Positions 1 to 64,000 of a stretch of DNA of 64,000 bases are shown one piece after another. The notes under the pieces were generated by a model that was given only the letters and a program-made list of their open reading frames with translations, had not been told where the DNA came from and searched no databases. Within the stretch, counting starts at the first letter, position 1; every line of letters begins with the position of its first letter. Position numbers and translations under genes: made by a program. The stretch covers positions 8,432,001-8,496,000 of the forward strand of contig NC_086108.1 of NCBI RefSeq assembly GCF_963921235.1. The letters are read 5' to 3'. The stretch comes from Mobula hypostoma (Eukaryota).

Positions 1-1079
1 AAGAGAGGAAGGGGAAGAGAGGTGAGTGGGGGGAGGAGAGAGGTCCTACGTCTATGGTTGTGTGCTGGAAACTCAGCTGAATCTCAATCATTTATTATCA
101 TTGATACACAGCACTGTGCTTATATATTAAGTTCAAAGTAAATTTTATTATCAATGATATGTCACCATATACAATCCTGAAGTTGATTTTCTTGCAGGCA
201 TACTTAGTAAGTCAATTGAATAATAACTATAACAGAATCAATGAAAGACCACCCAACGTGAGTATTTAACCAGAGTACAACAAACTGTGCAAATTCAAAA
301 AGAAGAAATAATAATGGGTAAATAAGCAAAAAAAATTGAGAACATGAGATGAAGAATCCTTGAAAGTGAGTCCATTGGTGTGGGAACATTTCAGTGATGG
401 GGCGAGTGAAGTTGTCCCCTTTGATTCAGGAGCCTGATGGTTGAGGGGTAATAAATGTTCCTGAACCTGGTGATGTGGATCCTGAGGCTCCTGTACCTTC
501 TACCTGATGACAGCAGTGAGAAGACAGCATGGCCTGGGTGTTGAGGATCTCTGACGATGGATGCTGCTTTCCTACGACAGCGTTTCATGTAGATGTGCTC
601 AGTGCTAGGCAGGCAGGGTGCCTAAGACTTTTGCACAGGACTGTATTTGTCAACGTGGAGCAGAGAGAGAGCTTGTAAATCTGACAGGAGCAAAGGATGT
701 TGGGGATGGTGAGTGTGGAGTGTGGGACAGGAAGGGAGTGCGAGGGGCGAGGGATGGTGCAGGTACAGACACAACCAGCCCTGAGACACCAGGCAAGGCC
801 ATTTCATTCCAAACAACTGGTTTATTGATCATTACAGTATGTCTCTCTGATGCTTCCTGCTCCCTCCCCTCCCTCCTCTCCACGATTCCCCTCTCCCTGT
901 CCCCCTCCCACTCTCAGTCATCGTCCACAATAGAGACCCATATCAGAATCAGGTTTATCATATGTCATGAATTTGCTCTTTATTTTGCGGCAGCAGTACA
1001 GTGCGATACATAAAATTGCTGTAGTACGCTGCAGAAGTCTTGGGAACCCGGGCTATTGTAGACACCACTGTTGCTGACC

Positions 1080-2040
1080 ATATCAAAGGTGGTGAAGAGT
1101 CAGCATAGAGGAGGGAGATGGAAAATCTGACTCAGTGGAGCCACAACTACAACCTCTCACTCAGTGTCAGCAAGCTGAAGGAGCCGATTATAGACTTCGG
1201 GAGAAGGAAACCAGAGGTCCCTGAGCCAGTCCTCACTGAAAGGTCAGAGCCGGGGTGGGGGGTGGTATTAGCAACTTTAAATTCCTCAGTGTTATTATTT
1301 CGGAGAACCCGTCCTGCTCCCAGCATGCAGGGGCAACGACAGAGAAAGCATGGCATCATCTCTCCTTCCTTAGGAGTTTGAAGAGATTCAGCATGACACC
1401 TAAAACTTTGACAGACTTCTATAGATGTGTAGTGGAGAATGTATTGACGGGCTGCATCACGGCCTGGTATGGACACACCAATGCCTCTGAATGGAAAATC
1501 CTACAAAAAGTAGTGAATATGGTTCGGTCCATTATGGGTAAAGGCCTCCCTACCACTGAGCACATCTACATGAAACGCTGTCGTAGGAAAGCAGCATCCA
1601 TCGTCAGAGATCCCCAACACCCAGGCCATGCTCTCTTCTCACTGCTGTCATCAGGTAGAAGGTACAGGGGTCTCTGGACCCACACCACCAGGTTCAGGAA
1701 CATTTATTACCCCTCAACCATCAGGGTCCTGAATCAAAGGGGACAACTTCACTCACCCATCACTGAAATGTTCCCACACCAATGGACTCACTTTCAAGGA
1801 TTCTTCATCTCATGTTCTCAATGTCTTTTTTGCTTATTTACCCATTATTATTTCTTCTTTTTGAATTTGCACAGTTTGTTGTACTCTGGTTAAACACCCA
1901 AGTTTGGTGGTCTTTCATTGATTCTGTTATAGTTATTATTCAATTGATTTATTAAGTATGCCTGCAAGAAAATCAACTTCAGGATTGTATATGGTGACAT
2001 ATATGTAACTAATAATAAAATTTACTTTGAACTTGATATA
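1080..2040 (+). mobile_element. Rex1/Babar-type LINE 3' fragment, decayed (copies at about 10120-11060, 21880-22785, and inverted at 120-610)
   Basis: FKFLSVIISEN...FYRCVVENVLTGCITAWYG...HPGHALFSLLSSGRRYR is typical of the Rex1/Babar RT C-terminus. Confidence 0.8.
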
Positions 2041-2059
2041 TCAGTACGGTGCTGTGTTT

Positions 2060-2398
2060 TTTTTTACTGTTTTTAATGGAGGTCGGGATTGAGGACGTGA
2101 TTTTAAGTTTAACTCTGTTTGGTTTCAAGTTAGCCCATTGCTTTGCTTTGCTTTTAGTTAGTTGCACGGTGGGTTTTTTTGGGGGGTTTTTTTTTCTTTT
2201 TTTTCCATTGATATATATATAAAATTTAGTATACTATTATGTTATCTTGGTTTTTTATGTTTAAATTACATTGTTTGTAGTATTTTTTTTGGTATTGATA
2301 CCTTCTGGAATTTTATTATATTTTAACATTGTATTAATGTTTATATGGTTTACCTTTTTGTATACTTATTCAATAAAAAGATTTAAAAAGAAAAAAAA
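2060..2398 (+). mobile_element. L1/Tx1-type LINE 3' UTR fragment with poly(A)
   Basis: T-rich UTR ending caataaaaagatttaaaaagaaaaaaaa; absent from the paralogous copy near 11070-11095. Confidence 0.55.
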
Positions 2399-5380
2399 TG
2401 ATTGGGATTCAGCTGAGTTTCCAGCACACAACCATAGACATAGGACCTCTCTCCTCCCCCCACTCACCTCTCTTCCCCTTCCTCTCTACTCCGCATCTCC
2501 TCGCCCTCTCCGTTCTCTCTTCTCCCCCTCTCCTCTACCCCCTCTCTCCCCACCCCCTCTTCTACCTACCCCCCTCTCCTCCCCCTCTCCTTTCCCCTCC
2601 CCACTCTCTCCTCTACCCCTCTCCCCTACACCCTACCCTACCCCTTCGCTCGCCTATCCTCTCTGCCCTCCACCTCCCCCTTCCCTCCCCTCTCCCTCAC
2701 TTTGTTCCCCAAACCTGGTAAAGAGCTGCCCCTTGGCGCCCTCTGGTGGAGGAAGCAGGAGCCACCTCAGTTCAGAAGCGGAATGGTATTTGCAATTTTC
2801 CAGCCCCCAAAAACCATTCCAGTGTTCGGTGGTTCTTGAACGATCAAGACTAATGTCTGCACTCTCTCTTCTGCTACCTCTTTCAGACCCTGCAGGTGTA
2901 GTTCAACTGGTCCAGGTGACTTGTCCACCTTCAGGCTTTTCAGTTTCCCAACCATTCCTCCTTAGTGATAGTGCGGCACTAACTTCTGCCCCTGACACTC
3001 CTGCTTTCCTGGCATTCTGCTGTCTCCCGCAGTGTAGACTGATGCAAAAGACTTATTAAGTTCATCCACCATTTCTTTTCCCCCTGTTACTACCTCTCCA
3101 GTGTCATTTTTCCAGCGGTCCGATATACACTCTCGCCTCTCTTTTACTCTTTATACATCTGACCTCACCAATGAATTGTAACACCTCAGCATTACATCCT
3201 TGCTTTTATATTCTACTCCTCTTGAAATGAATGCTAACATTGCATTTGCCGTCCTCACCACTGACTCAACCTGCAATTTAACCTTTAGGGAATCCTGCAC
3301 AAGTCCATCTGCACCTCAGAATTTTATTTTTTTCCCCGTTCATAAAACCATCAATCTTTCTATTCCAAAGCGTAGACTGTTTAAATTAGGTTTCTCTAAC
3401 TTCCGGTAATTTCTCTGTTCCCTTTTTCCCATTTCCCATTCTGGTTCCCGCTCTCCTCACCTGCCTATCACCTCCCTCCGGTTTCCCTGTTCCTTCCCTT
3501 TCTCCCATGGTCCATGTCCCTTCCTGTCATATTCCTTCTTCTCCAGCCCTTGCCCTCTTCCACCTGTCACCTCCCGACTTCTTTCTTTACCACCCACCTG
3601 CTCTCGCCCATCACCTGCCAGTTTGCCCTCCTCCCCACACGCTCATTTCTTTTTCAGGCATCTTCCCCCTTCCTTTCCAGTCCTGATGAAGGGTGTTGGC
3701 TCGAAACGTGAACTATTTATTCCCCTCCATAGGTGCTGCCTGCCCTGCTGACCTTTTCTCAGATGTATAAAGAGTAAAAGAGAGGCGAGAGTGGATATCG
3801 GACCGCTGGAAAATGACACTGGAGAGGTAGTAACGGGGAAAAGAAATGGTGGATGAACTTAATAAGTCTTTTGCATCAGTCTACACTGCGGGAGACAGCA
3901 GAATGCCAGGAAAGCAGGAGTGTCAGGGGCAGAAGTTAGTGCCACACTATCACTAAGGAGGAATGATTGGGAAACTGAAAAGCCTGAAGGTGGACAAGTC
4001 ACCTGGACCAGTTGAACTACACCTGCAGGGTCTGAAAGAGGTAGCAGAAGAGAGAGAGTGGAGGCATTAGTCTTGATCGTTCAAGAACCACCGAACACTG
4101 GAATGGTTCCTGGGGGCTGGAAAATTGCAAATACCATTCTGCTTCTGAACTGAGGTGGCTCCTGCTTCCTCCACCAGAGGGCGCCAAGGGGCAGCTCTTT
4201 ACCAGGTTTGGGGATCAAAGTCAGGGAGAGAGGAGGGGAGGGGGAGGTGGAGGGGAGAGAGGATAGGGGAGTGAGGGGGTAGGGTAAGGGTACGGGAAAC
4301 AGTGGGGATGGGAAAGGAGAGAGGAGAGGAGAGGAGAGGAGAGGGGGTAGGTAGAAGAGGGGGTGGGGAGAGAGGGGGTAGAGGAGAGGGGAGAAGAGGG
4401 AACGGAGAGGGGGAGGAGATGCGGAGAAGAGAGGAAGGGGAAGAGAGGAGAGCGGGGGGAGGAGAGAGGTCCTATGTCTATGTCTGTGTGCTGGAAACTC
4501 AGCTGAATCCCAATCATTTATTATCATTGATACACAGCACTGTGCTTATATATCAAGTTCAAAGTAAATTTTATTGTCAATTACATATATGTCACCATAT
4601 ACAATCCTGAAATTGATTTTCTTGCAGGCAGATTGTAAATACATCTTGCAATCATTTGAATAATAACTATAACAGAGTCAATGAAAGACCGCCCAACTTG
4701 GGTGTTTAACCAGAGTACAACAAACTGTGCAAATTGAAAACAATCATAATAATAGGTAAATAAACAAAAATATTGAGAACATGAGATGAAGGGTCCTTGA
4801 AAGTGAGTCCGTTGGTGTGGGAACATTTCAGTGATGGGGAGAATGAAGTTATCCCCGTTGATTCAGGAGCCTGATGGTTGTGGGGTGATAACTGTTCCTG
4901 AACCTGGTGGTGTGGGTCCTGAGGCTCCTGTACCTTCTACCTGATGTCAGCAACAGTGGTGTCTACAATAGCCCGGGTTCCCAAGACTTCTGCAGTGTAT
5001 TACAGCAATTTTATGTATCGCACTGTACTGCTGCCGCAAAATAAAGAGCAAATTCATGACATATGATAAACCTGATTCTGATATGGGTCTCTATTATGGA
5101 CGATGACTGAGAGTGGGAGGGGGACAGGGAGAGGGGAATCGTGGAGAGGAGGGAGGGGAGGGAGCAGGAAGCATCAGAGAGACATTCTGTAATGATCAAT
5201 AAACCAGTTGTTTGGAATGAAATGACCTTGCCTGGTGTCTCAGGGCTGGGTGTGTCTGTACCTGCACCATCCCTCGCCCCTCGCACTCCCTTCCTGTCCC
5301 ACACCCCACACTCACCATCCCCAACATCCTTTGCTCCTGTCAGATTTACAAGCTCACTCTCTGCTCCACGTTGACAAATA

Positions 5381-5447
5381 CAGTCGTGTGCAAAAGTTTT
5401 AGGCACCCTGGCTGTGTATATGTGCCTAAGACTTTGGCACAGCACTG
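5381..5447. mobile_element. 67-bp Tc1/mariner-type MITE (copy at 21376-21442)
   Basis: Imperfect terminal inverted repeats of about 26 bp (CAGTCGTGTGCAAAAGTTTTAGGCAC / GTGCCTAAGACTTTGGCACAGCACTG) flanked by TA on both sides. Confidence 0.7.
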
Positions 5448-5869
5448 TATGTGGTAATATTGGTCACTTTGCAGCAGCAGTTCAGAGCAATACATAAAAA
5501 CATGATCAATTACAAAAGTGGACAATAATGGTTTCCGGCAGAATCAAAGATCCCATCCACCCCAGACATTCTCTCTTCTCCCCTCTCTCAGTGAGCAGAA
5601 GCTACAAAAGCCTGAAAGCACACACTACCAGGCTCAAAGACAGCTTCTATCTTCCTGTTATAAGACTGTTGAATGGTTTCCCAGGAGACAAGACGTACTC
5701 TTGACCTCAAAATGTCACACTGCATCTTCAGACTCAACCGCAGGATCACACAATGAGTCAGAAGCGTTAAAAAAAGCTAGGAATGTTACTAAGCAAAGAG
5801 ACAAAGAGGTTAGTTTTAATCTGCCATGGCATTGCCCATTTTAGAAACATAGAAACATAGAAAATAGGT

Positions 5870-6665
5870 GCAGTGGCTGTGCCCCTTAACAATAGGTACT
5901 CCTGTTTGAGTACTGTTGGCGGGGACAGCTTACCCGGGGGAAGCGACAGTGGCCGTGCCTCTGGCACAGAGTCTGGCCCTGTAGCTCAGAAGGGTAGGGC
6001 AAGGAAGAGGAGGGCAGTTGTGATAGGGGACTCGATAGTAAGGGGGTCAGATAGGCGATTCTGTGGACGCAGTCTAGAGACCCGGATGGTAGTTTGCCTC
6101 CCTGGTGCCAGGGTCCGGGATATTTCTGATCATGTCCAAGATATCCTGAAGTGGGAGGGTGAGGAGCCAGAGGTCGTTGTACATATAGGTACCAATGACA
6201 TAGGTAGGAAAAGGGATGAGGTCCTGAAAGGAGAATATAGGGAGCTAGGAAGGGAGTTGAGAAAAAGGACCTCAAAGGTAGTAATCTCGGGATTACTGCC
6301 TGTGCCACGCGACAGTGAGAGCAGGAATGCGATGAGGTGGAGGATAAATGCGTGGCTGAGGGATTGGAGTGGGGGCAGGGATTCAAGTTTTTGGATCATT
6401 GGGACCTCTTTTGGCGCAGGCGTGACCTGTACAAAAAGGACGGGTTACACTTGAATCGTAGGGGGACCAATATCCTGGCAGGGAGATTAGCGAGGGCTAC
6501 TGAGGTGACTTTAAACTAGAATGGTTGGGGGGTGGGAATCAAATTAAAGAGGCTCGGCGTGAGGAGGTTAGTTTACAACAGAGGGATGGGAACCAGTGCA
6601 GAGAGACAGAGGGGTGTAAAGTGAGGGTAGAAGCAAAAAGTACAAAGGAGAAAAGTAAAAGTGGC
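5870..6665 (+). mobile_element. CR1 LINE ORF1 fragment (SGNH esterase domain), frameshifted
   Basis: VVIGDSIVRG...VVCLPGARV...VVHIGTND...DGLHLNRRG motifs. Confidence 0.85.
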
Positions 6666-7454
6666 AATTAAAAGTACTGCAGCAATTTTATGTATCGCAC
6701 TGTACTGCTACCACAAAATAAAGAGCAAATTCATGACATATGATAAACCTGATTCTGATATGAGTCTCTATTGTGGACCGGATACATGTATAGGGAATGT
6801 GTCGGGGTGCAGACCGGATACATGTATAGGGAATGTGTCGGGTACAGACTGGATACATGTATAGGGAATGTGTCAGCTGCAGACCGGATACATGTATAAG
6901 GAATGTGTCGGGTGCAAATTGGATACATATTTGGATTATGTTGGGATGCAGACCCATCTCGAATCCGAAGGCCAGTTGACGCTGGCTGAGAGGTTGCACA
7001 GTTTTCCTCACCTCAGTGGTAATGGCACAACATGTTTGTATCGTTGTTGCTATCCGAGCAGCCTCCTCACATGAAAACTCAGTCTGAATCCTCTCTCCCC
7101 ACACCCCCCAGTCGTCGCCGCCACCTCGTCAACAGGGGCTCAAAGTGGCACTAATTTCCTACAAGGAGGTAATTAGAGTCATGGAGCACTACAGCACAGA
7201 AACAGGCCCTTCAGCCCATCTAGAATTATTATTCTGCCTATCCCATCCACCCACACCGGGACCATACCCCTCCAATCCATCCAAACAGCTCTTCAACATT
7301 GCAACTGGACCCGCATCCACCCCATCCTCCGTCCGACAACTTGTTCCACTCTCACACCAGTGGAGAAGATCCTCCCCACGTTCCACCAAATCTGGCCTCT
7401 CGTTCCAATCTCGGCCAAGCTGAGAGGAAAAAGCCTGCTTGAATTAATTTAGGT

Positions 7455-7740
7455 CACTAATGAAGGTCCTCGATCTCTGTCTGTCCTTGGCTGTCTTCTC
7501 TATTGTGTGTCAGCTGAGGTTCAGGGTCCTCATTTCTGCCTCTCCGGTGCGGTGCTGAGTTGTCTTTGGTTTCCCGTGTTTCCTTCGCCCTTCTGAGGTC
7601 CAGTGAGGTGCTGCCTTGAAGATGGAGCTGACCTCTCTTCTCATCACGTGCCCGATCCGTCTCCAACGTTTCCTCCTGATGACGGTGGCCATGTCCTCTT
7701 GGAGACACAGCTTGCATCAACCCCTTGTGACGATGATTGG
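7455..7740 (-). mobile_element. RTE-clade LINE 3' fragment (mirror copy at about 16390-16675, + strand)
   Basis: RWRRIGHVMRR...HWTSEGRRKHGKPKTT matches the typical RTE ORF C-terminus. Confidence 0.7.
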
Positions 7741-9957
7741 AAATGTTCAGATGCATTCCGACGGTGATATCCAATATCAAAAAGCAGGTTTGGGCTCCAC
7801 TTACTGAGGGAAGATCACCAGTAAATATTCTGTCTGCTCTGACCTTCAATCTTGTCTCCTCAAACTTTTGTTTTCATTTTCGGTATTTTCTTGATGTTCT
7901 GGTCCACCAATCCGTCCCCCGTTCTGGAACAAAGAACTATCATAGAACACAAATCATTACAGCACAGTCTAGGCCCTTCAGTCCACAGTGTTGTCCTGAC
8001 CTTTTACCCTACACGAAGATCAATCTAACCCTTCTAGACAGGAAGATCCAAAATAGCAAAACCTAGAATGTAGAACATTCCAGCACAGTCTAGCCTCTTC
8101 AGTCCACAATGTTGTGCCTAATTTTCAAAACCAGTCTAATCCTTCCCTCCCACATGGCTGTCATCCATGTGCCTATCTTTAAGGATCTCTTAAATCTTTC
8201 TAATCGATCTGTTTCTACCACCGCCTGTGCTGGTGGATTCCAGGCACTCCATAACGCCTGTGTTTTTCAAAAAGCTACCTCTGACATTCCCCTCACCTAT
8301 ATTTTCCTCCAATTGCCTTAAAATTATGCCCCCTGGTATTAGCCATTTCCACCCTGGGAAAAAGTTTCTAGCTGTCCACTCGATCCACATCTCTTATCAT
8401 CTTGTACACTTCTATCAAGTCACCTTTCATCCTCCTTTGCTCCAAAGAGTGAAGCTGTACCTCGCTTAATCTAGCCACATAAACACACGCTCTGTAATGG
8501 AGACAGGATGATGGCAAACTTGCGTGCACCCTCTCTAAAGCTTCCACATCTTTCCTATAATGAGGCGACCAGAACTGAACGCAATACTCCAAATGTCCTC
8601 CACCCTCAGTGTCCTTGTGGCTTTGGGGAGGAATGAGTGGATAGTCCTGACTTGTTGTGTGGTAGGGGTCATAGAGGGAAGGAGCTCGGCACTTTGAAAA
8701 TGTAAGCGATTCTACTTCTGAAATTGCCTCGCGGGCTGCTCAGGTTGGGTATTTACCCTATGAAGGAATTGGGGTGGCAGCTCCAGCAAACTCCTCTGAT
8801 TCAGGGGGCTTTCACAGAATTTCCGATGTTCCATTTCCATCTTCTAATCTCTGTGAGATCTCTCCCGCATTGTACAAAGTCTCACAAATCAGCAAAATGG
8901 GACGTTAGTTTTTCTGCTCCAGGCTTGTAAGCTGTAGCAAGACGTAGAAGTGGGGGTGGGGAACTGTTTTATTCCAAAATTAAGGCGTTCTTTTGTGCGC
9001 GGTTTCATTTTGACAATGGCCTATGTAAAAATTTTCAGGTGATTGGGACTCTGTTTATCTGATAAATTTAAATAAAAACATTTTAGAGTAGATGGCTTTG
9101 GATGCTTTCTTTTTACGAGTAATTGGACAGTTGATTGTCAAAAGGGATACGAGAGGATCATGGGACAGGAGGCCCAGGGAGAAGGAAAAGGGGGAGGGGG
9201 GGCGAAAAACCCAGAATGGGCATCATGTTGTTGAAGGATTCAAGGATGTTGTTGAAAACTTTCTTAGCAACTACAGACATCAAACTACGTGTAGCTGGTT
9301 AACATGCTTCAGGCATACAAAACCATGAAGTGCGACATGTCACTAAAGATTTATTTTCTGCATTCCCATTCCGACTTCTGCCCTGTAAATGTTGGTGCTG
9401 TCAGTGACCAGCATGGTGAAAGGTTTCACCAGGACATTGTGGTCATGGAGAAACGGTATCAGGGAAACTGGAATCCATCAATGCTGGCTGATTATTGCTG
9501 GACACTTAAGTGATAAACCTCAGACACTGAGTGCAAATGAAAATCATTGACAAAACACTTTTAGCTCGGTTGAAATACTGCAAAGTGTCAGCACTGTTGT
9601 GTAATTAAATGCATTATATTCAATAAAAGTTAATTTTTTGTTTCTCCAAATCTCCACATGATACAAGTAGTCTGAAATTCTGTGTTCAGCTTCAAGTGGC
9701 CTATCATAAACAAAAAATCCTGAGGAAGGGACACTTTAAAAAAAGAATTTGTTGTCCAGTGTTGTCAAATATATTAGATAAACCCGTGAGATTCATATTC
9801 CAGGCAGCCACAAAACAAAGAAACACAATCCATGAAAACCGCACACAAGAAAGACCAACAAACATCCAATGTGCGAATAAAGACCAAATCAAGTCAACAA
9901 TAAAAAATAAACAAGTACGACACGTGATATGAATCGTCGGGTTCCCGAAAGCAAGTA

Positions 9958-10107
9958 CACAGGTACAGGGTCAGTTCAGTGCAGAGTGAGTGACGATGGT
10001 GACAGGCCACAGGTACAGGGTCAGTTCAGTGCAGAGTGAGTGACGATGGTGACAGGCCACAGGTACAGAGTCAGTTCAGTGCAGAGTGAGTGATGATGGT
10101 GACAGGC
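9958..10107. repeat. Tandem repeat of about 50 bp, 3 copies (mirror at about 13315-13460; single unit at about 24030-24075)
   Basis: caggtacagggtcagttcagtgcagagtgagtgacgatggtgacaggcca repeated. Confidence 0.85.
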
Positions 10108-13100
10108 ACCCTGTGAAAGGAGGGAGGGATAGGAGGAAGATGGAAAATCTGACTCAGTGGAGCCACAACTACAACCTCTCACTCAGTGTCAGCAAGCTGA
10201 AGGAGCCGATTATAGACTTCGGGAGAAGGAAACCAGAGGTCCCTGAGCCAGTCCTCACTGAAAGGTCAGAGCCGGGGTGGGGGGTGGTATTAGCAACTTT
10301 AAATTCCTCAGTGTTATTATTTCGGAGAACCCGTCCTGCTCCCAGCATGCAGGGACAACTACAGAGAAAGCATGGCATCATCTCTCCTTCCTTAGGAGTT
10401 TGAAGAGATTCAGCATGACATCTAAAACTTTGACAGACTTCTATAGATGTGTAGTGGAGAATGTATTGACGGGCTGCATCATGGCCTGGTATGGACACAC
10501 CAATGCCTTTGAATGAGAAATCCTACAAAAACTAGTAAATATGGTTCGGTCCATTATTGGTAAAGGCCTCCCTACCACTGAGCACATCTACATGAAACGC
10601 TGTCGTAGGAAAGCAGCATCCATCGTCAGAGATCCCCAACACCCAGGCCATGCTCTCTTCTCACTGCTGTCATCAGGTAGAAGGTAGAGGAGCCTCAGGA
10701 CCCACATCACCAGGTTCAGGAACATTTATTACCCCTCAACCATCAGGCTCCTGAATCAAAGGGGACAACTTCACTCGCCCCATCACTGAAATGTTCCCAC
10801 ACCAATGGACTCACTTTCAAGGATTCTTCATCTCATGTTCTCAATATTTTTTTGCTTATTTACCCATTATTATTTCTTCTTTTTGAATTTGCACAGTTTG
10901 TTGCACTCTGGTTAAACACCCAAATTGGGCGGTCTTTCATTGACTCTGTTATAGTTATTATTCAATTGATTTATTAGGTATGCCTGCAAGAAAATCAACT
11001 TCAGGATTGTATATGGTGACACATATGTAATTGGTAATAAAATTTACTTTGAACTTATTATATAAGCACAGTGCTGTGTATCAATGATAATATATGATTG
11101 GGATTCAGCTGAGTTTCCAGCACACAACCATACACATAGGACCTCTCTCCTCCCCCCACTCACCTCTCTTCCCCTTCCTCTCTTCTCCGCATCTCCTCCC
11201 CCTCTCCGTTCCCTCTTCTCCCCCCTCTCCCCACCCCCTCAGCTCCCCCTCTCCCCTCTCCTTTCCCCTCTCCCCTATCTCCTCGTTCCCCTATCCTCTC
11301 TCCCCTCCACCTCCCCCTCCCCTCCCCTCTCCCTCACTTTGTCCCCCAAACCTGGTAAAGAGCTGCCCCTTGGCGCCCTCTGGTGGAGGAAGCAGGAGCC
11401 ACCTCAGTTCAGAAGCGGAATGGTATTTGCAATTTTCCAGCCCCCAGGAACCATTCCAGTGTTCGGTGGTTCTTGAACGATCAAGACTAATGTCGCCACT
11501 CTCTCTTCTGCTACCTCTTTCAGACCCTGCAGGTGTAGTTCAACTGGTCCAGGTGACTTGTCCACCTTCAGGCTTTTCAGTTTCCCAACCATTCCTCTTT
11601 AGTGATAGTGCGGCACTAACTTCTGCCCCTGACACTCCTGCTTTCCTGCAATCTGTGGAATTCTCTGCCACAGGAAACTGTTGAGGCCAGTTCATTGGCT
11701 ATATTTAAGAGAGAGTTAGATATGGCCCTTGTAGCTACGGGGGTCAGGGGGTATGGAGGGAAGGCTGGGCCCGGGTTCTGAGTTGGATGATCAGCCATGA
11801 TCATAATAAATGGTGGTGCAGGCTCGAAGGGCCGAATGGCCTACTCCTGCACCTATTTTCTATGTTTCCTGGCATTCTGCTGTCTCCCGCAGTGTAGACT
11901 GATGCAAAAGACTTATTAAGATCATCCACCATTTCTTTTCCTCCTGTTACTACCTCTCCAGTGTCATGTTTCCAGTGGTCCTATATCCACTCTCGCCTCT
12001 CGTTTACTCTTTATACATCTGAGAAAAGGTCAGCAGGGCAGGCAGCATCTATGGAGGGGAATAAACAGTTCACGTTTCGGGCCGACACCCTTCATCAGGA
12101 CTGGAAAGGAAGGGGGAAGATGCCTGAGAAAGCAATGAGGGTGTGGGGAGGAGGGCAAACTGGCAGGTGATGGGCGAGAGCAGGTGGGTGGTAAAGAAGG
12201 AAGTCGGGAGGTGACAGGTGGAAGAGGGCAAGGGCTGGAGAAGAAGGAATATGACAGGAAGGGACATGGACCGTGGGAGAAAGGGAAGGAGCAGGGAAAC
12301 CGGAGGGAGGTGATAGGCAGGTGAGGAGAGCGGGAACCAGAATGGGGAATGGGAAAAAGGGAACAGAGAAATTACCGGAAGTTAGAGAAATCTAATTTAA
12401 ACAGTCTACGCTTTGGAATAGAACGTTTGATGGTTTTATAAACGGGGAAAAAAATAAAATTCTGAGGTGCAGATGGACTTGTGCAGGATTCCCTAAAGGT
12501 TAATTTGCAGGTTGAGTCAGTGGTGAGGACGGCAAATGCAATGTTAGCATTCATTTCAAGAGGAGTAGAATATAAAAGCAAGGATGTAATGCTGAGGTGT
12601 TACAATACATTGGTGAGGTCTCACTCAGCGTTCTGAGCAGGTTTGGGCCCCTTATCTGAGAAAGGCTGTGCCGATATTTGGAGAGGGTTCAAAGGAGGTT
12701 CATGAAAATGATGCTGGGATTGAAAAGCTTGTCATGTGAGGAGTTTTTCATGGCTCTGGGCCTGTACTCACTGTAATTCAGAAGAATGAGGGGGGATCTC
12801 AATAAAACCAATCAAATGTTGAAAGGCCTAGTTAGAGTGGATCTGGAGAGGGTGATTCCGATAGAGGGAGAGTCTAGGATCAGAGGGCACAGCCTCAAGA
12901 TAGGAGAATGGAGATGAGGAGGAATTTCTTTAGCTCGAGGGTGGTGAATCTGTGGAATTCGTTGCCACAGGCAGGCTGTGGAGGTCAAGTAAATGAATGC
13001 ATTCAAAGCAGAGGGTGATAGATCTTTGATAAGTCAGGGAGTGAAAAGTTATGGGGAGAAGGCAGGAGAATGGGTTTGAGAGGGAAATGGGTCAGCCATG

Positions 13101-16100
13101 ATGAAATGGCAAAGTGGGCTCGAGGGACCTAATGGCCCCATTCTGATCCGATGTCTTATCCGATGTCCCGGACCCGGGAGTGAAAAACAAATCGGTATTT
13201 AGCCAATTTAAGTGCCAAGCCAGATTAAAAAGATTAAAGCATCGAAGCTGAGGGTGGAGGCTCACTATTCTGGGAGGCTTTGCTCACCTTAGCACTGAAC
13301 TGACTCACAGCTGTGGCCTGTCACCATCGTCACTCACTCTGCACTGAACTGACCCTGTACCTGTGGTCTGTCAGCATCGTCACTCACTCTGCACTGAACT
13401 GACCCTGTACCTGTGGCCTGTCACCATCATCACTCACTCTGCACTGAACTGACCCTGTGACTGTGTACTTGCTTTCGGGAACCCGACGATTCATATCACG
13501 TGTCGTACTTGTTTATTTTTTATTGTTTACTTGATTTGGTCTTTTTTCGCACATTGGATGTTTGTTGGTCTTTCTTGTGTGGGGTTTTCATGGATTGTGT
13601 TTCTTTGTTTTGTGGCTGCCTGGAAAATGAATCTCAAGGTTGTATCTAATATATTTGACAACACTGGACAACAAATTTTTTTTTTGAAAGTGTCCCTTCC
13701 TCAGGATTTTTTGTTTATGATTGGCCGCTTGAAGCTGAACACAGATATAATTTCAGACTACTTGTATCATGTAGAGATTTGGAGAAACAAAAAATTAACT
13801 TTTACTGAATATAATGCATTTAATTACACAACAGTGCTGACACTTTGCAATATTTCAACCGAGCTAAAAGTGTTTTGTCAATGATTTTCATTTGCACTCA
13901 GTGTCTGAGGCTTCTCACTTAAGTGTCCAGCAATAATCAGCCAGCACTGATGGATTCCAGTCACCCTGATACCGTTTCTCCATGACTGCAATGTCCTGGT
14001 GAAACCTTTCACCATGCTCATCACTGACAGTGCCAAGATTTACAGGGAAGAAGTCTAAATGGGAACGCAGAAAATGAATCTTTAGTGACATGTTGCACTT
14101 CATGGTTTTGTATGCCTGAAGCGTGTTAACCAGCTACACGTTGTTTGATGTCTGTAGTTGCTAAGAAAGTTTTCAACAACATCCTTGAAAGTTTTCACAA
14201 CATCATTCCCGTCCTCTGGGTTCCCCCCTCCCCCTTTTCCTTCTCCCTGGGCCTCCTGTCCCATAGTCCTCTCATATCCCTTTTGCCAATCACCTATCCA
14301 GATCTTGGCTCCATCCCTCCCCCTGCTGTCTTCTCCTATCACTTTGGATCTCCCACTCCCACTTTCAAATCTCTTACTAGCTTTTCCTTCAGTTACTCCT
14401 GATGAAGGGTCTCGGCCCGAAACGTCGACTGTACCTCTTCCTAGAGATGCTGCCTGGCCTGCTGTGATAAACATACGCTGACTTTGACTCTGGCGAGCCA
14501 GTATTCAACACCCCTCCTCCAATAATCCAACACCAAACACATCCAACTCCAATTGACTATCCACTGGGGAGGGGCAGCCCTCTTTCAAAAGAAAATGGGG
14601 GCATCACGGTAGCATAGTGGTTAGCCCAACACTATTATAGGTCGGGGCGTTAGAGTTCCATCCTGTGCATTCCTTTCTGTGAGCAGATAGGTTTCCTCCC
14701 ACATTCCAAAGACGCACTGGGTAGTAGGTTAATAGGTCATTGTAATCGGGGGATTGCTGGGTGGCGTGGCTCGCAGGGCCTAATCTGTAAATAAATAAGG
14801 TAACAATCCACAAGGGAGGGGCAGCCAATTACTCTTAAAAAGAAAGCATCCAAAGCCATCTACTCTAAAACGATTTTATTAAAATTTATCAGATAAACAG
14901 AGTCCCAATCACCTGAAAATTTTTACATAGGCCGTTGTCAAAATGAAACCGCGCACAAAAGAACAGCTTAATTTTGGAATAAAACAGTTCCCCACCCCCG
15001 TTCTACGTCATGCTACAGCTTATAAGCCTGGAGCAGAAAAACTAACGTCCCATTTTGCTGATTTGTGAGACTTTGTACAATGCGGGAGAGATCTCACAGA
15101 GATTAGATGATGGAAATGGAACATCGGAAATTCTGTGAAAGCCCCCTGAATCAGAGGAGTTTGCTGGAGCTGCCACCCCAATTCCTTCATAGGGTAAATA
15201 CCCAACCTGAGCAGCCCGCTAGGCCTCACGGTGGGCAAAGACACCACCCAAAATAAGGAAGACCACTTCCCTCAGGAAAATGAATCTCACGGTAGCATAT
15301 ATGTACTTTGATAATAAAATTTACTTTGAACTTTTGAAAATCAGACAGAAACTGGAGATTCAGGCGTTGAACTGATGATTTTGTCTTGCCCTTTGGATGA
15401 GACAATTTCAGAAGTAGAATTGCTTAAATTTTCAAAGTGCCGAGATCCTTCCCTCTATGACCCCTACCACACAACAAGTCAGGACTATCCACTCATTCCT
15501 CCCCAAAGCCACAAGGACACAGAGGGTAGAGGACATTTGGAGTATTGCGTTCAGTTCTGGTCGCCTCATTATAGGAAAGATGCGTAAGCTTTAGAGAGGG
15601 TGCACGCAAGTTTGCCACCATCCTGTCTCCATTAGAGAGCGTGTGTTTATGTGGCTAGATTAAGCGAGGTACAGCTTCACTCTTTGGAGCAAAGGAGGAT
15701 GAAAGGTGATTTGATAGAAGTGTACAAGATGATAAGAGGTGTGGATCGAGTGGACAGCTAGAAACTTTTTCCCAGGATGGAAATGGCTAATACCAGGGGG
15801 CATAATTTTAAGGCAATTGGAGGAAAATATAGGTGAGGGGAATGTCAGAGGTAGCTTTTTGAAAAACACAGGCGTTATGGAGTGCCTGGAATCCACCAGC
15901 ACAGGCGGTGGTAGAAACAGATCGATTAGAAAGATTTAAGAGATCCTTAAAGATAGGCACATGGATGACAGCCATGTGGGAGGGAAGGATTAGACTGGTT
16001 TTGAAAATTAGGCACAACATTGTGGACTGAAGAGGCTAGACTGTGCTGGAATGTTCTACATTCTAGGTTTTGCTATTTTGGATCTTCCTGTCTAGAAGGG

Positions 16101-17204
16101 TTAGATTGATCTTCGTGTAGGGTAAAAGGTCAGGACAACACTGTGGACTGAAGGGCCTAGACTGTGCTGTAATGATTTGTGTTCTATGATAGTTCTTTGT
16201 TCCAGAACGGGGGACGGATTGGTGGACCAGAACATCAAGAAAATACCGAAAATGAAAACAAAAGTTTGAGGAGACAAGATTGAAGGTCAGAGCAGACAGA
16301 ATATTTACTGGTGATCTTCCCTCAGTAAGTGGAGCCCAAACCTGCTTTTTGATATTGGATATCACCGTCGGAATGCATCTGAACATTTCCAATCATCGTC
16401 ACAAGGGGTTGATGCAAGCTGTGTCTCCAAGAGGACATGGCCACCGTCATCAGGAGGAAACGTTGGAGACGGATCGGGCACGTGATGAGAAGAGAGGTCA
16501 GCTCCATCTTCAAGGCAGCACCTCACTGGACCTCAGAAGGGCGAAGGAAACACGGGAAACCAAAGACAACTCAGCACCGCACCGGAGAGGCAGAAATGAG
16601 GACCCTGAACCTCAGCTGACACACAATAGAGAAGACAGCCAAGGACAGACAGAGATCGAGGACCTTCATTAGTGACCTAAATTGATGCAAGCAGGCTTTT
16701 TCCCCTCAGCTTGGCCGAGATTGGAACCAGAGGCCAGATTTGGTGGAACGTGGGGAGGATCTTCTCCACTGGTGTGAGAGTGGAACAAGTTGTCGGACGG
16801 AGGATGGGGTGGATGCGGGTCCAGTTGCAATGTTGAAGAGCTGTTTGGATTGATTGGAGGGGTATGGTCCTGGTGTGGGTGGATGGGATAGGCAGAATAA
16901 CAATTCTAGATGGCTGAAGGGCCTGTTTCTGTGCTGTAGTGCTCCACGACTCTAATTACCTCCTTGCAGGAAATTAGTGCCACTTTGAGCCCCTGTTGAC
17001 GAGGTGGCGGCGACGACTGGGGGGTGTGGGGAGAGAGGATTCAGACTGAGTTTTCATGTGAGGAGGCTGCTCGGATAGCAACAACGATACAAACATGTTG
17101 TGCCATTACCACTGAGGTGAGGAAAACTGTGCAACCTCTCAGCCAGCGTCAACTGGCCTTCGGATTCGAGATGGGTCTGCATCCCAACATAATCCCAATA
17201 TGTA

Positions 17205-17830
17205 TCCAATCTGCACCCGACACACTCCCTATACATGTATCCGGTCTACACCCGACACATTCCCTATACATGTATCCGGTCTGTACCCGACACATTCCCT
17301 ATACATATATCCAATCTGCACCCGACACATTCCCTATACATGTATCCGGTCTGCACCCGACATATTCCCTATACATGTATCCGGTCTGCACCCCGACACA
17401 TTCCCTATACATGTATCCGGTCTGCACCCCGACACATTCCCTATACATGTATCCAGTCTGCACCCGACACATTCCCTATACATGTATCCGGTCTGCACCC
17501 CGACACATTCCCTATACATGTATCCAGTCTGCACCCCGACACATTCCCTATACATGTATCCAGTCTGCACCCCGACACATTCCCTATACATGTATCCGGT
17601 CTGCACCGCGACACATTCCCTATACATGTATCCGGTCTGCACCCCGACACATTCCCTATACATGTATCCGGTCTGTACCCGACACATTCCCTATACATTT
17701 ATCCGGTCTGCACCCCAACAGATTCCCTATACATGTATCCAGTCTGCACCCCAACACATTCCCGATACATGCATCCGGTCTGCACCCGACACATTCCCTA
17801 TACATGTTTCCGTTCTGCACCCCGACATCT
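17205..17830. repeat. Minisatellite, 35-36 bp unit (cacccgacacattccctatacatgtatccggtctg), about 17 copies
   Basis: Direct tandem repetition without spacers; the mirror copy at about 6775-6935 has only about 4-5 units. Confidence 0.92.
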
Positions 17831-17854
17831 CCAACTGAGAAATATAAACAGAAA

Positions 17855-19590
17855 CAACAGGAATTCTGCAGATGCTGGAAATTCAAGCAACATACATCAA
17901 AGTTGCTGGTGAACGCAGCAGGCCAAGCAGCATCTATAGGAAGAGGCGCAGTCGACGTTTCAGGCCGAGACCCTTCGTCAGGACTAACTGAAGGAAGAGT
18001 GAGTAAGGGATTTGAAAGCTGGAGGGGGAGGGGGAGATGCAAAATGATAGGAGAAGACAGGAGGGGGAAGGATAGAGCCGAGAGCTGGACAGATGATAGG
18101 CAAAAGGGGATATGAGAGGATCATGGGACAGGAGGTCCGGGAAGAAAGACAGGGGGGGGGTGACCCAGAGGATGGGCAAGAGGTATATTCAGAGGGACAG
18201 AGGGAGAAAAAGGAGAGTGAGAGAAAGAATGTGTGCATAAAAATGAGTAACAGATGGGGTACGAGGGGGAGGTGGGGCCTTAGCGGAAGTTAGAGAAGTC
18301 GATGTTCATGCCATCAGGTTGGAGGCTACCCAGACGGAATATAAGGTGTTGTTCCTCCAACCTGAGTGTGGCTTCATCTTTACAGTACAGGAGGCCGTGG
18401 ATAGACATGTCAGAATGGGAATGGGATGTGGAATTAAAATGTGTGGCCACTGGGAGATCCTGCTTTCTCTGGCGGACAGAGCGTAGATGTTCAGCAAAGC
18501 GGTCTCCCAGTCTGCGTCGGGTCTCACCAATAGATAAAAGGCCACAATGGGAGCACCGGACGCAGTATATCACTCCAGTCGACTCACAGGTGAAGTGATG
18601 CCTCACCTGGAAGGACTGTTTGGGGCCCTGAATGGTGGTAAGGGAGGAAGTGTAAGGGCATGTGTAGCACTTGTTCCGCTTACACGGATAAGTGCCAGGA
18701 GGTAGATCAGTGGGGAGGGATGGGGGGGACGAATGGACAAGGGAGTTGTGTAGGGAGCGATCCCTGCGGAAAGCGGGGGGGGAGGGAAAGATGTGCTTAG
18801 TGGTGGGATCCCGTTGGAGGTGGCGGAAGTTACGGAGAATAATATGTTGGACCCGGAGGCTGGTGGGGTGGTAGGTGAGGACCAGGGGAACCCTATTCCT
18901 AGTGGGGTGGTGGGAGGATGGAGTGAGAGCAGATGTACGTGAAATGGGGGAGATGCGTTTAAGAGCAGAGTTGATAGTGGAGGAAGGGAAGCCCCTTTCT
19001 TTAAAAAATGAAGACATCTCCCTCGTCCTAGAATGAAAAGCCTCATCCTGAGAGCAGATGCGGCGGAGACGGAGGAATTGCGAGAAGGGGATGGCGTTTT
19101 TGCAAGAGACAGGGTGAGAAGAGGAATAGTCCAGATAGCTGTGAGAGTCAGTAGGCTTATAGTAGACATCAGTGGATAAGCTGTCTCCAGAGACAGAGAC
19201 AGAAAGATCTAGAAAGGGGAGGGAGGTGTCGGAAATGGACCAGGTAAACTTGAGGGCAGGGTGAAAGTTGGAGGCAAAGTTAATAAAGTCGACGAGTTCT
19301 GCATGCGTGCAGGAAACAGCGCCAATGCAGTCGTCGATGTAGCGAAGGAAAAGTGGGGGACAGATACCAGAATATGCACGGAACATAGATTGTTCCACAA
19401 ACCCAACAAAAAGGCAGGCATAGCTAGGACCCATACGGGTGCCCATAGCTACACCTTTAGTTTGGAGGAAATGGGAGGAGCAAAAGGAGAAATTATTAAG
19501 AGTAAGGACTAATTCCGCTCGACGGAGCAGAGTGGTGGTGGAGGGGAACTGATTAGGTCTGGAATCCAAAAAGAAGCGTAGAGCTTTGAT
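17855..19590 (-). mobile_element. Penelope-like retroelement, 5'-truncated (RT C-terminal half plus GIY-YIG endonuclease, open frame 18280-19590)
   Basis: GVAMGTRMGPSYA...LRYIDD RT motifs, VYYKPTDSH, and GIY-YIG-type VIYCVRC...IGETRRRLGDRFAEH...HFN; 3' repeat carries a hammerhead motif. Confidence 0.92.
17950..17985 (-). ncRNA. Minimal type I hammerhead ribozyme motif in the Penelope 3' repeat
   Basis: Minus strand AGUC-CUGACGA-AGG(gucucgg)CCU-GAAAC-GUC-GACU: conserved core boxes, stem I AGUC/GACU, palindromic ACGU stem III. Confidence 0.7.
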
Positions 19591-19793
19591 ATATATAAAC
19601 AGATATATAAACAGATGTAGATTTGAAGGTTTGACAAGTTGCAATAATGGATTTTTCCGAGATGGTGTAAAAACAATATTGATGGATCAGATCCCATGAC
19701 AATCCAAGTGACATTTGTAAGGAACGTGTAAAAATAGTCACATGAGCCACTGGGCATCTAGTCACACCTACTGCCCCAGGAGGTGCAGTAGAA

Positions 19794-20953
19794 CAGGGGT
19801 CCCCAACCTTTTTTGCACTGCGGACCGGTTTCATATTGACAATATTCTTGCCGTCCGGCCGACCGGTGTGGGTGCTGGGGAATGGTTGCCAACGGACAAG
19901 AGTAGCAGTCAAATACATTGTGTTTACCCCGAAAGGACTACAATGACCATGAACCCTTGCGCGGGCATCAGTGCGCATGCGTGGCGTGAACATGCTGAAA
20001 TTCGTTTCTGCAAATTGTTTCTGGCGATTCTGTTCGGGGGGGGGTGTTAATCACGACCGGAATATAGGTGATAAGTGGCTAATACACTCAATTTCCTTTC
20101 TAAAAGGGTTTATCTAACGAATTTAATATTAAACAGACAGCACATATTTTCCTCGCATGAATATAGTGATAAGTCAATTATCAGGGGAGGACAGGGGAGC
20201 TTGAAGTAAGTGTTGATCGAGCCTCCAGTAGAAGTGGTAGAGGCAGGTTCGATATTATTTAAAAGAAAAATTGGATGGGCATATGGACAGGAAAGGAATG
20301 GAGGTTTATGGGCTGAGTGCAGGTCGGTGGGACAAGGTGAGAGTAGCGTTCGGCACGGACTAGAAGGGCAGAGATGCTGTAATTGTTATATGGTTCTGTA
20401 AGTCACTTATAAGTCAATAGCATCATAACATTTTAAGTAACGTTTGGATATTAAGCACACAGCGCATATTTTCCTCGTATAAAATCATTGCAACGCACCA
20501 ACATCGCTGAATCAGTGGGAGCCCTGGGCTGAATACTCATTTTCCTGCAACAAGACGGTCCTATCGAGGGGTGATGGGAGACAGCGATACTCGAATGGGT
20601 TTCCTTATGTCCAGTCTATTCCGGAATTTAGTTTTCGTTGCATTCACCGCAGAGATATGTTGGAAATGGAAGCAACGGTTTCAGTGCTTCCGTGTCTATT
20701 TCAGGATATTTAGCCTTGACTTTGATCCAGAATGCCGGCAGAGATGTTATGTCAAACATACTATTCAGCCCGCCATCATTTGCAAGCTCGAGGAGTTGAT
20801 CTCCTTCCCGCTCTGACACGGATGACGCGCGGGTAATAATCTCGTGTGTGTTCGAGCTCAACACAGAGCGTGACAGGGAATGAGGAAAGGTGCAGCTGAC
20901 TCATATCACCAAATCATATCGTATCCTCGCGGCCCGGTGGTTGGGGACCGCTG
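19794..20953 (-). mobile_element. Non-autonomous hAT (Charlie/Buster-like) DNA transposon
   Basis: Termini CAGGGGTCCCCAACC and GGTTGGGGACCGCTG; 8-bp target duplication cagtagaa/cagtagag; transposase C-terminal remnant DQLLELANDGGL...FWIKVKAKYPEI...LLPFPTYLC at 20628-20864. Confidence 0.85.
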
Positions 20954-23900
20954 CAGTAGAGGCTCGACTCAGACTTCACACTAAAATGGGCAATGCCATG
21001 GCAGATTAAAACTAACCTCTGTCTCTTTGCTTAGTAACATTCCTAGTTTTGTTTAACGCTTCTGAGTCATTGTGTGATCCTGCGGTTGAGTCTGAAGATG
21101 CAGTGTGACATTTTGAGGTCAAGAGTACGTCTTGTCTCCTGGGAAACCATTCAACAGTCTTATAACAGGAAGATAGAAGCTGTCTTTGAGCCTGGTAGTG
21201 TGTGCTTTCAGGCTTTTGTAGCTTCTGCTCACTGAGAGAGGGGAGAAGAGAGAATGTCTGGGGTGGATGGGATCTTTGATTCTGCCGGAAACCATTATTG
21301 TCCACTTTTGTAATTGATCATGTTTTTATGTATTGCTCTGAACTGCTGCTGCAAAGTGACCAATATTACCACATACAGTGCTGTGCCAAAGTCTTAGGCA
21401 CATATACACAGCCAGGGTGCCTAAAACTTTTGCACACGACTGTATTTGTTAACGTGGAGCAGAGAGTGAGCTTGTAAATCTGACAGGAGCAAAGGATGTT
21501 GGGGATGGTGAGTGTGGAGTGTGGGACAGGAAGGGAGTGCCAGGGGCGAGGGATGGTGCAGGTACAGACACACCCAGCCCTGAGACACCAGGCAAGGTCA
21601 TTTCATTCCAAACAACTGGTTTATTGATCATTACAGAATGTCTCTCTGATGCTTCCTGCTCCCTCCCCTCCCTCCTCTCCACGATTCCCCTCTCCCTGTC
21701 CCCCTCCCACTCTCAGTCATCGTCCATAATAGAGACCCATATCAGAATCAGGTTTATCATATGTCATGAATTTGCTCTTTATTTTGCGGCAGCAGTACAG
21801 TGCGATACATAAAATTGCTGTAGTACGCTGCAGAAGTCTTGGGAACCCGGGCTATTGTAGACACCACTGTTGCTGACCATATCAAAGGTGGTGAAGAGTC
21901 AGCATAGAGGAGGGAGATGGAAAATCTGACTCAGTGGAGCCACAACTACAACCTCTCACTCAGTGTCAGCAAGCTGAAGGAGCCGATTATAGACTTTGGG
22001 AGAAGGAAACCAGAGGTCCCTAAGCCAGTCCTCACTGAAAGGTCAGAGCCGGGGTCGGGGGGGGGGCGGTATTAGCAACTTTAAATTCCTCAGTGTTATT
22101 ATTTCGGAGAACCCGTCCTGCTCCCAGCATGCAGGGGCAACGACAGAGAAAGCATGGCATCATCTCTCCTTCCTTAGGAGTTTGAAGAGATTCAGCAGAC
22201 TTCTATAGATGTGTAGTGGAGAATGTATTGACGGGCTGCATCATGGCCTGGTATGGACACACCAATGCCTTTGAATGAGAAATCCTACAAAAGCTAGTGA
22301 ATATGGTTCGGTCCATTATTGGTAAATGCCTCCCTACCACTGAGCACATCTACATGAAACACTGTCGTAGGAAAGCAGCATCCATCGTCAGAGATCCCCA
22401 ACACCCAGGCCATGCTCTCTTCTCACTGCTGTCATCAGGTAGAAGGTAGAGGAGCCTCAGGACCCACATCACCAGGTTCAGGAACATTTATTACCCCTCA
22501 ACCATCAGGCTCCTGAATCAAAGGGGACAACTTCACTCGCCCCATCACTGAAATGTTCCCACACCAATGGACTCACTTTCAAGGATTCTTCATCTCATGT
22601 TCTCAATATTTTTTTGCTTATTTACCCATTATTATTTCTTCTTTTTGAATTTGCACAGTTTGTTGCACTCTGATTAAACACCCAAATTGGGCGGTCTTTC
22701 ATTGACTCTGTTATAGTTATTATTCAATTGATTTATTAAGTATGCCTGCAAGAAAATCAACTTCAGGATTGTATATGGTCACATATAGGTGAGGAGAGCG
22801 GGAACCAGAATGGGGAATGGGAAAAAGGGAACAGATAAATTACTGGAAGTTAGAGAAATCTAATGTAAACAGTCTGTGCTTTGGAATAGAAAGGTTGATT
22901 GTTTTATAAACGGGGAAGAAAATAAAATTCTGAGGTGCAGATGGACTTGTGCAGGATTCCCTAAAGGCTAATTTGCAGGTTGAGTCAGTGGTGAGGACAG
23001 CAAATGTAATGTTAGCATTCATTTCAAGAGGAGTAGAATATAAAAGCAAGGATGTAATGCTGAGGTGTTACAATACATTGGTGAGGTCTCACTCAGTGTT
23101 CTGAGCAGGTTTGGGCCCCTTATCTGAGAAAGGATGTGCCAATATTTGGAGAGGGTTCAAAGGAGGTTCATGAAAATGATGCTGGGATTGAAAAGCTTGT
23201 CATGTGAGGAGTTTTTCATGGCTCTGGGTCTGTACTCACTGTAATTCAGAATAATAAGGGATGACATCACTGAAACCAATCAAATGTTGAAAGGCCTCAT
23301 TAGAGTGGATATGGAGAGGGTGGTTCCTATAGAGGGAGAGTCTAGGATCAGAGGGCACAGCCTCAAGATAGGAGAATGGAGATGAGGAGGAATTTCTTTA
23401 GCTCGAGGGTGGTGAATCTGTGGAATTCGTTGCCACAGGCAGGCTGTGGAGGTCAAGTAAATGAGTGCCTTCAAAGCAGAGGTTGATAGATCCTTGATAA
23501 GTCAGGGAGAGAAAAGTTATGGGGAGAAGGCAGGAGAACGGGTTTGAGAGGGAAATGGGTCAGCCATGATGAAATGGCAAAGTGGGCTCGAGGGACCGAA
23601 TGGCCCCATTCTGATCCGATGTCTAATGGTCTTAAATCCATGTTCATGCTGTGAGGTTGGAGGCTACCCAGATGGAATATGAAGTGTTGCTCCTTCACCC
23701 CAAGTGTGGCCTCCTCATAACAGTAGAGGAAGCCATGGACCGACATGTCAGAATGGGAAGAGGAAGCAGCCAAATCTTGTGAAGGGGTGCAGCGCCCTTT
23801 CTTTCTCTCAAGAATGCAGGGACGGCCATAGTGGACATCGCTGGAGCAGACTTGGGGTTAGGCCGCAAATTTGGGCCGGGGCACCCGGACCCGGGAGTGA

Positions 23901-24278
23901 AAAACAAATTAGTAATTAGCCAATTTAAGCACCGAGCCAGATTAAAAAGATTAAAGCATCGAAGCTGAGGGTGGAGGCTCACTACTCTGGGAGGCTTTGC
24001 TCACCTTAGCACTGAACTGACTCACAGCTGTGGCCTGTCACCATCGTCACTCACTCTGCACTGAACTGACTCTGTGACTGTGTACTTGCTTTCGGGAACC
24101 CGACGATTCATATCACGTGTTGTACTTGTTTATTTTTTATTCTTTACTTGATTTGGTCTTTATTCGCACATTGGATGTTTGTTGGTCTTTCCTGTGTGGG
24201 GTTTTCATGGATTGTGTTTCTTTGTTTTGTGGCTGCCTGGAAAATGAATCTCAAGGTTGTATCTAATATATTTGACAA

Positions 24279-25046
24279 CACTGGACAACAAATTTTTTTT
24301 TAAAGTGTCCCTTCCTCAGGATTTTTTGTTTATGATAGGCCGCTTGAAGCTGAACACAGATAGAATTTCAGACTACTTGTATCATGTGGAGATTTGGAGA
24401 AACAAAAAATTAACTTTTATTGAATATATTGCATTTAATTACACAACAGTGCTGACACTTTGCAATATTTCAACCGAGCTAAAAATGTTTTGTTGATGAT
24501 TTTCATTTGTACTCAGTGTCTGAGGCTTCTCACTTAAGTGTCCAGCAATAATCTGCCAGCATTGATGGATTCCAGTTACTCTGATACCGTTTCTCCATGA
24601 CTGCAATGTCCTGGTGAAACCTTTCACCATGCTTGTTAATGACAGTGTCAACATTTACAGGGAAGAAGTCTAAATGGGAATGCAGAAAATTAATCTTTAG
24701 TGACATGTCGCACTTCATGGTTTTGTATGCCTGAAGCATGTTAACCAGCTACACGTAGTTTGATGTCTGTAGTTGCTAAGAAAGTTTTCAACAACATCCT
24801 TGAATGCCTTCTATGCAATTTTCTCTGGTCCCACTAGAAGTTCTTTAAATTGCCTGACATTGATGACCTGTTTGATTTGTGGACCAACAAAAATGCCTTC
24901 CTTAATCTTGGCATCTGTTATTCTGACTTGAATTATGAATTGAAATAACAAATATAGGTGATTTTTAATAAAAATGCTGCATGATAGGGAGTTTTAAGGT
25001 AACACCCAAAAGTATTCAGGAAGCAAAATCTTTGTTGTCCAAAGTG
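24279..25046 (-). mobile_element. Internally deleted Chapaev3-like (CMC) DNA transposon; partial copies at about 9222-9761 (+) and 13662-14205 (-)
   Basis: Transposase C-terminus MSLKINFLHSHLDFFP...HGERFHQDIAVMEKRYQSNWNPSMLADYCW; ends CACTGGACAACAAATTTT and AAAATCTTTGTTGTCCAAAGTG are imperfect inverted termini. Family assignment is from recollection. Confidence 0.6.
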
Positions 25047-25716
25047 ATAAGGATAAATACGAGGAATTCTGCAGATGCTGGAAATTCAAGCAACACACAT
25101 CAAAGTTGCTGGTGAACACAGCAGACCAGGCAGCATCTCTAGGAAGAGGTACAGTTGACCTTTCGGGCTGAGACACCTCGTCAGGACTAACTGAAGGAAG
25201 AGCTAGTAAGAGATTTCAAAGTGGGAGGAGGAGGTGGAGATCCAAAATGATAGGAGAAGACAGGAGGGGGAGGGATGGAGCCAAGAGCTGGACAGGTGAA
25301 GGGGATATGAGAGGATCATGGGACAGGAGGCCCAGGGAGAAAGACAAGGGGGAGGGGGGAAATCATGCCCATCCTTTGGGTTTCGAAACAAATCCCTCAG
25401 TCACTCAAATGTACTCTACGGTAAGGGGCAAGATCAGAGTGAGGTTCCACATCAAGGCAGAAGCCATCAGAACTAATTATCTGCCCGTGTCAACTAACTA
25501 CAAGGAGGACCCACAGGGGTACGACAGCAAAAACTATCCTTCATCATAAACAATTTAAAAGATTAAGACACAAACGTTTATGGATAAGGTAATGTCATCA
25601 GCACAGCCGTAGAGATCAAAACTGGGATACACTTATTTTAGTAATGCTGATGCAAAGATGGGGATGGATGTCTTTGCTGCACACCCAAGTGCTGGGTGTC
25701 AGCTCCTCTGCGGGGG

Positions 25717-25871
25717 TTACGCTGTGTTGATGAGGGTCTCTTTGTCCTCCCTGGAGCGCGTGCGATGGTAGGACACCACGTGGTCAGCCTTTGCCAGCTT
25801 GACGATGAAGTAGACGACGCCTCCGAGGAGTACCAGGATGCAGACGGCCAGGAGAACCACCATTGAGATCG
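25717..25871 (-). CDS. Terminal coding exon: transmembrane helix and short cytoplasmic tail (AISMVVLLAVCILVLLGGVVYFIVKLAKADHVVSYHRTRSREDKETLINTA*)
   Basis: Acceptor ccctcctctcttgccgcag in phase 1; hydrophobic run of about 23 residues followed by a basic residue; TAA at 25719-25717; tail resembles the HAI-2 DDKEQLV motif. Confidence 0.88.
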
Positions 25872-27494
25872 CTGCGGCAAGAGAGGAGGGATAAAGTGAG
25901 ATCTCACCTTAAACCATCAGGAGAGAAACATTTCCCTTTGAAATCCACCCCATTAATGATCTATCAGACCCCGAAGTGTCAATAATTCCGCCTCTCTGGT
26001 TGTGAACATTTCTGACAGGGCCAGCATCATCACCTGGACCACAATGGCTTGCTGGGCTAGTTCACAGAACATTACAGCACAGTACAGGCCCTTCGGCCTG
26101 CATTATTGTACTGACCTTTTAACATACTCCAAGATCATTCTGACTCTTCCCAAATACAGAGCCCTCCATCCCGTTGCCTTCCTAAGAGTCTCTTAAATGT
26201 CCCTAATGTATCTGCCTCTACCACCACCCCGGCAAGGTATCCCACGCATAACCACTGTGTTTAAAAAAAACTTAGCCCTCCATATTTCCCTTCAATCACC
26301 TTAATAGTAGGTCTTGCTGAATTAGCCGTTTCCGCCCTGGGAAAAGGGCATTGGCTGTTCCCTCGATCTTTGCTTCTTATCTTATACACCTCTGTCAAGG
26401 CACCTCTCAACCTGCAAAGTCCTGGCCTGCTTGACCTACCCTCATCAGATATTCATTTGCAGGCTGAGTCCGTGGTGAGGAAGGCAAATGCAATGTTAGC
26501 ATTCATTTCAAGAGGACTAGAATAGAAAGGTAAGGATGTAATGTTGAGGCTTTATAAAGCACTGGGGAGTACTGGTGTATTGAGAGCAGTTTTGGCCCCC
26601 AGGATGTGTTGACACTGGAGAGGGTTCAAAGGAGGTTCATGAAAATGATTCCAGAATTGAATGGCTTGTCATATGGGGAGTGTTTGATGGCCCTGGGCCT
26701 GTACTCACTGGAATTCAGAAGAATGAGCGGTGACCTTATTGAAACCTATCAAATGGTGAAAGGCCTCAATTAGAGTGGATGTGAAGAGGATGTTTCCTAT
26801 GATGGGAGTGTCTAAGACCAGAGGACACAGCCTCAGAAACAGAGGGGCATCCTTTTAGAATGGAGATGAGGAGTAATTTCTTTAACCAGAGAGCGGTGAA
26901 TCTGTGGAGGCCAAGTCTTTATGTATATTTAAGAAAGAGGTTGATAGATTCTTGATTGGTCAGGGCATGAAGTTATTCAGGGAGGAGACAGGAGACTGGG
27001 CCTGCGAGAGAGAAAATGGATCAGCCCTGATGAAATGGTGCAGCAGACTCAATGGGCCAAATCCTGCTCATGTCTCATGCTCTCTAATCCAGGCAGCATC
27101 CTGGTAAATCTCCTCTGCACCCTCTCTAAAGCTTCCACATCCTCCCTATGATGATGTGACCAGAACGGAACACAAGACTTCAAGTGCGTCTAACCAGGGT
27201 TTTATAGAGCTGCAACATTACCTCATGGCTCGTGTACTCAATCCCCTGACTATTGAAGGCCAACACACCCTATCAACTTGAAGAGCAAATTTGAGGGATC
27301 TGTGGGTAAGGGGAGTCACAGCCATTCCCTTTCACCCAGGGGTATTAGGAGATTGGATCTCACTGGCTGAAAGGGTTAACACTACCATTATGAAGTTCAC
27401 TAAAAAATTGGGAAGATTCAGTGACCATCATGGGTACTTGACAGGCCAAATGGTCTCCTGAAATAACTCGGAAAATGTGTAGCTCAGGTGTTTG

Positions 27495-28788
27495 ATGGTT
27501 GGGTTGAGTTGTTCTCCGAACTTGGAAATTTCCTTGCAAATATTTCGCCCCCATACGAGGAGACATCATCAGTGCACTGTTGATTGTGGTGGGTCCTCTG
27601 AATGCTTGGCCCTTATATACTTATCAATCCGCGGAATTGTGGTCATTACGGAAACTCAATTGTGACTTAGGGAGGGGGTCTTGTTGCTGATGGGTTGTGT
27701 GGCGAACTTTGTACGTGGTCTGGAATTTTGCCTGCATTGGCCTTCAAATGGGATTGAAGTTTACATGTCTGTTTCAAGAATTGTTTGCGGAAAACCACAC
27801 TTCTAGGAATTCTCTTGCATGCTGTGGTTTGCTTGTGCCACGACTTTCACTGATGCCCAGTCGAATCTGTGCCCCTCTCGATCTTCACAGTAGAGACTCT
27901 GGAGAGTTGGTCACTCTGCTTTATAGCCGGGTGATGTTCCTGGATCCTTGTGGATAGATTTTGAGATGAGACCCCCTCAAGAGGCAGGAGGAGAAGATGG
28001 CGGCGCGACGCAGCGCGCGCAGCTCTTCGGTGAAATGATATCGTATCTGTTAAATAGGGGCCATGGACAATTCTGATTTGATGGAGACAGACGTGAGAAG
28101 CACAGAGGAACATCTGGAGAAATTTCTGAAATGCCCGGTTCGCTGCCGCTGCTACTGTGCGATCGAGAATCTCCGGAGGGAAGGCCCCAAAATCCCCGGC
28201 TTTGCCTGCTGCTGGCGACCGAGGCGGAGGTCGAAGTGTTCAGATAGAGGTGGTGCTCGGTACTCGGTGTCGGAGGGCTGAACAGAGCTCGAAGTTTTCG
28301 GACGACTCAGAGTTGGACTGTGGTCAGGCATGGCAGGGAGAGTTTTCTTCCTTCTCCCGTCTGCGTGAGATGTGGGACTTTCGAGAGACTTTGAACTTTT
28401 CTACTGTGCCATGGCCTGTTCTTCATCAAGTTATGGTGTTGTTGCACTGTTGTAACTATATGTTATAATTATGTGGTTTTTGTTAGTTTTTCGGTCTTGG
28501 TCCGTCCTGTGTTTCTGTGATATCACACCGGAGGAATATTGTATCATTTCTTAATGCATGCATTACTAAATGACAATAAAAGAGGACTGCGTGTCCTCAT
28601 AATCTAATGTCCCAATGTCACAACTGAGTTTCCATATTGATGTCCAATCAGCTGATTGATAAGTCTATAAAGGCCAAGCTTTCAGAGGGCACACCACAAT
28701 CAACAGCACACTAACGAAGTCTCCTCGTACAGTGATGAAATATTTACAAATGGATTGCCAAGATCGGAGAACAACTCAGCCTAACCAT
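27495..28788. mobile_element. Penelope-derived relic with inverted terminal repeats of about 180 bp, interrupted by a younger non-autonomous LINE-like insert (about 27985-28610)
   Basis: 27495-27670 is the reverse complement of 28610-28788; GIY-YIG tail remnant (HRFDW...REFLE) on the minus strand; insert starts aagatggcggcg and ends aataaa...aatctaat. Confidence 0.6.
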
Positions 28789-28945
28789 GGATGGTCTCCT
28801 TCTGTGCCGTCAGCTTGCTGCTTATCATTTAAACTGACAGCGAAGTTCATGGACAGAGCATCAGCTCTCCCCCCTGGCTGCCCCATGCACCAGAGTCTGC
28901 CTCTGTCCTGATGCAGAGGGCGAGCCTTCACTAACTGGAGCTTAC

Positions 28946-29020
28946 CTGACACGTGATGACGGAAGCCGGAGTGGTGCTGCCCGTCGTGCTTGCCCCCGTC
29001 TTCGCTCTTTTCCCAGTTAC
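28946..29020 (-). CDS. Candidate juxtamembrane linker exon (GNWEKSEDGGKHDGQHHSGFRHHVS)
   Basis: 75 nt, phase 1-1; good donor CAG|GTAAGC; GC/CpG-rich non-repeat patch. The acceptor (ttttgaatgatag) is weak, so the 5' boundary is uncertain. Confidence 0.5.
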
Positions 29021-30532
29021 CTATCATTCAAAATTGTTTAATGTCATTACCAGTCATCATTATGCACCATATCCTATGACATCATTGTGCTGTGTTATAT
29101 GACTTCATGCACCACATCATATGACATCACCATCATATGCTGTGTCTTATTACATCATCATTATGTGCCGTGTCATATTACATCATCATTATGTGCCGTG
29201 TCATATGACATGGGCGATCATGGTCTTTTCATGACCATGATTGTTCTTGACAAATTTTTCTACAGAAGTGGTTTGCCATTGCCTTCACCTGGGTAGTGTC
29301 TTTACAAGGTGGGTGACCCCGGCCATTATCAATATTCTTCAGAGATTGTCTGCCTGGTGTCAGTGGTCACCTCACCAGGCCTTGTGATCTGCACTGGCTG
29401 CTCATACGACCATCCACCACCTGCTCACATGGCTTCACGTGACCCTGATCGGGAGGGGGCTGGAGGGAAGAGGGTGGGGGGGGGGGCTAGGCAGGTGCCA
29501 CAGCTTGCCCAAGGGTGACCTGCAGGCCAGTGGAGGGAAGAAGCACCTCACACCTCCTTTGGTAGAGACGTATCTCCACGCCATCACCCCCATTTCCAGC
29601 ATACAAATGAAAAGGAGAACAAAAGAATTGTTACGCTGACCCCCACACTCAGAGGGTGGTAAGAGTGTAGAAGTGGTGCATGCGAGCTCGATTTCAACAC
29701 TTAAGAGAAGATTAGATTGGTAAATGGATGGTAGGGGTATGGAGGACTATGGTCTCGGTGCAGACACAATAATAATAAATAAAATCACAATAAATATAAA
29801 TACACACGATAGCTGATATACATAGCTGATGTCCATAAAGTTGCGCTCGGCACAGCAGTGTCCGTACATAAGGTGACACAGACAGGAAATGATAACGTAG
29901 TGGTGGGGTGGGTCAGTGGGTGGATGTGTAGGTCCGTTTTATTGCTTGGGATGGTAATTGCTTTTCATTTTTTTGCAGGCATTTAAAGCAAAGTCAAGAA
30001 ATACAATAGAATGTATGAATAACTATACATAAACAACCTCCAGGAGGACCACAACAAATTTGTCGTGGGGTTTGTGTGCCTCAATGACCCAGAGAGTTAT
30101 GTTGTCTGGAGTCAGGGCTTTACGCTTTGACTCTTGGTAGGGTCACCCATGCCAAACAGGTCAAAGGGTAGAGGCCAGACTAAGAGTGGTCCACTGGTCC
30201 TCCAGGTTCAAGAGTTCAGCTCAGGGCTAACAACCCTGACTGGTCAAACAAAGCTGTTACAGAAACAGCAATGAAGAATCCTTCTCCATCTGAGTGCGAT
30301 AGAATGGACAGACAGAGATGGAGCACCTTCAATACTGCCCTAAACACAAGTGTCATAATGGGCAGTAGTAAACACACACTGACAAACAACCAATGTATAA
30401 AAGACAACAAATTGTCAAAAGGGAGTCATGGAAAACTACAGTACAGAAACAATTCAAAATAATACTGAAAAAATGAGTTGTGCAGTCCTTGCAAAGTGAA
30501 CCTGCAGATTGTGGAATCAGTTCAGAGCTGAT

Positions 30533-30902
30533 GTGAGTGAAGTTATCCACACTGGTTCAGGAGCCTGATGGTTGTGGGGTAATAACTGTTCCTGAACCTG
30601 GTGGTGTGGGACCTGAGGCTCATTGTGGTGAGTGAAGTTATCCACACTGGTTCAGGAGCCTGATGGTTGTGGGGTAATAACTGTTCCTGAACCTGGTGGT
30701 GTGAGACCTGAGGCTCATTGTGCTGAGTGAAGTTATCCACACTGGTTCAGGAGCCTGATGGTTGTGGGGTAATAACTGTTCCTGAACCTGGTGGTGTGAG
30801 ACCTGAGGCTCATTGTGCTGAGTGAAGTTACCCACACTGGTTCAGGAGCCTGATGGTTGTGGGGTAATAACTGTTCCTGAACCTGGTGGTGTGGGACCTG
30901 AG
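30533..30902. repeat. 95-bp tandem repeat (about 4 copies) derived from a Rex1-type LINE 3' fragment
   Basis: Unit gtgagtgaagttatccacactggttcaggagcctgatgg...gaggctcattgtg repeats; ORF offsets are 95 bp. Confidence 0.88.
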
Positions 30903-33339
30903 GGCTCCAGGACGCCAAGGCCTACACGGCCCACACACAGACAAGATGTGAGTACACCCCCAGATTACGAACTGCCTCATCAAGTTGCAACCCTTGCACG
31001 AACATCCAAGTTCATTCAGAGCCGTAGCCTGTGCGGCACCTTCTGTTCAGCTTGCCACTCAGGGAGACCCCACGTGCTGTGGGACAGGAGGGGGTGTGGA
31101 GAAGCACTCAGTGTAATCTGGGATTTACGCCAATCAGGGCCAGGTCTGAGCGAGGACTGAGAGGATGAGAGGCAGCTTGATAGAGGTGTACGGAGGGAGC
31201 AGCCAGGGCCTCGGGGGCCTTTCTCCCAGGGCACCAAGGGCAAATGCCAGAAGGACATCTTGTTGAGGCGAATGGATGTAAGTTTAGGGGCGATGTCAGA
31301 GACAGGTGTTTATATACGTGTGTATACAAACTCTGTAGTGGGTGCAATGAACACACTGCCAGGGCTGGTGGTAGAAAAAGATACATTAAGGACAACCTGC
31401 AGGTCACCCTTGGGCAGCCGGTACACATCACAAGTCCTGGATATGCGACCACTGACGCCAGGCAGACAATCTCTGAAGAGTACTGATAATGGCGGGGTCA
31501 CCCATGTTGTAAAGACACTGCCCAGAGGAAGGAAATGGCAAACCACTTCTGTGGAAGTTTACCACACAATCATGGTCACATGGAAAGACCACGACCGCCC
31601 ACGTCATACAACACAGCACGTAACCAACGAACGAGGTTGATACTGTACACAAACAGGTCTTTAAACCCAACTTGTCCATGACGACCAAGGCTAGTATTAC
31701 TTGCCCACGTTTCCCCCTCAACCTCTCCTATTCATGTACAAGCTAAACGTTCTTACAATCAGAATCAGGTGTAGTATCACCAGCGTATGCCCTGAAATTT
31801 GCTGTCTTTGCAGCAGCAGTACAAAGCAATACATAGTATTAGAGGAAGAAATGTGAAAATATATATATATTCACGTAGTTAAAGTAAATAAGTAGTGCAA
31901 AAATAGAAATAAAAAAAGTAGTGAGGTCGTGTTCATGGGTTGAATATCCAGACGTCGTTGGGGGAGCGGAGAAGCTATTCCTTCAGGCTCCGCACATCAA
32001 AGTTGCTGGTGAACGCAGCAGGCCAGGCAGCATCTCTAGGAAGAGGTAGAGTCAACGTTTCAGGCCGAGACCCTTCGTTCAGGCTCCTGTAGCTCCTCTC
32101 TGAGAAGCAGGCATGTCCTGGGTGGTGAGGGTCTGGGAAGGTGTAGTATGGTCAGAACGATAGATTCACGGGTGTGCTCTACACCTCCTTGGAGGTACAA
32201 CACCCCTGGGATTCCCTGGTCTCCCACATCTCAGTATTAACCATATAACAATTACAGCACAGAAACAGGCCATCCCGGCCCTTCTAGTCCGTGCCGAATT
32301 CTTACTCTCACCTAGTCCCACCGACCTGCACTCAGCCCATAACCCTCCATTCCTTTCCTGTCCGTATATCTATCCAATTTAACTTTAAACGACAACATCG
32401 AACTTGCCTCAACCACTTCTGCTGGAAGCTCGTTCCACACAGCTACAACTCTCTGAGTAAAGAAGTTCCCCCTCATGTTACCCCTAAACTTTTGCCCTTT
32501 AACTCTCAACTCATGTCCTCTTGTTTGAATCTCCCCCATTCTCCATGGAAAAAGCCTATCCACGTCAACTCTATCAATCCCCCTCATAATTTTAAACACC
32601 TCTATCAAGTCCCCCCTCAACCTTCTATGCTCCAAAGAATAAAGACCTAACTTGTTCAACTTTTCTCTGTAACTTAGGAGATGAAACCCAGGCAACCTTT
32701 GAGAACCTTTTATTAGGAGCAGTGGAACCAACTCACCGTCTCACAGTGTACTCAGTGCAGAGGGCTGCTCTTGCCCCACCCACAGTCAAACACACAGATT
32801 TGTCACACGTACATCGAAGCATACAGTGAAATGTGCTGTTTGTGTCAGTGACCAACGCTGGCCGAAGATGTGCTGGGGGGCAACCCACAAGTGTTGGCAC
32901 ACCTCCGGCACCAAAATAGCAAACCTACAACTCACTAACCCTGACCCGTGCCACCCAGCCATCACCCAATTTAATCCTAGCCTAATCACAGGGCAATTTA
33001 CAATGATCAGTAAACCTACCTACCGACCGGTAAGTCTTTGCACTGTGGGAGGTCACTGGGGCACACAGAGGAAACCCATGCCGTGACAGGGAGAACGTAC
33101 CAACTCTTTATAGACAGTAGTGGGAATTGAACCTGGATGGCTGGCATTGTGAAGTCTTACGCTAACCCCTACGTTACCATGCTAGCATTAGCCATTCTGC
33201 CAATGCAGACGGACCATTTTTACCTCCAGGAATAGCAACCCTAATTTCACTAATTTATTTTAGACAGTGATGTCCCTCATTTCTGGAATTTACTCTCGTA
33301 AATCTCTGCTGCACCTTCAAGCTTCAAATAATATATATT

Positions 33340-33830
33340 TTTTGGCAATTCTTTCTTTTTCAATCTTTTTATTAAGTTTCAAAATTAAACAGTAATAGTA
33401 ATGATACATAAAGATCTGGATTACAATAGTAACAGTTAACACGAACAAGCACAGATTCCGAGTAAAAAAAAATAGTTTAGCCTCCCAATCTCAAGTAACT
33501 GACCATGAAAAAGATATTTTATAAAGAGGAAAAAAATAGAAAACCCCCTAAACTAAAGAAAAACTAACAGAAAAAAAACAAAGTTTGGCCTGTCATATTA
33601 CATCAGCTAAAATTATTAGTTGTCGTTAACTCCGCTCCTCTATACCTGAACTAAAAAATTACTACAAAGGATTCAGAAAGGGCCAACTTGCATCATATGA
33701 GAATATTGAATAAATGGCCTCCAAGTTTCTTCAAGTTTAACTGAAGGTTCCAAAGTACCACTCCTAATTTTTTTCCAAATTTAGGCATGTTATCGTTTGG
33801 GAAAACCATTGAAATGTAATATTGTTTTGG
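33340..33830 (-). mobile_element. L1-type LINE 3' fragment
   Basis: Minus strand encodes ...EPSVKLEETWRPFIQYSHM, resembling an L1 ORF2 C-terminus, followed by a UTR with AATAAA and an A-rich tail. Confidence 0.55.
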
Positions 33831-35933
33831 AAATTGACTGAAGATTGAGATCACTGGGGCGGGTGCGGAGAGGAAGTGAGCATTCAGCGCAGTGTACCGG
33901 CCCTCAGTCGCTGCTGCTGGAGACGGTGTCTGAATGTGGCAGTCCTTCTCTCTCTCTTGCTGCTCCCAAGGGAAGGTCCCTGTGTTCAAGTGATCTCTCT
34001 CTCCCTTTATGCCGTCGGCAGATGATGCCGGAACAAGGTTTAATCGACACGGATTGTGGATTAGGACCCTAATTCGGGTTTATAATGTGTTCTAATTGTA
34101 GTCTTAGTTGCTCTTTATTGGTTCTACTTTTGGGCGATTTTGAATCGGGGTGGCCTGCAGATAATCAGGGTGAACTGTACCAGAATATGCCTTTTGATTT
34201 TATGTTGTAGATTCTGCATTCTCACTCTGTTTTTTTTCTGTTGCCATCTGCACAATTTGTTTTGTGTGGGGGGGGGGTTTGATGTTCGATGTTTTCCTTT
34301 GAACGGGTTGGTTCCAGGGTGTTTCTGTGTTTCGTGGCTGTCTGTGGGAAGATGAATCTCAGGGTGGTATATTACATACACTCTTTGATAAATAAATGTA
34401 CTTTGAATCTTTGAACTGGACATACAGATCCCACAGGACTGAAACTAACCATCCATGGACCCCGGCTCGGGAAGGCAGCCATAATACTGCGGATGCCACA
34501 GCGGTAGCACAACGCTGCTACAGCTTGATGGCGGGGGGTGGGGGGGGGGCTCAGACAGGCCTCTAAGGAATTTGTACGTTTTCCCTGTGACCGGGTGGGT
34601 TTCTTCTGGGTACTTTGGTGTCCTCCCGCAGTCGGTTAGTAGGTTAATTTGTCATTGTAAACTGTCCCATGATTAGGCCAGGATTAAATCCGGGGGCTGC
34701 TGGGTGGTGTGTCTCAAAGAACCAGAAGGGCTGGTTCCACACTGTATTTCAATAAATAAAACATCTTGGACTTCAGCCACCCAGATCCTGCTCTTCGTCT
34801 GTCTGTTCTGCACCTTATATCATTGTAAGATTATATCAAGTTTATAACTAATTTGATGAATTAATAGTGTGTGTGTATATATATATATATATAGACATTC
34901 TCTCCGTACATATCACGAGTTTAACGCTGACAAGTGCTGGGAGGCAGTGGAAAAAAAGAAAAGCTTTTCCACTATATACGCAGAGCGCTCTCGCAGGAAA
35001 GCAGCATCCATCATCAAGGACCCCCACCACCTAGGCCCTGCTTTTTTCTCGCTGCTGCCATTAGGAAGGAGGTACAGGAGCCTCAGGACTCGCACCACCA
35101 GGTTCTGGAACAGTTATTACCCTCAGCCATCAGGCTCTTGAACCAAAGGGGACAACTTCACTCACCCCATCAGTGAAAGGTTCCCACAACCAATAGACTC
35201 ACTTTCAGGGACTCTTCATCTCATGTTCTTGATATTTATTGCTTATTTATTTATTATTATTTCTTCTTTTTGTATCTGTACAGCTTGTTGTGTTTTGCAC
35301 TCTGTCCATCTTGTTGGGGCCCGTCTTTGATTAATTCTGCTGCGTTTCTTGTCTTTACTGTGTGAATTCCCACAAGAAAATGAATCTCAGGGTTGTATAT
35401 GGTGGCAAAGATGTCCTATGATAATAAATTTACTTTGAATGTGACAAGAAGAGAATTAACGAAGACGGAAACGCTGGAGGAACTCAGCAGGTCAGGCACC
35501 AGCTCTGGAGGGGAATAAACAGACAAGATTTTGGGCCGAGACACCCTCTCAAGACTAGAAAAGAGAGCAGCAGTCAGAAGGTGAAGGAACACAAGCTGGC
35601 AGGTGATAGATAAGACCAGGTGAGGGGAAAAGTAGGTGGGGAGAGGGGATGAAGAAAGAAGCTGGGAGCTGATAGGTGGAAAAGGTAGAAGGCTGAAGAA
35701 AGAGGCATCTGTTAGGAAGAGAGAGCAGACCATAGGAAAAAGAGAAGGAGTGGGGACACCAGGGAGAGGTATTCTGCAGAACACTGTGGGCATAATATCT
35801 TGGCACCCGTATGTGTGACGAAACTTGTGGGCTGCCCTTAGCATACGCTTGGTTGTTAACACAAGCAATGCATTTCACCGCCTGTTTCGACGTAGATCGG
35901 CTGTGGCCAGGTCTGGCTTCACCGTGTACTAAC

Positions 35934-36104
35934 CTGTCTTCCCCGAGCAAGCAGCCAAGCAGCTCTCCTCGGAGACGAAGTTGTTCTTGTTCCCTCCACA
36001 GCCACCGTAGATGAAGGACAGGCAGGGCTGCCGCGCGGAGTCGTAGTACCATCGCGGGAAGGCAGTGCAGCGTTTCCCCGTCACGGCCGGAGCATAGCGG
36101 TTCT
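35934..36104 (-). CDS. Aberrant Kunitz exon D ([57 protein letters not shown])
   Basis: 171 nt, open, phase 1-1, donor G|GTTAGT. First Cys changed to Arg, Cys-Arg at the reactive loop changed to Arg-Cys, and the acceptor is shortened. May be skipped. Confidence 0.65.
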
Positions 36105-36109
36105 CTGCA

Positions 36110-38627
36110 GGCTCAGTCCCCACCCAAACACACTCACCCCCACCCACCCGCTCCTTTACCAACGTCATTCCAACAATCTCAGCAAATCACGTTCATCTGC
36201 TTGTCCCAGGAAGCCAAGCCCCCACCAGCAACCTCCCCGCCCGCGCCTGCACCCACACTAATATCGTACCTTTATCCTCAACGGATAGCTTCCTTTCCGG
36301 TGGTTCGGAGACAAGTGCTGCGGAACGAAAAAAAAGATGTGAAGTTACACGCACAAAGTGCTGGGGGGGGGGACTCAGCAGGTCAGGCAGCATCTATAGA
36401 AATGAATAAACAGTCAACGTTTTGGGCCAAGACCCTTCTTCAGGACTGAGAAGGAAGAGGGGAGACTCCAGAGTAAACAGGTGGGGAAGGGGGGAGGGGA
36501 AGGAGGACGGCTGGAAGGTGACGAGTGAAGCCAGGTTGGTAGGAGAGGTGAAGGGCTGGAGAGGAAGGAATCTGATGGGAGAGGAGAGTGGACAATAGGA
36601 GAAAGGGAAGGGAGAAGGGACCCAGGGGGAGGTGATAGGCAGGTGAGAAGAGGTAAGAGGTCGGAGTGAGGAATAGAGGAAGGAATTGGTTCACCGAAAG
36701 TAGAGATCAATATTTATGTCATCAGGTTGGAGGCTACCCAGACGGAATATAAAGTGTTGCTCTTCCACCCTGAGCGCGGCCTCTTCTTGGCACAAGAGGA
36801 GGCCACGGGCTGACACATTAGAATGGGAATGGGAATGGGAATGAAAAAGATTTGGCCACCAGGAAGTCAAGCTTTTGGTGAATGGAGCAGAGGTGCTTGA
36901 TGACGCGGTCCCCCAATTTACCTGTATCTATTTTCAGGGACAATGGAGAACACCTGGAGCTAAGTGTTCTGTGGAATTTCACCCACCGATCAGTGTGTGA
37001 CACCGAACCATGCCGAGACAGGTCAGAGGAGCTTTCACACAGCCATCCATAGAGGAAACTGAAGTTTCAGAGGGAACGCCAGAGGGTGAGACCCAGGGCA
37101 AAGAGAGACACAAGAGGCTGAAATGGAGGTGGTAACAGGACGGGCAAGGACATGAAGGGGAGTTGGAAGGTGAGAGTAGGTCAAGTGAGCTAGGGCTTTT
37201 CTCTCTGGAGTGAAGGTGGTTGAGCGGTGACTCGATAGAGGTGTACACAATGATACAAAGCATCAATCATGTGGACAGCCAGAGACTTTTTCCCCAGAAC
37301 AGAAATGGTCAATATGAGGGGGCATAAACTTAAGGATGGAGCATCGGACCAGAAAGCCCTACAAAGGACAGTGAGACTGATCGAGAAGATCATACGGGTC
37401 ACCCTGCCCTCCATCAGGGACATTTATCAGGAGCACTGCACACGCAGGGCTCTTAGTATTATCAAGGATCCCACCCACCCATCCAGCATCCTCTTTGACT
37501 TTCTACCATCAGGCAGGAGACTCCGATGCACAAAAACAAGAATGGACAGGATGGGAAACAGATTCTTCCCGCAGGCCGTTAGGCTTCTGAACTCCCTGCC
37601 ACATCGCATTCGAAGTGTCTCTGGTTAATCTGTTCCGTACCCTACGATATTGTTTCATTTATTCCCTTTACTTTGTGTATTTATGCATAATCGATCATTA
37701 GATTTTATCCTTACTTTCCTAAGTTACTGTGTGTTATGTGTACTACTGTGCTTTACACCCTGGTCTGGAGAAACATCGTCTCATTTGATGGTATGCATGT
37801 ATATAGTTAAATGACAATAAAGTTGACCTCATTCCTCTGAGATGCAACACTGAGCGTCATAGGAAGTCATTCCTGCCTGTGGCCATCAAACTTTACAACT
37901 CCTCCCTTGGAGAGTCAGACACCCTGAGCCAATAGGCTGGTCCTGGATTTATTTCATAATTTACAGGCATAATTTACATATTACTGTTTAACTATTTATG
38001 GTTTTATTACTATTTATTATTTATGGTGCAACTGTAACAAAAACCAATTTCCCCCTGGGATCAATAAAGTATGACTATGACTAAGTAATTTTTTTTGTTT
38101 TACAGGGGTGGCAGATACATTAGGGACATTTAAGAGACTTTTAGATAGGCCCATGGATGATAGAAAAATGGAGGGCTATGTGGGAGGGTTACGTTGGTGT
38201 GGTCATCAACATAAAAGACTGATGTAAAAATCCCAAGCAGTGGACACTTAACATTGTCCTGCTCATCTGAGCCCCCAGGTGCAGTCAATAGTGTGTAACT
38301 GTCACGAACTGGGAAAAGGCAGAGAGAAATGTTTTGTTAAATCAGTTTGTTTAGAACCTCAGCCACTCCTGTAATACACAGCTCATGAGTTGTTCATCCT
38401 CCACCCCCACCCCCCTGTTCACACCTGTCCTGGGGGGGGGGGGAGGTGGCGTGCCTGATTCTGATTGTCGAAAGCAGCTTCCGTTGTGATTGGTCAGTTT
38501 AGAAGCTGCAACTGCTTTCCCCATTCGATAACCACCCGTGTACGGTTTCAAATACCCTGGGTACATAAAATAGCACATGGAAGGGGCTTGCTCTCTTCTT
38601 GCTTTGTTTAAGGCAGGAATGCACACG
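36110..38627. repeat. Intragenic duplicated block; direct copy of about 42612-44866
   Basis: Identical ORF translations at 36818/43309, 36979/43470 and 37427/43918 (offset about 6.49 kb); includes the linker exon copy. Confidence 0.9.
38252..38308 (-). pseudogene. Duplicated copy of the 57-nt linker exon with a dead splice donor (pseudo-exon)
   Basis: Exon body matches 44497-44553, but the donor reads G|TTAAGT instead of G|GTAAGT (plus strand A at 38251 versus C at 44496). Confidence 0.75.
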
Positions 38628-39379
38628 ACGATCAGGAATGTCTGGTCGAATTTTTACAGTTTGTAAATAAATGATTAATATACCTATTCAAAGCCAGTGC
38701 AGTTCTTCTCTCCCTTGCCAGGCCCACCAAACCTTATTCCACATTACAATACCTCCTCCCTGCTTGCCTCCCTGTCACCTCATTTGATCCCCCCCCCCGT
38801 TAACTCCATTTGCTGCCCCCCACCCCTCCACGGCCACCCCATTCTACTTTCTCTTCTTTCCTGGCCTGGGTGGGTTAGATTTCCTGGGATCAGATTTCAG
38901 GTCAGTACTGGTTTAACCAGAATGTCACACATGCTGAACAAGACCACAGGATTTTAAAGAAACAGACCCAACCCAAACAAAGCCAAGAATTTGTTCATTA
39001 CGAAAGCAACAGAACACCGAAGTAAGGAATCAGTGCTTCAATTCTACAGGCCACTGGTGAGACCACATCTCGTGTGCTGTGTATAGTCCTGCCCTTATTT
39101 TCAAATGGCAGAGCAGACCTGATGGCCTGAATGGCCCGCCAGCTCCTACGTCTTGTGGTCTCAATTCAGAATGTTAGCACAGCTCTGGCGGCGGAGTGGG
39201 GATACCTCTCTAACAAAGGAGGTGTAAGGCACTCCTTCCCTCCACTAGCCTACACGTCACCCTTGGGCAAAGTGTAGCACCTATTAGCCCCCCCAATCCC
39301 CCCAGATCATGAGGTGTGGGTCTTCAGGCTTCTGCAACTCAGAGGGAACAACGGTCAGCAGTTTAAATGGCTCGGCATG

Positions 39380-40398
39380 GACTAGATGGGCTGAATGGCC
39401 TGATTCTGCTCCTATGTCTGATGGCCTTTTTCTGTGTGTGTGAACGTATACACCTGCGATGCTGCTGTACCTGCACCTCTGGGTGGTGGGGTGGAGATAC
39501 GTCTCTACCAAAGGAGCTGTGAGGCGCTCCTGTCCTCCACTAGCCAGCGGGTCACCCTTGGGCAAGGTGTAGCACCTGCTTAGCCCCCCCACCACCCCGA
39601 TCAGGGTCACATGAAGCCACGGGATCAGGTGGTGGATGGTCCTATGAGCAGCCGGTGCAGATCACAAGTCCTGGTTATGTGACCACTGACACCAGGCAGA
39701 CAATCTCTGAAGAGTATTGATAAAGGCTGGGGTCACCCGTCTTGTAAAGACACTGCCCAGAAAAAGGCAATGGCAAACCACTTCTGTAGAAAAATTTGCC
39801 AAGAGCAATTGTTGCCAAAGAGCATGATTGCCCATGTCATATGACTCGGCACATAATAATGATGTCATAGACATGGCACATAATGATGATGACGGTGTAC
39901 ACCTCACTGTTCTTGGACACGTGACGATGATCAGAATCAGGTTTAATATCACCAACATGTGTTGTGAAATTTGTTGTTTTGCAGTTTGCAAAACATAAAA
40001 TATTACAAATTACAATAATATATATTAAAAAATGAAAAAAGAGAGAACAAAAGTAGTGGGGTAGTGTTCAGGGGTGTACTAACCTGGCACCCCCCAGCAA
40101 GCGGTCAAGCAATTCCCCTTGGATTCGAAGTTGTTCTTGTTCCCTCCACAGCCACCGTAGATGAAGGGCAGGCAGTCTTGCACCTCGGGGTCGTAGTACC
40201 ATCGCGGGAAAGCAGCACGGCAATGCCCCGTCATGGCCGGATCATAGCAGTACGCTGCGGGCACAGTCAGAAGGCTCAGTCCCCACCCAAACACACTCGG
40301 CCCCACCCACCCGCTCCTTTACCAACGTCATTCCAACAATCTCAGCAAATCACATTCATCTGCTCGTCCCAGGAAGCCAAGCCCCCACCAGCAACCTG
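39380..40398. repeat. Intragenic duplicated block containing Kunitz C; direct copy of about 41719-42716 (Kunitz B)
   Basis: Near-identical intron sequence at offset about 2.34 kb (ORFs 39662 and 42000). Confidence 0.9.
40084..40254 (-). CDS. Kunitz domain exon C ([57 protein letters not shown]), P1=Arg
   Basis: 171 nt, phase 1-1; acceptor ttctgactgtgcccgcag, donor G|GTTAGT; all six cysteines present. Confidence 0.88.
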
Positions 40399-42422
40399 CT
40401 GAGACCACATCTCGTGTGCTGTGTATAGCACTGCCCTTATTTTCAAATGGCAGAGCAGATCTGATGGCCTGAATGGCCTGCCAGCTCCTACATCTTGTGG
40501 TCTCATTTCAGAATGTTAGCACAGCTCTGCCGGCGGGGTGAGGATACCTCTCTACCAAAGGAGGTGTAAGGCACTCCTTCCCTCCACTAGCCTACACGTC
40601 ACCCTTGGGCAAAGTGTAGCACCTATTAGCCCCCCTAATCCCCCCAGATCATGTGCAACTCAGAGAGGGAACAACGGTCGGCAGTTTAAATGGCTGGCAT
40701 GGTCTAGATGGGCTGAAGGGCCTGATCCTGTGCTCTGCTCCTCAGTGACTCTAACCCCTAAAACCACCCCTACTAACCTATATAAAAAAGACCACAACAT
40801 TGACGGACTCCATAGTCCAGCGCCATCCTAACCGGGAGATGTCCCACACACGGGCTTTGGGAGTTTGGGAAGGAGCGGGGATGGGATTGAAATACGAGAT
40901 CCCAAGAAGTCTTGACAAGATGGATGGGGGAAGAGGACATTCCCTCTTGTGGGAGAATCTAGAACTGGGGTCAATGTGTAAATGGAATCATGCATTTACA
41001 TATCATTATTTAACTATTTATGGTTCTATTACTATTTATTATTTATGGTGCAACTGTAATGAAAACCAATTTCCCCCGGGATCAATAAAGTATGACTATG
41101 ACTATGCACTTTGAACAGAAGAGGTAATGTTGCCTTTCCCCCGGAGGGCTGAATCTTTGGAATTCTCTTCAACAAACAATGCTGCAGATAGAGTATTTGA
41201 ATATTTCTGAGGCAGAACTGGATGAATAAGTGAGAGGTTGCCGAGGCAAAAACGTGGAGCTGTGGTTGCAACTAGATCAGACCAGATCTCACATTACATG
41301 ACAGGAAACCAAGAACCGAACACTGCATACTAATTTGCATATATTTTAATAACAAGAATGAAGAGGTTTCACGTATTTTGAATAATTTACGTACAACTCA
41401 GGCCCAGATAGAGTAGCCATTGAGAGGGTTTTTCCTACAATGGGGTGGGGGAGGGGAGAGACTTGGACCAGAGGACACAGCCTCAAAATAGAGTGATGTC
41501 CCTTCAGAACAGAGATGAGGAGGAATTTCGTTAGCTAAAGGGAGGTGAATCTGTGGAATTCATTGCCACAGGCGGCTGTGGAGGCTAAGTCATTGGGTCT
41601 ATTTAAAGCGGAGGTTGATAGGCTCTTGATTAGTCAGGGTGTCAGAGGTTACGGGGAGAAGGCAGGAGGATGGGGTTGAGAGGGATAATAAATCAGCCAT
41701 GACAGAATGGTGGGACAGACTAGATGGGCTGAATGGCCTGATTCTGCTCCTATGTCTGATGGCCTTTTTCTGTGTGTGTGAACGTATACACCTGCGATGC
41801 TGCTGTACCTGTACCTCTGGGTGGTGGGGTGGAGATACGTCTCTACCAAAGGAGCTGTGAGGCGCTCCTGTTCTCCACTAGCCAGCGGGTCACCCTTGGG
41901 CAAGGTGTAGCACCTGCTTAGCCCCCCCACCACCCCGATCAGGGTCACATGAAGCCACGGGATCAGGTGGTGGATGGTCCTATGAGCAGCTGGTGCAGAT
42001 CACAAGTCCTGGTTATGTGACCACTGACACCAGGCAGACAATCTCTGAAGAGTATTGATAAAGGCTGGGGTCACCCGTCTTGTAAAGACACTGCCCAGAA
42101 AAAGGCAATGGCAAACCACTTCTGTAGAAAAATTTGCCAAGAGCAATTGTTGCCAAAGAGCATGATTGCCCATGTCATATGACTCGGCACATAATAATGA
42201 TGTCATAGACATGGCACATAATGATGATGACGGTGTACACCTCACTGTTCTTGGACACGTGACGATGATCAGAATCAGGTTTAATATCACCGACATGTGT
42301 TGTGAAATTTGTTGTTTTGCGGTTTGCAAAACATAAAATATTACAAATTACAATAATATATATTAAAAAATGAAAAAAAGAGAGAACAAAAGTAGAGTGG
42401 TAGTGTTCAGGGGTGTACTAAC

Positions 42423-42593
42423 CTATCTCCCACGAGCAAGCGACCACGCAATCCTCCTCCGATTCGAAGTTGTTCTTGTTCCCTCCACAGCCACCATAGG
42501 TGAAGGTCATGCAGGCCCCCCGCGCGGGTTCGTAGTACCATCGCTGGAAAGCAGCGCGGCATCTCCCCGTCATGGCAGAAGCATAGCAGTACG
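42423..42593 (-). CDS. Kunitz domain exon B ([57 protein letters not shown]), P1=Arg
   Basis: 171 nt, phase 1-1; acceptor ttctgactgtgcctacag, donor G|GTTAGT; all six cysteines present. Confidence 0.9.
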
Positions 42594-44496
42594 CTGTAGG
42601 CACAGTCAGAAGGCTCAGTCCCCACCCACCCGCTCCTTTATCAACGTCATTCCAACAATCTCAGCAAATCACATTCATCTGCTCGTCCCAGGAAGCCAAG
42701 CCGCCACCAGCAACCTCCCCGCCCACGCCTGCACCCACACTAATATCGTACCTTTATTCTCCGCAACGGATAGGTCTCTTGGCTGTGGTTCGGAAAGGAG
42801 TGCTGCGGAACGAAAAAAAAGATGTGAAGTTACACGCACAAAGTGCTGGAGCGTGGGGGGGGGACTCAGCAGGTCAGGCAGCATCTATAGAAATGAATAA
42901 ACAGTCAACGTTTTGGGCCAAGACCCTTCTTCAGGACTAAGAAGGAAGAGGGGAGACTCCAGAGTAAACAGGTGGGGAAGGGGGGAGGGGAAGGAGGACG
43001 GCTGGAAGGTGACGAGTGAAGCCAGGTTGGTAGGAGAGGTGAAGGGCTGGAGAGGAAGGAATCTGATGGGAGAGGAGAGTGGACAATAGGAGAAAGGGAA
43101 GGGAGAAGGGACCCAGGGGGAGGTGATAGGCAGGTGAGAAGAGGTAAGAGGTCGGAGTGAGGAATAGAGGAAGGAATTGGTTCACCGAAAGTAGAGATCA
43201 ATATTTATGTCATCAGGTTGGAGGCTACCCAGACGGAATATAAAGTGTTGCTCTTCCACCCTGAGCGCGGCCTCTTCTTGGCACAAGAGGAGGCCACGGG
43301 CTGACACATTAGAATGGGAATGGGAATGGGAATGAAAAAGATTTGGCCACCAGGAAGTCAAGCTTTTGGTGAATGGAGCAGAGGTGCTTGATGACGCGGT
43401 CCCCCAATTTACCTGTATCTATTTTCAGGGACAATGGAGAACACCTGGAGCTAAGTGTTCTGTGGAATTTCACCCACCGATCAGTGTGTGACACCGAACC
43501 ATGCCGAGACAGGTCAGAGGAGCTTTCACACAGCCATCCATAGAGGAAACTGAAGTTTCAGAGGGAACGCCAGAGGGTGAGACCCAGGGCAAAGAGAGAC
43601 ACAAGAGGCTGAAATGGAGGTGGTAACAGGACGGGCAAGGACATGAAGGGGAGTTGGAAGGTGAGAGTAGGTCAAGTGAGCTAGGGCTTTTCTCTCTGGA
43701 GTGAAGGTGGTTGAGCGGTGACTCGATAGAGGTGTACACAATGATACAAAGCATCAATCATGTGGACAGCCAGAGACTTTTTCCCCAGAACAGAAATGGT
43801 CAATATGAGGGGGCATAAACTTAAGGATGGAGCATCGGACCAGAAAGCCCTACAAAGGACAGTGAGACTGATCGAGAAGATCATACGGGTCACCCTGCCC
43901 TCCATCGGGGACATTTATCAGGAGCACTGCACACGCAGGGCTCTTAGTATTATCAAGGATCCCACCCACCCATCCAGCATCCTCTTTGACTTTCTACCAT
44001 CAGGCAGGAGACTCCGATGCACAAAAACAAGAATGGACAGGATGGGAAACAGATTCTTCCCGCAGGCCGTTAGGCTTCTGAACTCCCTGCCACATCGCAT
44101 TCGAAGTGTCTCTGGTTAATCTGTTCCGTACCCTACGATATTGTTTCATTTATTCCCTTTACTTTGTGTATTTATGCATAATCGATCATTAGATTTTATC
44201 CTTACTTTCCTAAGTTACTGTGTGTTATGTGTACTACTGTGCTTTACACCCTGGTCTGGAGAAACATCGTCTCATTTGATGGTATGCATGTATATAGTTA
44301 AATGACAATAAAGTTGATCTGAAGTACAAGTAATTTTTTTTGTTTTACAGGGGTGGCAGATACATTAGGGACATTTAAGAGACTTTTAGATAGGCCCATG
44401 GATGATAGAAAAATGGAGGGCTATGTGGGAGGGTTACGTTGGTGTGGTCATCAACATAAAAGACTGATGTAAAAATCCCAAGCAGTGGACACTTAC

Positions 44497-44553
44497 CATT
44501 GTCCTGCTCATCTGAGCCCCCAGGTGCAGTCAATAGTGTGTAACTGTCACGAA
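44497..44553 (-). CDS. Short linker exon after LDLa (VRDSYTLLTAPGGSDEQDN)
   Basis: 57 nt, phase 1-1; strong acceptor gtttctctctgccttttcccag and donor G|GTAAGT; open frame. Confidence 0.75.
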
Positions 44554-45286
44554 CTGGGAAAAGGCAGAGAGAAACGTCTTGTTAAATCAGTTTGTTTAGA
44601 ACCTCAGCCACTCCTGTAATACACAGCTCATGAGTTGTTCATCCTCCACCCCCACCCCCCTGTTCACACCTGTCCTGTGGGGGGAGGTGGCGTGCCTGAT
44701 TCTGATTGTCGAAAGCAGCTTCCGTTGTGATTGGTCAGTTTAGAAGCTGCAGCTATTTCCCCATTGGATAACCACCCGTGTACGGTTTCAGATACCCTGG
44801 GTACATAAAATAGCACATGGAAGGGGCTTGCTCTCTTCTTGCTTTGTTTAAGGCAAGAATGCACACAATGATTGTGAAATTTGTTGTTTTGTGGTTTGCA
44901 AAACATAAAATACTACAAATTACAATTGTACACATTAAAAAATGAAAAAAAAAGAGAACAAAAGCAGTGGGGAAGTGTTCATGGGCTCATTGTCCATTCA
45001 GAAATCTGATGGCAGAGGGGAAGAAGCTGAGCGTGTCTTCAGGCTCCTGTTCCTCCTCTGGGATGGCAGCAATGAGAAGAGGGCGTGTCCTGGGTGGTGG
45101 AGGCCCTTAATGACAGATGCCACCATCTTGTGGTATCATCTTTTGAAGATGTCCTCGATGTCTAAGTGAACTTATCCAGAGATTGAGGGTAAACCAGGAG
45201 GAGAGGAGGGGCTTCCTGTCCACACACACTCCAGAACAACTCAATGGGTGCTATGACACAGGCAACTCTGCACCCCCATCACTTAC

Positions 45287-45412
45287 CCGCATCACAGTAC
45301 TGGAGGTCTGATTTATCAAGGCAATGTACCTCCCCATCACAAATCTGGTCAGAGGGGACACAGCAGCCGTCACGGCAGTGGAATTCATCAGCCGAACACT
45401 GCCTCGAACATT
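45287..45412 (-). CDS. LDL-receptor class A domain exon (ECSRQCSADEFHCRDGCCVPSDQICDGEVHCLDKSDLQYCDA)
   Basis: 126 nt, phase 1-1; acceptor ctgtctgttgcag, donor G|GTAAGT; cysteine spacing with the GCC motif resembles the HAI-1 LDLa domain. Confidence 0.9.
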
Positions 45413-45482
45413 CTGCAACAGACAGGATGGACAATTGTCTCAACGTTCCTACAATCATTCTCAGGCACAGGATAAAGACAGA

Positions 45483-46015
45483 CACTCTGTGGCCACTCTG
45501 TCAGGTATACCTGCTCATTAATGCAAATATCTAACCAGCCAATCATGTAGCAGCAACTCAATGCTTAGAAACATGCAGACATGGTCAAGAGGTTCAGCTG
45601 TTGTTCAGACCAAACATCAGAATGAGGAAGAAATGTGATTAAGTGGCTTTGACTGTGGAATGATTGTTAGTTCCTGGTGGTTTGAGTATCTCAGAAACCT
45701 CCTGGGATTTTTATGCGCAACAGTGTCTAGAGTTTACAGAGAATGGTGTGAAAAAACAAAAATCATTCCAGTGAGTGGCAGTTCTGCGGGTGGAAATGCC
45801 TTGTTAATTAGAGAGGCCAGAGGAAAACGGCCAGACAGGTTCCAGCTAACGGGAAGGAAACAGCAATTCAAATACACATGCATTACAACCGTGGCATGCA
45901 GAAGAGCATCTCTGAACCTTGAGGTAGACGAGCTACAGCAGTAAAAGACCACAACATACACTCAGTGGCCACAGTATTAGGTGTAAGAGGAACGTCATAA
46001 GGTGGTCACTGAATG
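45483..46015. mobile_element. Tc1-derived non-autonomous element, decayed
   Basis: cactc(a/t)gtggccac...aggt terminal-type motif and a Tc1-like helix-turn-helix remnant (LLGFLCATVSRVYREWCE). Confidence 0.55.
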
Positions 46016-48021
46016 CATAGACACAACACTTAACAGGCTATTGAACACAAGGGAAGAATTTCAATTAAACTCCACTTGCCCCATCATTGAAATATTCCCA
46101 CAACCATGGACTCACTTTCAAAGACTCTTCATCTCATGTTCTTGATACTTATTGCTTATTTATTTATTCATATTATTTCTTTCTTTTTGTATTTGCACGG
46201 TTTGTTGTCATTTGACCCAAGTTGGTGCGGTATTTCATTCATCCTATTATTGACTATGCCCGGAAGAAAATACATCTGAGTTATACTAAGACAATCAGAT
46301 ATAGGAGCAGAATTAGCCATTTGGCCAATTTCCCTCTCAGCCCCATTCTCCTGCCTTCTCCCCATGTCCCTTCATGCCCTGACCAATCAAGAATCTATCA
46401 ACCTCTGCCTTAAATATACCTAAAGACTAGGGCTCCACATCTGCCTGTGGCAAAGAATTCCACAGATTCACCGCTCTCTGGCTAAAGGAATTCTGCCTCA
46501 ACTCCATTCTAAAAGAACATCTCTCTATTCTGATGCTGCGTCCTCTCGTCTTAGACTCTCTCAACAAGGGAAACATCCTCTCCACATCCACTCTTTCAAG
46601 GCCTTTTACCGTTGAATAGGTTTCAATTAGGTCACCCCTTATTCTTCTGAATTCTAATGACTTCAGGCCTAGGACCATCAAATGCTCTTCATATGACAAG
46701 CCTGGAATCATTTTCCTGAACCTCCTTTGAACCCCCTCCAGTTTCAGCACATCCTTTCAAAGATAAGGGACCCAAAACTGCTCAGCACGCTGAGGCCTCA
46801 CCAGTGCCTTATAAAGTCTCAACATTACATCCTTGCTTTTATATTCTAGTCCTCTTGAAATGAATGCTAACATTACATTTGTCTTCCTCACCACAGACTC
46901 ATCCTCAAATTAACCTTTAAGAAATCCTACATGACTCCCAGGACCCTTTGCATCTTAGTTTTTTTTATTTTCTCTCCACTTAGAAACTAGTCAACCCTTT
47001 CATTTCTTCTACTAAAGTGCTTGACCATACACTTCCTGACACTGTATTCCATCTGCCACTTCTTTGCCCATTCTCCTAATCTGTCCAAGTCCTTCTGTAG
47101 CCTCTCTACTTCCTCAAAACTACCTGTCCCTCCACCTATTTTCATATTGTCTGCAAACTTGACAAATTGAACCCTCTCCAGTTTCAGCACATCTTTTTTT
47201 AGATCAGGAGCCCAAAACTGCTCACAATACTCCAAGTCAGGCCCCACCAGTACCTCTTACAGCCTCAACATTACATCCTCGTTTTTATATTCTATTCCTG
47301 TCAAAATAAATGCCAACATCGCATTTGCCTCTCTCTCTGACTGAACCGGCAAATTAACCTTTAGGGAATCCTGCACAAGGACTCCCAAGTCCTTTTGCAC
47401 CTCAGACTTCTGAATTTTCTCTCCATTTAGAAAATAGTCAACATTTGTATTTCTTCTAGCAAAGTGCATGGCCATACACGACTCAACACTATTCCATCTG
47501 CCACTTCTTTGCCCATTCTAATCTGCCTAAGTCCTTCTGCAGACTCCCTGCTTCCTCAACACTACCTGCCCCTCCACCTATCTTGGTATTGTCACAAACT
47601 TGGCCACAGAGCTATTGATTCCATTATCTAAATACCCAAAATCTAATTATTCTGCATTCTGGTAGTGCTTTTCCCTTGTATACAGCCGCAATGGAACGAT
47701 CTGTCTAGATGGCATGTAAAAAACAAATCAATGTATTTAAAGTCTGCAAAGTCAAAATACTTCACATTGACGGGTTTCCCTTTCAGCAATTCTGCCAGTC
47801 AAAACCTCAAAACAAAATACTCTCAAATTTATCAGACTGGTTTTCATTTTCATAAACTTATTCTGCCCCATTCTATTCTTCCCCAAGTTCTTCTGCTGTT
47901 TCCCCTGGTCATGGAAGTGTCCGTGCACCTGAGGCACAGGAGGGCTGGTGGACCTGGCATGAGTAGCTGAGGTTTCAGAAATATGAAACATCAGCTCAAA
48001 ACATACCGAAGTACTGCTGTA

Positions 48022-48197
48022 GGCCTCAGACCGTCCCACGCCCACTCCTGGGCCCTCAGACCGCCCCACGCCCGCTCCTGGCCCCTCAGACCGCCCCACG
48101 CCCGCTCCTGGCCCCTCAGACCGCCCCACGCCCGCTCCTGGCCCCTCAGACCGCCCCACGCCCGCTCCTGGCCCCTCAGACCGCCCCACGCCCGCTC
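48022..48197. repeat. GC-rich 30-bp minisatellite (gcccctcagaccgccccacgcccgctcctg), about 6 copies
   Basis: Direct tandem units visible in the sequence. Confidence 0.9.
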
Positions 48198-48199
48198 AG

Positions 48200-51100
48200 T
48201 AACAGCTGTAAAGATGTGGTCTACAAACTACAACGGGAGAGAAAATGCATGCCAAAAGGGCAATGTTACAATAGTCATGGGGGAATTCAATATGCAGGTG
48301 GCTTGGGAAAATCAGGTCGGTGCTGGACTCCAAGAGGAGGAGTTTCTGGAATGCCAATGAGATGGCTTTTTAGAGCAGCTCATGGTTCAGCCCACTAGGG
48401 GAGCACCAATTGTGGATCGGGTGCTTTGCAATGATCCGGAATTGATTAGAGAGCTTATGGTAAAATAACCATTAGGGGACAAGTGATCATAGTAGGATCG
48501 AATTCACTCTGAAATTTGAGGAGTAGCTAAGGTCAGATGTATCAGTATTACAGTGGAATAAAGGGAATTACAGAGGCATGAGAGAAGAGTTGGCCAGAAT
48601 TGATTGGAAAAGAACACTGGTAGGGATGATGGCAGAGCAGCAGTGGCTGGAATTTCTGGAAACAATTCAGAAGGCACAAGGTATCTACATCCTAAATAGG
48701 GATTCCTTATTCTAAAGGAAAGATGACAAGATTGTTAACAAGAGAAGCCAAAGAGAGGGCATATAATAGAGCAAAAATTAGTGGGAAGTTAGAGGATTGG
48801 GAAGTTTTTAAAAACCAACAGAAGACAACTAAAAAAGTTATTAAAAAGGTAAAGATGGAAAACAAAAGCAAGCTACCCAATAATATTAAAGAACATACCA
48901 AAAGTTTCTTCAGATACATAAAGTGCACGGAGAGGCAAGAGTGTATATCAGACGCCTGGAAAACAACGCTGGAGAGGTAGTAATGGGGAAAAAGGAAATG
49001 GTGGATAAACTGAATAAGTATTTTGCATCAATCTTCACTGTGGAAGACACTAGCAGTATGGCAGAAGTTCCAGGTGTCGGGGGCATGAAGTGTGTGAAGT
49101 TACCATAACTACAGAGAAAGATCTTGGGAAACTGAAAGGTCTGAAGCCTGGACCAGATGGTGTTAACCCTAGTTTTCAGAAAGCAATGGGAGGCGTTAGT
49201 AATGATGTTTCAAGAATCACTAGATCCTGAAATGGTTTTTGAAGACTGGAAAATTGTGAATGTCACTCCACTCTTCAAGAAGGGAGAAAGGTAGAAGAAA
49301 GGAAACTATAGGCCAGTTAGTCTGACCTCAGTTGCCGATGTTGTAGTTGATAATTAAGGATGAGGTCTCAGGGTACTTAGAGGTCCATGATTAAAAAGGC
49401 CACAGTCAGCATGGTTTCCTCAAGGGAAAATCTTAGCTGACAAATCTGTTGGAATTCTTTGAAGAAATGACAAGCAGGAGAATTGGTTGGTGTTGTGTAC
49501 TTAGATTTTCAGAAGGCCTTTGACAAGTTGCCACACATGAGGCTGCTTAACTAGGTAAGAGCCCACTGTGTTACAGGAAAGACTCTAGCATTTATAAAGC
49601 AGTGACTGATCAGCAGGAGGCAAAGAGTGGGAATAAAAGCAGCCTTTTCTGGTTGGCTACCGGTGTCTAGTGGTGGTCCACAGGGGTCTGTATTGAGACA
49701 ATTCTTTTCAGGTTAGATTAGATTAGATTAGATTAGATTCAACTTTATTGTCATTGTGCAGAGTACAGATACAAAGCCAAAGAAATGCAGTTAGCGTCTG
49801 ACCAGAAACGCAAATAGTGTTATTTACAAAATAACTGCCAATAAAAAGTGCTACAGTACACAAATATAAAAGTGCTGAGACAGTACAATATGGGTGCAAT
49901 ACTACTTAGTGCTGCGATGTGAGGTTCAACAGGGTCACAGCCTCAGGGAAGAAGCTCTTCCTGTGCCTGCTGGTGCGGGAGCGGAGGCTCCTGTAGCGCC
50001 TACCGGATGTGAGGAGAGTAAAAAGTCCATGGTTAGGGTGAGATGCATCCTTGATAATGCTTTTCGCCCTGCCCAGGCAGCGTTTATGGTAGATGTTCTC
50101 AATGGTGGGCAATTGGGTGCCGATAATCCGCTGGGCAGTTTTCACCACACGCTGGAGTGCTTTGCGGTCCGATACGGGACAATTGCCATACCACACTGAG
50201 ATGCAGTTGGTGAGTATGCTCTCAATGGTACAGCGGTAAAAGTCCATCAGTATCCTGGGACAGAGGTGAGCTTTCTTGACGCTCCGCAGGAAATAAAGAC
50301 GCTGTTGTGCCTTTTTGATCAGGATGGAGGAGTTCAGAGACCAGGTGAGATCCTTGGAAATGTGGACACCAAGGAATTTGAAGCTTGATACACGCTCCAC
50401 TACAGTTCCGTTGATGTAGATGGGGACGTGAGCTTGACTCCTGGCATGCCTGAAGTCCACAATGATCTCCTTGGTCTTCTGGGTGTTAAGGGCCAGATTG
50501 TTGTCAACACACCACGTGGCCAGGTGTTGGACCTCGTCCCTGTAGGCCATCTCGTCATCTCCTCTGATCAGACCAGCCACCGTGGTGTCATCTGCGAACT
50601 TGGTTATGGAGTTAGAACCATGTACAGGAACGCAGTCATAGGTGAAAAGGGAGTACAGAAGAGGGCTCAGCACACAGCCTTGAGGCACGCCGGTGTTCAG
50701 GGTGAGAGTGGAGGAGGAGAGGTTGTCTAACTTAATGATTGGGGTCTGTTAGTCAGAAAGTCCAAGGTCCAATTGCAGAGGGATGAGCTGATACCAAGCT
50801 GGCGAAGTCCGGCGATCGGCTTGGAGGGGATCACAGTATTGAATGCTGAACTGAAGTCAATGAACAGCATTCTGACGTAAGAGTTGGGGCTGTCCAGGTG
50901 GGTCAGGGCAGAGTGAAGTGCCATGGGGATGGCGTCCTCTGTTGACCTGTTGGTGCGATAGGCAAATTGATGGGGGTCCAGGGTAGTGAGCAGACAGGAT
51001 TTCAGATGTGATAGAACCAGTCTCTCAAAGCACTTTGCAATGATGGGGGTGAGTGCAACTGGATGGAAATCATTCAGGTCCGTGGCAGTGGAATGCTTCA

Positions 51101-52935
51101 GCACTGGCACGATGGTGGCGATCTTGAAGATTGTGGGGACAACTGCCTGGGCCAGGGACAGATTAATAATGTCCGTGAAGACCCCGGCCAACTGCCCTGC
51201 ACAGACTCTGGGCACATGGCCAGGTATTCCATCCGGACCAGCTGCCTTCCGTACATTCACCCTGCTCAGGGTGGCGCGAACATTGGAGGTGGAAAGTGAC
51301 AGAGGCAGTTCACCAGGTGGGAGATCCGCTCCGAGGGTGACCTCCTTGTTCTCTCGGTCAAAGTGAGCGTGGAAGTAATTGAGCTCATCAGGGAGGGAAG
51401 CAGAGCTGGAAGGGGGCACGATACTAGGTGGTTTAAGTCTGTAATGACCTGTATGCCATGCCACATGTTTTTATGTCATATGTTGGATGATGAATGATGG
51501 CTTTGTTGCAAAGTTTGCAGACAATATGAAGATAGGTGAAGGGACAGGTGGTTTTGAGGAAGTTGAGAGGCTACAGAAGGACTTAAGACAGATCAGGCAA
51601 GGAAATGACAGATGGAATACAGTGTATGGTCATGCACTTTGGTCGAAGAAATGAAAGGGTTGACTATTTTCTAAATGGAGAGAAAATATATTAAAAAAAT
51701 AAGATGCAAAGGGTCTTGAGATTCCAAAGGAGGTTCAGGAAACTGATTCTAGGATTGAAAGACTCCTCATATGAGGACCATTTGATGGCTCTGGGCCTGT
51801 ACTCACTGGAATTCAGAAGAATGAGGTGGTGGTGGGGGAACATCATTGAAACCTATAAAGGTCTCAATACAGTAGATGTGGAGACGATGTTTCCTATGGT
51901 GGGCCAGAAGACATAACCTCAGAATAAAGGGATGTCTTTTTAGAGTGGACATGAGGAGGAATTTGGTAAATGGATTTCAGTAAGGCCTTTGATAAGGTTC
52001 CCCATGCAAAGCTTATTCGAAAAGTAAGGGGGCATGGATTCCAATGAGACCTTGCTTTGTGGATCCAGAATTGGCTTGATCACAGAAGGGAAAATGTGGT
52101 TGTGTAAGTTTATATTCTGCGTGGAGGACGGTGACCAGTGGTACTTTGCGAGGACCTGTTCTGGGACCCCTCCTCTTTGTGATTTTTATAAATGACCTGG
52201 ATGAGGAAGTCGAAGGGTGGGTTAGTAAGTTTGCTGATGACACAAAAGTTGGGGGTGTTGTGGACAGTCTGGTTGTCAGAGGTTACAGTGGGACATCGAT
52301 AGGATGCAGAACTGGGCCGAAGAGTGACAGATGGAGTTTAACCCAGGAAAGTGTGAGGTGGTTCATTTTGATAGGTCAAATTTGAAGACAGAATAGAATA
52401 TTAGTGATAAGACTCTTGGCAGTGTGGAGGATCAGCGAGATCTTGGGGTCCGTGTCCATCGTGCACTCAAAGCTGCTGCACCAGGATGCCCGTGTTGTTA
52501 ATAAGGCGTATGGTGTGTTGGTCTTCATCAACCGTGGGATTGAATTCAAGAGCTGTGAGGTAATGTTACAGCCATATAAGACTATATAAGCTAAATAGAG
52601 ACTAGGCAGTTTCTAGAGTAGGTTACATGGTTGGCACAACATTGTGGGCCGCAGGGCCTGTAATGTGCTGTAGATTTCTATGATTCTATGAATTTCTTTA
52701 GCCAGAGGTGATAAAACTGTGGAATTCGTTGCCGCAGGAGGCTGTGGAGGCAAAGTCATTGGGTGTATTTAAGGCAGAAGTTGACAGATTCTTGATTGGT
52801 TTGAGGACGAAGGATACCAGGAGATGGCAGGAGACTGGGGCTGAGAGTGAAATGGATCAGCCATGACGAAATGGTGGAGCAGACTCGTTGGGCCAAATGG
52901 CCTAATTCTGCTCCTGTATCTAATGGTCTTATATG
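48200..52935 (+). mobile_element. Decayed CR1 LINE ORF2 interrupted by nested insertions
   Basis: Endonuclease/RT remnants (VTIVMGEFN, LNKYFASIFT, YLDFQKAFDK, AKFADN) continue on both sides of the Rex1 insert. Confidence 0.75.
49713..51466 (-). mobile_element. Rex1/Babar LINE, 5'-truncated, RT with one frameshift near 50730 and a (TCTAA)n tail
   Basis: KAAGPDGIPG...LFIDFSSAFNT and PQGCVLSPLLYSLFT...KFADDT motifs; ttagattagattag tail at 49713-49738. Confidence 0.9.
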
Positions 52936-54030
52936 GTCTAATGAAATTATAAAGACAAGAAATTCTGCAGAGGCTGGAAATCCAGAGCAACACACAAAAT
53001 GCTGGAGGAACTCAGCAGGTCAGGCAACATGGAAGGTAAGGGAAAGGAATGCCATCAGGACTGGGCAGTCCCGGCCCTTTTGGCCCATGAATTTGTGCCA
53101 AACTAACCTACTTTGAGATCAATCTAACTCTTACAAAGCCCTGCATTTTTCATCCGTCCATGTGCCTATGAATTAAGGACTGTGCTGGCACAAGGACCGG
53201 GAATCATCCAGGGTCCTGGACTGGAGATGGGCGGAGATCTCAGGAGCTGGCCAGGAAGGAAGGGCAGAATCCTGAGGGGAGGGGGCCCTCCAGGGCTTGG
53301 GAAGCAAGGGCCAGAGTCAAAGTTCAAAGTAAATTTATTATCAAAGTAGGTAGATGTCACCACATATTACCCTGAGATTCATTTTCTTGCAGGCATCTAT
53401 AGGAAAGTAAAAAAATGCTATTACAATCAAAACACTGGGGGCCAGGAGTGAGTGTGCGGCAGTCTGAGACCTACAGCATTACTTCAGCATGCTATTAAAA
53501 ATCTCTTAAATGTGCCTACAATAATTTCAGGTCCAAATCCACATTTGTTTTCAAAGTTACCACACACAACCCTGAGATTCAGTTTCTTGTAGGCATTTAT
53601 AGGAAAAATAAAGAAATACAATAGAATCTATGACAAACTACACATAAGCAAGGACTGACAAAACAACACGCACAAAACGCTGGAGGAACTCAGCAGGTCA
53701 GGCAGCATCAATGGAAATGAATAAACAGTCAATGTTTCAGGCCGAGAGACTGAGAAGGAAGCGGGAAGAGTCCAGAGTTAAAAGCTGGGGAGAGGGGAAG
53801 GAGGCTAGCTGGAAGGTGACAGGTGAACATGAGTTGTGAACGAGCCCCCAAAGGCTCTTGTGTCGCTAATGCGATGTGCCTGCGATGCTGCTGCAAGGAC
53901 ACTCGTGCATAATGACAACAAACGTGAGCCTGACGTCGCATTGGGACTTCAGGTCTCCATCAGCTTCCCAATGCTGTTCACCCCCCTTAGCTCAACTACA
54001 CAGAGTGACGGCGAGCGAAAGCAGACTTAC

Positions 54031-54084
54031 CTTTCACACTCAACACACTTCTGCTTACCACTGGCACCAAGTTGCTTAACGGTT
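54031..54084 (-). CDS. Short linker exon (EPLSNLVPVVSRSVLSVK)
   Basis: 54 nt, phase 1-1, open frame; pyrimidine-rich acceptor cctttctctctttcag and consensus donor AAG|GTAAGT; lies between Kunitz A and LDLa. Confidence 0.7.
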
Positions 54085-54818
54085 CTGAAAGAGAGAAAGG
54101 AGAGGTCAGTACCGGGGCACAGACACTAAACGTAGCCATGTGTGCAAACACAATGTTCTACATGGGAATTTCGTCAGGGTAGACCCAGCTTGGGTGGCAG
54201 ATGGAGATACATCTCTACCAAGGGAGGTGTAAGGTGCTCCTTCCCTCCACTACCCTACAGCAAGGTGTAGCACTTGCTTGGACTCCCCACCCTCAGCAGG
54301 TGGTGGATGGTCATACGAGCAGCCGGTGCATATCATCAGTCCTGGTTATGCGGCCACTGACTCCAGGCAGACAACCTCCGAAGAATATTGGTCGTGGCTA
54401 CAATCACCTGGTTTCTCAAAACCTGCTGATCTCCTGGGTTTTTTCATGCTCAACAGCTTCTAGAATTTACAGAGAATGGTGTGAGGAACAAAAGTTATCC
54501 AGTGAGCAACATGTTTTGTGGGTGAAATCACAAGAGGTCAGAGGAGAATGGTCAGACTGGTTCAAGCTGACAGGAAGGCAAGAGTAACTCAAATAATCTC
54601 ACAGGGAGAACGTGTGAACTCCACAAAGGCAGAACCAGAGGTCAGAACTGATCTCGAGCGGCGGTAGTTGCCAGTCAGCAGCACTACCTGCTGCATGCAA
54701 TGCTCCGGGCAAACAGGGGCATCCTGGTCGGCAATGGACCGACTGCACTGCCTCGTGACCAAGAGGCCCCGCCGGGGACATACTGGAAGCAAGCACGCGC
54801 CCTCCCGCCAGCACAAAC

Positions 54819-54989
54819 CTGTGACTTTGCTGCAGGCCTTCTGGCAATCCGCTTCACTCTCATAGTTGTTCGGGTTGGGCAGGCAGCCTCCGTAAATGAA
54901 CTCCTGGCACACCTGTTCCGTGGTGTTGAAATACCACCGAGGAAACCAGGCACGGCACGGGCCCGCCTTCGAGGGACTTGTGCAATCCA
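54819..54989 (-). CDS. Kunitz domain exon A (DCTSPSKAGPCRAWFPRWYFNTTEQVCQEFIYGGCLPNPNNYESEADCQKACSKVT), P1=Arg
   Basis: 171 nt, phase 1-1; acceptor ttatttttcag, donor G|GTTTGT; six Kunitz cysteines and FxYGGC motif. Confidence 0.92.
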
Positions 54990-56199
54990 CTGAAAAATAA
55001 AGATTAAAGTCATTCAGGAACATCACAGCAAGGTACAGTCGTGTCACAGGAGCGTTAAGTTATTATCTGTATTTGGAGAAGCAGTTGGAATGGGCCTTTC
55101 ATTCCCAACAAGTCACACTGACCAGCAGTACCCCTATTTATTTATTTATTGAGATACAGCACAGAATCGGCAATCCGCTATTTAATCCCAGCCTAATCAT
55201 GGAACAATTTACAATGACCAATTAACTTACCAACCGGTATGTCTTTGGACTGTGGGAGGAAACCAGAGCACCCGGAGGAAGCCCACATGGTCACAGGGAG
55301 AACGTACAAACTCCTTACAGGCAGCACCAGAATTGAACACCCAACTGTGACATCCTGAGCTGTAAAAGCATTGGGCTAACCACTATGCTACCAATTAATT
55401 ATTGCCAGGTACAGGAAAAAGCATGCCTTGCACACTGTTAATTATGATGTGTTTCTAGTTGCTCATCTTTCTGTTGCTAGTTTGGGCGACTTTGAGTCAG
55501 GGCAGCCTACAGATCATGAACACTGAGCTGAACTGAATACGGACTCCTTCAACTTTGTGTTTTTATATTCTCTGTTTCTGCTCGTTCTTTCATGTTGCCG
55601 TTTGCACGATTTGTTTTTTGCACTTGGGCGGGGGGGTTGATGTTTTTCTTTTAATGGGTTCTGTGGTGTTGTTTTGTTTCGTGGCTGTCTGCGGGGAAAA
55701 CGAATCTCAGGGTTGTATATTGGGACAAGTACTTTGATAATGAGTGCATTTTGAATCCTTTAGTACAACCAGATCAGTTCAACACACGGTACGCTGAGAT
55801 AGTACAAATTCAACATTCAAAATAAATTTATCAAAGTACATGTATGTAACCATTTACAACCCTGAAATTCATTTTCCTGTGGGCATACTCAATAAATAAT
55901 GACCTTAATAGAATCAATGAAAGACCACATCAACTACACAGGCATTAGCGGCAGACCAATCGATACAAAGGGAGAGAGACCTTCGCATAGGTCGGGGAGA
56001 AGAGTTTTAAAAAGGAGCATTTTGCAGGGATCAGCACATTAGCAGCAGAACAATCATTTTGCGATTCATTAGCAGGAGCAAATAAAAGTAAAGCAGGGTC
56101 AAAGTGGAGCGGCCATTGTGTGAGTGGGCCAATGTAGGAGTGGGAACCTGAGGCTTTGGCTCAAGAGGCTTCGGTGGAGAGGCACAGGTAAGTGGCAGG

Positions 56200-59100
56200 T
56201 AAGGCTGTTGTGGTGGTTGAATAAAAAGTCACTAAATTACAGCTAATTAAAGTAGGGGTGATGCAGGATCAGGTGATGTGCTGTAGTTGCATGATGTGGG
56301 AGCTGGTGGACCCCATTGTGGTTCCTGGTGACCACATCTGCAGCAAGTGTTGTCTGCTCGAAGAACTCAGGCCCAAAGTTGATGACGTGGAATCTGAGCT
56401 TCAAACACTGCGGCACATCAGGGAGGGGGAGAGTTACCCAGATTCTCTGTTTCAGGAGGGAGTCACACCCATTAGATTAGCTGCCTCAAATTCGGTCTGT
56501 GGTCAGGGACAAGGGGGTGTGACTGCGAGTGAGGTGGGTAGTGGGATCTAAGAGACAGTGCTGGAGGAGCCTCAGCCTTTGGGCTTGTCCAGCAGGTCTG
56601 AGATTCTTGCTCCCTGTGTGGATGAGAGTGGGGGCTGTAGGAAGGATGAGCAACATAATTGTGGCACTGTAGTTCAGGGAGCCATTCAAGGGGCGGGGGG
56701 GAAAAGAAGAGAAATGAAGAGGTAATTGGGGGTAGAATAGTCAGGGGAATAGACAGAGTTCTCTATCACGAGGATAGGGTGCCCCTGAAGGCTGTGTTGC
56801 CTGCCTGGTCCCCTTGTTCGGGACATCTTATCCGACCCGCAGAGGAATTTGCATTGGGAGGGGAAAGATCCAGTTGTCGTGGTCCATGTGGGTACCAATG
56901 ACATAGGTAGAATGAGGAAAGAGGTTCTGCTGAGGAAATTTGAGCAGTTAGGGACTAAATTAAAAAGCAGAACCAAAACAGTGGAAATCTCTGGATTACT
57001 AACTGAGCCACGTGCAAATTGGCATAGGGTCAAGAAGATTAGAGAGTTAAATGCGAGGCTCAAGGATCGGTGTGGGAGAAGTGGGTTTGAATTCATGGGA
57101 AATTGGTACCAGTATTGGGGAAGGAGGGAGCTGAACCAATGGGATAGGCTTCACATGAACCACCTTACCCGGATCGCAGAGAATCGCACAACTAGGCCTG
57201 TGGATAGGGCATTAAACTAAATAGTAGGGGGGTGGATTCAACAGATTGGAGAAGTATGGATTAAGTAAAAGAGAAAAGTGTGGATAAAGATAAAGAAAAA
57301 GCCAAAGATAGAAAAGAGAAAAGTAAGGGTGGAGTGAAGGAAAGTCTAGTGCAAAAGAGTAAAAGATTACAAGATTTTAAAAGCACAATGAATGTAAGGG
57401 CTCTTTATTTGAATGCCCATAGTATTCGAAACAAGGTCAGTGAACTTGTAGCACAAATCAGTACAAAGGGGTACGATTTAGTGACATTACAGAGACATGG
57501 TTGCAGGGTGGAGAGGATTGGGAATTAAATATCCAAGGAAGGATAGGCAGGAAGGTAAGGGAGGTAGAAAAGCGCTCTTAAGTAAAGATGAAATCAGGGT
57601 GATATTGAGAGACGATATAAGATCTAAGGAGCAGAATGTTGAATCCATCTGGGTAGAGATTAGTAATAGTAAAGGGAAAACAAAAATCACTGGTGGGAGT
57701 TGTCTATCAGCCACTGAATAACAACATTACAGTGGCACAGACAATAAACAGAAATATCTGAGGCATGGAAGAATGGAACAGCAGTTATCATGGGGAACTT
57801 TAACTCGCACATAGATCGGGTGAATCCAGTTAGACGAGGCAATCTTGAGGAGGACTTCATAGAATGCATCCGTGACAGCTTTCTTGAACAGCATGTTACT
57901 GAACCCACAAGGGAACATGCTATCTTAGATCTGGTCCACTGCAATGCATTCGTGATCTTGTAGTTATTGATCCTCTTGGAAAGAGTGATCACAGTATGAC
58001 TGAGTTTCTCATACAACTGGAGGGTGCAATAGTTCAACCTAAAACCAGTGTATTATGCCTAAACAATGGAGACTACAATGGGATGAGGGAGGATTTGGAC
58101 AGTGTAGACTGGGAACACAGGCTATATGCTGGGACAGTTGAGGAACAGTAGAAGACTTTCAAAGAAAATTTTCATGGTGTTCAACAGAAGTATATACCAG
58201 TTAAAAGCAAGGACAGTGATGGTGGGGAGAGCCAGCCTTGGATAACTAAGGAAATAAAAGAAGGCATCAAACTAAAGGCTCGTGCATGCAAAGTCGTCAA
58301 GAGTAGTGGGAAACTAGAAGATTGGGAAAATTTTTAAAAGCAACAAAGAACCACTAAGCAAGCAATAAAGAAAGGGAAGGTAGATTATGAAAATATACTA
58401 GCACAAAATATAAGAATGGATAGTAAAAGTTTTTATAATTGTATGAAGTGGAAAAGGGTGGCTAAAGAGAATGTAGGTCCCTTGGAGGATAAGAAGGGGG
58501 AATTGATATTTTGGTAATGAGGAAATAGCTGAGGCTTTGAATGACTATTTTGTGTCAGCCTTTACTCTGCAGGGCATGTCTAACATGCCAAAGAGAGATG
58601 TTATGGATGTGATGGGAGGTGAGGATCTCGATACAATAGCTTTCACTAAAGGGGTAGTGCTGAGCAAACTTGTGGGCCTGAAGACAGGCAAGTCCCCTGG
58701 TCCTGTTGGAATGCACCCCAGGGTACTGAAAGAAATGGCAGAAGTTATAGTAGAGGCTTTGGTGATGACTTACCAAAGTTCTCTGGACTCTGCTCAGGTC
58801 CTGGTGGATTGGAAGACGGCGAATGTCACGCCACTGTTCAAAACATGATGTAGGCAAAAGGCAAGTAACTACAGGCCAGTTAGTTTAACATCTGTAGTTG
58901 GGAAAATGCTTGAAGCTATCATTAAAGAAGAAATAGCGAGGCATCTGGAAAGGAACGGCTCCATCAGGCAGATGCAGTATGGATTCAGCAAGGGCAGGTC
59001 CTGTTTGACAAACTTACTGCAGCCCTTTGAGAATATAATGAGTCCAATGGATAGAGGGGAACAGATGTACATTATTTACTTGGATAAGGTGCCACATAGA

Positions 59101-60221
59101 AGATTTATCCTTTAGGTAAGGAGACATAGAGTTGGGGGTGATGTACTAGCATGGATAGAGGATTAGTTAACTAATAGAAAGCAGAGAGTTGGAATACGTG
59201 GGTGTTACTCTGGTTGGCGATCCGTGGTGAGTAATGTGCACAGGGGTTGGTGTTGGGCCCGCAACTATTCACGATATATATTAATGATCTGGAAGAGGGG
59301 ACCGAGTGTAGTGTATATATGTTTGCTGATGATACTAATTTGAGTCAAAAAGCAAATTGTGCAGAAGTTACGGAGAGTCTGCAGAGAGATATAGATAGGT
59401 TAAGTAATGGGCAAGGGTCTGGGAGATGAGTAGAATGTTGGTAAATGTGAGATCATCCACTTTGCAAGGAAAAATGAAAGACCAAATCATTATTTGAATG
59501 GTAAAAACTGCAGCATGCTGCTGTGTAGAAGAACTTAGGAGTATTTGTGCATGAATCTCAAAAGATTGGTTTGCAGGTGCAGCAGGCTATCAAGAAGGCA
59601 AATGGAATGTTGGCCTTCATTGCTAGAGGGATTGAAGTTAAGAGCAGGGAGGTTATGCTGCAACTGTATGGGGTACTGGTGAGGTCGCACCTGGAGTACT
59701 GCAAGAATTTCTGGTCTCCTTACTTGAGGAAGGATATACTGGCTTTGGAGGCAGTGCAGAGGAGGTTCACTGGGTTGATTCCAGAGATGAGGGGAGATTG
59801 AGTCGCCCGGCACTGTATTCATTGGAATTCAGAAGATTGAGAGGAGATCTTATAGAAACATATAAAAGGGATAGATAAGATAGAGGCTGGAAAGTTGTTT
59901 CCACTGGTAGGTGAGACTAGAACTAGGGGACATAGCCTCAAGCTTCGGGGGAGTAGATTTAGGGTGGAGATGAGGAAGAACTGCTTTTCCCAGAGAATAA
60001 TGAATCTGTGGAGTTCTCTGCCCAATGAAGCAGTGGAGGCTTCCTCAGTAAATATATTTAAGACAAGGTTGGACAGATTTTTGCATAGTAGGGGAATTAC
60101 AGGTTACGGGGAAAAGGCAGGTAGGTGGAGATGAGCCCATGGCCAGATCAGCCATGATCTTATTGAATGGCAGAACAGGTTCAACGGGCCCCGACTCCTG
60201 CTCCTATTTCTTATGTTCTTA
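56200..60221 (+). mobile_element. Near full-length decayed CR1 LINE (ORF1 zinc finger and esterase; ORF2 endonuclease and RT)
   Basis: CCSCMMWE...HICSKC, VVVHVGTND, LYLNAHSIRNK, KSPGPVGMHPRVLKE, FSKGRSCLTNLL, FADDT; many stops and frameshifts; tail ttcttatgttcttat. Confidence 0.9.
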
Positions 60222-60498
60222 TAGGGTTATAAAGAAAGCTTTTAGCACATTGTCCTTTATAAATCAATGCATTGAGTACAGGAGATGAGATGTCATGTTG
60301 AAATTATATAAGATGTTGATAAGGCCTAATTTGGAGTACAGGAAAGATGTAAATAAGGTTGAAAGAATACAGAGAAAATTTACAAGGATGTTGCCAGGTC
60401 TGGAGGACCCGAGTTACAAGGAAAGATTGAATGGGTTAGGACTGTATTCCTTTGATTGAGATGAAATTTGATACACAATTATGATGGATATAGATAGG

Positions 60499-60803
60499 CC
60501 TGTGGCCAAGTGGTTAAGGCATTTGACTAGTGATCTGAAGTTCACTAGTTCAAGCCTTGGCTGAGGCAGCGTGTTGTGTCCTTGAGCAAAGCACTTAATC
60601 ACACATTGCTCTGCGACGACACTGGTGCCAAGCTGTATGGGTCCTAATGCCCTTCCCTTGGACAACATCAGTGGCATGGAGAGGGGAGACCTGCAGTATG
60701 GGCATCTGCCGGTCTTCCATATAACCTTGCCCAGGCCTGCGCCCTGGAAACCTTCCAAAGCGCAAATTCATGGTCTCACAAGACTAACGGATGCCTATAA
60801 AAA
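60499..60803 (+). mobile_element. tRNA-derived SINE inserted into a CR1 fragment
   Basis: A-box-like tggccaagtggttaagg, degenerate B-box-like agttcaagcc, A-rich tail, target duplication agatagg at 60492-60498 and 60804-60810. Confidence 0.75.
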
Positions 60804-62159
60804 AGATAGGGTAAATGCAAGCAGGCTTTTTCCACTGAGGTTGGGTGGGACTACAACCTGAGGTCATAGGTTAAGGGTGAAAGGTGAAAAGTTTAAGGAG
60901 ATCATGAGGGGAAACTTCTTCACTCAAAGGGTCCTGAGAGTGTGTAACAAGCTGCCAGCACAAGTGATGCATGCAAGCTCTATTTCAACATTTTAGTAAA
61001 GTTTGGATAGGTACATGGATAGCATGGGTACAGAGAGCTGTGGTCTCGGTACAGGTCAATGGGAGTCGGCAGTTTAAATGGTTCGGTATGGACTAGATAG
61101 GCCGAAGGGCATCAACAACTTTGCATTCAACATTAGTAAGACCAAAGAACTGATTGTGCACCACAGAAAGGATAAGACGAAGGAACAGCAGTCCTCAGAG
61201 GGATCAGGAGTAGAAAGAGTGAGTAATTTCAAGTTCCTGCGTGTCAATATGTCTGAGGATCTATTCTGGGCCAAACATATCAAAGCAGCTACAAAGGAGC
61301 CACGCCAGTGACTATATTTCATTAGGATTTTGAGGAGATTTTGTTTGTCACCAAAGGCTCGAGCAAGTTTCTGTGGAGAGAACATTTCTGGTCGAGTGCG
61401 TCACCGTCTGGCACAGGATCGGAAAAAGCTGCAGGCAGTTGTAAACTCAACCAGCTCCATCATGGGCACCAGCCTCCCCAGCATCGAGAACATCTTCAAA
61501 AGGCCAATGCCCCAAGAAGGTGGCATTAAGGACAACCACTACCAAAGACATGCCCTCTTCTCATTGTTGCCATCGAGGAGGAGAGACAGGAACCTGAAGG
61601 CACATGGAACGCTACCGCTCAAGTACAGAGGCCCATGATGCTGTGTCGATTCTTTAAAGCCTACTCTAACATTAATCTAACTTTCTACATGGCCCTCCAC
61701 TTTTCTATCATCCACTCAATGTTTTAGGAAGAGCTTCCCCTCCAGCATCTGATTTCCAAACAGTCCATCAGACCGTAAACACTACCACAAAATTTTGCTC
61801 TCTTTTTGCACTTTTTTTAAAAAACATTATTGTAACTTATATTAATTTTTAGGCCTTGCACTGTACTGCTGCCATGAACACAGCTAATTTCATGACACAT
61901 GTCAGTGATATTGAACCCAAATCTAAAATCTGTCATTTCCACAGAGGTGAGAGTGTGGTAAATATGAGAGATTCTGCAGAGGCTGGAAACCCAGAGCAAC
62001 ACACTCAAAATGCTGGAGGAACTCAGCAGGTCAGGCAGCATCTGTGGAAAGGAATACAGGGTCGACCTTTCGGGCCAAAACTCAGCACCCTTGTGTTAAG
62101 ACAGAAATCAGCTGGCTGGAAAGTGGACTGACCAACTCTCCCTCATCTCTACCTGTGAA

Positions 62160-62560
62160 GTTCAAGAGGGGCACAAATTCGACTGGGCTTCAGACAAAGT
62201 CATGGCACAAACAAACACATAGCCTGCAAGACAATTTCTAGAAGTGTGGTTTTCCACAAACAATTCGGTAAACAGACAGATAGAGCTCGATCCTATTTAT
62301 GAGACAATGTGGGCAAAATTCCAGACAACCCACAAAGTTCGCCACACAACCAACCAGTGACGAGAATGCCTCCCCATGTCTGAACTGAGTTTCCGTAATA
62401 ACAACCAATCAGCTGATTGATGAGTATATAAAGACCAAGCATTCCGAGGACACACCTCAATTCACAGCGCACTGATATCTTCTGGTATGGTGACAAAACA
62501 TTTGCAAGTAAGCTGCCAAGATCAGGGAACAACTCAACCCAATTATCAACTACCCAAGCT
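62160..62560 (+). mobile_element. Penelope-type 3' fragment (same family as 27495-28788)
   Basis: GHKFDW...FLEVWFS GIY-YIG tail remnant followed by the same terminal repeat sequence. Confidence 0.55.
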
Positions 62561-62666
62561 ACACATTTTAGAATCAGAATCAGGTTTAATATCACTGAAA
62601 TTTGTTAACTTTATGGCTGCAGTACAATACATGATAAACAAACAGAGGAAAAAACTGAGATACATT

Positions 62667-62668
<2 letters not shown>

Positions 62669-62712
<44 letters not shown>
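62669..62712. repeat. (GT)n microsatellite
   Basis: About 22 GT units. Confidence 0.95.
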
Positions 62713-62714
<2 letters not shown>

Positions 62715-64000
62715 ACACGGAAATGTAAAATAAAAGGTATTGTTCATGGGTTCAATGTCCATTCAGAAATCAGATGGCAGAGGGGAAGAAGCTGTTCCTA
62801 AATTGCTGAGTGTCTGTCTCCAGGCTCCTGTACCTCCTTTTCCGAGTTAGAAACCAGCTGATGTTCCCCCATTTCTCATTCTGGCTTCTTCCCCCTTCCA
62901 TTCCAGTACGGGTCTCACACCGAAACATCGCACATTTATTCCCTCTGTTGATGCTGCCTGACCTGCTGAGTTCCCCCAGCGTTTTCAGGAGGGAAAGAGA
63001 AGAAGCTTTTACCTTGCCCGACCCACCCAAAGACTTCAAATCAGTCATAAACAGCTCAGTCACAGTCAGTGAAAGAAGCACAAGAGACGATGGGAATGTG
63101 CTTTAAGAGATTAGTCACCAAGACGATACTCCACTAACCGGTTTAACAACCTAACTTGTAATCATTAACTCTCAGAAACAGTTAAAACTTGTGCGTACAT
63201 CTGGAGCACCTCCAGCTCATGACTGCATACACCATATGTTATGCTTTGTAACTTCAAAACATTAAGCTAATTCAAATGAGGATACAGGAGCCCGAAATGC
63301 AGAACTCACACTCATTGATTCAGGAAAACCTTCTTCCCCTTTACCATCAGTTTTCTGAGCGGACATTGAATCCACGAACACTACCTCACCACTTTTTTAT
63401 TTCTATTTTTGCACTACTTAATTTATCTTATTAAAATATGTTTATATAAAGATATTTTTTAAATATATTTAGCTTTATAATATACATATAATTCTTCCTG
63501 TAAGTTACAGTTTTTATTATGTGTTTCATTGTACTGCTGCCATGTAACAACAAATTTCACAACATATACTGGAGATACTAAACCTGATTCCGGGTCGAAC
63601 CTCGTGTTTACATTAAGCGAGGTGCACACGTATCATGTGGTCCTGTGATGGCGTATGCAATTCATGTATTTATATGTATAACCCATAAATATTTTAAAAA
63701 ACCAAGAATGCTTAAACAATAGACACGCGCACACATATATACTCAAATATAACTCAAATATTAAATACACATCAGCATAGACTGCGCAACTAAGGCCATC
63801 ACTGTCAAACCCAGTTGTAGGACAGAAGAAATTTCACTGCTGTATGCAGTAGAAGGACCAAGGTATGGGAGGTACATTCTAGAAACCACTCTGTTATGAC
63901 ACCAGAAACATTTTCCAAACACTCACTCAACAGGTTAAATCATTGACTAAACTTATTCATCGCAGTACATCTACAACCCCTGTAGAGCCAGCCAGGTTCC

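Follow-up and report, generated by a model that had tools for sequence, protein, structure and literature searches.

Copies of the last Kunitz exon in a SPINT2-like gene of Mobula hypostoma: two spliced, one skipped in sampled RNA and likely dead

Results

The window analysed here is a 64,000-nt stretch of Mobula hypostoma contig NC_086108.1 (positions 8,432,001 to 8,496,000). Its minus strand carries a SPINT2-like gene whose exon translations, compared with RefSeq models, give the order MANSC-Kunitz-LDLa-Kunitz-Kunitz-TM. The translated exons are identical to Mobula hypostoma kunitz-type protease inhibitor 2 isoforms X1 (P0148, XP_062919664.1) and X2 (P0040, XP_062919665.1), as named by NCBI, and the putative SPINT2 orthology of the gene is taken solely from this automatic name. 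On isoform X1, Pfam recognised a MANSC (MANEC) domain (PF07502, 52.9 bits, residues 28-111), an LDLa between Kunitz domains (PF00057, 28.8 bits with a cut-off of 24.1, residues 206-241) and three Kunitz domains (PF00014, 173 bits across three stretches). In the stretch that separates MANSC from the first Kunitz domain, K1, Pfam (E <= 0.01) detected no PKD-like internal domain in this isoform; the gap from the MANEC stretch to Cys1 of K1 (residue 129) is about 17 residues. The closest solved structure is that of HAI-1 (5h7v, E 3e-53).

Exon 1, which encodes MANSC, is located outside the window, at a distance of 15.4 kb, and is identical to isoform X1 at 126/126 positions. The features within the window are all on the minus strand, and the exons from K1 to the stalk are of phase 1-1. 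The K1 exon (54819..54989, 171 nt) was located by tblastn with P0006 and P0148, splice sites and translation, and is followed by a spacer exon, PLSNLVPVVSRSVLSVK (54031..54084, 54 nt; tblastn, AG/GT, translation), and the LDL-receptor class A exon (45287..45412, 126 nt; tblastn, PF00057, acceptor). Next come a 57-nt exon that we call VRDSY (44497..44553), placed by RNA joints 42802|44497 and 44553|45287, and the linker1 exon, LLSEPQPRDLSVAENK (42752..42802, 51 nt), placed by joints 42593|42752 and 42802|44497. Downstream of Kunitz exons B and C, described below, lies the linker2 exon, LVSEPPERKLSVEDK (36270..36317, 48 nt; joints 36317|40084 and 29017(+3)|36267(+3), 4/4 runs), and, beyond a further Kunitz exon, D, the stalk exon, NWEKSEDGGKHDGQHHSGFRHHVS (28946..29020, 75 nt; joints 29017(+3)|36267(+3) and 25871|28946, 4/4 runs). 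The last exon (25717..25871; tblastn, translation, RNA joint) reads ISMVVLLAVCILVLLGGVVYFIV and then a tail of 27 residues before the stop, which, as read from the sequence, constitutes a single C-terminal membrane span with its cytoplasmic tail.

The three Kunitz exons that an earlier, sequence-only reading had placed in this region are present at exactly the coordinates it gave: B (42423..42593), C (40084..40254) and D (35934..36104), each 171 nt long, of phase 1-1 and flanked by AG/GT. Their Kunitz_BPTI Pfam scores are 69.1, 72.0 and 63.8 bits, respectively. K1, B and C all fit the six-cysteine spacing C-8-C-15-C-7-C-12-C-3-C and carry a P1 Arg, a residue compatible, as judged from sequence, with inhibition of matriptase, HGFA, hepsin or prostasin-type proteases. 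A genome-wide DNA search returned Kunitz-exon matches at B, C and D only; the 40 scored matches comprised the 3 exons themselves, 1 local 114-bp repeat and 36 copies of that interspersed repeat at other places.

We then considered which of the exons are used. RNA joints were drawn from the best 15 of 464, in four RNA-like runs (X5 and X10-X12) whose RNA nature, a program's guess, has only their spliced contigs in support. GT..AG joints connecting the transmembrane exon to the stalk, the stalk to linker2 (skipping D), linker2 to C (36317|40084) and C to B (40254|42423) appear in 4/4 runs. The B-linker1 joint, 42593|42752, was found in 2/4 (X11 and X12), and the linker1-VRDSY and VRDSY-LDLa joints in 3/4 (X10, X11 and X12), all among the same best 15 of 464. 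Spliced RNA contigs contain the order linker1-B-C-linker2-stalk and also linker1-C; the form in which B is skipped appears as a loose contig end behind position 40256 that matches the linker1 terminus. Exon B is included in RefSeq isoform X1 and absent from isoform X2, and exon C is present in every isoform seen among RNA contigs and RefSeq models. The sequence-only reading had proposed that the symmetric phases allow copies to be included or skipped, and B, which is in or out in both RNA contigs and isoforms X1/X2, bears this out. Exon D has no joint at either end among the best 15 of 464 joints in the four RNA-like runs, and it is absent from 6/6 Mobula RefSeq isoforms. The sole listed RNA-run contig over D is unspliced, with a depth of 3.1. 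Logan contigs lose rare forms, and an isoform with D that is of low abundance or confined to certain tissues may escape them. Accordingly, the expressed protein has the order K1-LDLa-B-C-TM, or K1-LDLa-C-TM if B is skipped, with three or two Kunitz domains.

Kunitz/BPTI domains are held by three disulfides (Cys1-Cys6, Cys2-Cys4 and Cys3-Cys5), with the P1 residue right after Cys2. Exon D departs from this arrangement, and the Pfam profile nevertheless accepts it. In D, Cys1 is replaced by Arg, the Cys2/P1 pair CR has become RC and P1' Ala is Thr, so that the exon reads NRY...GKRCTAF and five cysteines are left. Its acceptor pyrimidine tract has lost 13 bp, with pyrimidines at 9/22 positions compared with 14/22 in B and C. 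In a close relative (organism B), a contig carrying the D orthologue (record 27) differs at 7 positions in 275 nt; it has Arg at both Cys codons, shares the acceptor deletion and bears a further 13-nt frameshift deletion within the exon. Orthologous contigs from two more distant relatives (organisms C and D), recognised by the unique downstream flank of exon D, read Cys, Cys, Arg, Ala at these codons and retain the 13 bp of acceptor, and their exon is canonical. The C-terminal half of D is identical to that of the stingray last Kunitz domain, K3.

It is conceivable that D functions as a five-cysteine, Kunitz-like alternative exon in unsampled tissues or stages, yielding a K1-LDLa-B-C-D protein. 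The open frame, AG/GT, phase 1-1 and 63.8-bit Pfam score would fit such a role, and the joints considered are the best 15 of 464, beyond which 449 further joints exist. However, the listed joints and contig, the six RefSeq isoforms, the odd number of cysteines left by the loss of Cys1 and displacement of Cys2, the shorter acceptor tract and the relative's frameshift all weigh against it, and we regard this role as improbable. Exon D is likely a dead pseudo-exon, at what is likely the original K3 position. The count of four or more Kunitz domains per protein that the sequence-only reading had envisaged is unsupported, because D takes part in none of the listed joints and none of the six RefSeq isoforms, two in-register cysteines are gone and the exon is frameshifted in a close relative.

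Self-blastn reproduced the duplicated intron blocks described in the earlier reading: it paired 35924-37829 with 42413-44320 (96.0% identity), 38083-38632 with 44328-44872 (97.1%) and 39380-40397 with 41718-42716 (93.7%). Near-identity holds as a mosaic, and these averages hide diverged exons. The intron tract 42803..44496 is 99.5% identical (1680/1688 in the alignment) to 36318-38252, and is likely to represent a recent gene-conversion or re-duplication tract. Adjoining its counterpart is VRDSY' (38252..38308), a copy identical to the VRDSY exon at 57/57 positions. It is unused, being skipped by joint 36317|40084, and has the donor G|TTAAGT where VRDSY has G|GTAAGT. Two run X5 joints placed at VRDSY' could equally belong to VRDSY, given the identity of the copies. 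The linker1 and linker2 exons agree at 38/48 positions with a 3-bp indel, and their intron ends are identical on both sides.

For B and C, the upstream introns agree at 119/123 positions and the exons at 139/171; the intron downstream of B (41724..42422), which includes a 114-bp interspersed repeat, aligns with that downstream of C (39386-40083) at 691/698 positions (99.0%). The exons thus differ at 32/171 positions versus 11/821 in the flanks (Fisher p 3e-17), and the placement of 32 of 43 mismatches in the exon was reached in 0/200,000 permutations. Exon identities among B, C and D are 139/171, 138/171 and 139/171 (about 81%), with dS of 0.17-0.20, dN of about 0.23 and dN/dS of 1.1-1.4. At synonymous sites about 6/35 differ between B and C, compared with the 11/821 flank sites (p 3e-5).

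Tracts of 1.4-1.7 kb at 99.5-100% identity are prone to misplacement by assemblers, and the duplicated blocks might be an assembly artefact, either a false duplication or mis-joined haplotypes. We give this almost no credence. The three exons differ at 32-33/171 positions, RNA contigs from another study carry the B-C and C-linker2 joints, and proteins of a second Mobula species contain both B and C. Moreover, D and its unique downstream intron (35608-36004) are covered with 0 differences by a contig of one RNA-like run, and DNA contigs of relatives cover D with its own flank.

The sequence-only reading took the expansion to be recent, which is misleading given the exon dS and the presence of B and C as one-to-one orthologues in the second Mobula species. 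This orthology means that the exon copies predate the species split; the duplication is older than the divergence of the two Mobula species. In comparison, paralogous divergence in the long intron tract (8/1688 positions) is significantly lower (Fisher p 0.002) than orthologous divergence from the close relative (7/275, over the D contig), where neutral divergence from this relative is taken from that one 275-nt contig and a value of 2.5-3.4% roughly estimated from shared 31-mers. The downstream tract of B and C, with 7/698, does not differ significantly from the same 7/275 (p 0.08). Some short flanks are 3-5% diverged (4/123, 10/319 and 6/130), so that part of the intron sequence is at least as old as the species split. 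The near-identical introns are likely better explained by later homogenisation, for example by gene conversion.

Accelerated exon evolution has been described for venom-gland inhibitor and phospholipase genes. A very recent duplication of the module, followed by accelerated, adaptive evolution of the exons and no gene conversion, could likewise confine divergence sharply to exons and give dN/dS of 1.1-1.4. CpG transitions account for only 2/32, 7/33 and 6/32 of the exon differences, B-C transversions are as common as transitions (19 vs 13), and comparison of the proteins of the two Mobula species shows 6/57 residue differences in B, 9/57 in C and 2/57 in K1, all as this scenario would lead one to expect. 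Yet the synonymous divergence of the exons is far above that of the flanking introns, copies with one-to-one orthologues in a second species are older than the split, and the long intron tract is less diverged than orthologous DNA. We therefore consider acceleration without conversion unlikely, and prefer an older duplication with homogenised introns.

The ancestral state was read from orthologues. In 13/13 models from sharks, skates, a sawfish, an electric ray and amphibians (two of the 13 being amphibian), there are three six-cysteine Kunitz domains in the order K1-LDLa-K2-K3, and in sharks and skates the VRDSY exon stands before K2. A tree of Kunitz domains, built from proteins and 57 columns only, contains a chondrichthyan K2 clade (support 99/99) that leaves out B, C and D. 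D falls among K3-type domains, beside the last Kunitz of stingrays; the B copies of the two Mobula species form a pair with support 100/99, as do their C copies with 99/78. The exon amplification is real and lineage-specific, as had been proposed, with B, C and D all K3-type copies. A K2 profile run against the six-frame window matched K1, B, C and D only (E 1e-22 to 1e-26), the next match having an E of about 1, and a K2-type domain occurs in none of 6 Mobula, 3 Hypanus and 2 Hemitrygon isoforms. We infer from these annotated isoforms and the one window that K2 was lost in this lineage.

The sequence-only reading is right that mammalian HAI-1 and HAI-2 contain two Kunitz domains each, as PMC7215454 states. 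As a baseline for a gain, this count is inappropriate: all 13 orthologues already have three domains, two of them after LDLa. That reading had made its case depend on the Kunitz count in cartilaginous-fish orthologues, and here the result goes partly against it, in that K1-LDLa-B-C has the same number.

Discussion

Taken together, our results make it quite probable that B, C and D are copies of the K3 exon, of which B and C are spliced and D, skipped in the sampled RNA, is likely dead. The ancestral cartilaginous-fish gene would have had the order K1-LDLa-K2-linker-K3, with the K2 exon lost in the ancestry of stingrays and devil rays. In the devil-ray lineage, copies of the K3 exon would then have arisen, partly taking along the linker and the preceding 57-nt exon, and the upstream copies B and C may have taken over. 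D, in the original position adjoining the stalk exon, would subsequently have lost Cys1, the in-register Cys2 and the P1 Arg, and its acceptor tract would have been shortened, a decay that probably preceded the split of the two close relatives. After speciation, the introns were likely homogenised, either through re-copying or through gene conversion of the non-allelic kind. In contrast to them, the exons in use (linker1/linker2 and B/C/D) would have remained about 19-21% apart, presumably because selection acts against homogenising them. By analogy with the family, B and C would each be predicted to inhibit trypsin-like serine proteases, because both keep the six-cysteine pattern and P1 Arg. 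Of the earlier interpretation, lineage-specific amplification and skippable exons stand, and the four or more domains, the recent date and the mammalian baseline do not. The case is one of domain turnover by exon duplication, neat and fairly ordinary.

Human HAI-1 (SPINT1; 5h7v), with the domain list given in the excerpt of PMC7215454, shares with the Mobula gene MANSC, a Kunitz-LDLa-Kunitz core, a single C-terminal TM and P1 Arg, and Mobula K1-LDLa-B aligns with 5h7v residues 220-395. HAI-1 has one Kunitz domain after LDLa, whereas the Mobula gene has two; teleost HAI-1-like models carry PF18911 and PF22352, in contrast to the Mobula gene, in which Pfam detected no PKD-like internal domain. 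SPINT2-like models of sharks, skates, sawfish, electric ray and amphibians show the same MANSC-K1-LDLa-Kunitz-Kunitz-stalk-TM arrangement, with homologous VRDSY, linker, stalk and TM exons. Their distal domains, however, are the old paralogues K2 and K3 with a linker between them, whereas in Mobula K2 is missing, two young K3 copies stand side by side and the exon at the K3 position has decayed. In the stingray Hemitrygon akajei, isoform X1 (P0152) of the same gene likewise places two K3-type domains in direct tandem after the linker; these differ at 1/57 residues, which points to very recent copying, homogenisation or an assembly artefact.

Mammalian HAI-2 (SPINT2) isoforms A and B, as described in the excerpted part of PMC7215454, have two or one Kunitz domain through exon skipping, and likewise differ by one skipped Kunitz exon. 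There the skipped domain is the first Kunitz, in a protein that the same excerpt presents without MANSC or LDLa, whereas the optional exon in Mobula is B. For the mosaic, the parallel is with primate L/M opsin genes, in which, according to PMC3213168, gene conversion homogenised introns while exons diverged, and exon trees follow orthology whereas the introns look young. Mobula shows the exon side of this pattern. Its paralogues diverge more strongly in exons than in introns, synonymous sites included (exons differ by 19% versus 0.5-1% in long intron tracts), and the exon copies group by orthology in the 57-column protein tree. In opsins conversion occurs between two genes, whereas in Mobula the units would be exon modules within one gene.

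Organization of the inhibitor gene

A protein search with Kunitz exon B, combined with cluster look-ups, returned the RefSeq kunitz-type protease inhibitor 2 models of Mobula hypostoma (X1, P0148, 485 aa; X2, P0040, 428 aa), along with M. birostris models X1-X4. The translated exons of the window match the M. hypostoma models exactly. Exon 1, for the signal peptide and MANSC domain, is located 15.4 kb past the window end and also agrees with them (126/126 identical). Transcripts of this gene are already in RefSeq, and a limited literature search found no publication on this locus. In P0148, Pfam recognised a MANEC domain, Kunitz matches over three stretches and a single LDLa, with no PKD-like domain found; the closest solved structure is that of HAI-1 (5h7v).

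All exons lie on the minus strand. The chain runs from K1, the first Kunitz domain (54989-54819), through a 54-nt spacer (54084-54031), LDLa (45412-45287), a 57-nt exon designated VRDSY (44553-44497) and the small exon linker1 (42802-42752), to Kunitz exons B (42423-42593) and C (40084-40254). These are followed by an unused second copy of VRDSY (VRDSY′, 38308-38252), linker2 (36317-36270), Kunitz exon D (35934-36104), a stalk exon (29020-28946) and the exon for the transmembrane segment (TM) and tail (25871-25717). The three 171-nt Kunitz exons proposed by the sequence-only reading were confirmed at these positions by their AG/GT boundaries, phase and Pfam Kunitz_BPTI matches (B, 69.1 bits; C, 72.0 bits; D, 63.8 bits). 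Each is preceded by AG and followed by GTTAGT, and phase 1-1 holds for all exons from K1 through the stalk.

The duplicated intron blocks were reproduced by self-blastn of the 30-50 kb region, which aligned 35924-37829 with 42413-44320 (96.0%), 38083-38632 with 44328-44872 (97.1%) and 39380-40397 with 41718-42716 (93.7%). False duplication in the assembly was considered and rejected; B, C and D differ from each other at 32-33 positions. When 42300-42700 was used to query the whole 3.48-Gb assembly, 40 scored matches were obtained. B, C and D accounted for three and a local 114-bp repeat for one; the other 36 were an interspersed repeat covering the query's first 115 bases only.

The 114-bp interspersed repeat is found at 39962-40074, 42300-42413 and 44872-44985, adjoining B and C on their downstream sides, with the third copy upstream of the B module. 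Copies 1 and 2 are ~89% identical to copy 3, and at least 36 further copies (70-88%) occur on other contigs; the repeat may have been a substrate for unequal recombination between modules. The D module contains an insertion of ~250 bp (37829-38083) that the B module lacks; it is probably another repeat element, since part of it (37972-38091) resembles 40994-41112 (91.7% identity). Retroelement remains on the minus strand include a 280-aa open frame in the K1-LDLa intron (49909-50748; RVT_1 match, 47 bits) and a 468-aa open frame with a YIDD-type motif (18283-19686; no Pfam match at E ≤ 0.001). Tandem repeats lie at 30534-30903 (95-bp unit, 3.9 copies, 98% matches) and 48024-48197 (30-bp unit, 5.8 copies, 97%). 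Within the first 25 kb, several long open frames (588-1010, 5014-5463, 21369-21809 and neighbours) occur repeatedly in almost identical form on either strand, which points to one or two transposable elements present in multiple copies downstream of the gene.

Exons B and C are expressed, and B is optional

Exon usage was read from contigs of four runs (X5, X10-X12) that come from another study of the same organism. None is recorded as RNA, and we treat all four as RNA because their contigs are spliced. Among the best 15 of 464 joints, canonical ones (CT..AC on the plus strand) connect TM to stalk, stalk directly to linker2, linker2 to C, and C to B in all four runs; linker1-VRDSY and VRDSY-LDLa joints were present in three runs, and the B-linker1 joint in two. 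An identical 16-letter linker1 end hangs behind C as well as B, which shows that a B-skipped form exists. These forms agree with RefSeq, in which X1 contains B and C and X2 contains C only.

Among the same best 15 of 464 joints in the four RNA-like runs, none falls at an end of D, and the sole listed contig across D is unspliced with a depth of 3.1. A rare isoform may include D, as only the best joints were seen and contigs drop rare forms. The RNA contigs skip VRDSY′, which lies in the C-linker2 intron. It matches the used exon at 57/57 positions and has an almost identical acceptor; in the surrounding stretch of 99.5% identity, one of the very few changes is at its donor, which reads G/TTAAGT where the used exon has G/GTAAGT. 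Two X5 joints (38308/45287 and 42802 to 38252) were discounted, as the identity of the two 57-nt exons makes their placement ambiguous. The proposed lineage-specific exon amplification is borne out for this ray lineage, and inclusion of B is optional. A protein with four or more Kunitz domains was not supported; the expressed form carries three or two, and at three equals the shark and skate count.

Exon D is in decay

D reads NRYAPAVTGKRCTAF... and has five cysteines left. Its Cys1 and Cys2 codons are both CGC, the latter followed by TGC at the expected P1 Arg, and the P1′ position has changed from Ala to Thr. The acceptor lacks 13 bp that are kept in B and C, and its pyrimidine content is 9/22 versus 14/22. 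When public proteins were searched for D orthologues with an 83-aa open frame spanning the exon, only two unrelated Kunitz proteins matched.

To follow D in relatives of the source ray (organism A), DNA contigs of four other organisms (B-E) were aligned to 35700-36340 and codon changes were read. A contig from the closest relative, organism B, has 7 differences in 275 nt, reads Arg at both cysteine codons, lacks the same acceptor segment and carries an additional 13-nt frame-breaking deletion within the exon. A second contig from this organism begins exactly at the start of paralogue homology and still has the 13 bp of the acceptor; it is a copy of exon B or C placed on D. Contigs from organisms C and D are ~10% diverged and share exon D's own downstream flank. 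They have TGC, TGC, CGT and GCT at Cys1, Cys2, P1 Arg and P1′ Ala and retain the 13 bp, which makes this a canonical exon of the third Kunitz type (K3). Organism E contigs cover the conserved core only. Because organism B shares the lesions and organisms C and D are intact, the lesions postdate the split from the latter two and predate the A-B split, and decay has gone on in organism B.

The K2 domain is absent and B, C and D are of K3 type

The sequence-only reading had measured the expansion against mammalian HAI-1 and HAI-2, which carry two Kunitz domains each according to the Fig. 3 legend of PMC7215454. This was the wrong baseline. All 13 orthologues from seven sharks, two skates (one a Logan-derived protein), a sawfish, an electric ray and two amphibians already have three six-cysteine Kunitz domains, arranged K1-LDLa-VRDSY-K2-linker-K3-stalk-TM. 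Other vertebrate models of the same name have two, three or six, the last in one unverified sturgeon model. The K2-type domain is absent from the stingray and devil-ray isoforms seen (three Hypanus, two Hemitrygon, six Mobula). No K2 relic was found in the window: a K2-specific HMM applied in six frames recovered K1, B, C and D only, and tblastn with skate and shark proteins likewise returned nothing past these four.

In a tree of 51 domains, based on only 57 columns and with many forks open, the chondrichthyan K2 clade, supported at 99/99, does not include B, C or D. B groups with C as its sister (95/84), and both are joined first by their respective M. birostris counterparts (B, 100/99; C, 99/78). 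D is placed among K3-type domains beside the last Kunitz domain of stingrays. D also retains the stingray K3 C-terminus (VSEESCLAACSGKT) and adjoins the stalk exon. These observations point to loss of K2 and multiplication of K3.

End branches in the same tree are 0.11 for B in M. hypostoma versus 0.0015 in M. birostris (P0148 versus the M. birostris model P0006), and 0.19 versus 0.019 for C. Linker1 differs between the two species at 5/17 residues, and linker2 is identical. In Hemitrygon akajei X1 (P0152), two K3-type domains that differ at 1/57 residues stand directly in tandem; this pair may have arisen by a separate recent duplication, may be an older duplication since homogenised, or may reflect an artefact of assembly.

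Near-identical, probably homogenised introns surround diverged exons

The description of the introns as near-identical holds for long tracts, but identity across the modules is a mosaic in which the Kunitz and linker exons have diverged. Between B and C, the upstream intron is identical at 119/123 positions, the exon at 139/171 and the downstream intron at 691/698 (exon versus flanks, Fisher p = 3e-17); 32 of the 43 mismatches fall within the exon, a concentration reached in 0/200,000 permutations. Between the B and D modules, the VRDSY-to-linker intron is identical at 1680/1688 positions and the VRDSY exon pair at 57/57, versus 38/48 plus a 3-bp indel for the linker exons and 138/171 for the Kunitz exons. 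The linker exons are flanked by intron ends identical over 30 nt and 12 nt. In a three-way alignment, the B and D linker-to-Kunitz introns differ by about six mismatches and by 20-bp and 13-bp indels, which distort the pairwise figure of 141/158.

The three Kunitz exons are equidistant (32, 33 and 32 differences), with dS of 0.17-0.20, dN of ~0.23 and dN/dS of 1.1-1.4. CpG hypermutability was rejected as the cause of their divergence, as it accounts for 2/32, 7/33 and 6/32 differences. The B and C copies predate the divergence of the two Mobula species. Divergence between paralogues in the VRDSY-to-linker intron tract (8/1688) is lower than orthologous divergence from organism B (7/275; p = 0.002); the same comparison for the B-C downstream tract is suggestive only (p = 0.08). 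The best reading is probably that gene conversion or re-copying evened out the introns once the species had separated, and that the used exons escaped this process. Accelerated exon evolution may also contribute to the exon divergence.

Probable domain turnover at a constant count

Taken together, these comparisons suggest that the gene holds its domain count by turnover: the old paralogous domain K2 has disappeared, K3 has been duplicated, and the K3 exon in the original position has fallen out of use. The locus shows a multidomain inhibitor exchanging domains at constant number, with the exon at the original K3 position caught mid-decay and one copy used optionally. A more far-reaching account, which we offer tentatively and consider rather doubtful, is that the devil-ray membrane-proximal Kunitz domain has been replaced by two copies of its own, with the original discarded, and that selection counters continuing gene conversion within the gene, a process that removes all differences in the surrounding introns, and so keeps the copies apart and possibly drives them apart; B and C would then have different protease targets, with B optional. 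If true, this would be a natural experiment in which an HAI-type inhibitor is retargeted through exon turnover. For annotation, counts of Kunitz-like exons in DNA overestimate the protein, and mammalian HAI-1 and HAI-2 mislead as a baseline. The mechanisms at work (exon duplication, exon skipping and gene conversion) are well known, and general interest is modest. The locus nonetheless offers a compact intragenic case of homogenised introns around diverged exons, the same pattern as that described for the primate L/M opsin genes (PMC3213168).

Follow-up and report, generated by a model that had tools for sequence, protein, structure and literature searches.

The 64-kb stretch of DNA analysed here (the window) holds the 3′ half of the devil-ray (Mobula hypostoma) gene for a membrane-anchored Kunitz inhibitor of the HAI/SPINT type. 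The protein is laid out as MANEC, Kunitz A, an LDL-receptor class A domain (LDLa), Kunitz B and C and a putative transmembrane segment, with the MANEC exons lying outside the window. The peptides of exons A, B and C recur without any change in P0182, the NCBI entry 'kunitz-type protease inhibitor 2 isoform X1 [Mobula hypostoma]'. In the same protein a stretch of about 23 hydrophobic residues can be made out by eye, with about 28 residues of tail behind it. A Pfam search of the gene's proteins matched MANEC (PF07502, 53 bits, residues 28-111 of P0038 and P0010), Kunitz and, between two Kunitz domains, LDLa (PF00057, 29.1 bits, residues 206-241). No PKD-like domain was found in the interval from MANEC, which stops at residue 111, to Kunitz A, which starts at residue 127-129, and Pfam gave no further family. 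All four Kunitz exons score above the curated PF00014 cut-off of 21 bits. The six-cysteine spacing C-8-C-15-C-7-C-12-C-3-C is present in A, B and C and fails in D, which has Arg in place of Cys1, has Cys2 shifted one residue further on and retains five cysteines. The features are listed below in gene order, with window positions.

54819..54989, minus strand: Kunitz exon A, first Kunitz domain, before LDLa (PF00014, 69.9 bits; AG/GT splice sites; exact in P0182 at residue 127)
45287..45431, minus strand: LDLa exon (tblastn to P0010; RNA-contig joint 44553/45287 in run X5; PF00057 on P0038), its 3′ end exact, its 5′ end being the extent of the tblastn match only
44497..44553, minus strand: linker exon L1, 57 nt, opening the duplicated block of three exons (X5 joints 42802/44497 and 44553/45287; AG/GT splice sites)
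42860..44246, minus strand: near-identical intron tract, B-unit copy, part of the L1-to-S1 intron (2/1387 mismatches against 36369-37755)
42752..42802, minus strand: small exon S1, 51 nt, joined either to B or straight to C (X5 joint 42802/44497; loose ends 42752 and 40256; AG/GT splice sites)
42594..42716, minus strand: proximal upstream intron copy, B unit (4/123 mismatches and a 20-bp gap against 40255-40397)
42423..42593, minus strand: Kunitz exon B, a cassette exon (69.0 bits; exact in P0182 at residue 280; X5 B-to-C joint 40254/42423)
41718..42422, minus strand: downstream intron repeat, B copy (7/704 mismatches against 39380-40083)
40396..40730, strand not assigned: partner repeat element on the upstream side of the C unit (about 89% like 39054..39408)
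40255..40397, minus strand: proximal upstream intron copy, C unit (partner of 42594..42716)
40084..40254, minus strand: Kunitz exon C, in both annotated isoforms (71.9 bits; exact in P0182 at residue 337 and in P0038 at residue 280)
39380..40083, minus strand: downstream intron repeat, C copy (partner of 41718..42422)
39054..39408, strand not assigned: repeat element just downstream of the C unit in gene orientation (88.8% over 357 columns against 40396-40730)
38252..38308, minus strand: L1′, duplicate of exon L1 (0/57 mismatches; donor ttaagt against gtaagt)
36369..37755, minus strand: near-identical intron tract, D-unit copy (partner of 42860..44246)
36270..36317, minus strand: small exon S2, 48 nt, spliced after C (X5 loose end 40084 matches its first 30 nt; AG/GT splice sites; its peptide follows domain C in P0182)
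35934..36104, minus strand: Kunitz exon D, ancestral-type last Kunitz exon with an open frame (63.7 bits, the match beginning no earlier than profile position 5)
28950..29018, minus strand: next coding exon, juxtamembrane stretch (exact peptide match)
25720..25872, minus strand: putative transmembrane and cytoplasmic-tail exon (exact peptide match)

Exons B and C are each 171 nt long, in phase 1-1 and bounded by AG/GT splice sites. Exon B is included in isoform X1 (P0182), skipped in isoform X2 and absent from P0038. The RNA contigs of run X5 contain spliced L1-to-S1, B-to-C, C-to-S2 and S1-to-C junctions, and a loose end at 40084 in exon C continues into the letters of S2. L1′ is apparently a dead exon copy: its donor GT has become TT, and it occurs in neither P0182 nor P0038. 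Exon D, which in addition to its cysteine changes carries a 13-bp deletion in the acceptor pyrimidine tract, is probably a decaying pseudo-exon; it was found in no annotated protein, the best of 56 hits reaching 82% (Hypanus).

Divergence across the repeated units

An earlier note on this DNA, made by hand count, had drawn attention to Kunitz exons that differ far more than the introns beside them, and our recount bears this out. Exons B and C differ at 32 of 171 nt (18.7%) and in 24 codons, 21 of them amino-acid-changing and 3 synonymous only, while both keep the six cysteines, the P1 Arg and the ten-residue motif that the note had listed. The adjoining downstream intron is indeed about 1% different (7/704 mismatches and one 1-nt gap, 1.0%), over a length of 705 bp rather than the 680 bp given earlier. 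The contrast between exon and intron is strong both downstream (Fisher p=7.4e-18) and upstream, where the copies differ at 4/123 positions with one 20-bp gap (Fisher p=4.3e-5). It is seen again in the third copy, D, which differs from B at 33/171 and from C at 32/171 positions, and in the small exons S1 and S2, which differ at 10/48 positions plus a 3-nt gap while the adjoining intron differs at 4/1688 (whole L1-to-S intron).

The B-D block is accordingly a mosaic, running from 3.1% through the L1 exon (0/57), 0.24%, the S exon (20.8%) and 5.8% to the Kunitz exon (19.3%), and the islands of divergence match exon borders within about 25 nt. In the intron tract common to the B and D units the paralogous difference is 0.14-0.24%. 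This tract (42860..44246) is made of old interspersed repeats, with 78-88% likeness to copies elsewhere in the genome, and the repeat at 41718..42422 contains an old interspersed repeat of about 410 bp that is at most 88% like other genomic copies. The B/C homology terminates inside the repeat element 39054..39408.

Synonymous sites share in the divergence of the exons. By the NG86 method dS is 0.17 for B-C, 0.19 for B-D and 0.16 for C-D, against 0.010 for the intron. The B-C value, 5.5 changes in 36.2 sites where about 0.4 would be expected at 1%, is about 15 times the intron divergence, although it derives from about 36 sites only and its lower range of about 5% would fit a duplication little older than the species split. 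Fourfold sites agree (2/15 against 8/705 in the intron, finally counted as 7/704; p=0.017).

At the protein level, dN/dS among the exons is 1.19-1.43. The point estimates thus lie above 1, as the reading of accelerated evolution would have it, but the bootstrap interval of 0.56-5.4 includes 1; the ratio exceeds 1 in 67-79% of bootstraps, and the excess of dN over dS is not significant (Fisher p=0.81). Such fast protein-level change could reflect positive selection or weak constraint, and positive selection on the exons is unproven. The suggestion that the exons were selected for new protease targets is unsupported as worded, as P2, P1, P1′, P2′ and P3′ are the same in B and C and only 3 of the 21 amino-acid differences fall in the contact loops, taken as 15 canonical positions. 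Exon C of the two species differs by at least 10 nonsynonymous nucleotide changes, where the intron rate would predict 4.05 (Poisson p=0.009). Of its replacements, the M. hypostoma lineage accounts for 6-8 and the other lineage for 1, and the M. hypostoma changes include three gains of acidic residues and an Arg to His change at P3.

Ages of exons and introns

Among the findings that would speak against its preferred reading, the earlier note had itself named B and C being ancient paralogues whose introns were recently converted, and this is what our results point to. In a tree of 29 Kunitz domains, B from the window pairs with domain 2 of M. birostris (support 100/98) and C with domain 3 (97/94), on stems of 0.25 and 0.21 that are longer than the tips (0.025-0.16), and 11 paralogue-diagnostic residues are retained in both Mobula species. 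Judged from these 57-residue protein domains, B and C predate the split between M. hypostoma and M. birostris. Exon D, for its part, groups with the single stingray domain (82/74). An extra middle Kunitz domain is found in sharks, skates and sawfish and is absent from stingrays and Mobula.

As a neutral yardstick we used intron in the contigs of run X7, from a related ray in which two L1-exon changes fit the M. birostris protein. These contigs differ from the window at 11/321, 14/407, 11/435 and 4/179 positions, in total 40/1342 (3.0%), or 57/2052 (2.8%) when two pieces with exons L1 and LDLa are included; 31-mer shares of 0.36 and 0.79 imply a similar divergence of about 2.5%. Both the B/C downstream intron (7/704, p=0.0046) and the B/D tract (2/1387, p=1e-10) differ less within the window than intron does between the species. 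The window's own two copies of 43270-43859 have 0-1 differences between them. Against the X7 contigs they have 15 in 614 positions (2.4%), and at the listed differing sites all X7 depth shows the other letter. Contig depth in this interval is about twice single-copy depth, both in run X1 (25.3 and 24.1 against 11.4-16.1) and in run X7 (11.2, 12.7 and 9.4 against 5.3-8.9). This depth, which is one figure per contig and not a copy number, suggests that the related ray also has two alike intron copies, collapsed in its contigs.

As exons B and C already existed before the species split and their synonymous divergence is high, while paralogous introns differ less than the 3.0% between orthologous ones, the introns appear to have been homogenised after speciation. 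We consider it probable that gene conversion or unequal exchange was responsible, leaving the S and Kunitz exons as islands; the earlier note had offered conversion of introns but not exons as its alternative, and it is this alternative that the ages and the intron comparisons favour. For the B/C downstream intron, homogenisation is suggested by its 1.0% as compared with a 3.0% that was measured on other introns. Not all intron was recently converted, and in some stretches (3.1-5.8%) divergence roughly equals or exceeds that between the species.

The ancestral last Kunitz exon would be D, duplicated as a block together with the upstream exons L1 and S, after which the Kunitz exon would have been duplicated again to give the gene-order layout L1-S1-B-C-L1′-S2-D, all before the two Mobula species separated. 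Since then, non-allelic gene conversion (or unequal exchange) has probably overwritten the introns and the unused L1′ repeatedly, so that the overwritten parts are now 0.1-1% apart, with some stretches at 3-6%, that is, below or about the 3% seen between species. The Kunitz and S exons would have escaped and kept their divergence of about 19-21% at replacement and synonymous sites alike, either because selection maintains the differences among B, C, S1 and S2 or because divergence itself blocks heteroduplex formation. The latter would have to apply at least to exon D, which is unused yet unconverted, and selection is therefore not the whole reason for the escape of the exons.

A possible, though tentative, extension is that selection does hold the islands apart, that B and C have distinct roles at the KD2 position, with B switching the protein between two and three Kunitz domains, and that in M. 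hypostoma exon C went through an adaptive burst. Tuning the accessibility of the first Kunitz domain, or making different secondary contacts, are examples of such roles. Even for human HAI-1, little is understood of the function of the KD2 position. Should selection indeed keep the islands apart, the locus would point to residues important for that function and would constitute a natural experiment in which conversion marks selected segments within about 25 nt.

Weighing the explanations

The reading preferred in the earlier note was that exon and intron copies are equally young (about 1% neutral divergence) and that positive selection drove the exons about 17 times faster, as in venom toxin genes. 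The excess of replacements, the dN/dS point estimates and the lopsided change in exon C would all suit it, as would the base changes in the exons, where transversions outnumber transitions 19 to 13 against 55 to 126 among the listed X7 changes (p=0.002). However, the M. birostris orthologues of B and C place the exons before a 3.0% split that the 1.0% introns do not reach, and largely refute it; exon dS is far above intron divergence, dN/dS is indistinguishable from 1 (interval 0.58-4.83), the unused D and the small S1 and S2 are equally diverged (19-21%), P2 to P3′ are unchanged, and the contact loops hold only 3 of the 21 differences. We regard it as improbable, and selection as not the main cause of the pattern. 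Hypermutation aimed at exons, CpG-rich or transcription-associated, would raise dN and dS in exons only and would account for the high exon dS; the exons do have a GC content of 0.59-0.62 and 11-15 CpGs where 14.5-16.4 are expected, as opposed to a depleted intron (14 against 37.4). Yet CpG transitions make up only 2 of the 32 B/C differences, transversions 19, the L1 and L1′ exons of the same block are identical, and in Kunitz exon A just 2 residues separate the species, all of which makes this explanation very unlikely.

The likeness of the introns might instead have causes of its own. Cassette exons are often flanked by conserved intron, and B is a cassette exon, so that functional constraint, for example through splicing regulators, could be imagined to keep the introns alike. 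The tract that is identical within the window nevertheless differs from the related ray as other intron does, the four intron pieces compared with that ray are no more alike than the genomic background, and the tracts are mostly copies of old interspersed repeats; we give constraint hardly any credence. Near-identical repeats of 0.7-1.7 kb are also difficult to assemble, and units that were mis-joined or copied could place false near-identical introns round real exons; moreover, the best DNA source is possibly the same sample as the assembly and hence not independent. Against such an artefact stand the roughly doubled depth of the duplicated tracts in X1 and in the other species' X7, X1 contigs that span both exons with 0 differences, RNA contigs that join B-C, C-S2 and S1-C in assembly order, and the S1-B-C-S2 order in the NCBI models of two species, and we likewise deem it highly implausible. 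Homogenisation of the introns, with the exons escaping, remains the explanation we prefer. Divergence of exons in excess of introns cannot by itself be read as accelerated evolution, and it misleads here because the intron clock had been reset.

Comparison with known systems

The order of MANEC, Kunitz, LDLRA, Kunitz, putative transmembrane segment and short tail is that of human HAI-1 (SPINT1) and HAI-2 (SPINT2), and the ray protein shares the P1 Arg and P3′ Phe of HAI-1 KD1 (PMC12940448); solved HAI-1/HAI-2 structures were found as 5h7v, 4isl/4iso and 1yc0. The duplicated ray exons occupy the KD2 position. Unlike HAI-1, the ray protein leaves no room for a PKD-like domain (about 15 residues from MANEC to the first Kunitz domain), and unlike both human proteins it has the KD2-position exon triplicated, one copy being a cassette exon that yields two- or three-Kunitz isoforms. 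With its last Kunitz exon triplicated, one copy turned into a cassette exon and the ancestral copy decaying, the gene represents a remodelling of an HAI-type inhibitor specific to the devil-ray lineage.

Accelerated evolution with conserved introns is known from the trophoblast Kunitz domain proteins. In snake venom genes the same combination is described in PMC2711939, and the ray exons resemble these venom and reproductive Kunitz or toxin genes in diverging far more than neighbouring non-coding DNA and in the predominance of replacement changes. The ray gene, however, encodes a housekeeping-type membrane inhibitor rather than a secreted toxin or a placental family; its dN/dS is not significantly above 1, its P2-P3′ reactive loop is conserved, and the species comparison reveals young introns, not uniquely fast exons. 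In toxin-type evolution of exons and introns of the same age, exon dS would not exceed intron divergence; here the values are 0.16-0.19 and 0.010. The KRTAP1 repeats switch evolutionary mode at coding borders, which bioRxiv 10.1101/282418 ascribes to short-tract gene conversion and selection. The switch in the ray is similarly abrupt at coding borders within tandem repeats and has the opposite polarity: in KRTAP1 coding sequence is concerted and flanks diverge, whereas in the ray the flanks are concerted and the exons diverge.

The primate red/green (LW/MW) opsin genes have conversion-homogenised introns and, at exon 5, a peak of divergence (Teshima and Innan 2008, as reviewed in PMC3924837). 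They differ from the ray locus in that whole genes are repeated rather than exons inside one gene and in that a few known functional sites have diverged rather than the whole exon including its synonymous sites; the ray, besides, has three copies, and one of them, a decaying unused exon, is also unconverted. The likeness is nonetheless close (PMC3924837): paralogous introns within an opsin species are closer than orthologous introns between species, which in the window holds for 2/1387 and 7/704 within against 40/1342 to X7, the other species' copies being seen by contig depth only; exons group by orthology, as B with B and C with C do in the rays; and a sharp exon peak of divergence stands between introns of low divergence. 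What the ray adds is a case, unusually clean and inside one gene, of introns being homogenised while exons escape, with three repeat units, borders at splice sites and, in the identical but dead L1′, an internal control. The locus thereby gives a known pattern one more neat instance and does not prove that the exons evolved in a runaway manner.

The exon array and its duplications

The gene lies on the minus strand and contains four Kunitz exons (A, B, C and D). Its product P0182 carries the NCBI name 'kunitz-type protease inhibitor 2 isoform X1 [Mobula hypostoma]', MANEC, Kunitz and LDLa domains were found in the protein with Pfam, and the nearest solved multidomain structure is that of human HAI-1 (entry 5h7v). 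The B/C repeat is a portion of a larger structure, in which a block made up of a linker exon (L1), a small exon (S) and a Kunitz exon is present twice.

Kunitz exons and duplicated units (window positions)
54819-54989, minus: Kunitz exon A, exact substring of P0182
44872-42413, minus: three-exon block, copy 1 (L1, S1, B)
42423-42593, minus: Kunitz exon B, exact substring of P0182, missing from isoform X2 (P0038)
40397-39380, minus: C unit, a Kunitz exon copy flanked by intron, 143 bp on its upstream side and 705 bp downstream
40084-40254, minus: Kunitz exon C, exact substring of P0182, in both isoform forms
38632-35924, minus: three-exon block, copy 2 (L1', S2, D)
35934-36104, minus: Kunitz exon D, open frame

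Run X5 is flagged 'RNA?' and is not on record as RNA, but spliced contigs were nonetheless found in it, with four junctions (LDLa to L1, L1 to S1, B to C and C to S2) and also a direct S1-to-C joint. Since the B-to-C and the direct S1-to-C joints both occur in this run, exon B is a cassette exon and exon C belongs to both forms; M. birostris isoform X1 (P0010) likewise has the order S1-B-C-S2. Exon D has Arg in place of Cys1, a Cys2 displaced by one residue and an acceptor whose pyrimidine tract is shortened by a 13-bp deletion, and it was absent from all 56 proteins that a search with D retrieved, the best match (82%) coming from a stingray. This exon is apparently decaying and now unused.

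The C unit is flanked by two repeat copies of about 350 bp that are 89% alike (39054-39408 and 40396-40730), and the B/C homology ends within this flanking repeat. A 114-bp element lies directly downstream of exons B and C (42300-42413 and 39962-40074) and has a further copy, 89% alike, at the B block's upstream margin (44872-44985). The repeat arrangements at the C unit and the B block suggest an origin of the duplications by recombination between dispersed repeats. In its L1'-to-S2 intron the D unit carries about 250 bp of inserted sequence (37829-38083) where the B unit has 8 bp, and 37972-38091 is 92% like 40994-41112. The intron that separates the Kunitz A/linker exons from the LDLa exon contains a LINE-like fragment at 49906-51470 (minus), two adjoining open frames that match reverse transcriptase (PF00078). 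At 17000-19686 each strand has a long open frame (371 and 468 codons), and these gave no Pfam match. Among the orthologues compared (P0014, P0054, P0059, P0067, P0070 and P0072 versus P0062 and P0083), three Kunitz domains (K1-LDLa-K2-K3) occur in sharks, skates, sawfish and the electric ray; the middle one was lost in stingrays, and the last was then re-expanded in Mobula.

Divergence of exons and introns

The differences between B and C counted in the earlier note were all reproduced: the exons differ at 32 of 171 nt, with 21 codons changing the amino acid and 3 differing only synonymously, while the downstream intron copies differ at 7/704 positions plus one single-base gap and the proximal upstream copies at 4/123 plus a 20-bp gap. 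Segment-wise Fisher tests give p=7e-18 for the exon against the downstream intron and p=4e-5 against the upstream one; the exon-intron contrast is real and highly significant. Its border is sharp, as the upstream intron and the first 12 exon bases are near-identical, 8 differences fall within the final 20 exon bases, and the next intron difference lies 27 nt past the donor site. The same alternation runs through the two three-exon blocks, where a 1387-bp stretch within the L1-to-S intron has only 2 mismatches.

Differences between the B and D blocks (S exon and S-to-Kunitz intron from affine-gap alignment)
Upstream of L1: 10/319, 3.1%
L1 exon: 0/57, 0%
L1-to-S intron: 4/1688, 0.24%
S exon: 10/48 plus a 3-nt gap, 20.8%
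S-to-Kunitz intron: 9/154, 5.8%
Kunitz exon: 33/171, 19.3%

MAFFT pairwise values for the S-to-Kunitz intron (10.9%) and the S exon (14/50) were inflated relative to these and were rejected. The introns consist mostly of old interspersed repeats, which are 78-88% like thousands of genomic copies and 99-100% like each other.

Nei-Gojobori estimates for the Kunitz exon pairs
B-C: dN 0.228, dS 0.170, dN/dS 1.34
B-D: dN 0.232, dS 0.194, dN/dS 1.19
C-D: dN 0.231, dS 0.162, dN/dS 1.43

A pairwise ratio above 1 thus holds as a point estimate (1.19-1.43), but it is indistinguishable from 1 (bootstrap intervals 0.56 to 5.4; Fisher p=0.81). Fourfold-degenerate sites differ at 2/15, 2/15 and 1/15, too few sites for a firm test. 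An explanation of the exon divergence by CpG hypermutability or decay was rejected, as only 2 of the 32 differences are CpG transitions and 19 are transversions.

Old exons within probably homogenised introns

A maximum-likelihood tree built from 29 elasmobranch Kunitz domains groups B of the window with its M. birostris counterpart (100/98) and C likewise with its counterpart (97/94); the B and C stems (0.25 and 0.21) exceed the tips, and 11 residues that distinguish B from C are kept in both Mobula species. This pairing of orthologues, together with the common diagnostic residues, indicates that B and C were distinct before the two species split. Divergence is about 19-21% in all three Kunitz pairs and in S1/S2, a near-equality that fits a common, older origin. 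Since D groups in the domain tree with the one Kunitz domain that stingrays carry after LDLa, we consider it the ancestral exon.

A yardstick for the introns came from public contigs of a related ray (run X7), compared at 90% likeness over window positions 40060-45500; this ray carries two exon L1 changes fitting the M. birostris protein. Differences between the window and the four intron-only pieces listed number 11/321, 14/407, 11/435 and 4/179, two of the pieces overlapping by 24 nt, for a total of 40/1342 (3.0%). Pieces with exons were excluded (B and C, 12/249 and 19/289; L1 and LDLa, 8/281 and 9/429); adding the L1 and LDLa pieces gives 57/2052 (2.8%), and a value of about 2.5% follows from the 31-mer shares (0.36 and 0.79). 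Run X13 left exons B and C uncovered, a result that does not bear on whether its source organism has them. Against this 3.0% between species, which is taken from other intron sequence, as the X7 pieces listed include no orthologue of the B/C downstream intron, the divergence is 1.0% for the B/C downstream intron copies (p=0.0046) and 0.14% for the B/D intron tract (p=1e-10). Copies older than the split should differ at least as much as the species do, so paralogous introns below species divergence were overwritten after speciation. Over 43270-43859 the two copies in the window show 0-1 differences and the X7 ray differs from both at 15/614, with all X7 depth at the listed sites on the other letter; contig depth, a weak measure, is about twice single-copy there in both species. 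Judged from these alignments, the intron pattern is the signature of concerted evolution. Site 41872 shows one of the two paralogue letters only, even in contigs of the DNA run X1, which is ascribed to bubble popping, and sites like it were left out of the analysis.

The earlier note had read the contrast as exons outrunning their introns under positive selection for new protease targets, with homogenised introns as the alternative. Positive selection on young copies does not suffice by itself because exon synonymous divergence is about 15 times that of the introns, and with dN/dS indistinguishable from 1 and identical P2-P3' residues that reading is not upheld as the main cause. Nor does constraint on the introns explain the contrast, since the same tracts are unconserved between species. 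The alternative is borne out by orthologous exons that predate the split and introns that fall below species divergence: the main cause of the contrast is that introns were homogenised, probably through gene conversion or unequal exchange, and the exons stayed apart. Selection could plausibly have let the exons escape, B, C, S1 and S2 all being spliced; however, D escapes too although unused, and therefore sequence divergence itself may block conversion. The linker copy L1' (38252-38308, minus) equals L1 in all 57 nt and has its donor GT changed to TT; it is apparently a dead exon copy, held identical to the live L1 presumably by the same homogenisation as the introns.

Adaptive change and known systems

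Signs of adaptive change exist but are weak. The two Mobula proteins (P0038 versus P0033) differ at 35 of 427 aligned residues, about the neutral expectation at 3% nucleotide divergence, and the whole gene, B and C included, evolves at a roughly neutral rate; outside the Kunitz domains the lineage changes are symmetric (8 versus 9). Between species, domain C differs at 9/57 residues and domain A at 2/57, and the nine differences in C require at least 10 nucleotide changes, compared with the 4.05 that the intron rate would give (p=0.009). As weak relative-rate tests, polarisation by stingrays assigns 6 changes in C to M. hypostoma and 1 to the other lineage (p=0.125), and with B and D added 8 versus 1 (p=0.039). 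Three M. hypostoma C residues equal those of B and may reflect a short B-to-C conversion. A 35-nt identical run in mid-exon of B and C exceeds the length expected from random placement (p=0.008) but was not accepted as proof of conversion within the exon, as the conserved [10 protein letters not shown] motif is encoded there; two residues in this run at which M. birostris C differs and M. hypostoma C equals B hint at such a short conversion.

The protease contact loops, which we take to be residues 11-19 and 34-39 (BPTI numbering, positions placed by offset), hold only 3 of the 21 B/C differences (P3, P4' and residue 34), and retargeting to new proteases is thus not indicated. P2, P1 Arg, P1', P2' and P3' are the same in B and C, and the bulk of the change falls in the hairpin turn, helix and tail.

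A literature search found no paper on this Mobula Kunitz locus. In human HAI-1, as described in a review (PMC12940448), the domain order is MANEC-Kunitz-LDLa-Kunitz-membrane span, and the domain at the second Kunitz position chiefly modulates the first. The ray protein has this order too, but it leaves no room for the PKD-like domain of HAI-1. For homogenised introns around diverged exons, the red/green opsin genes provide the textbook parallel (PMC3924837).
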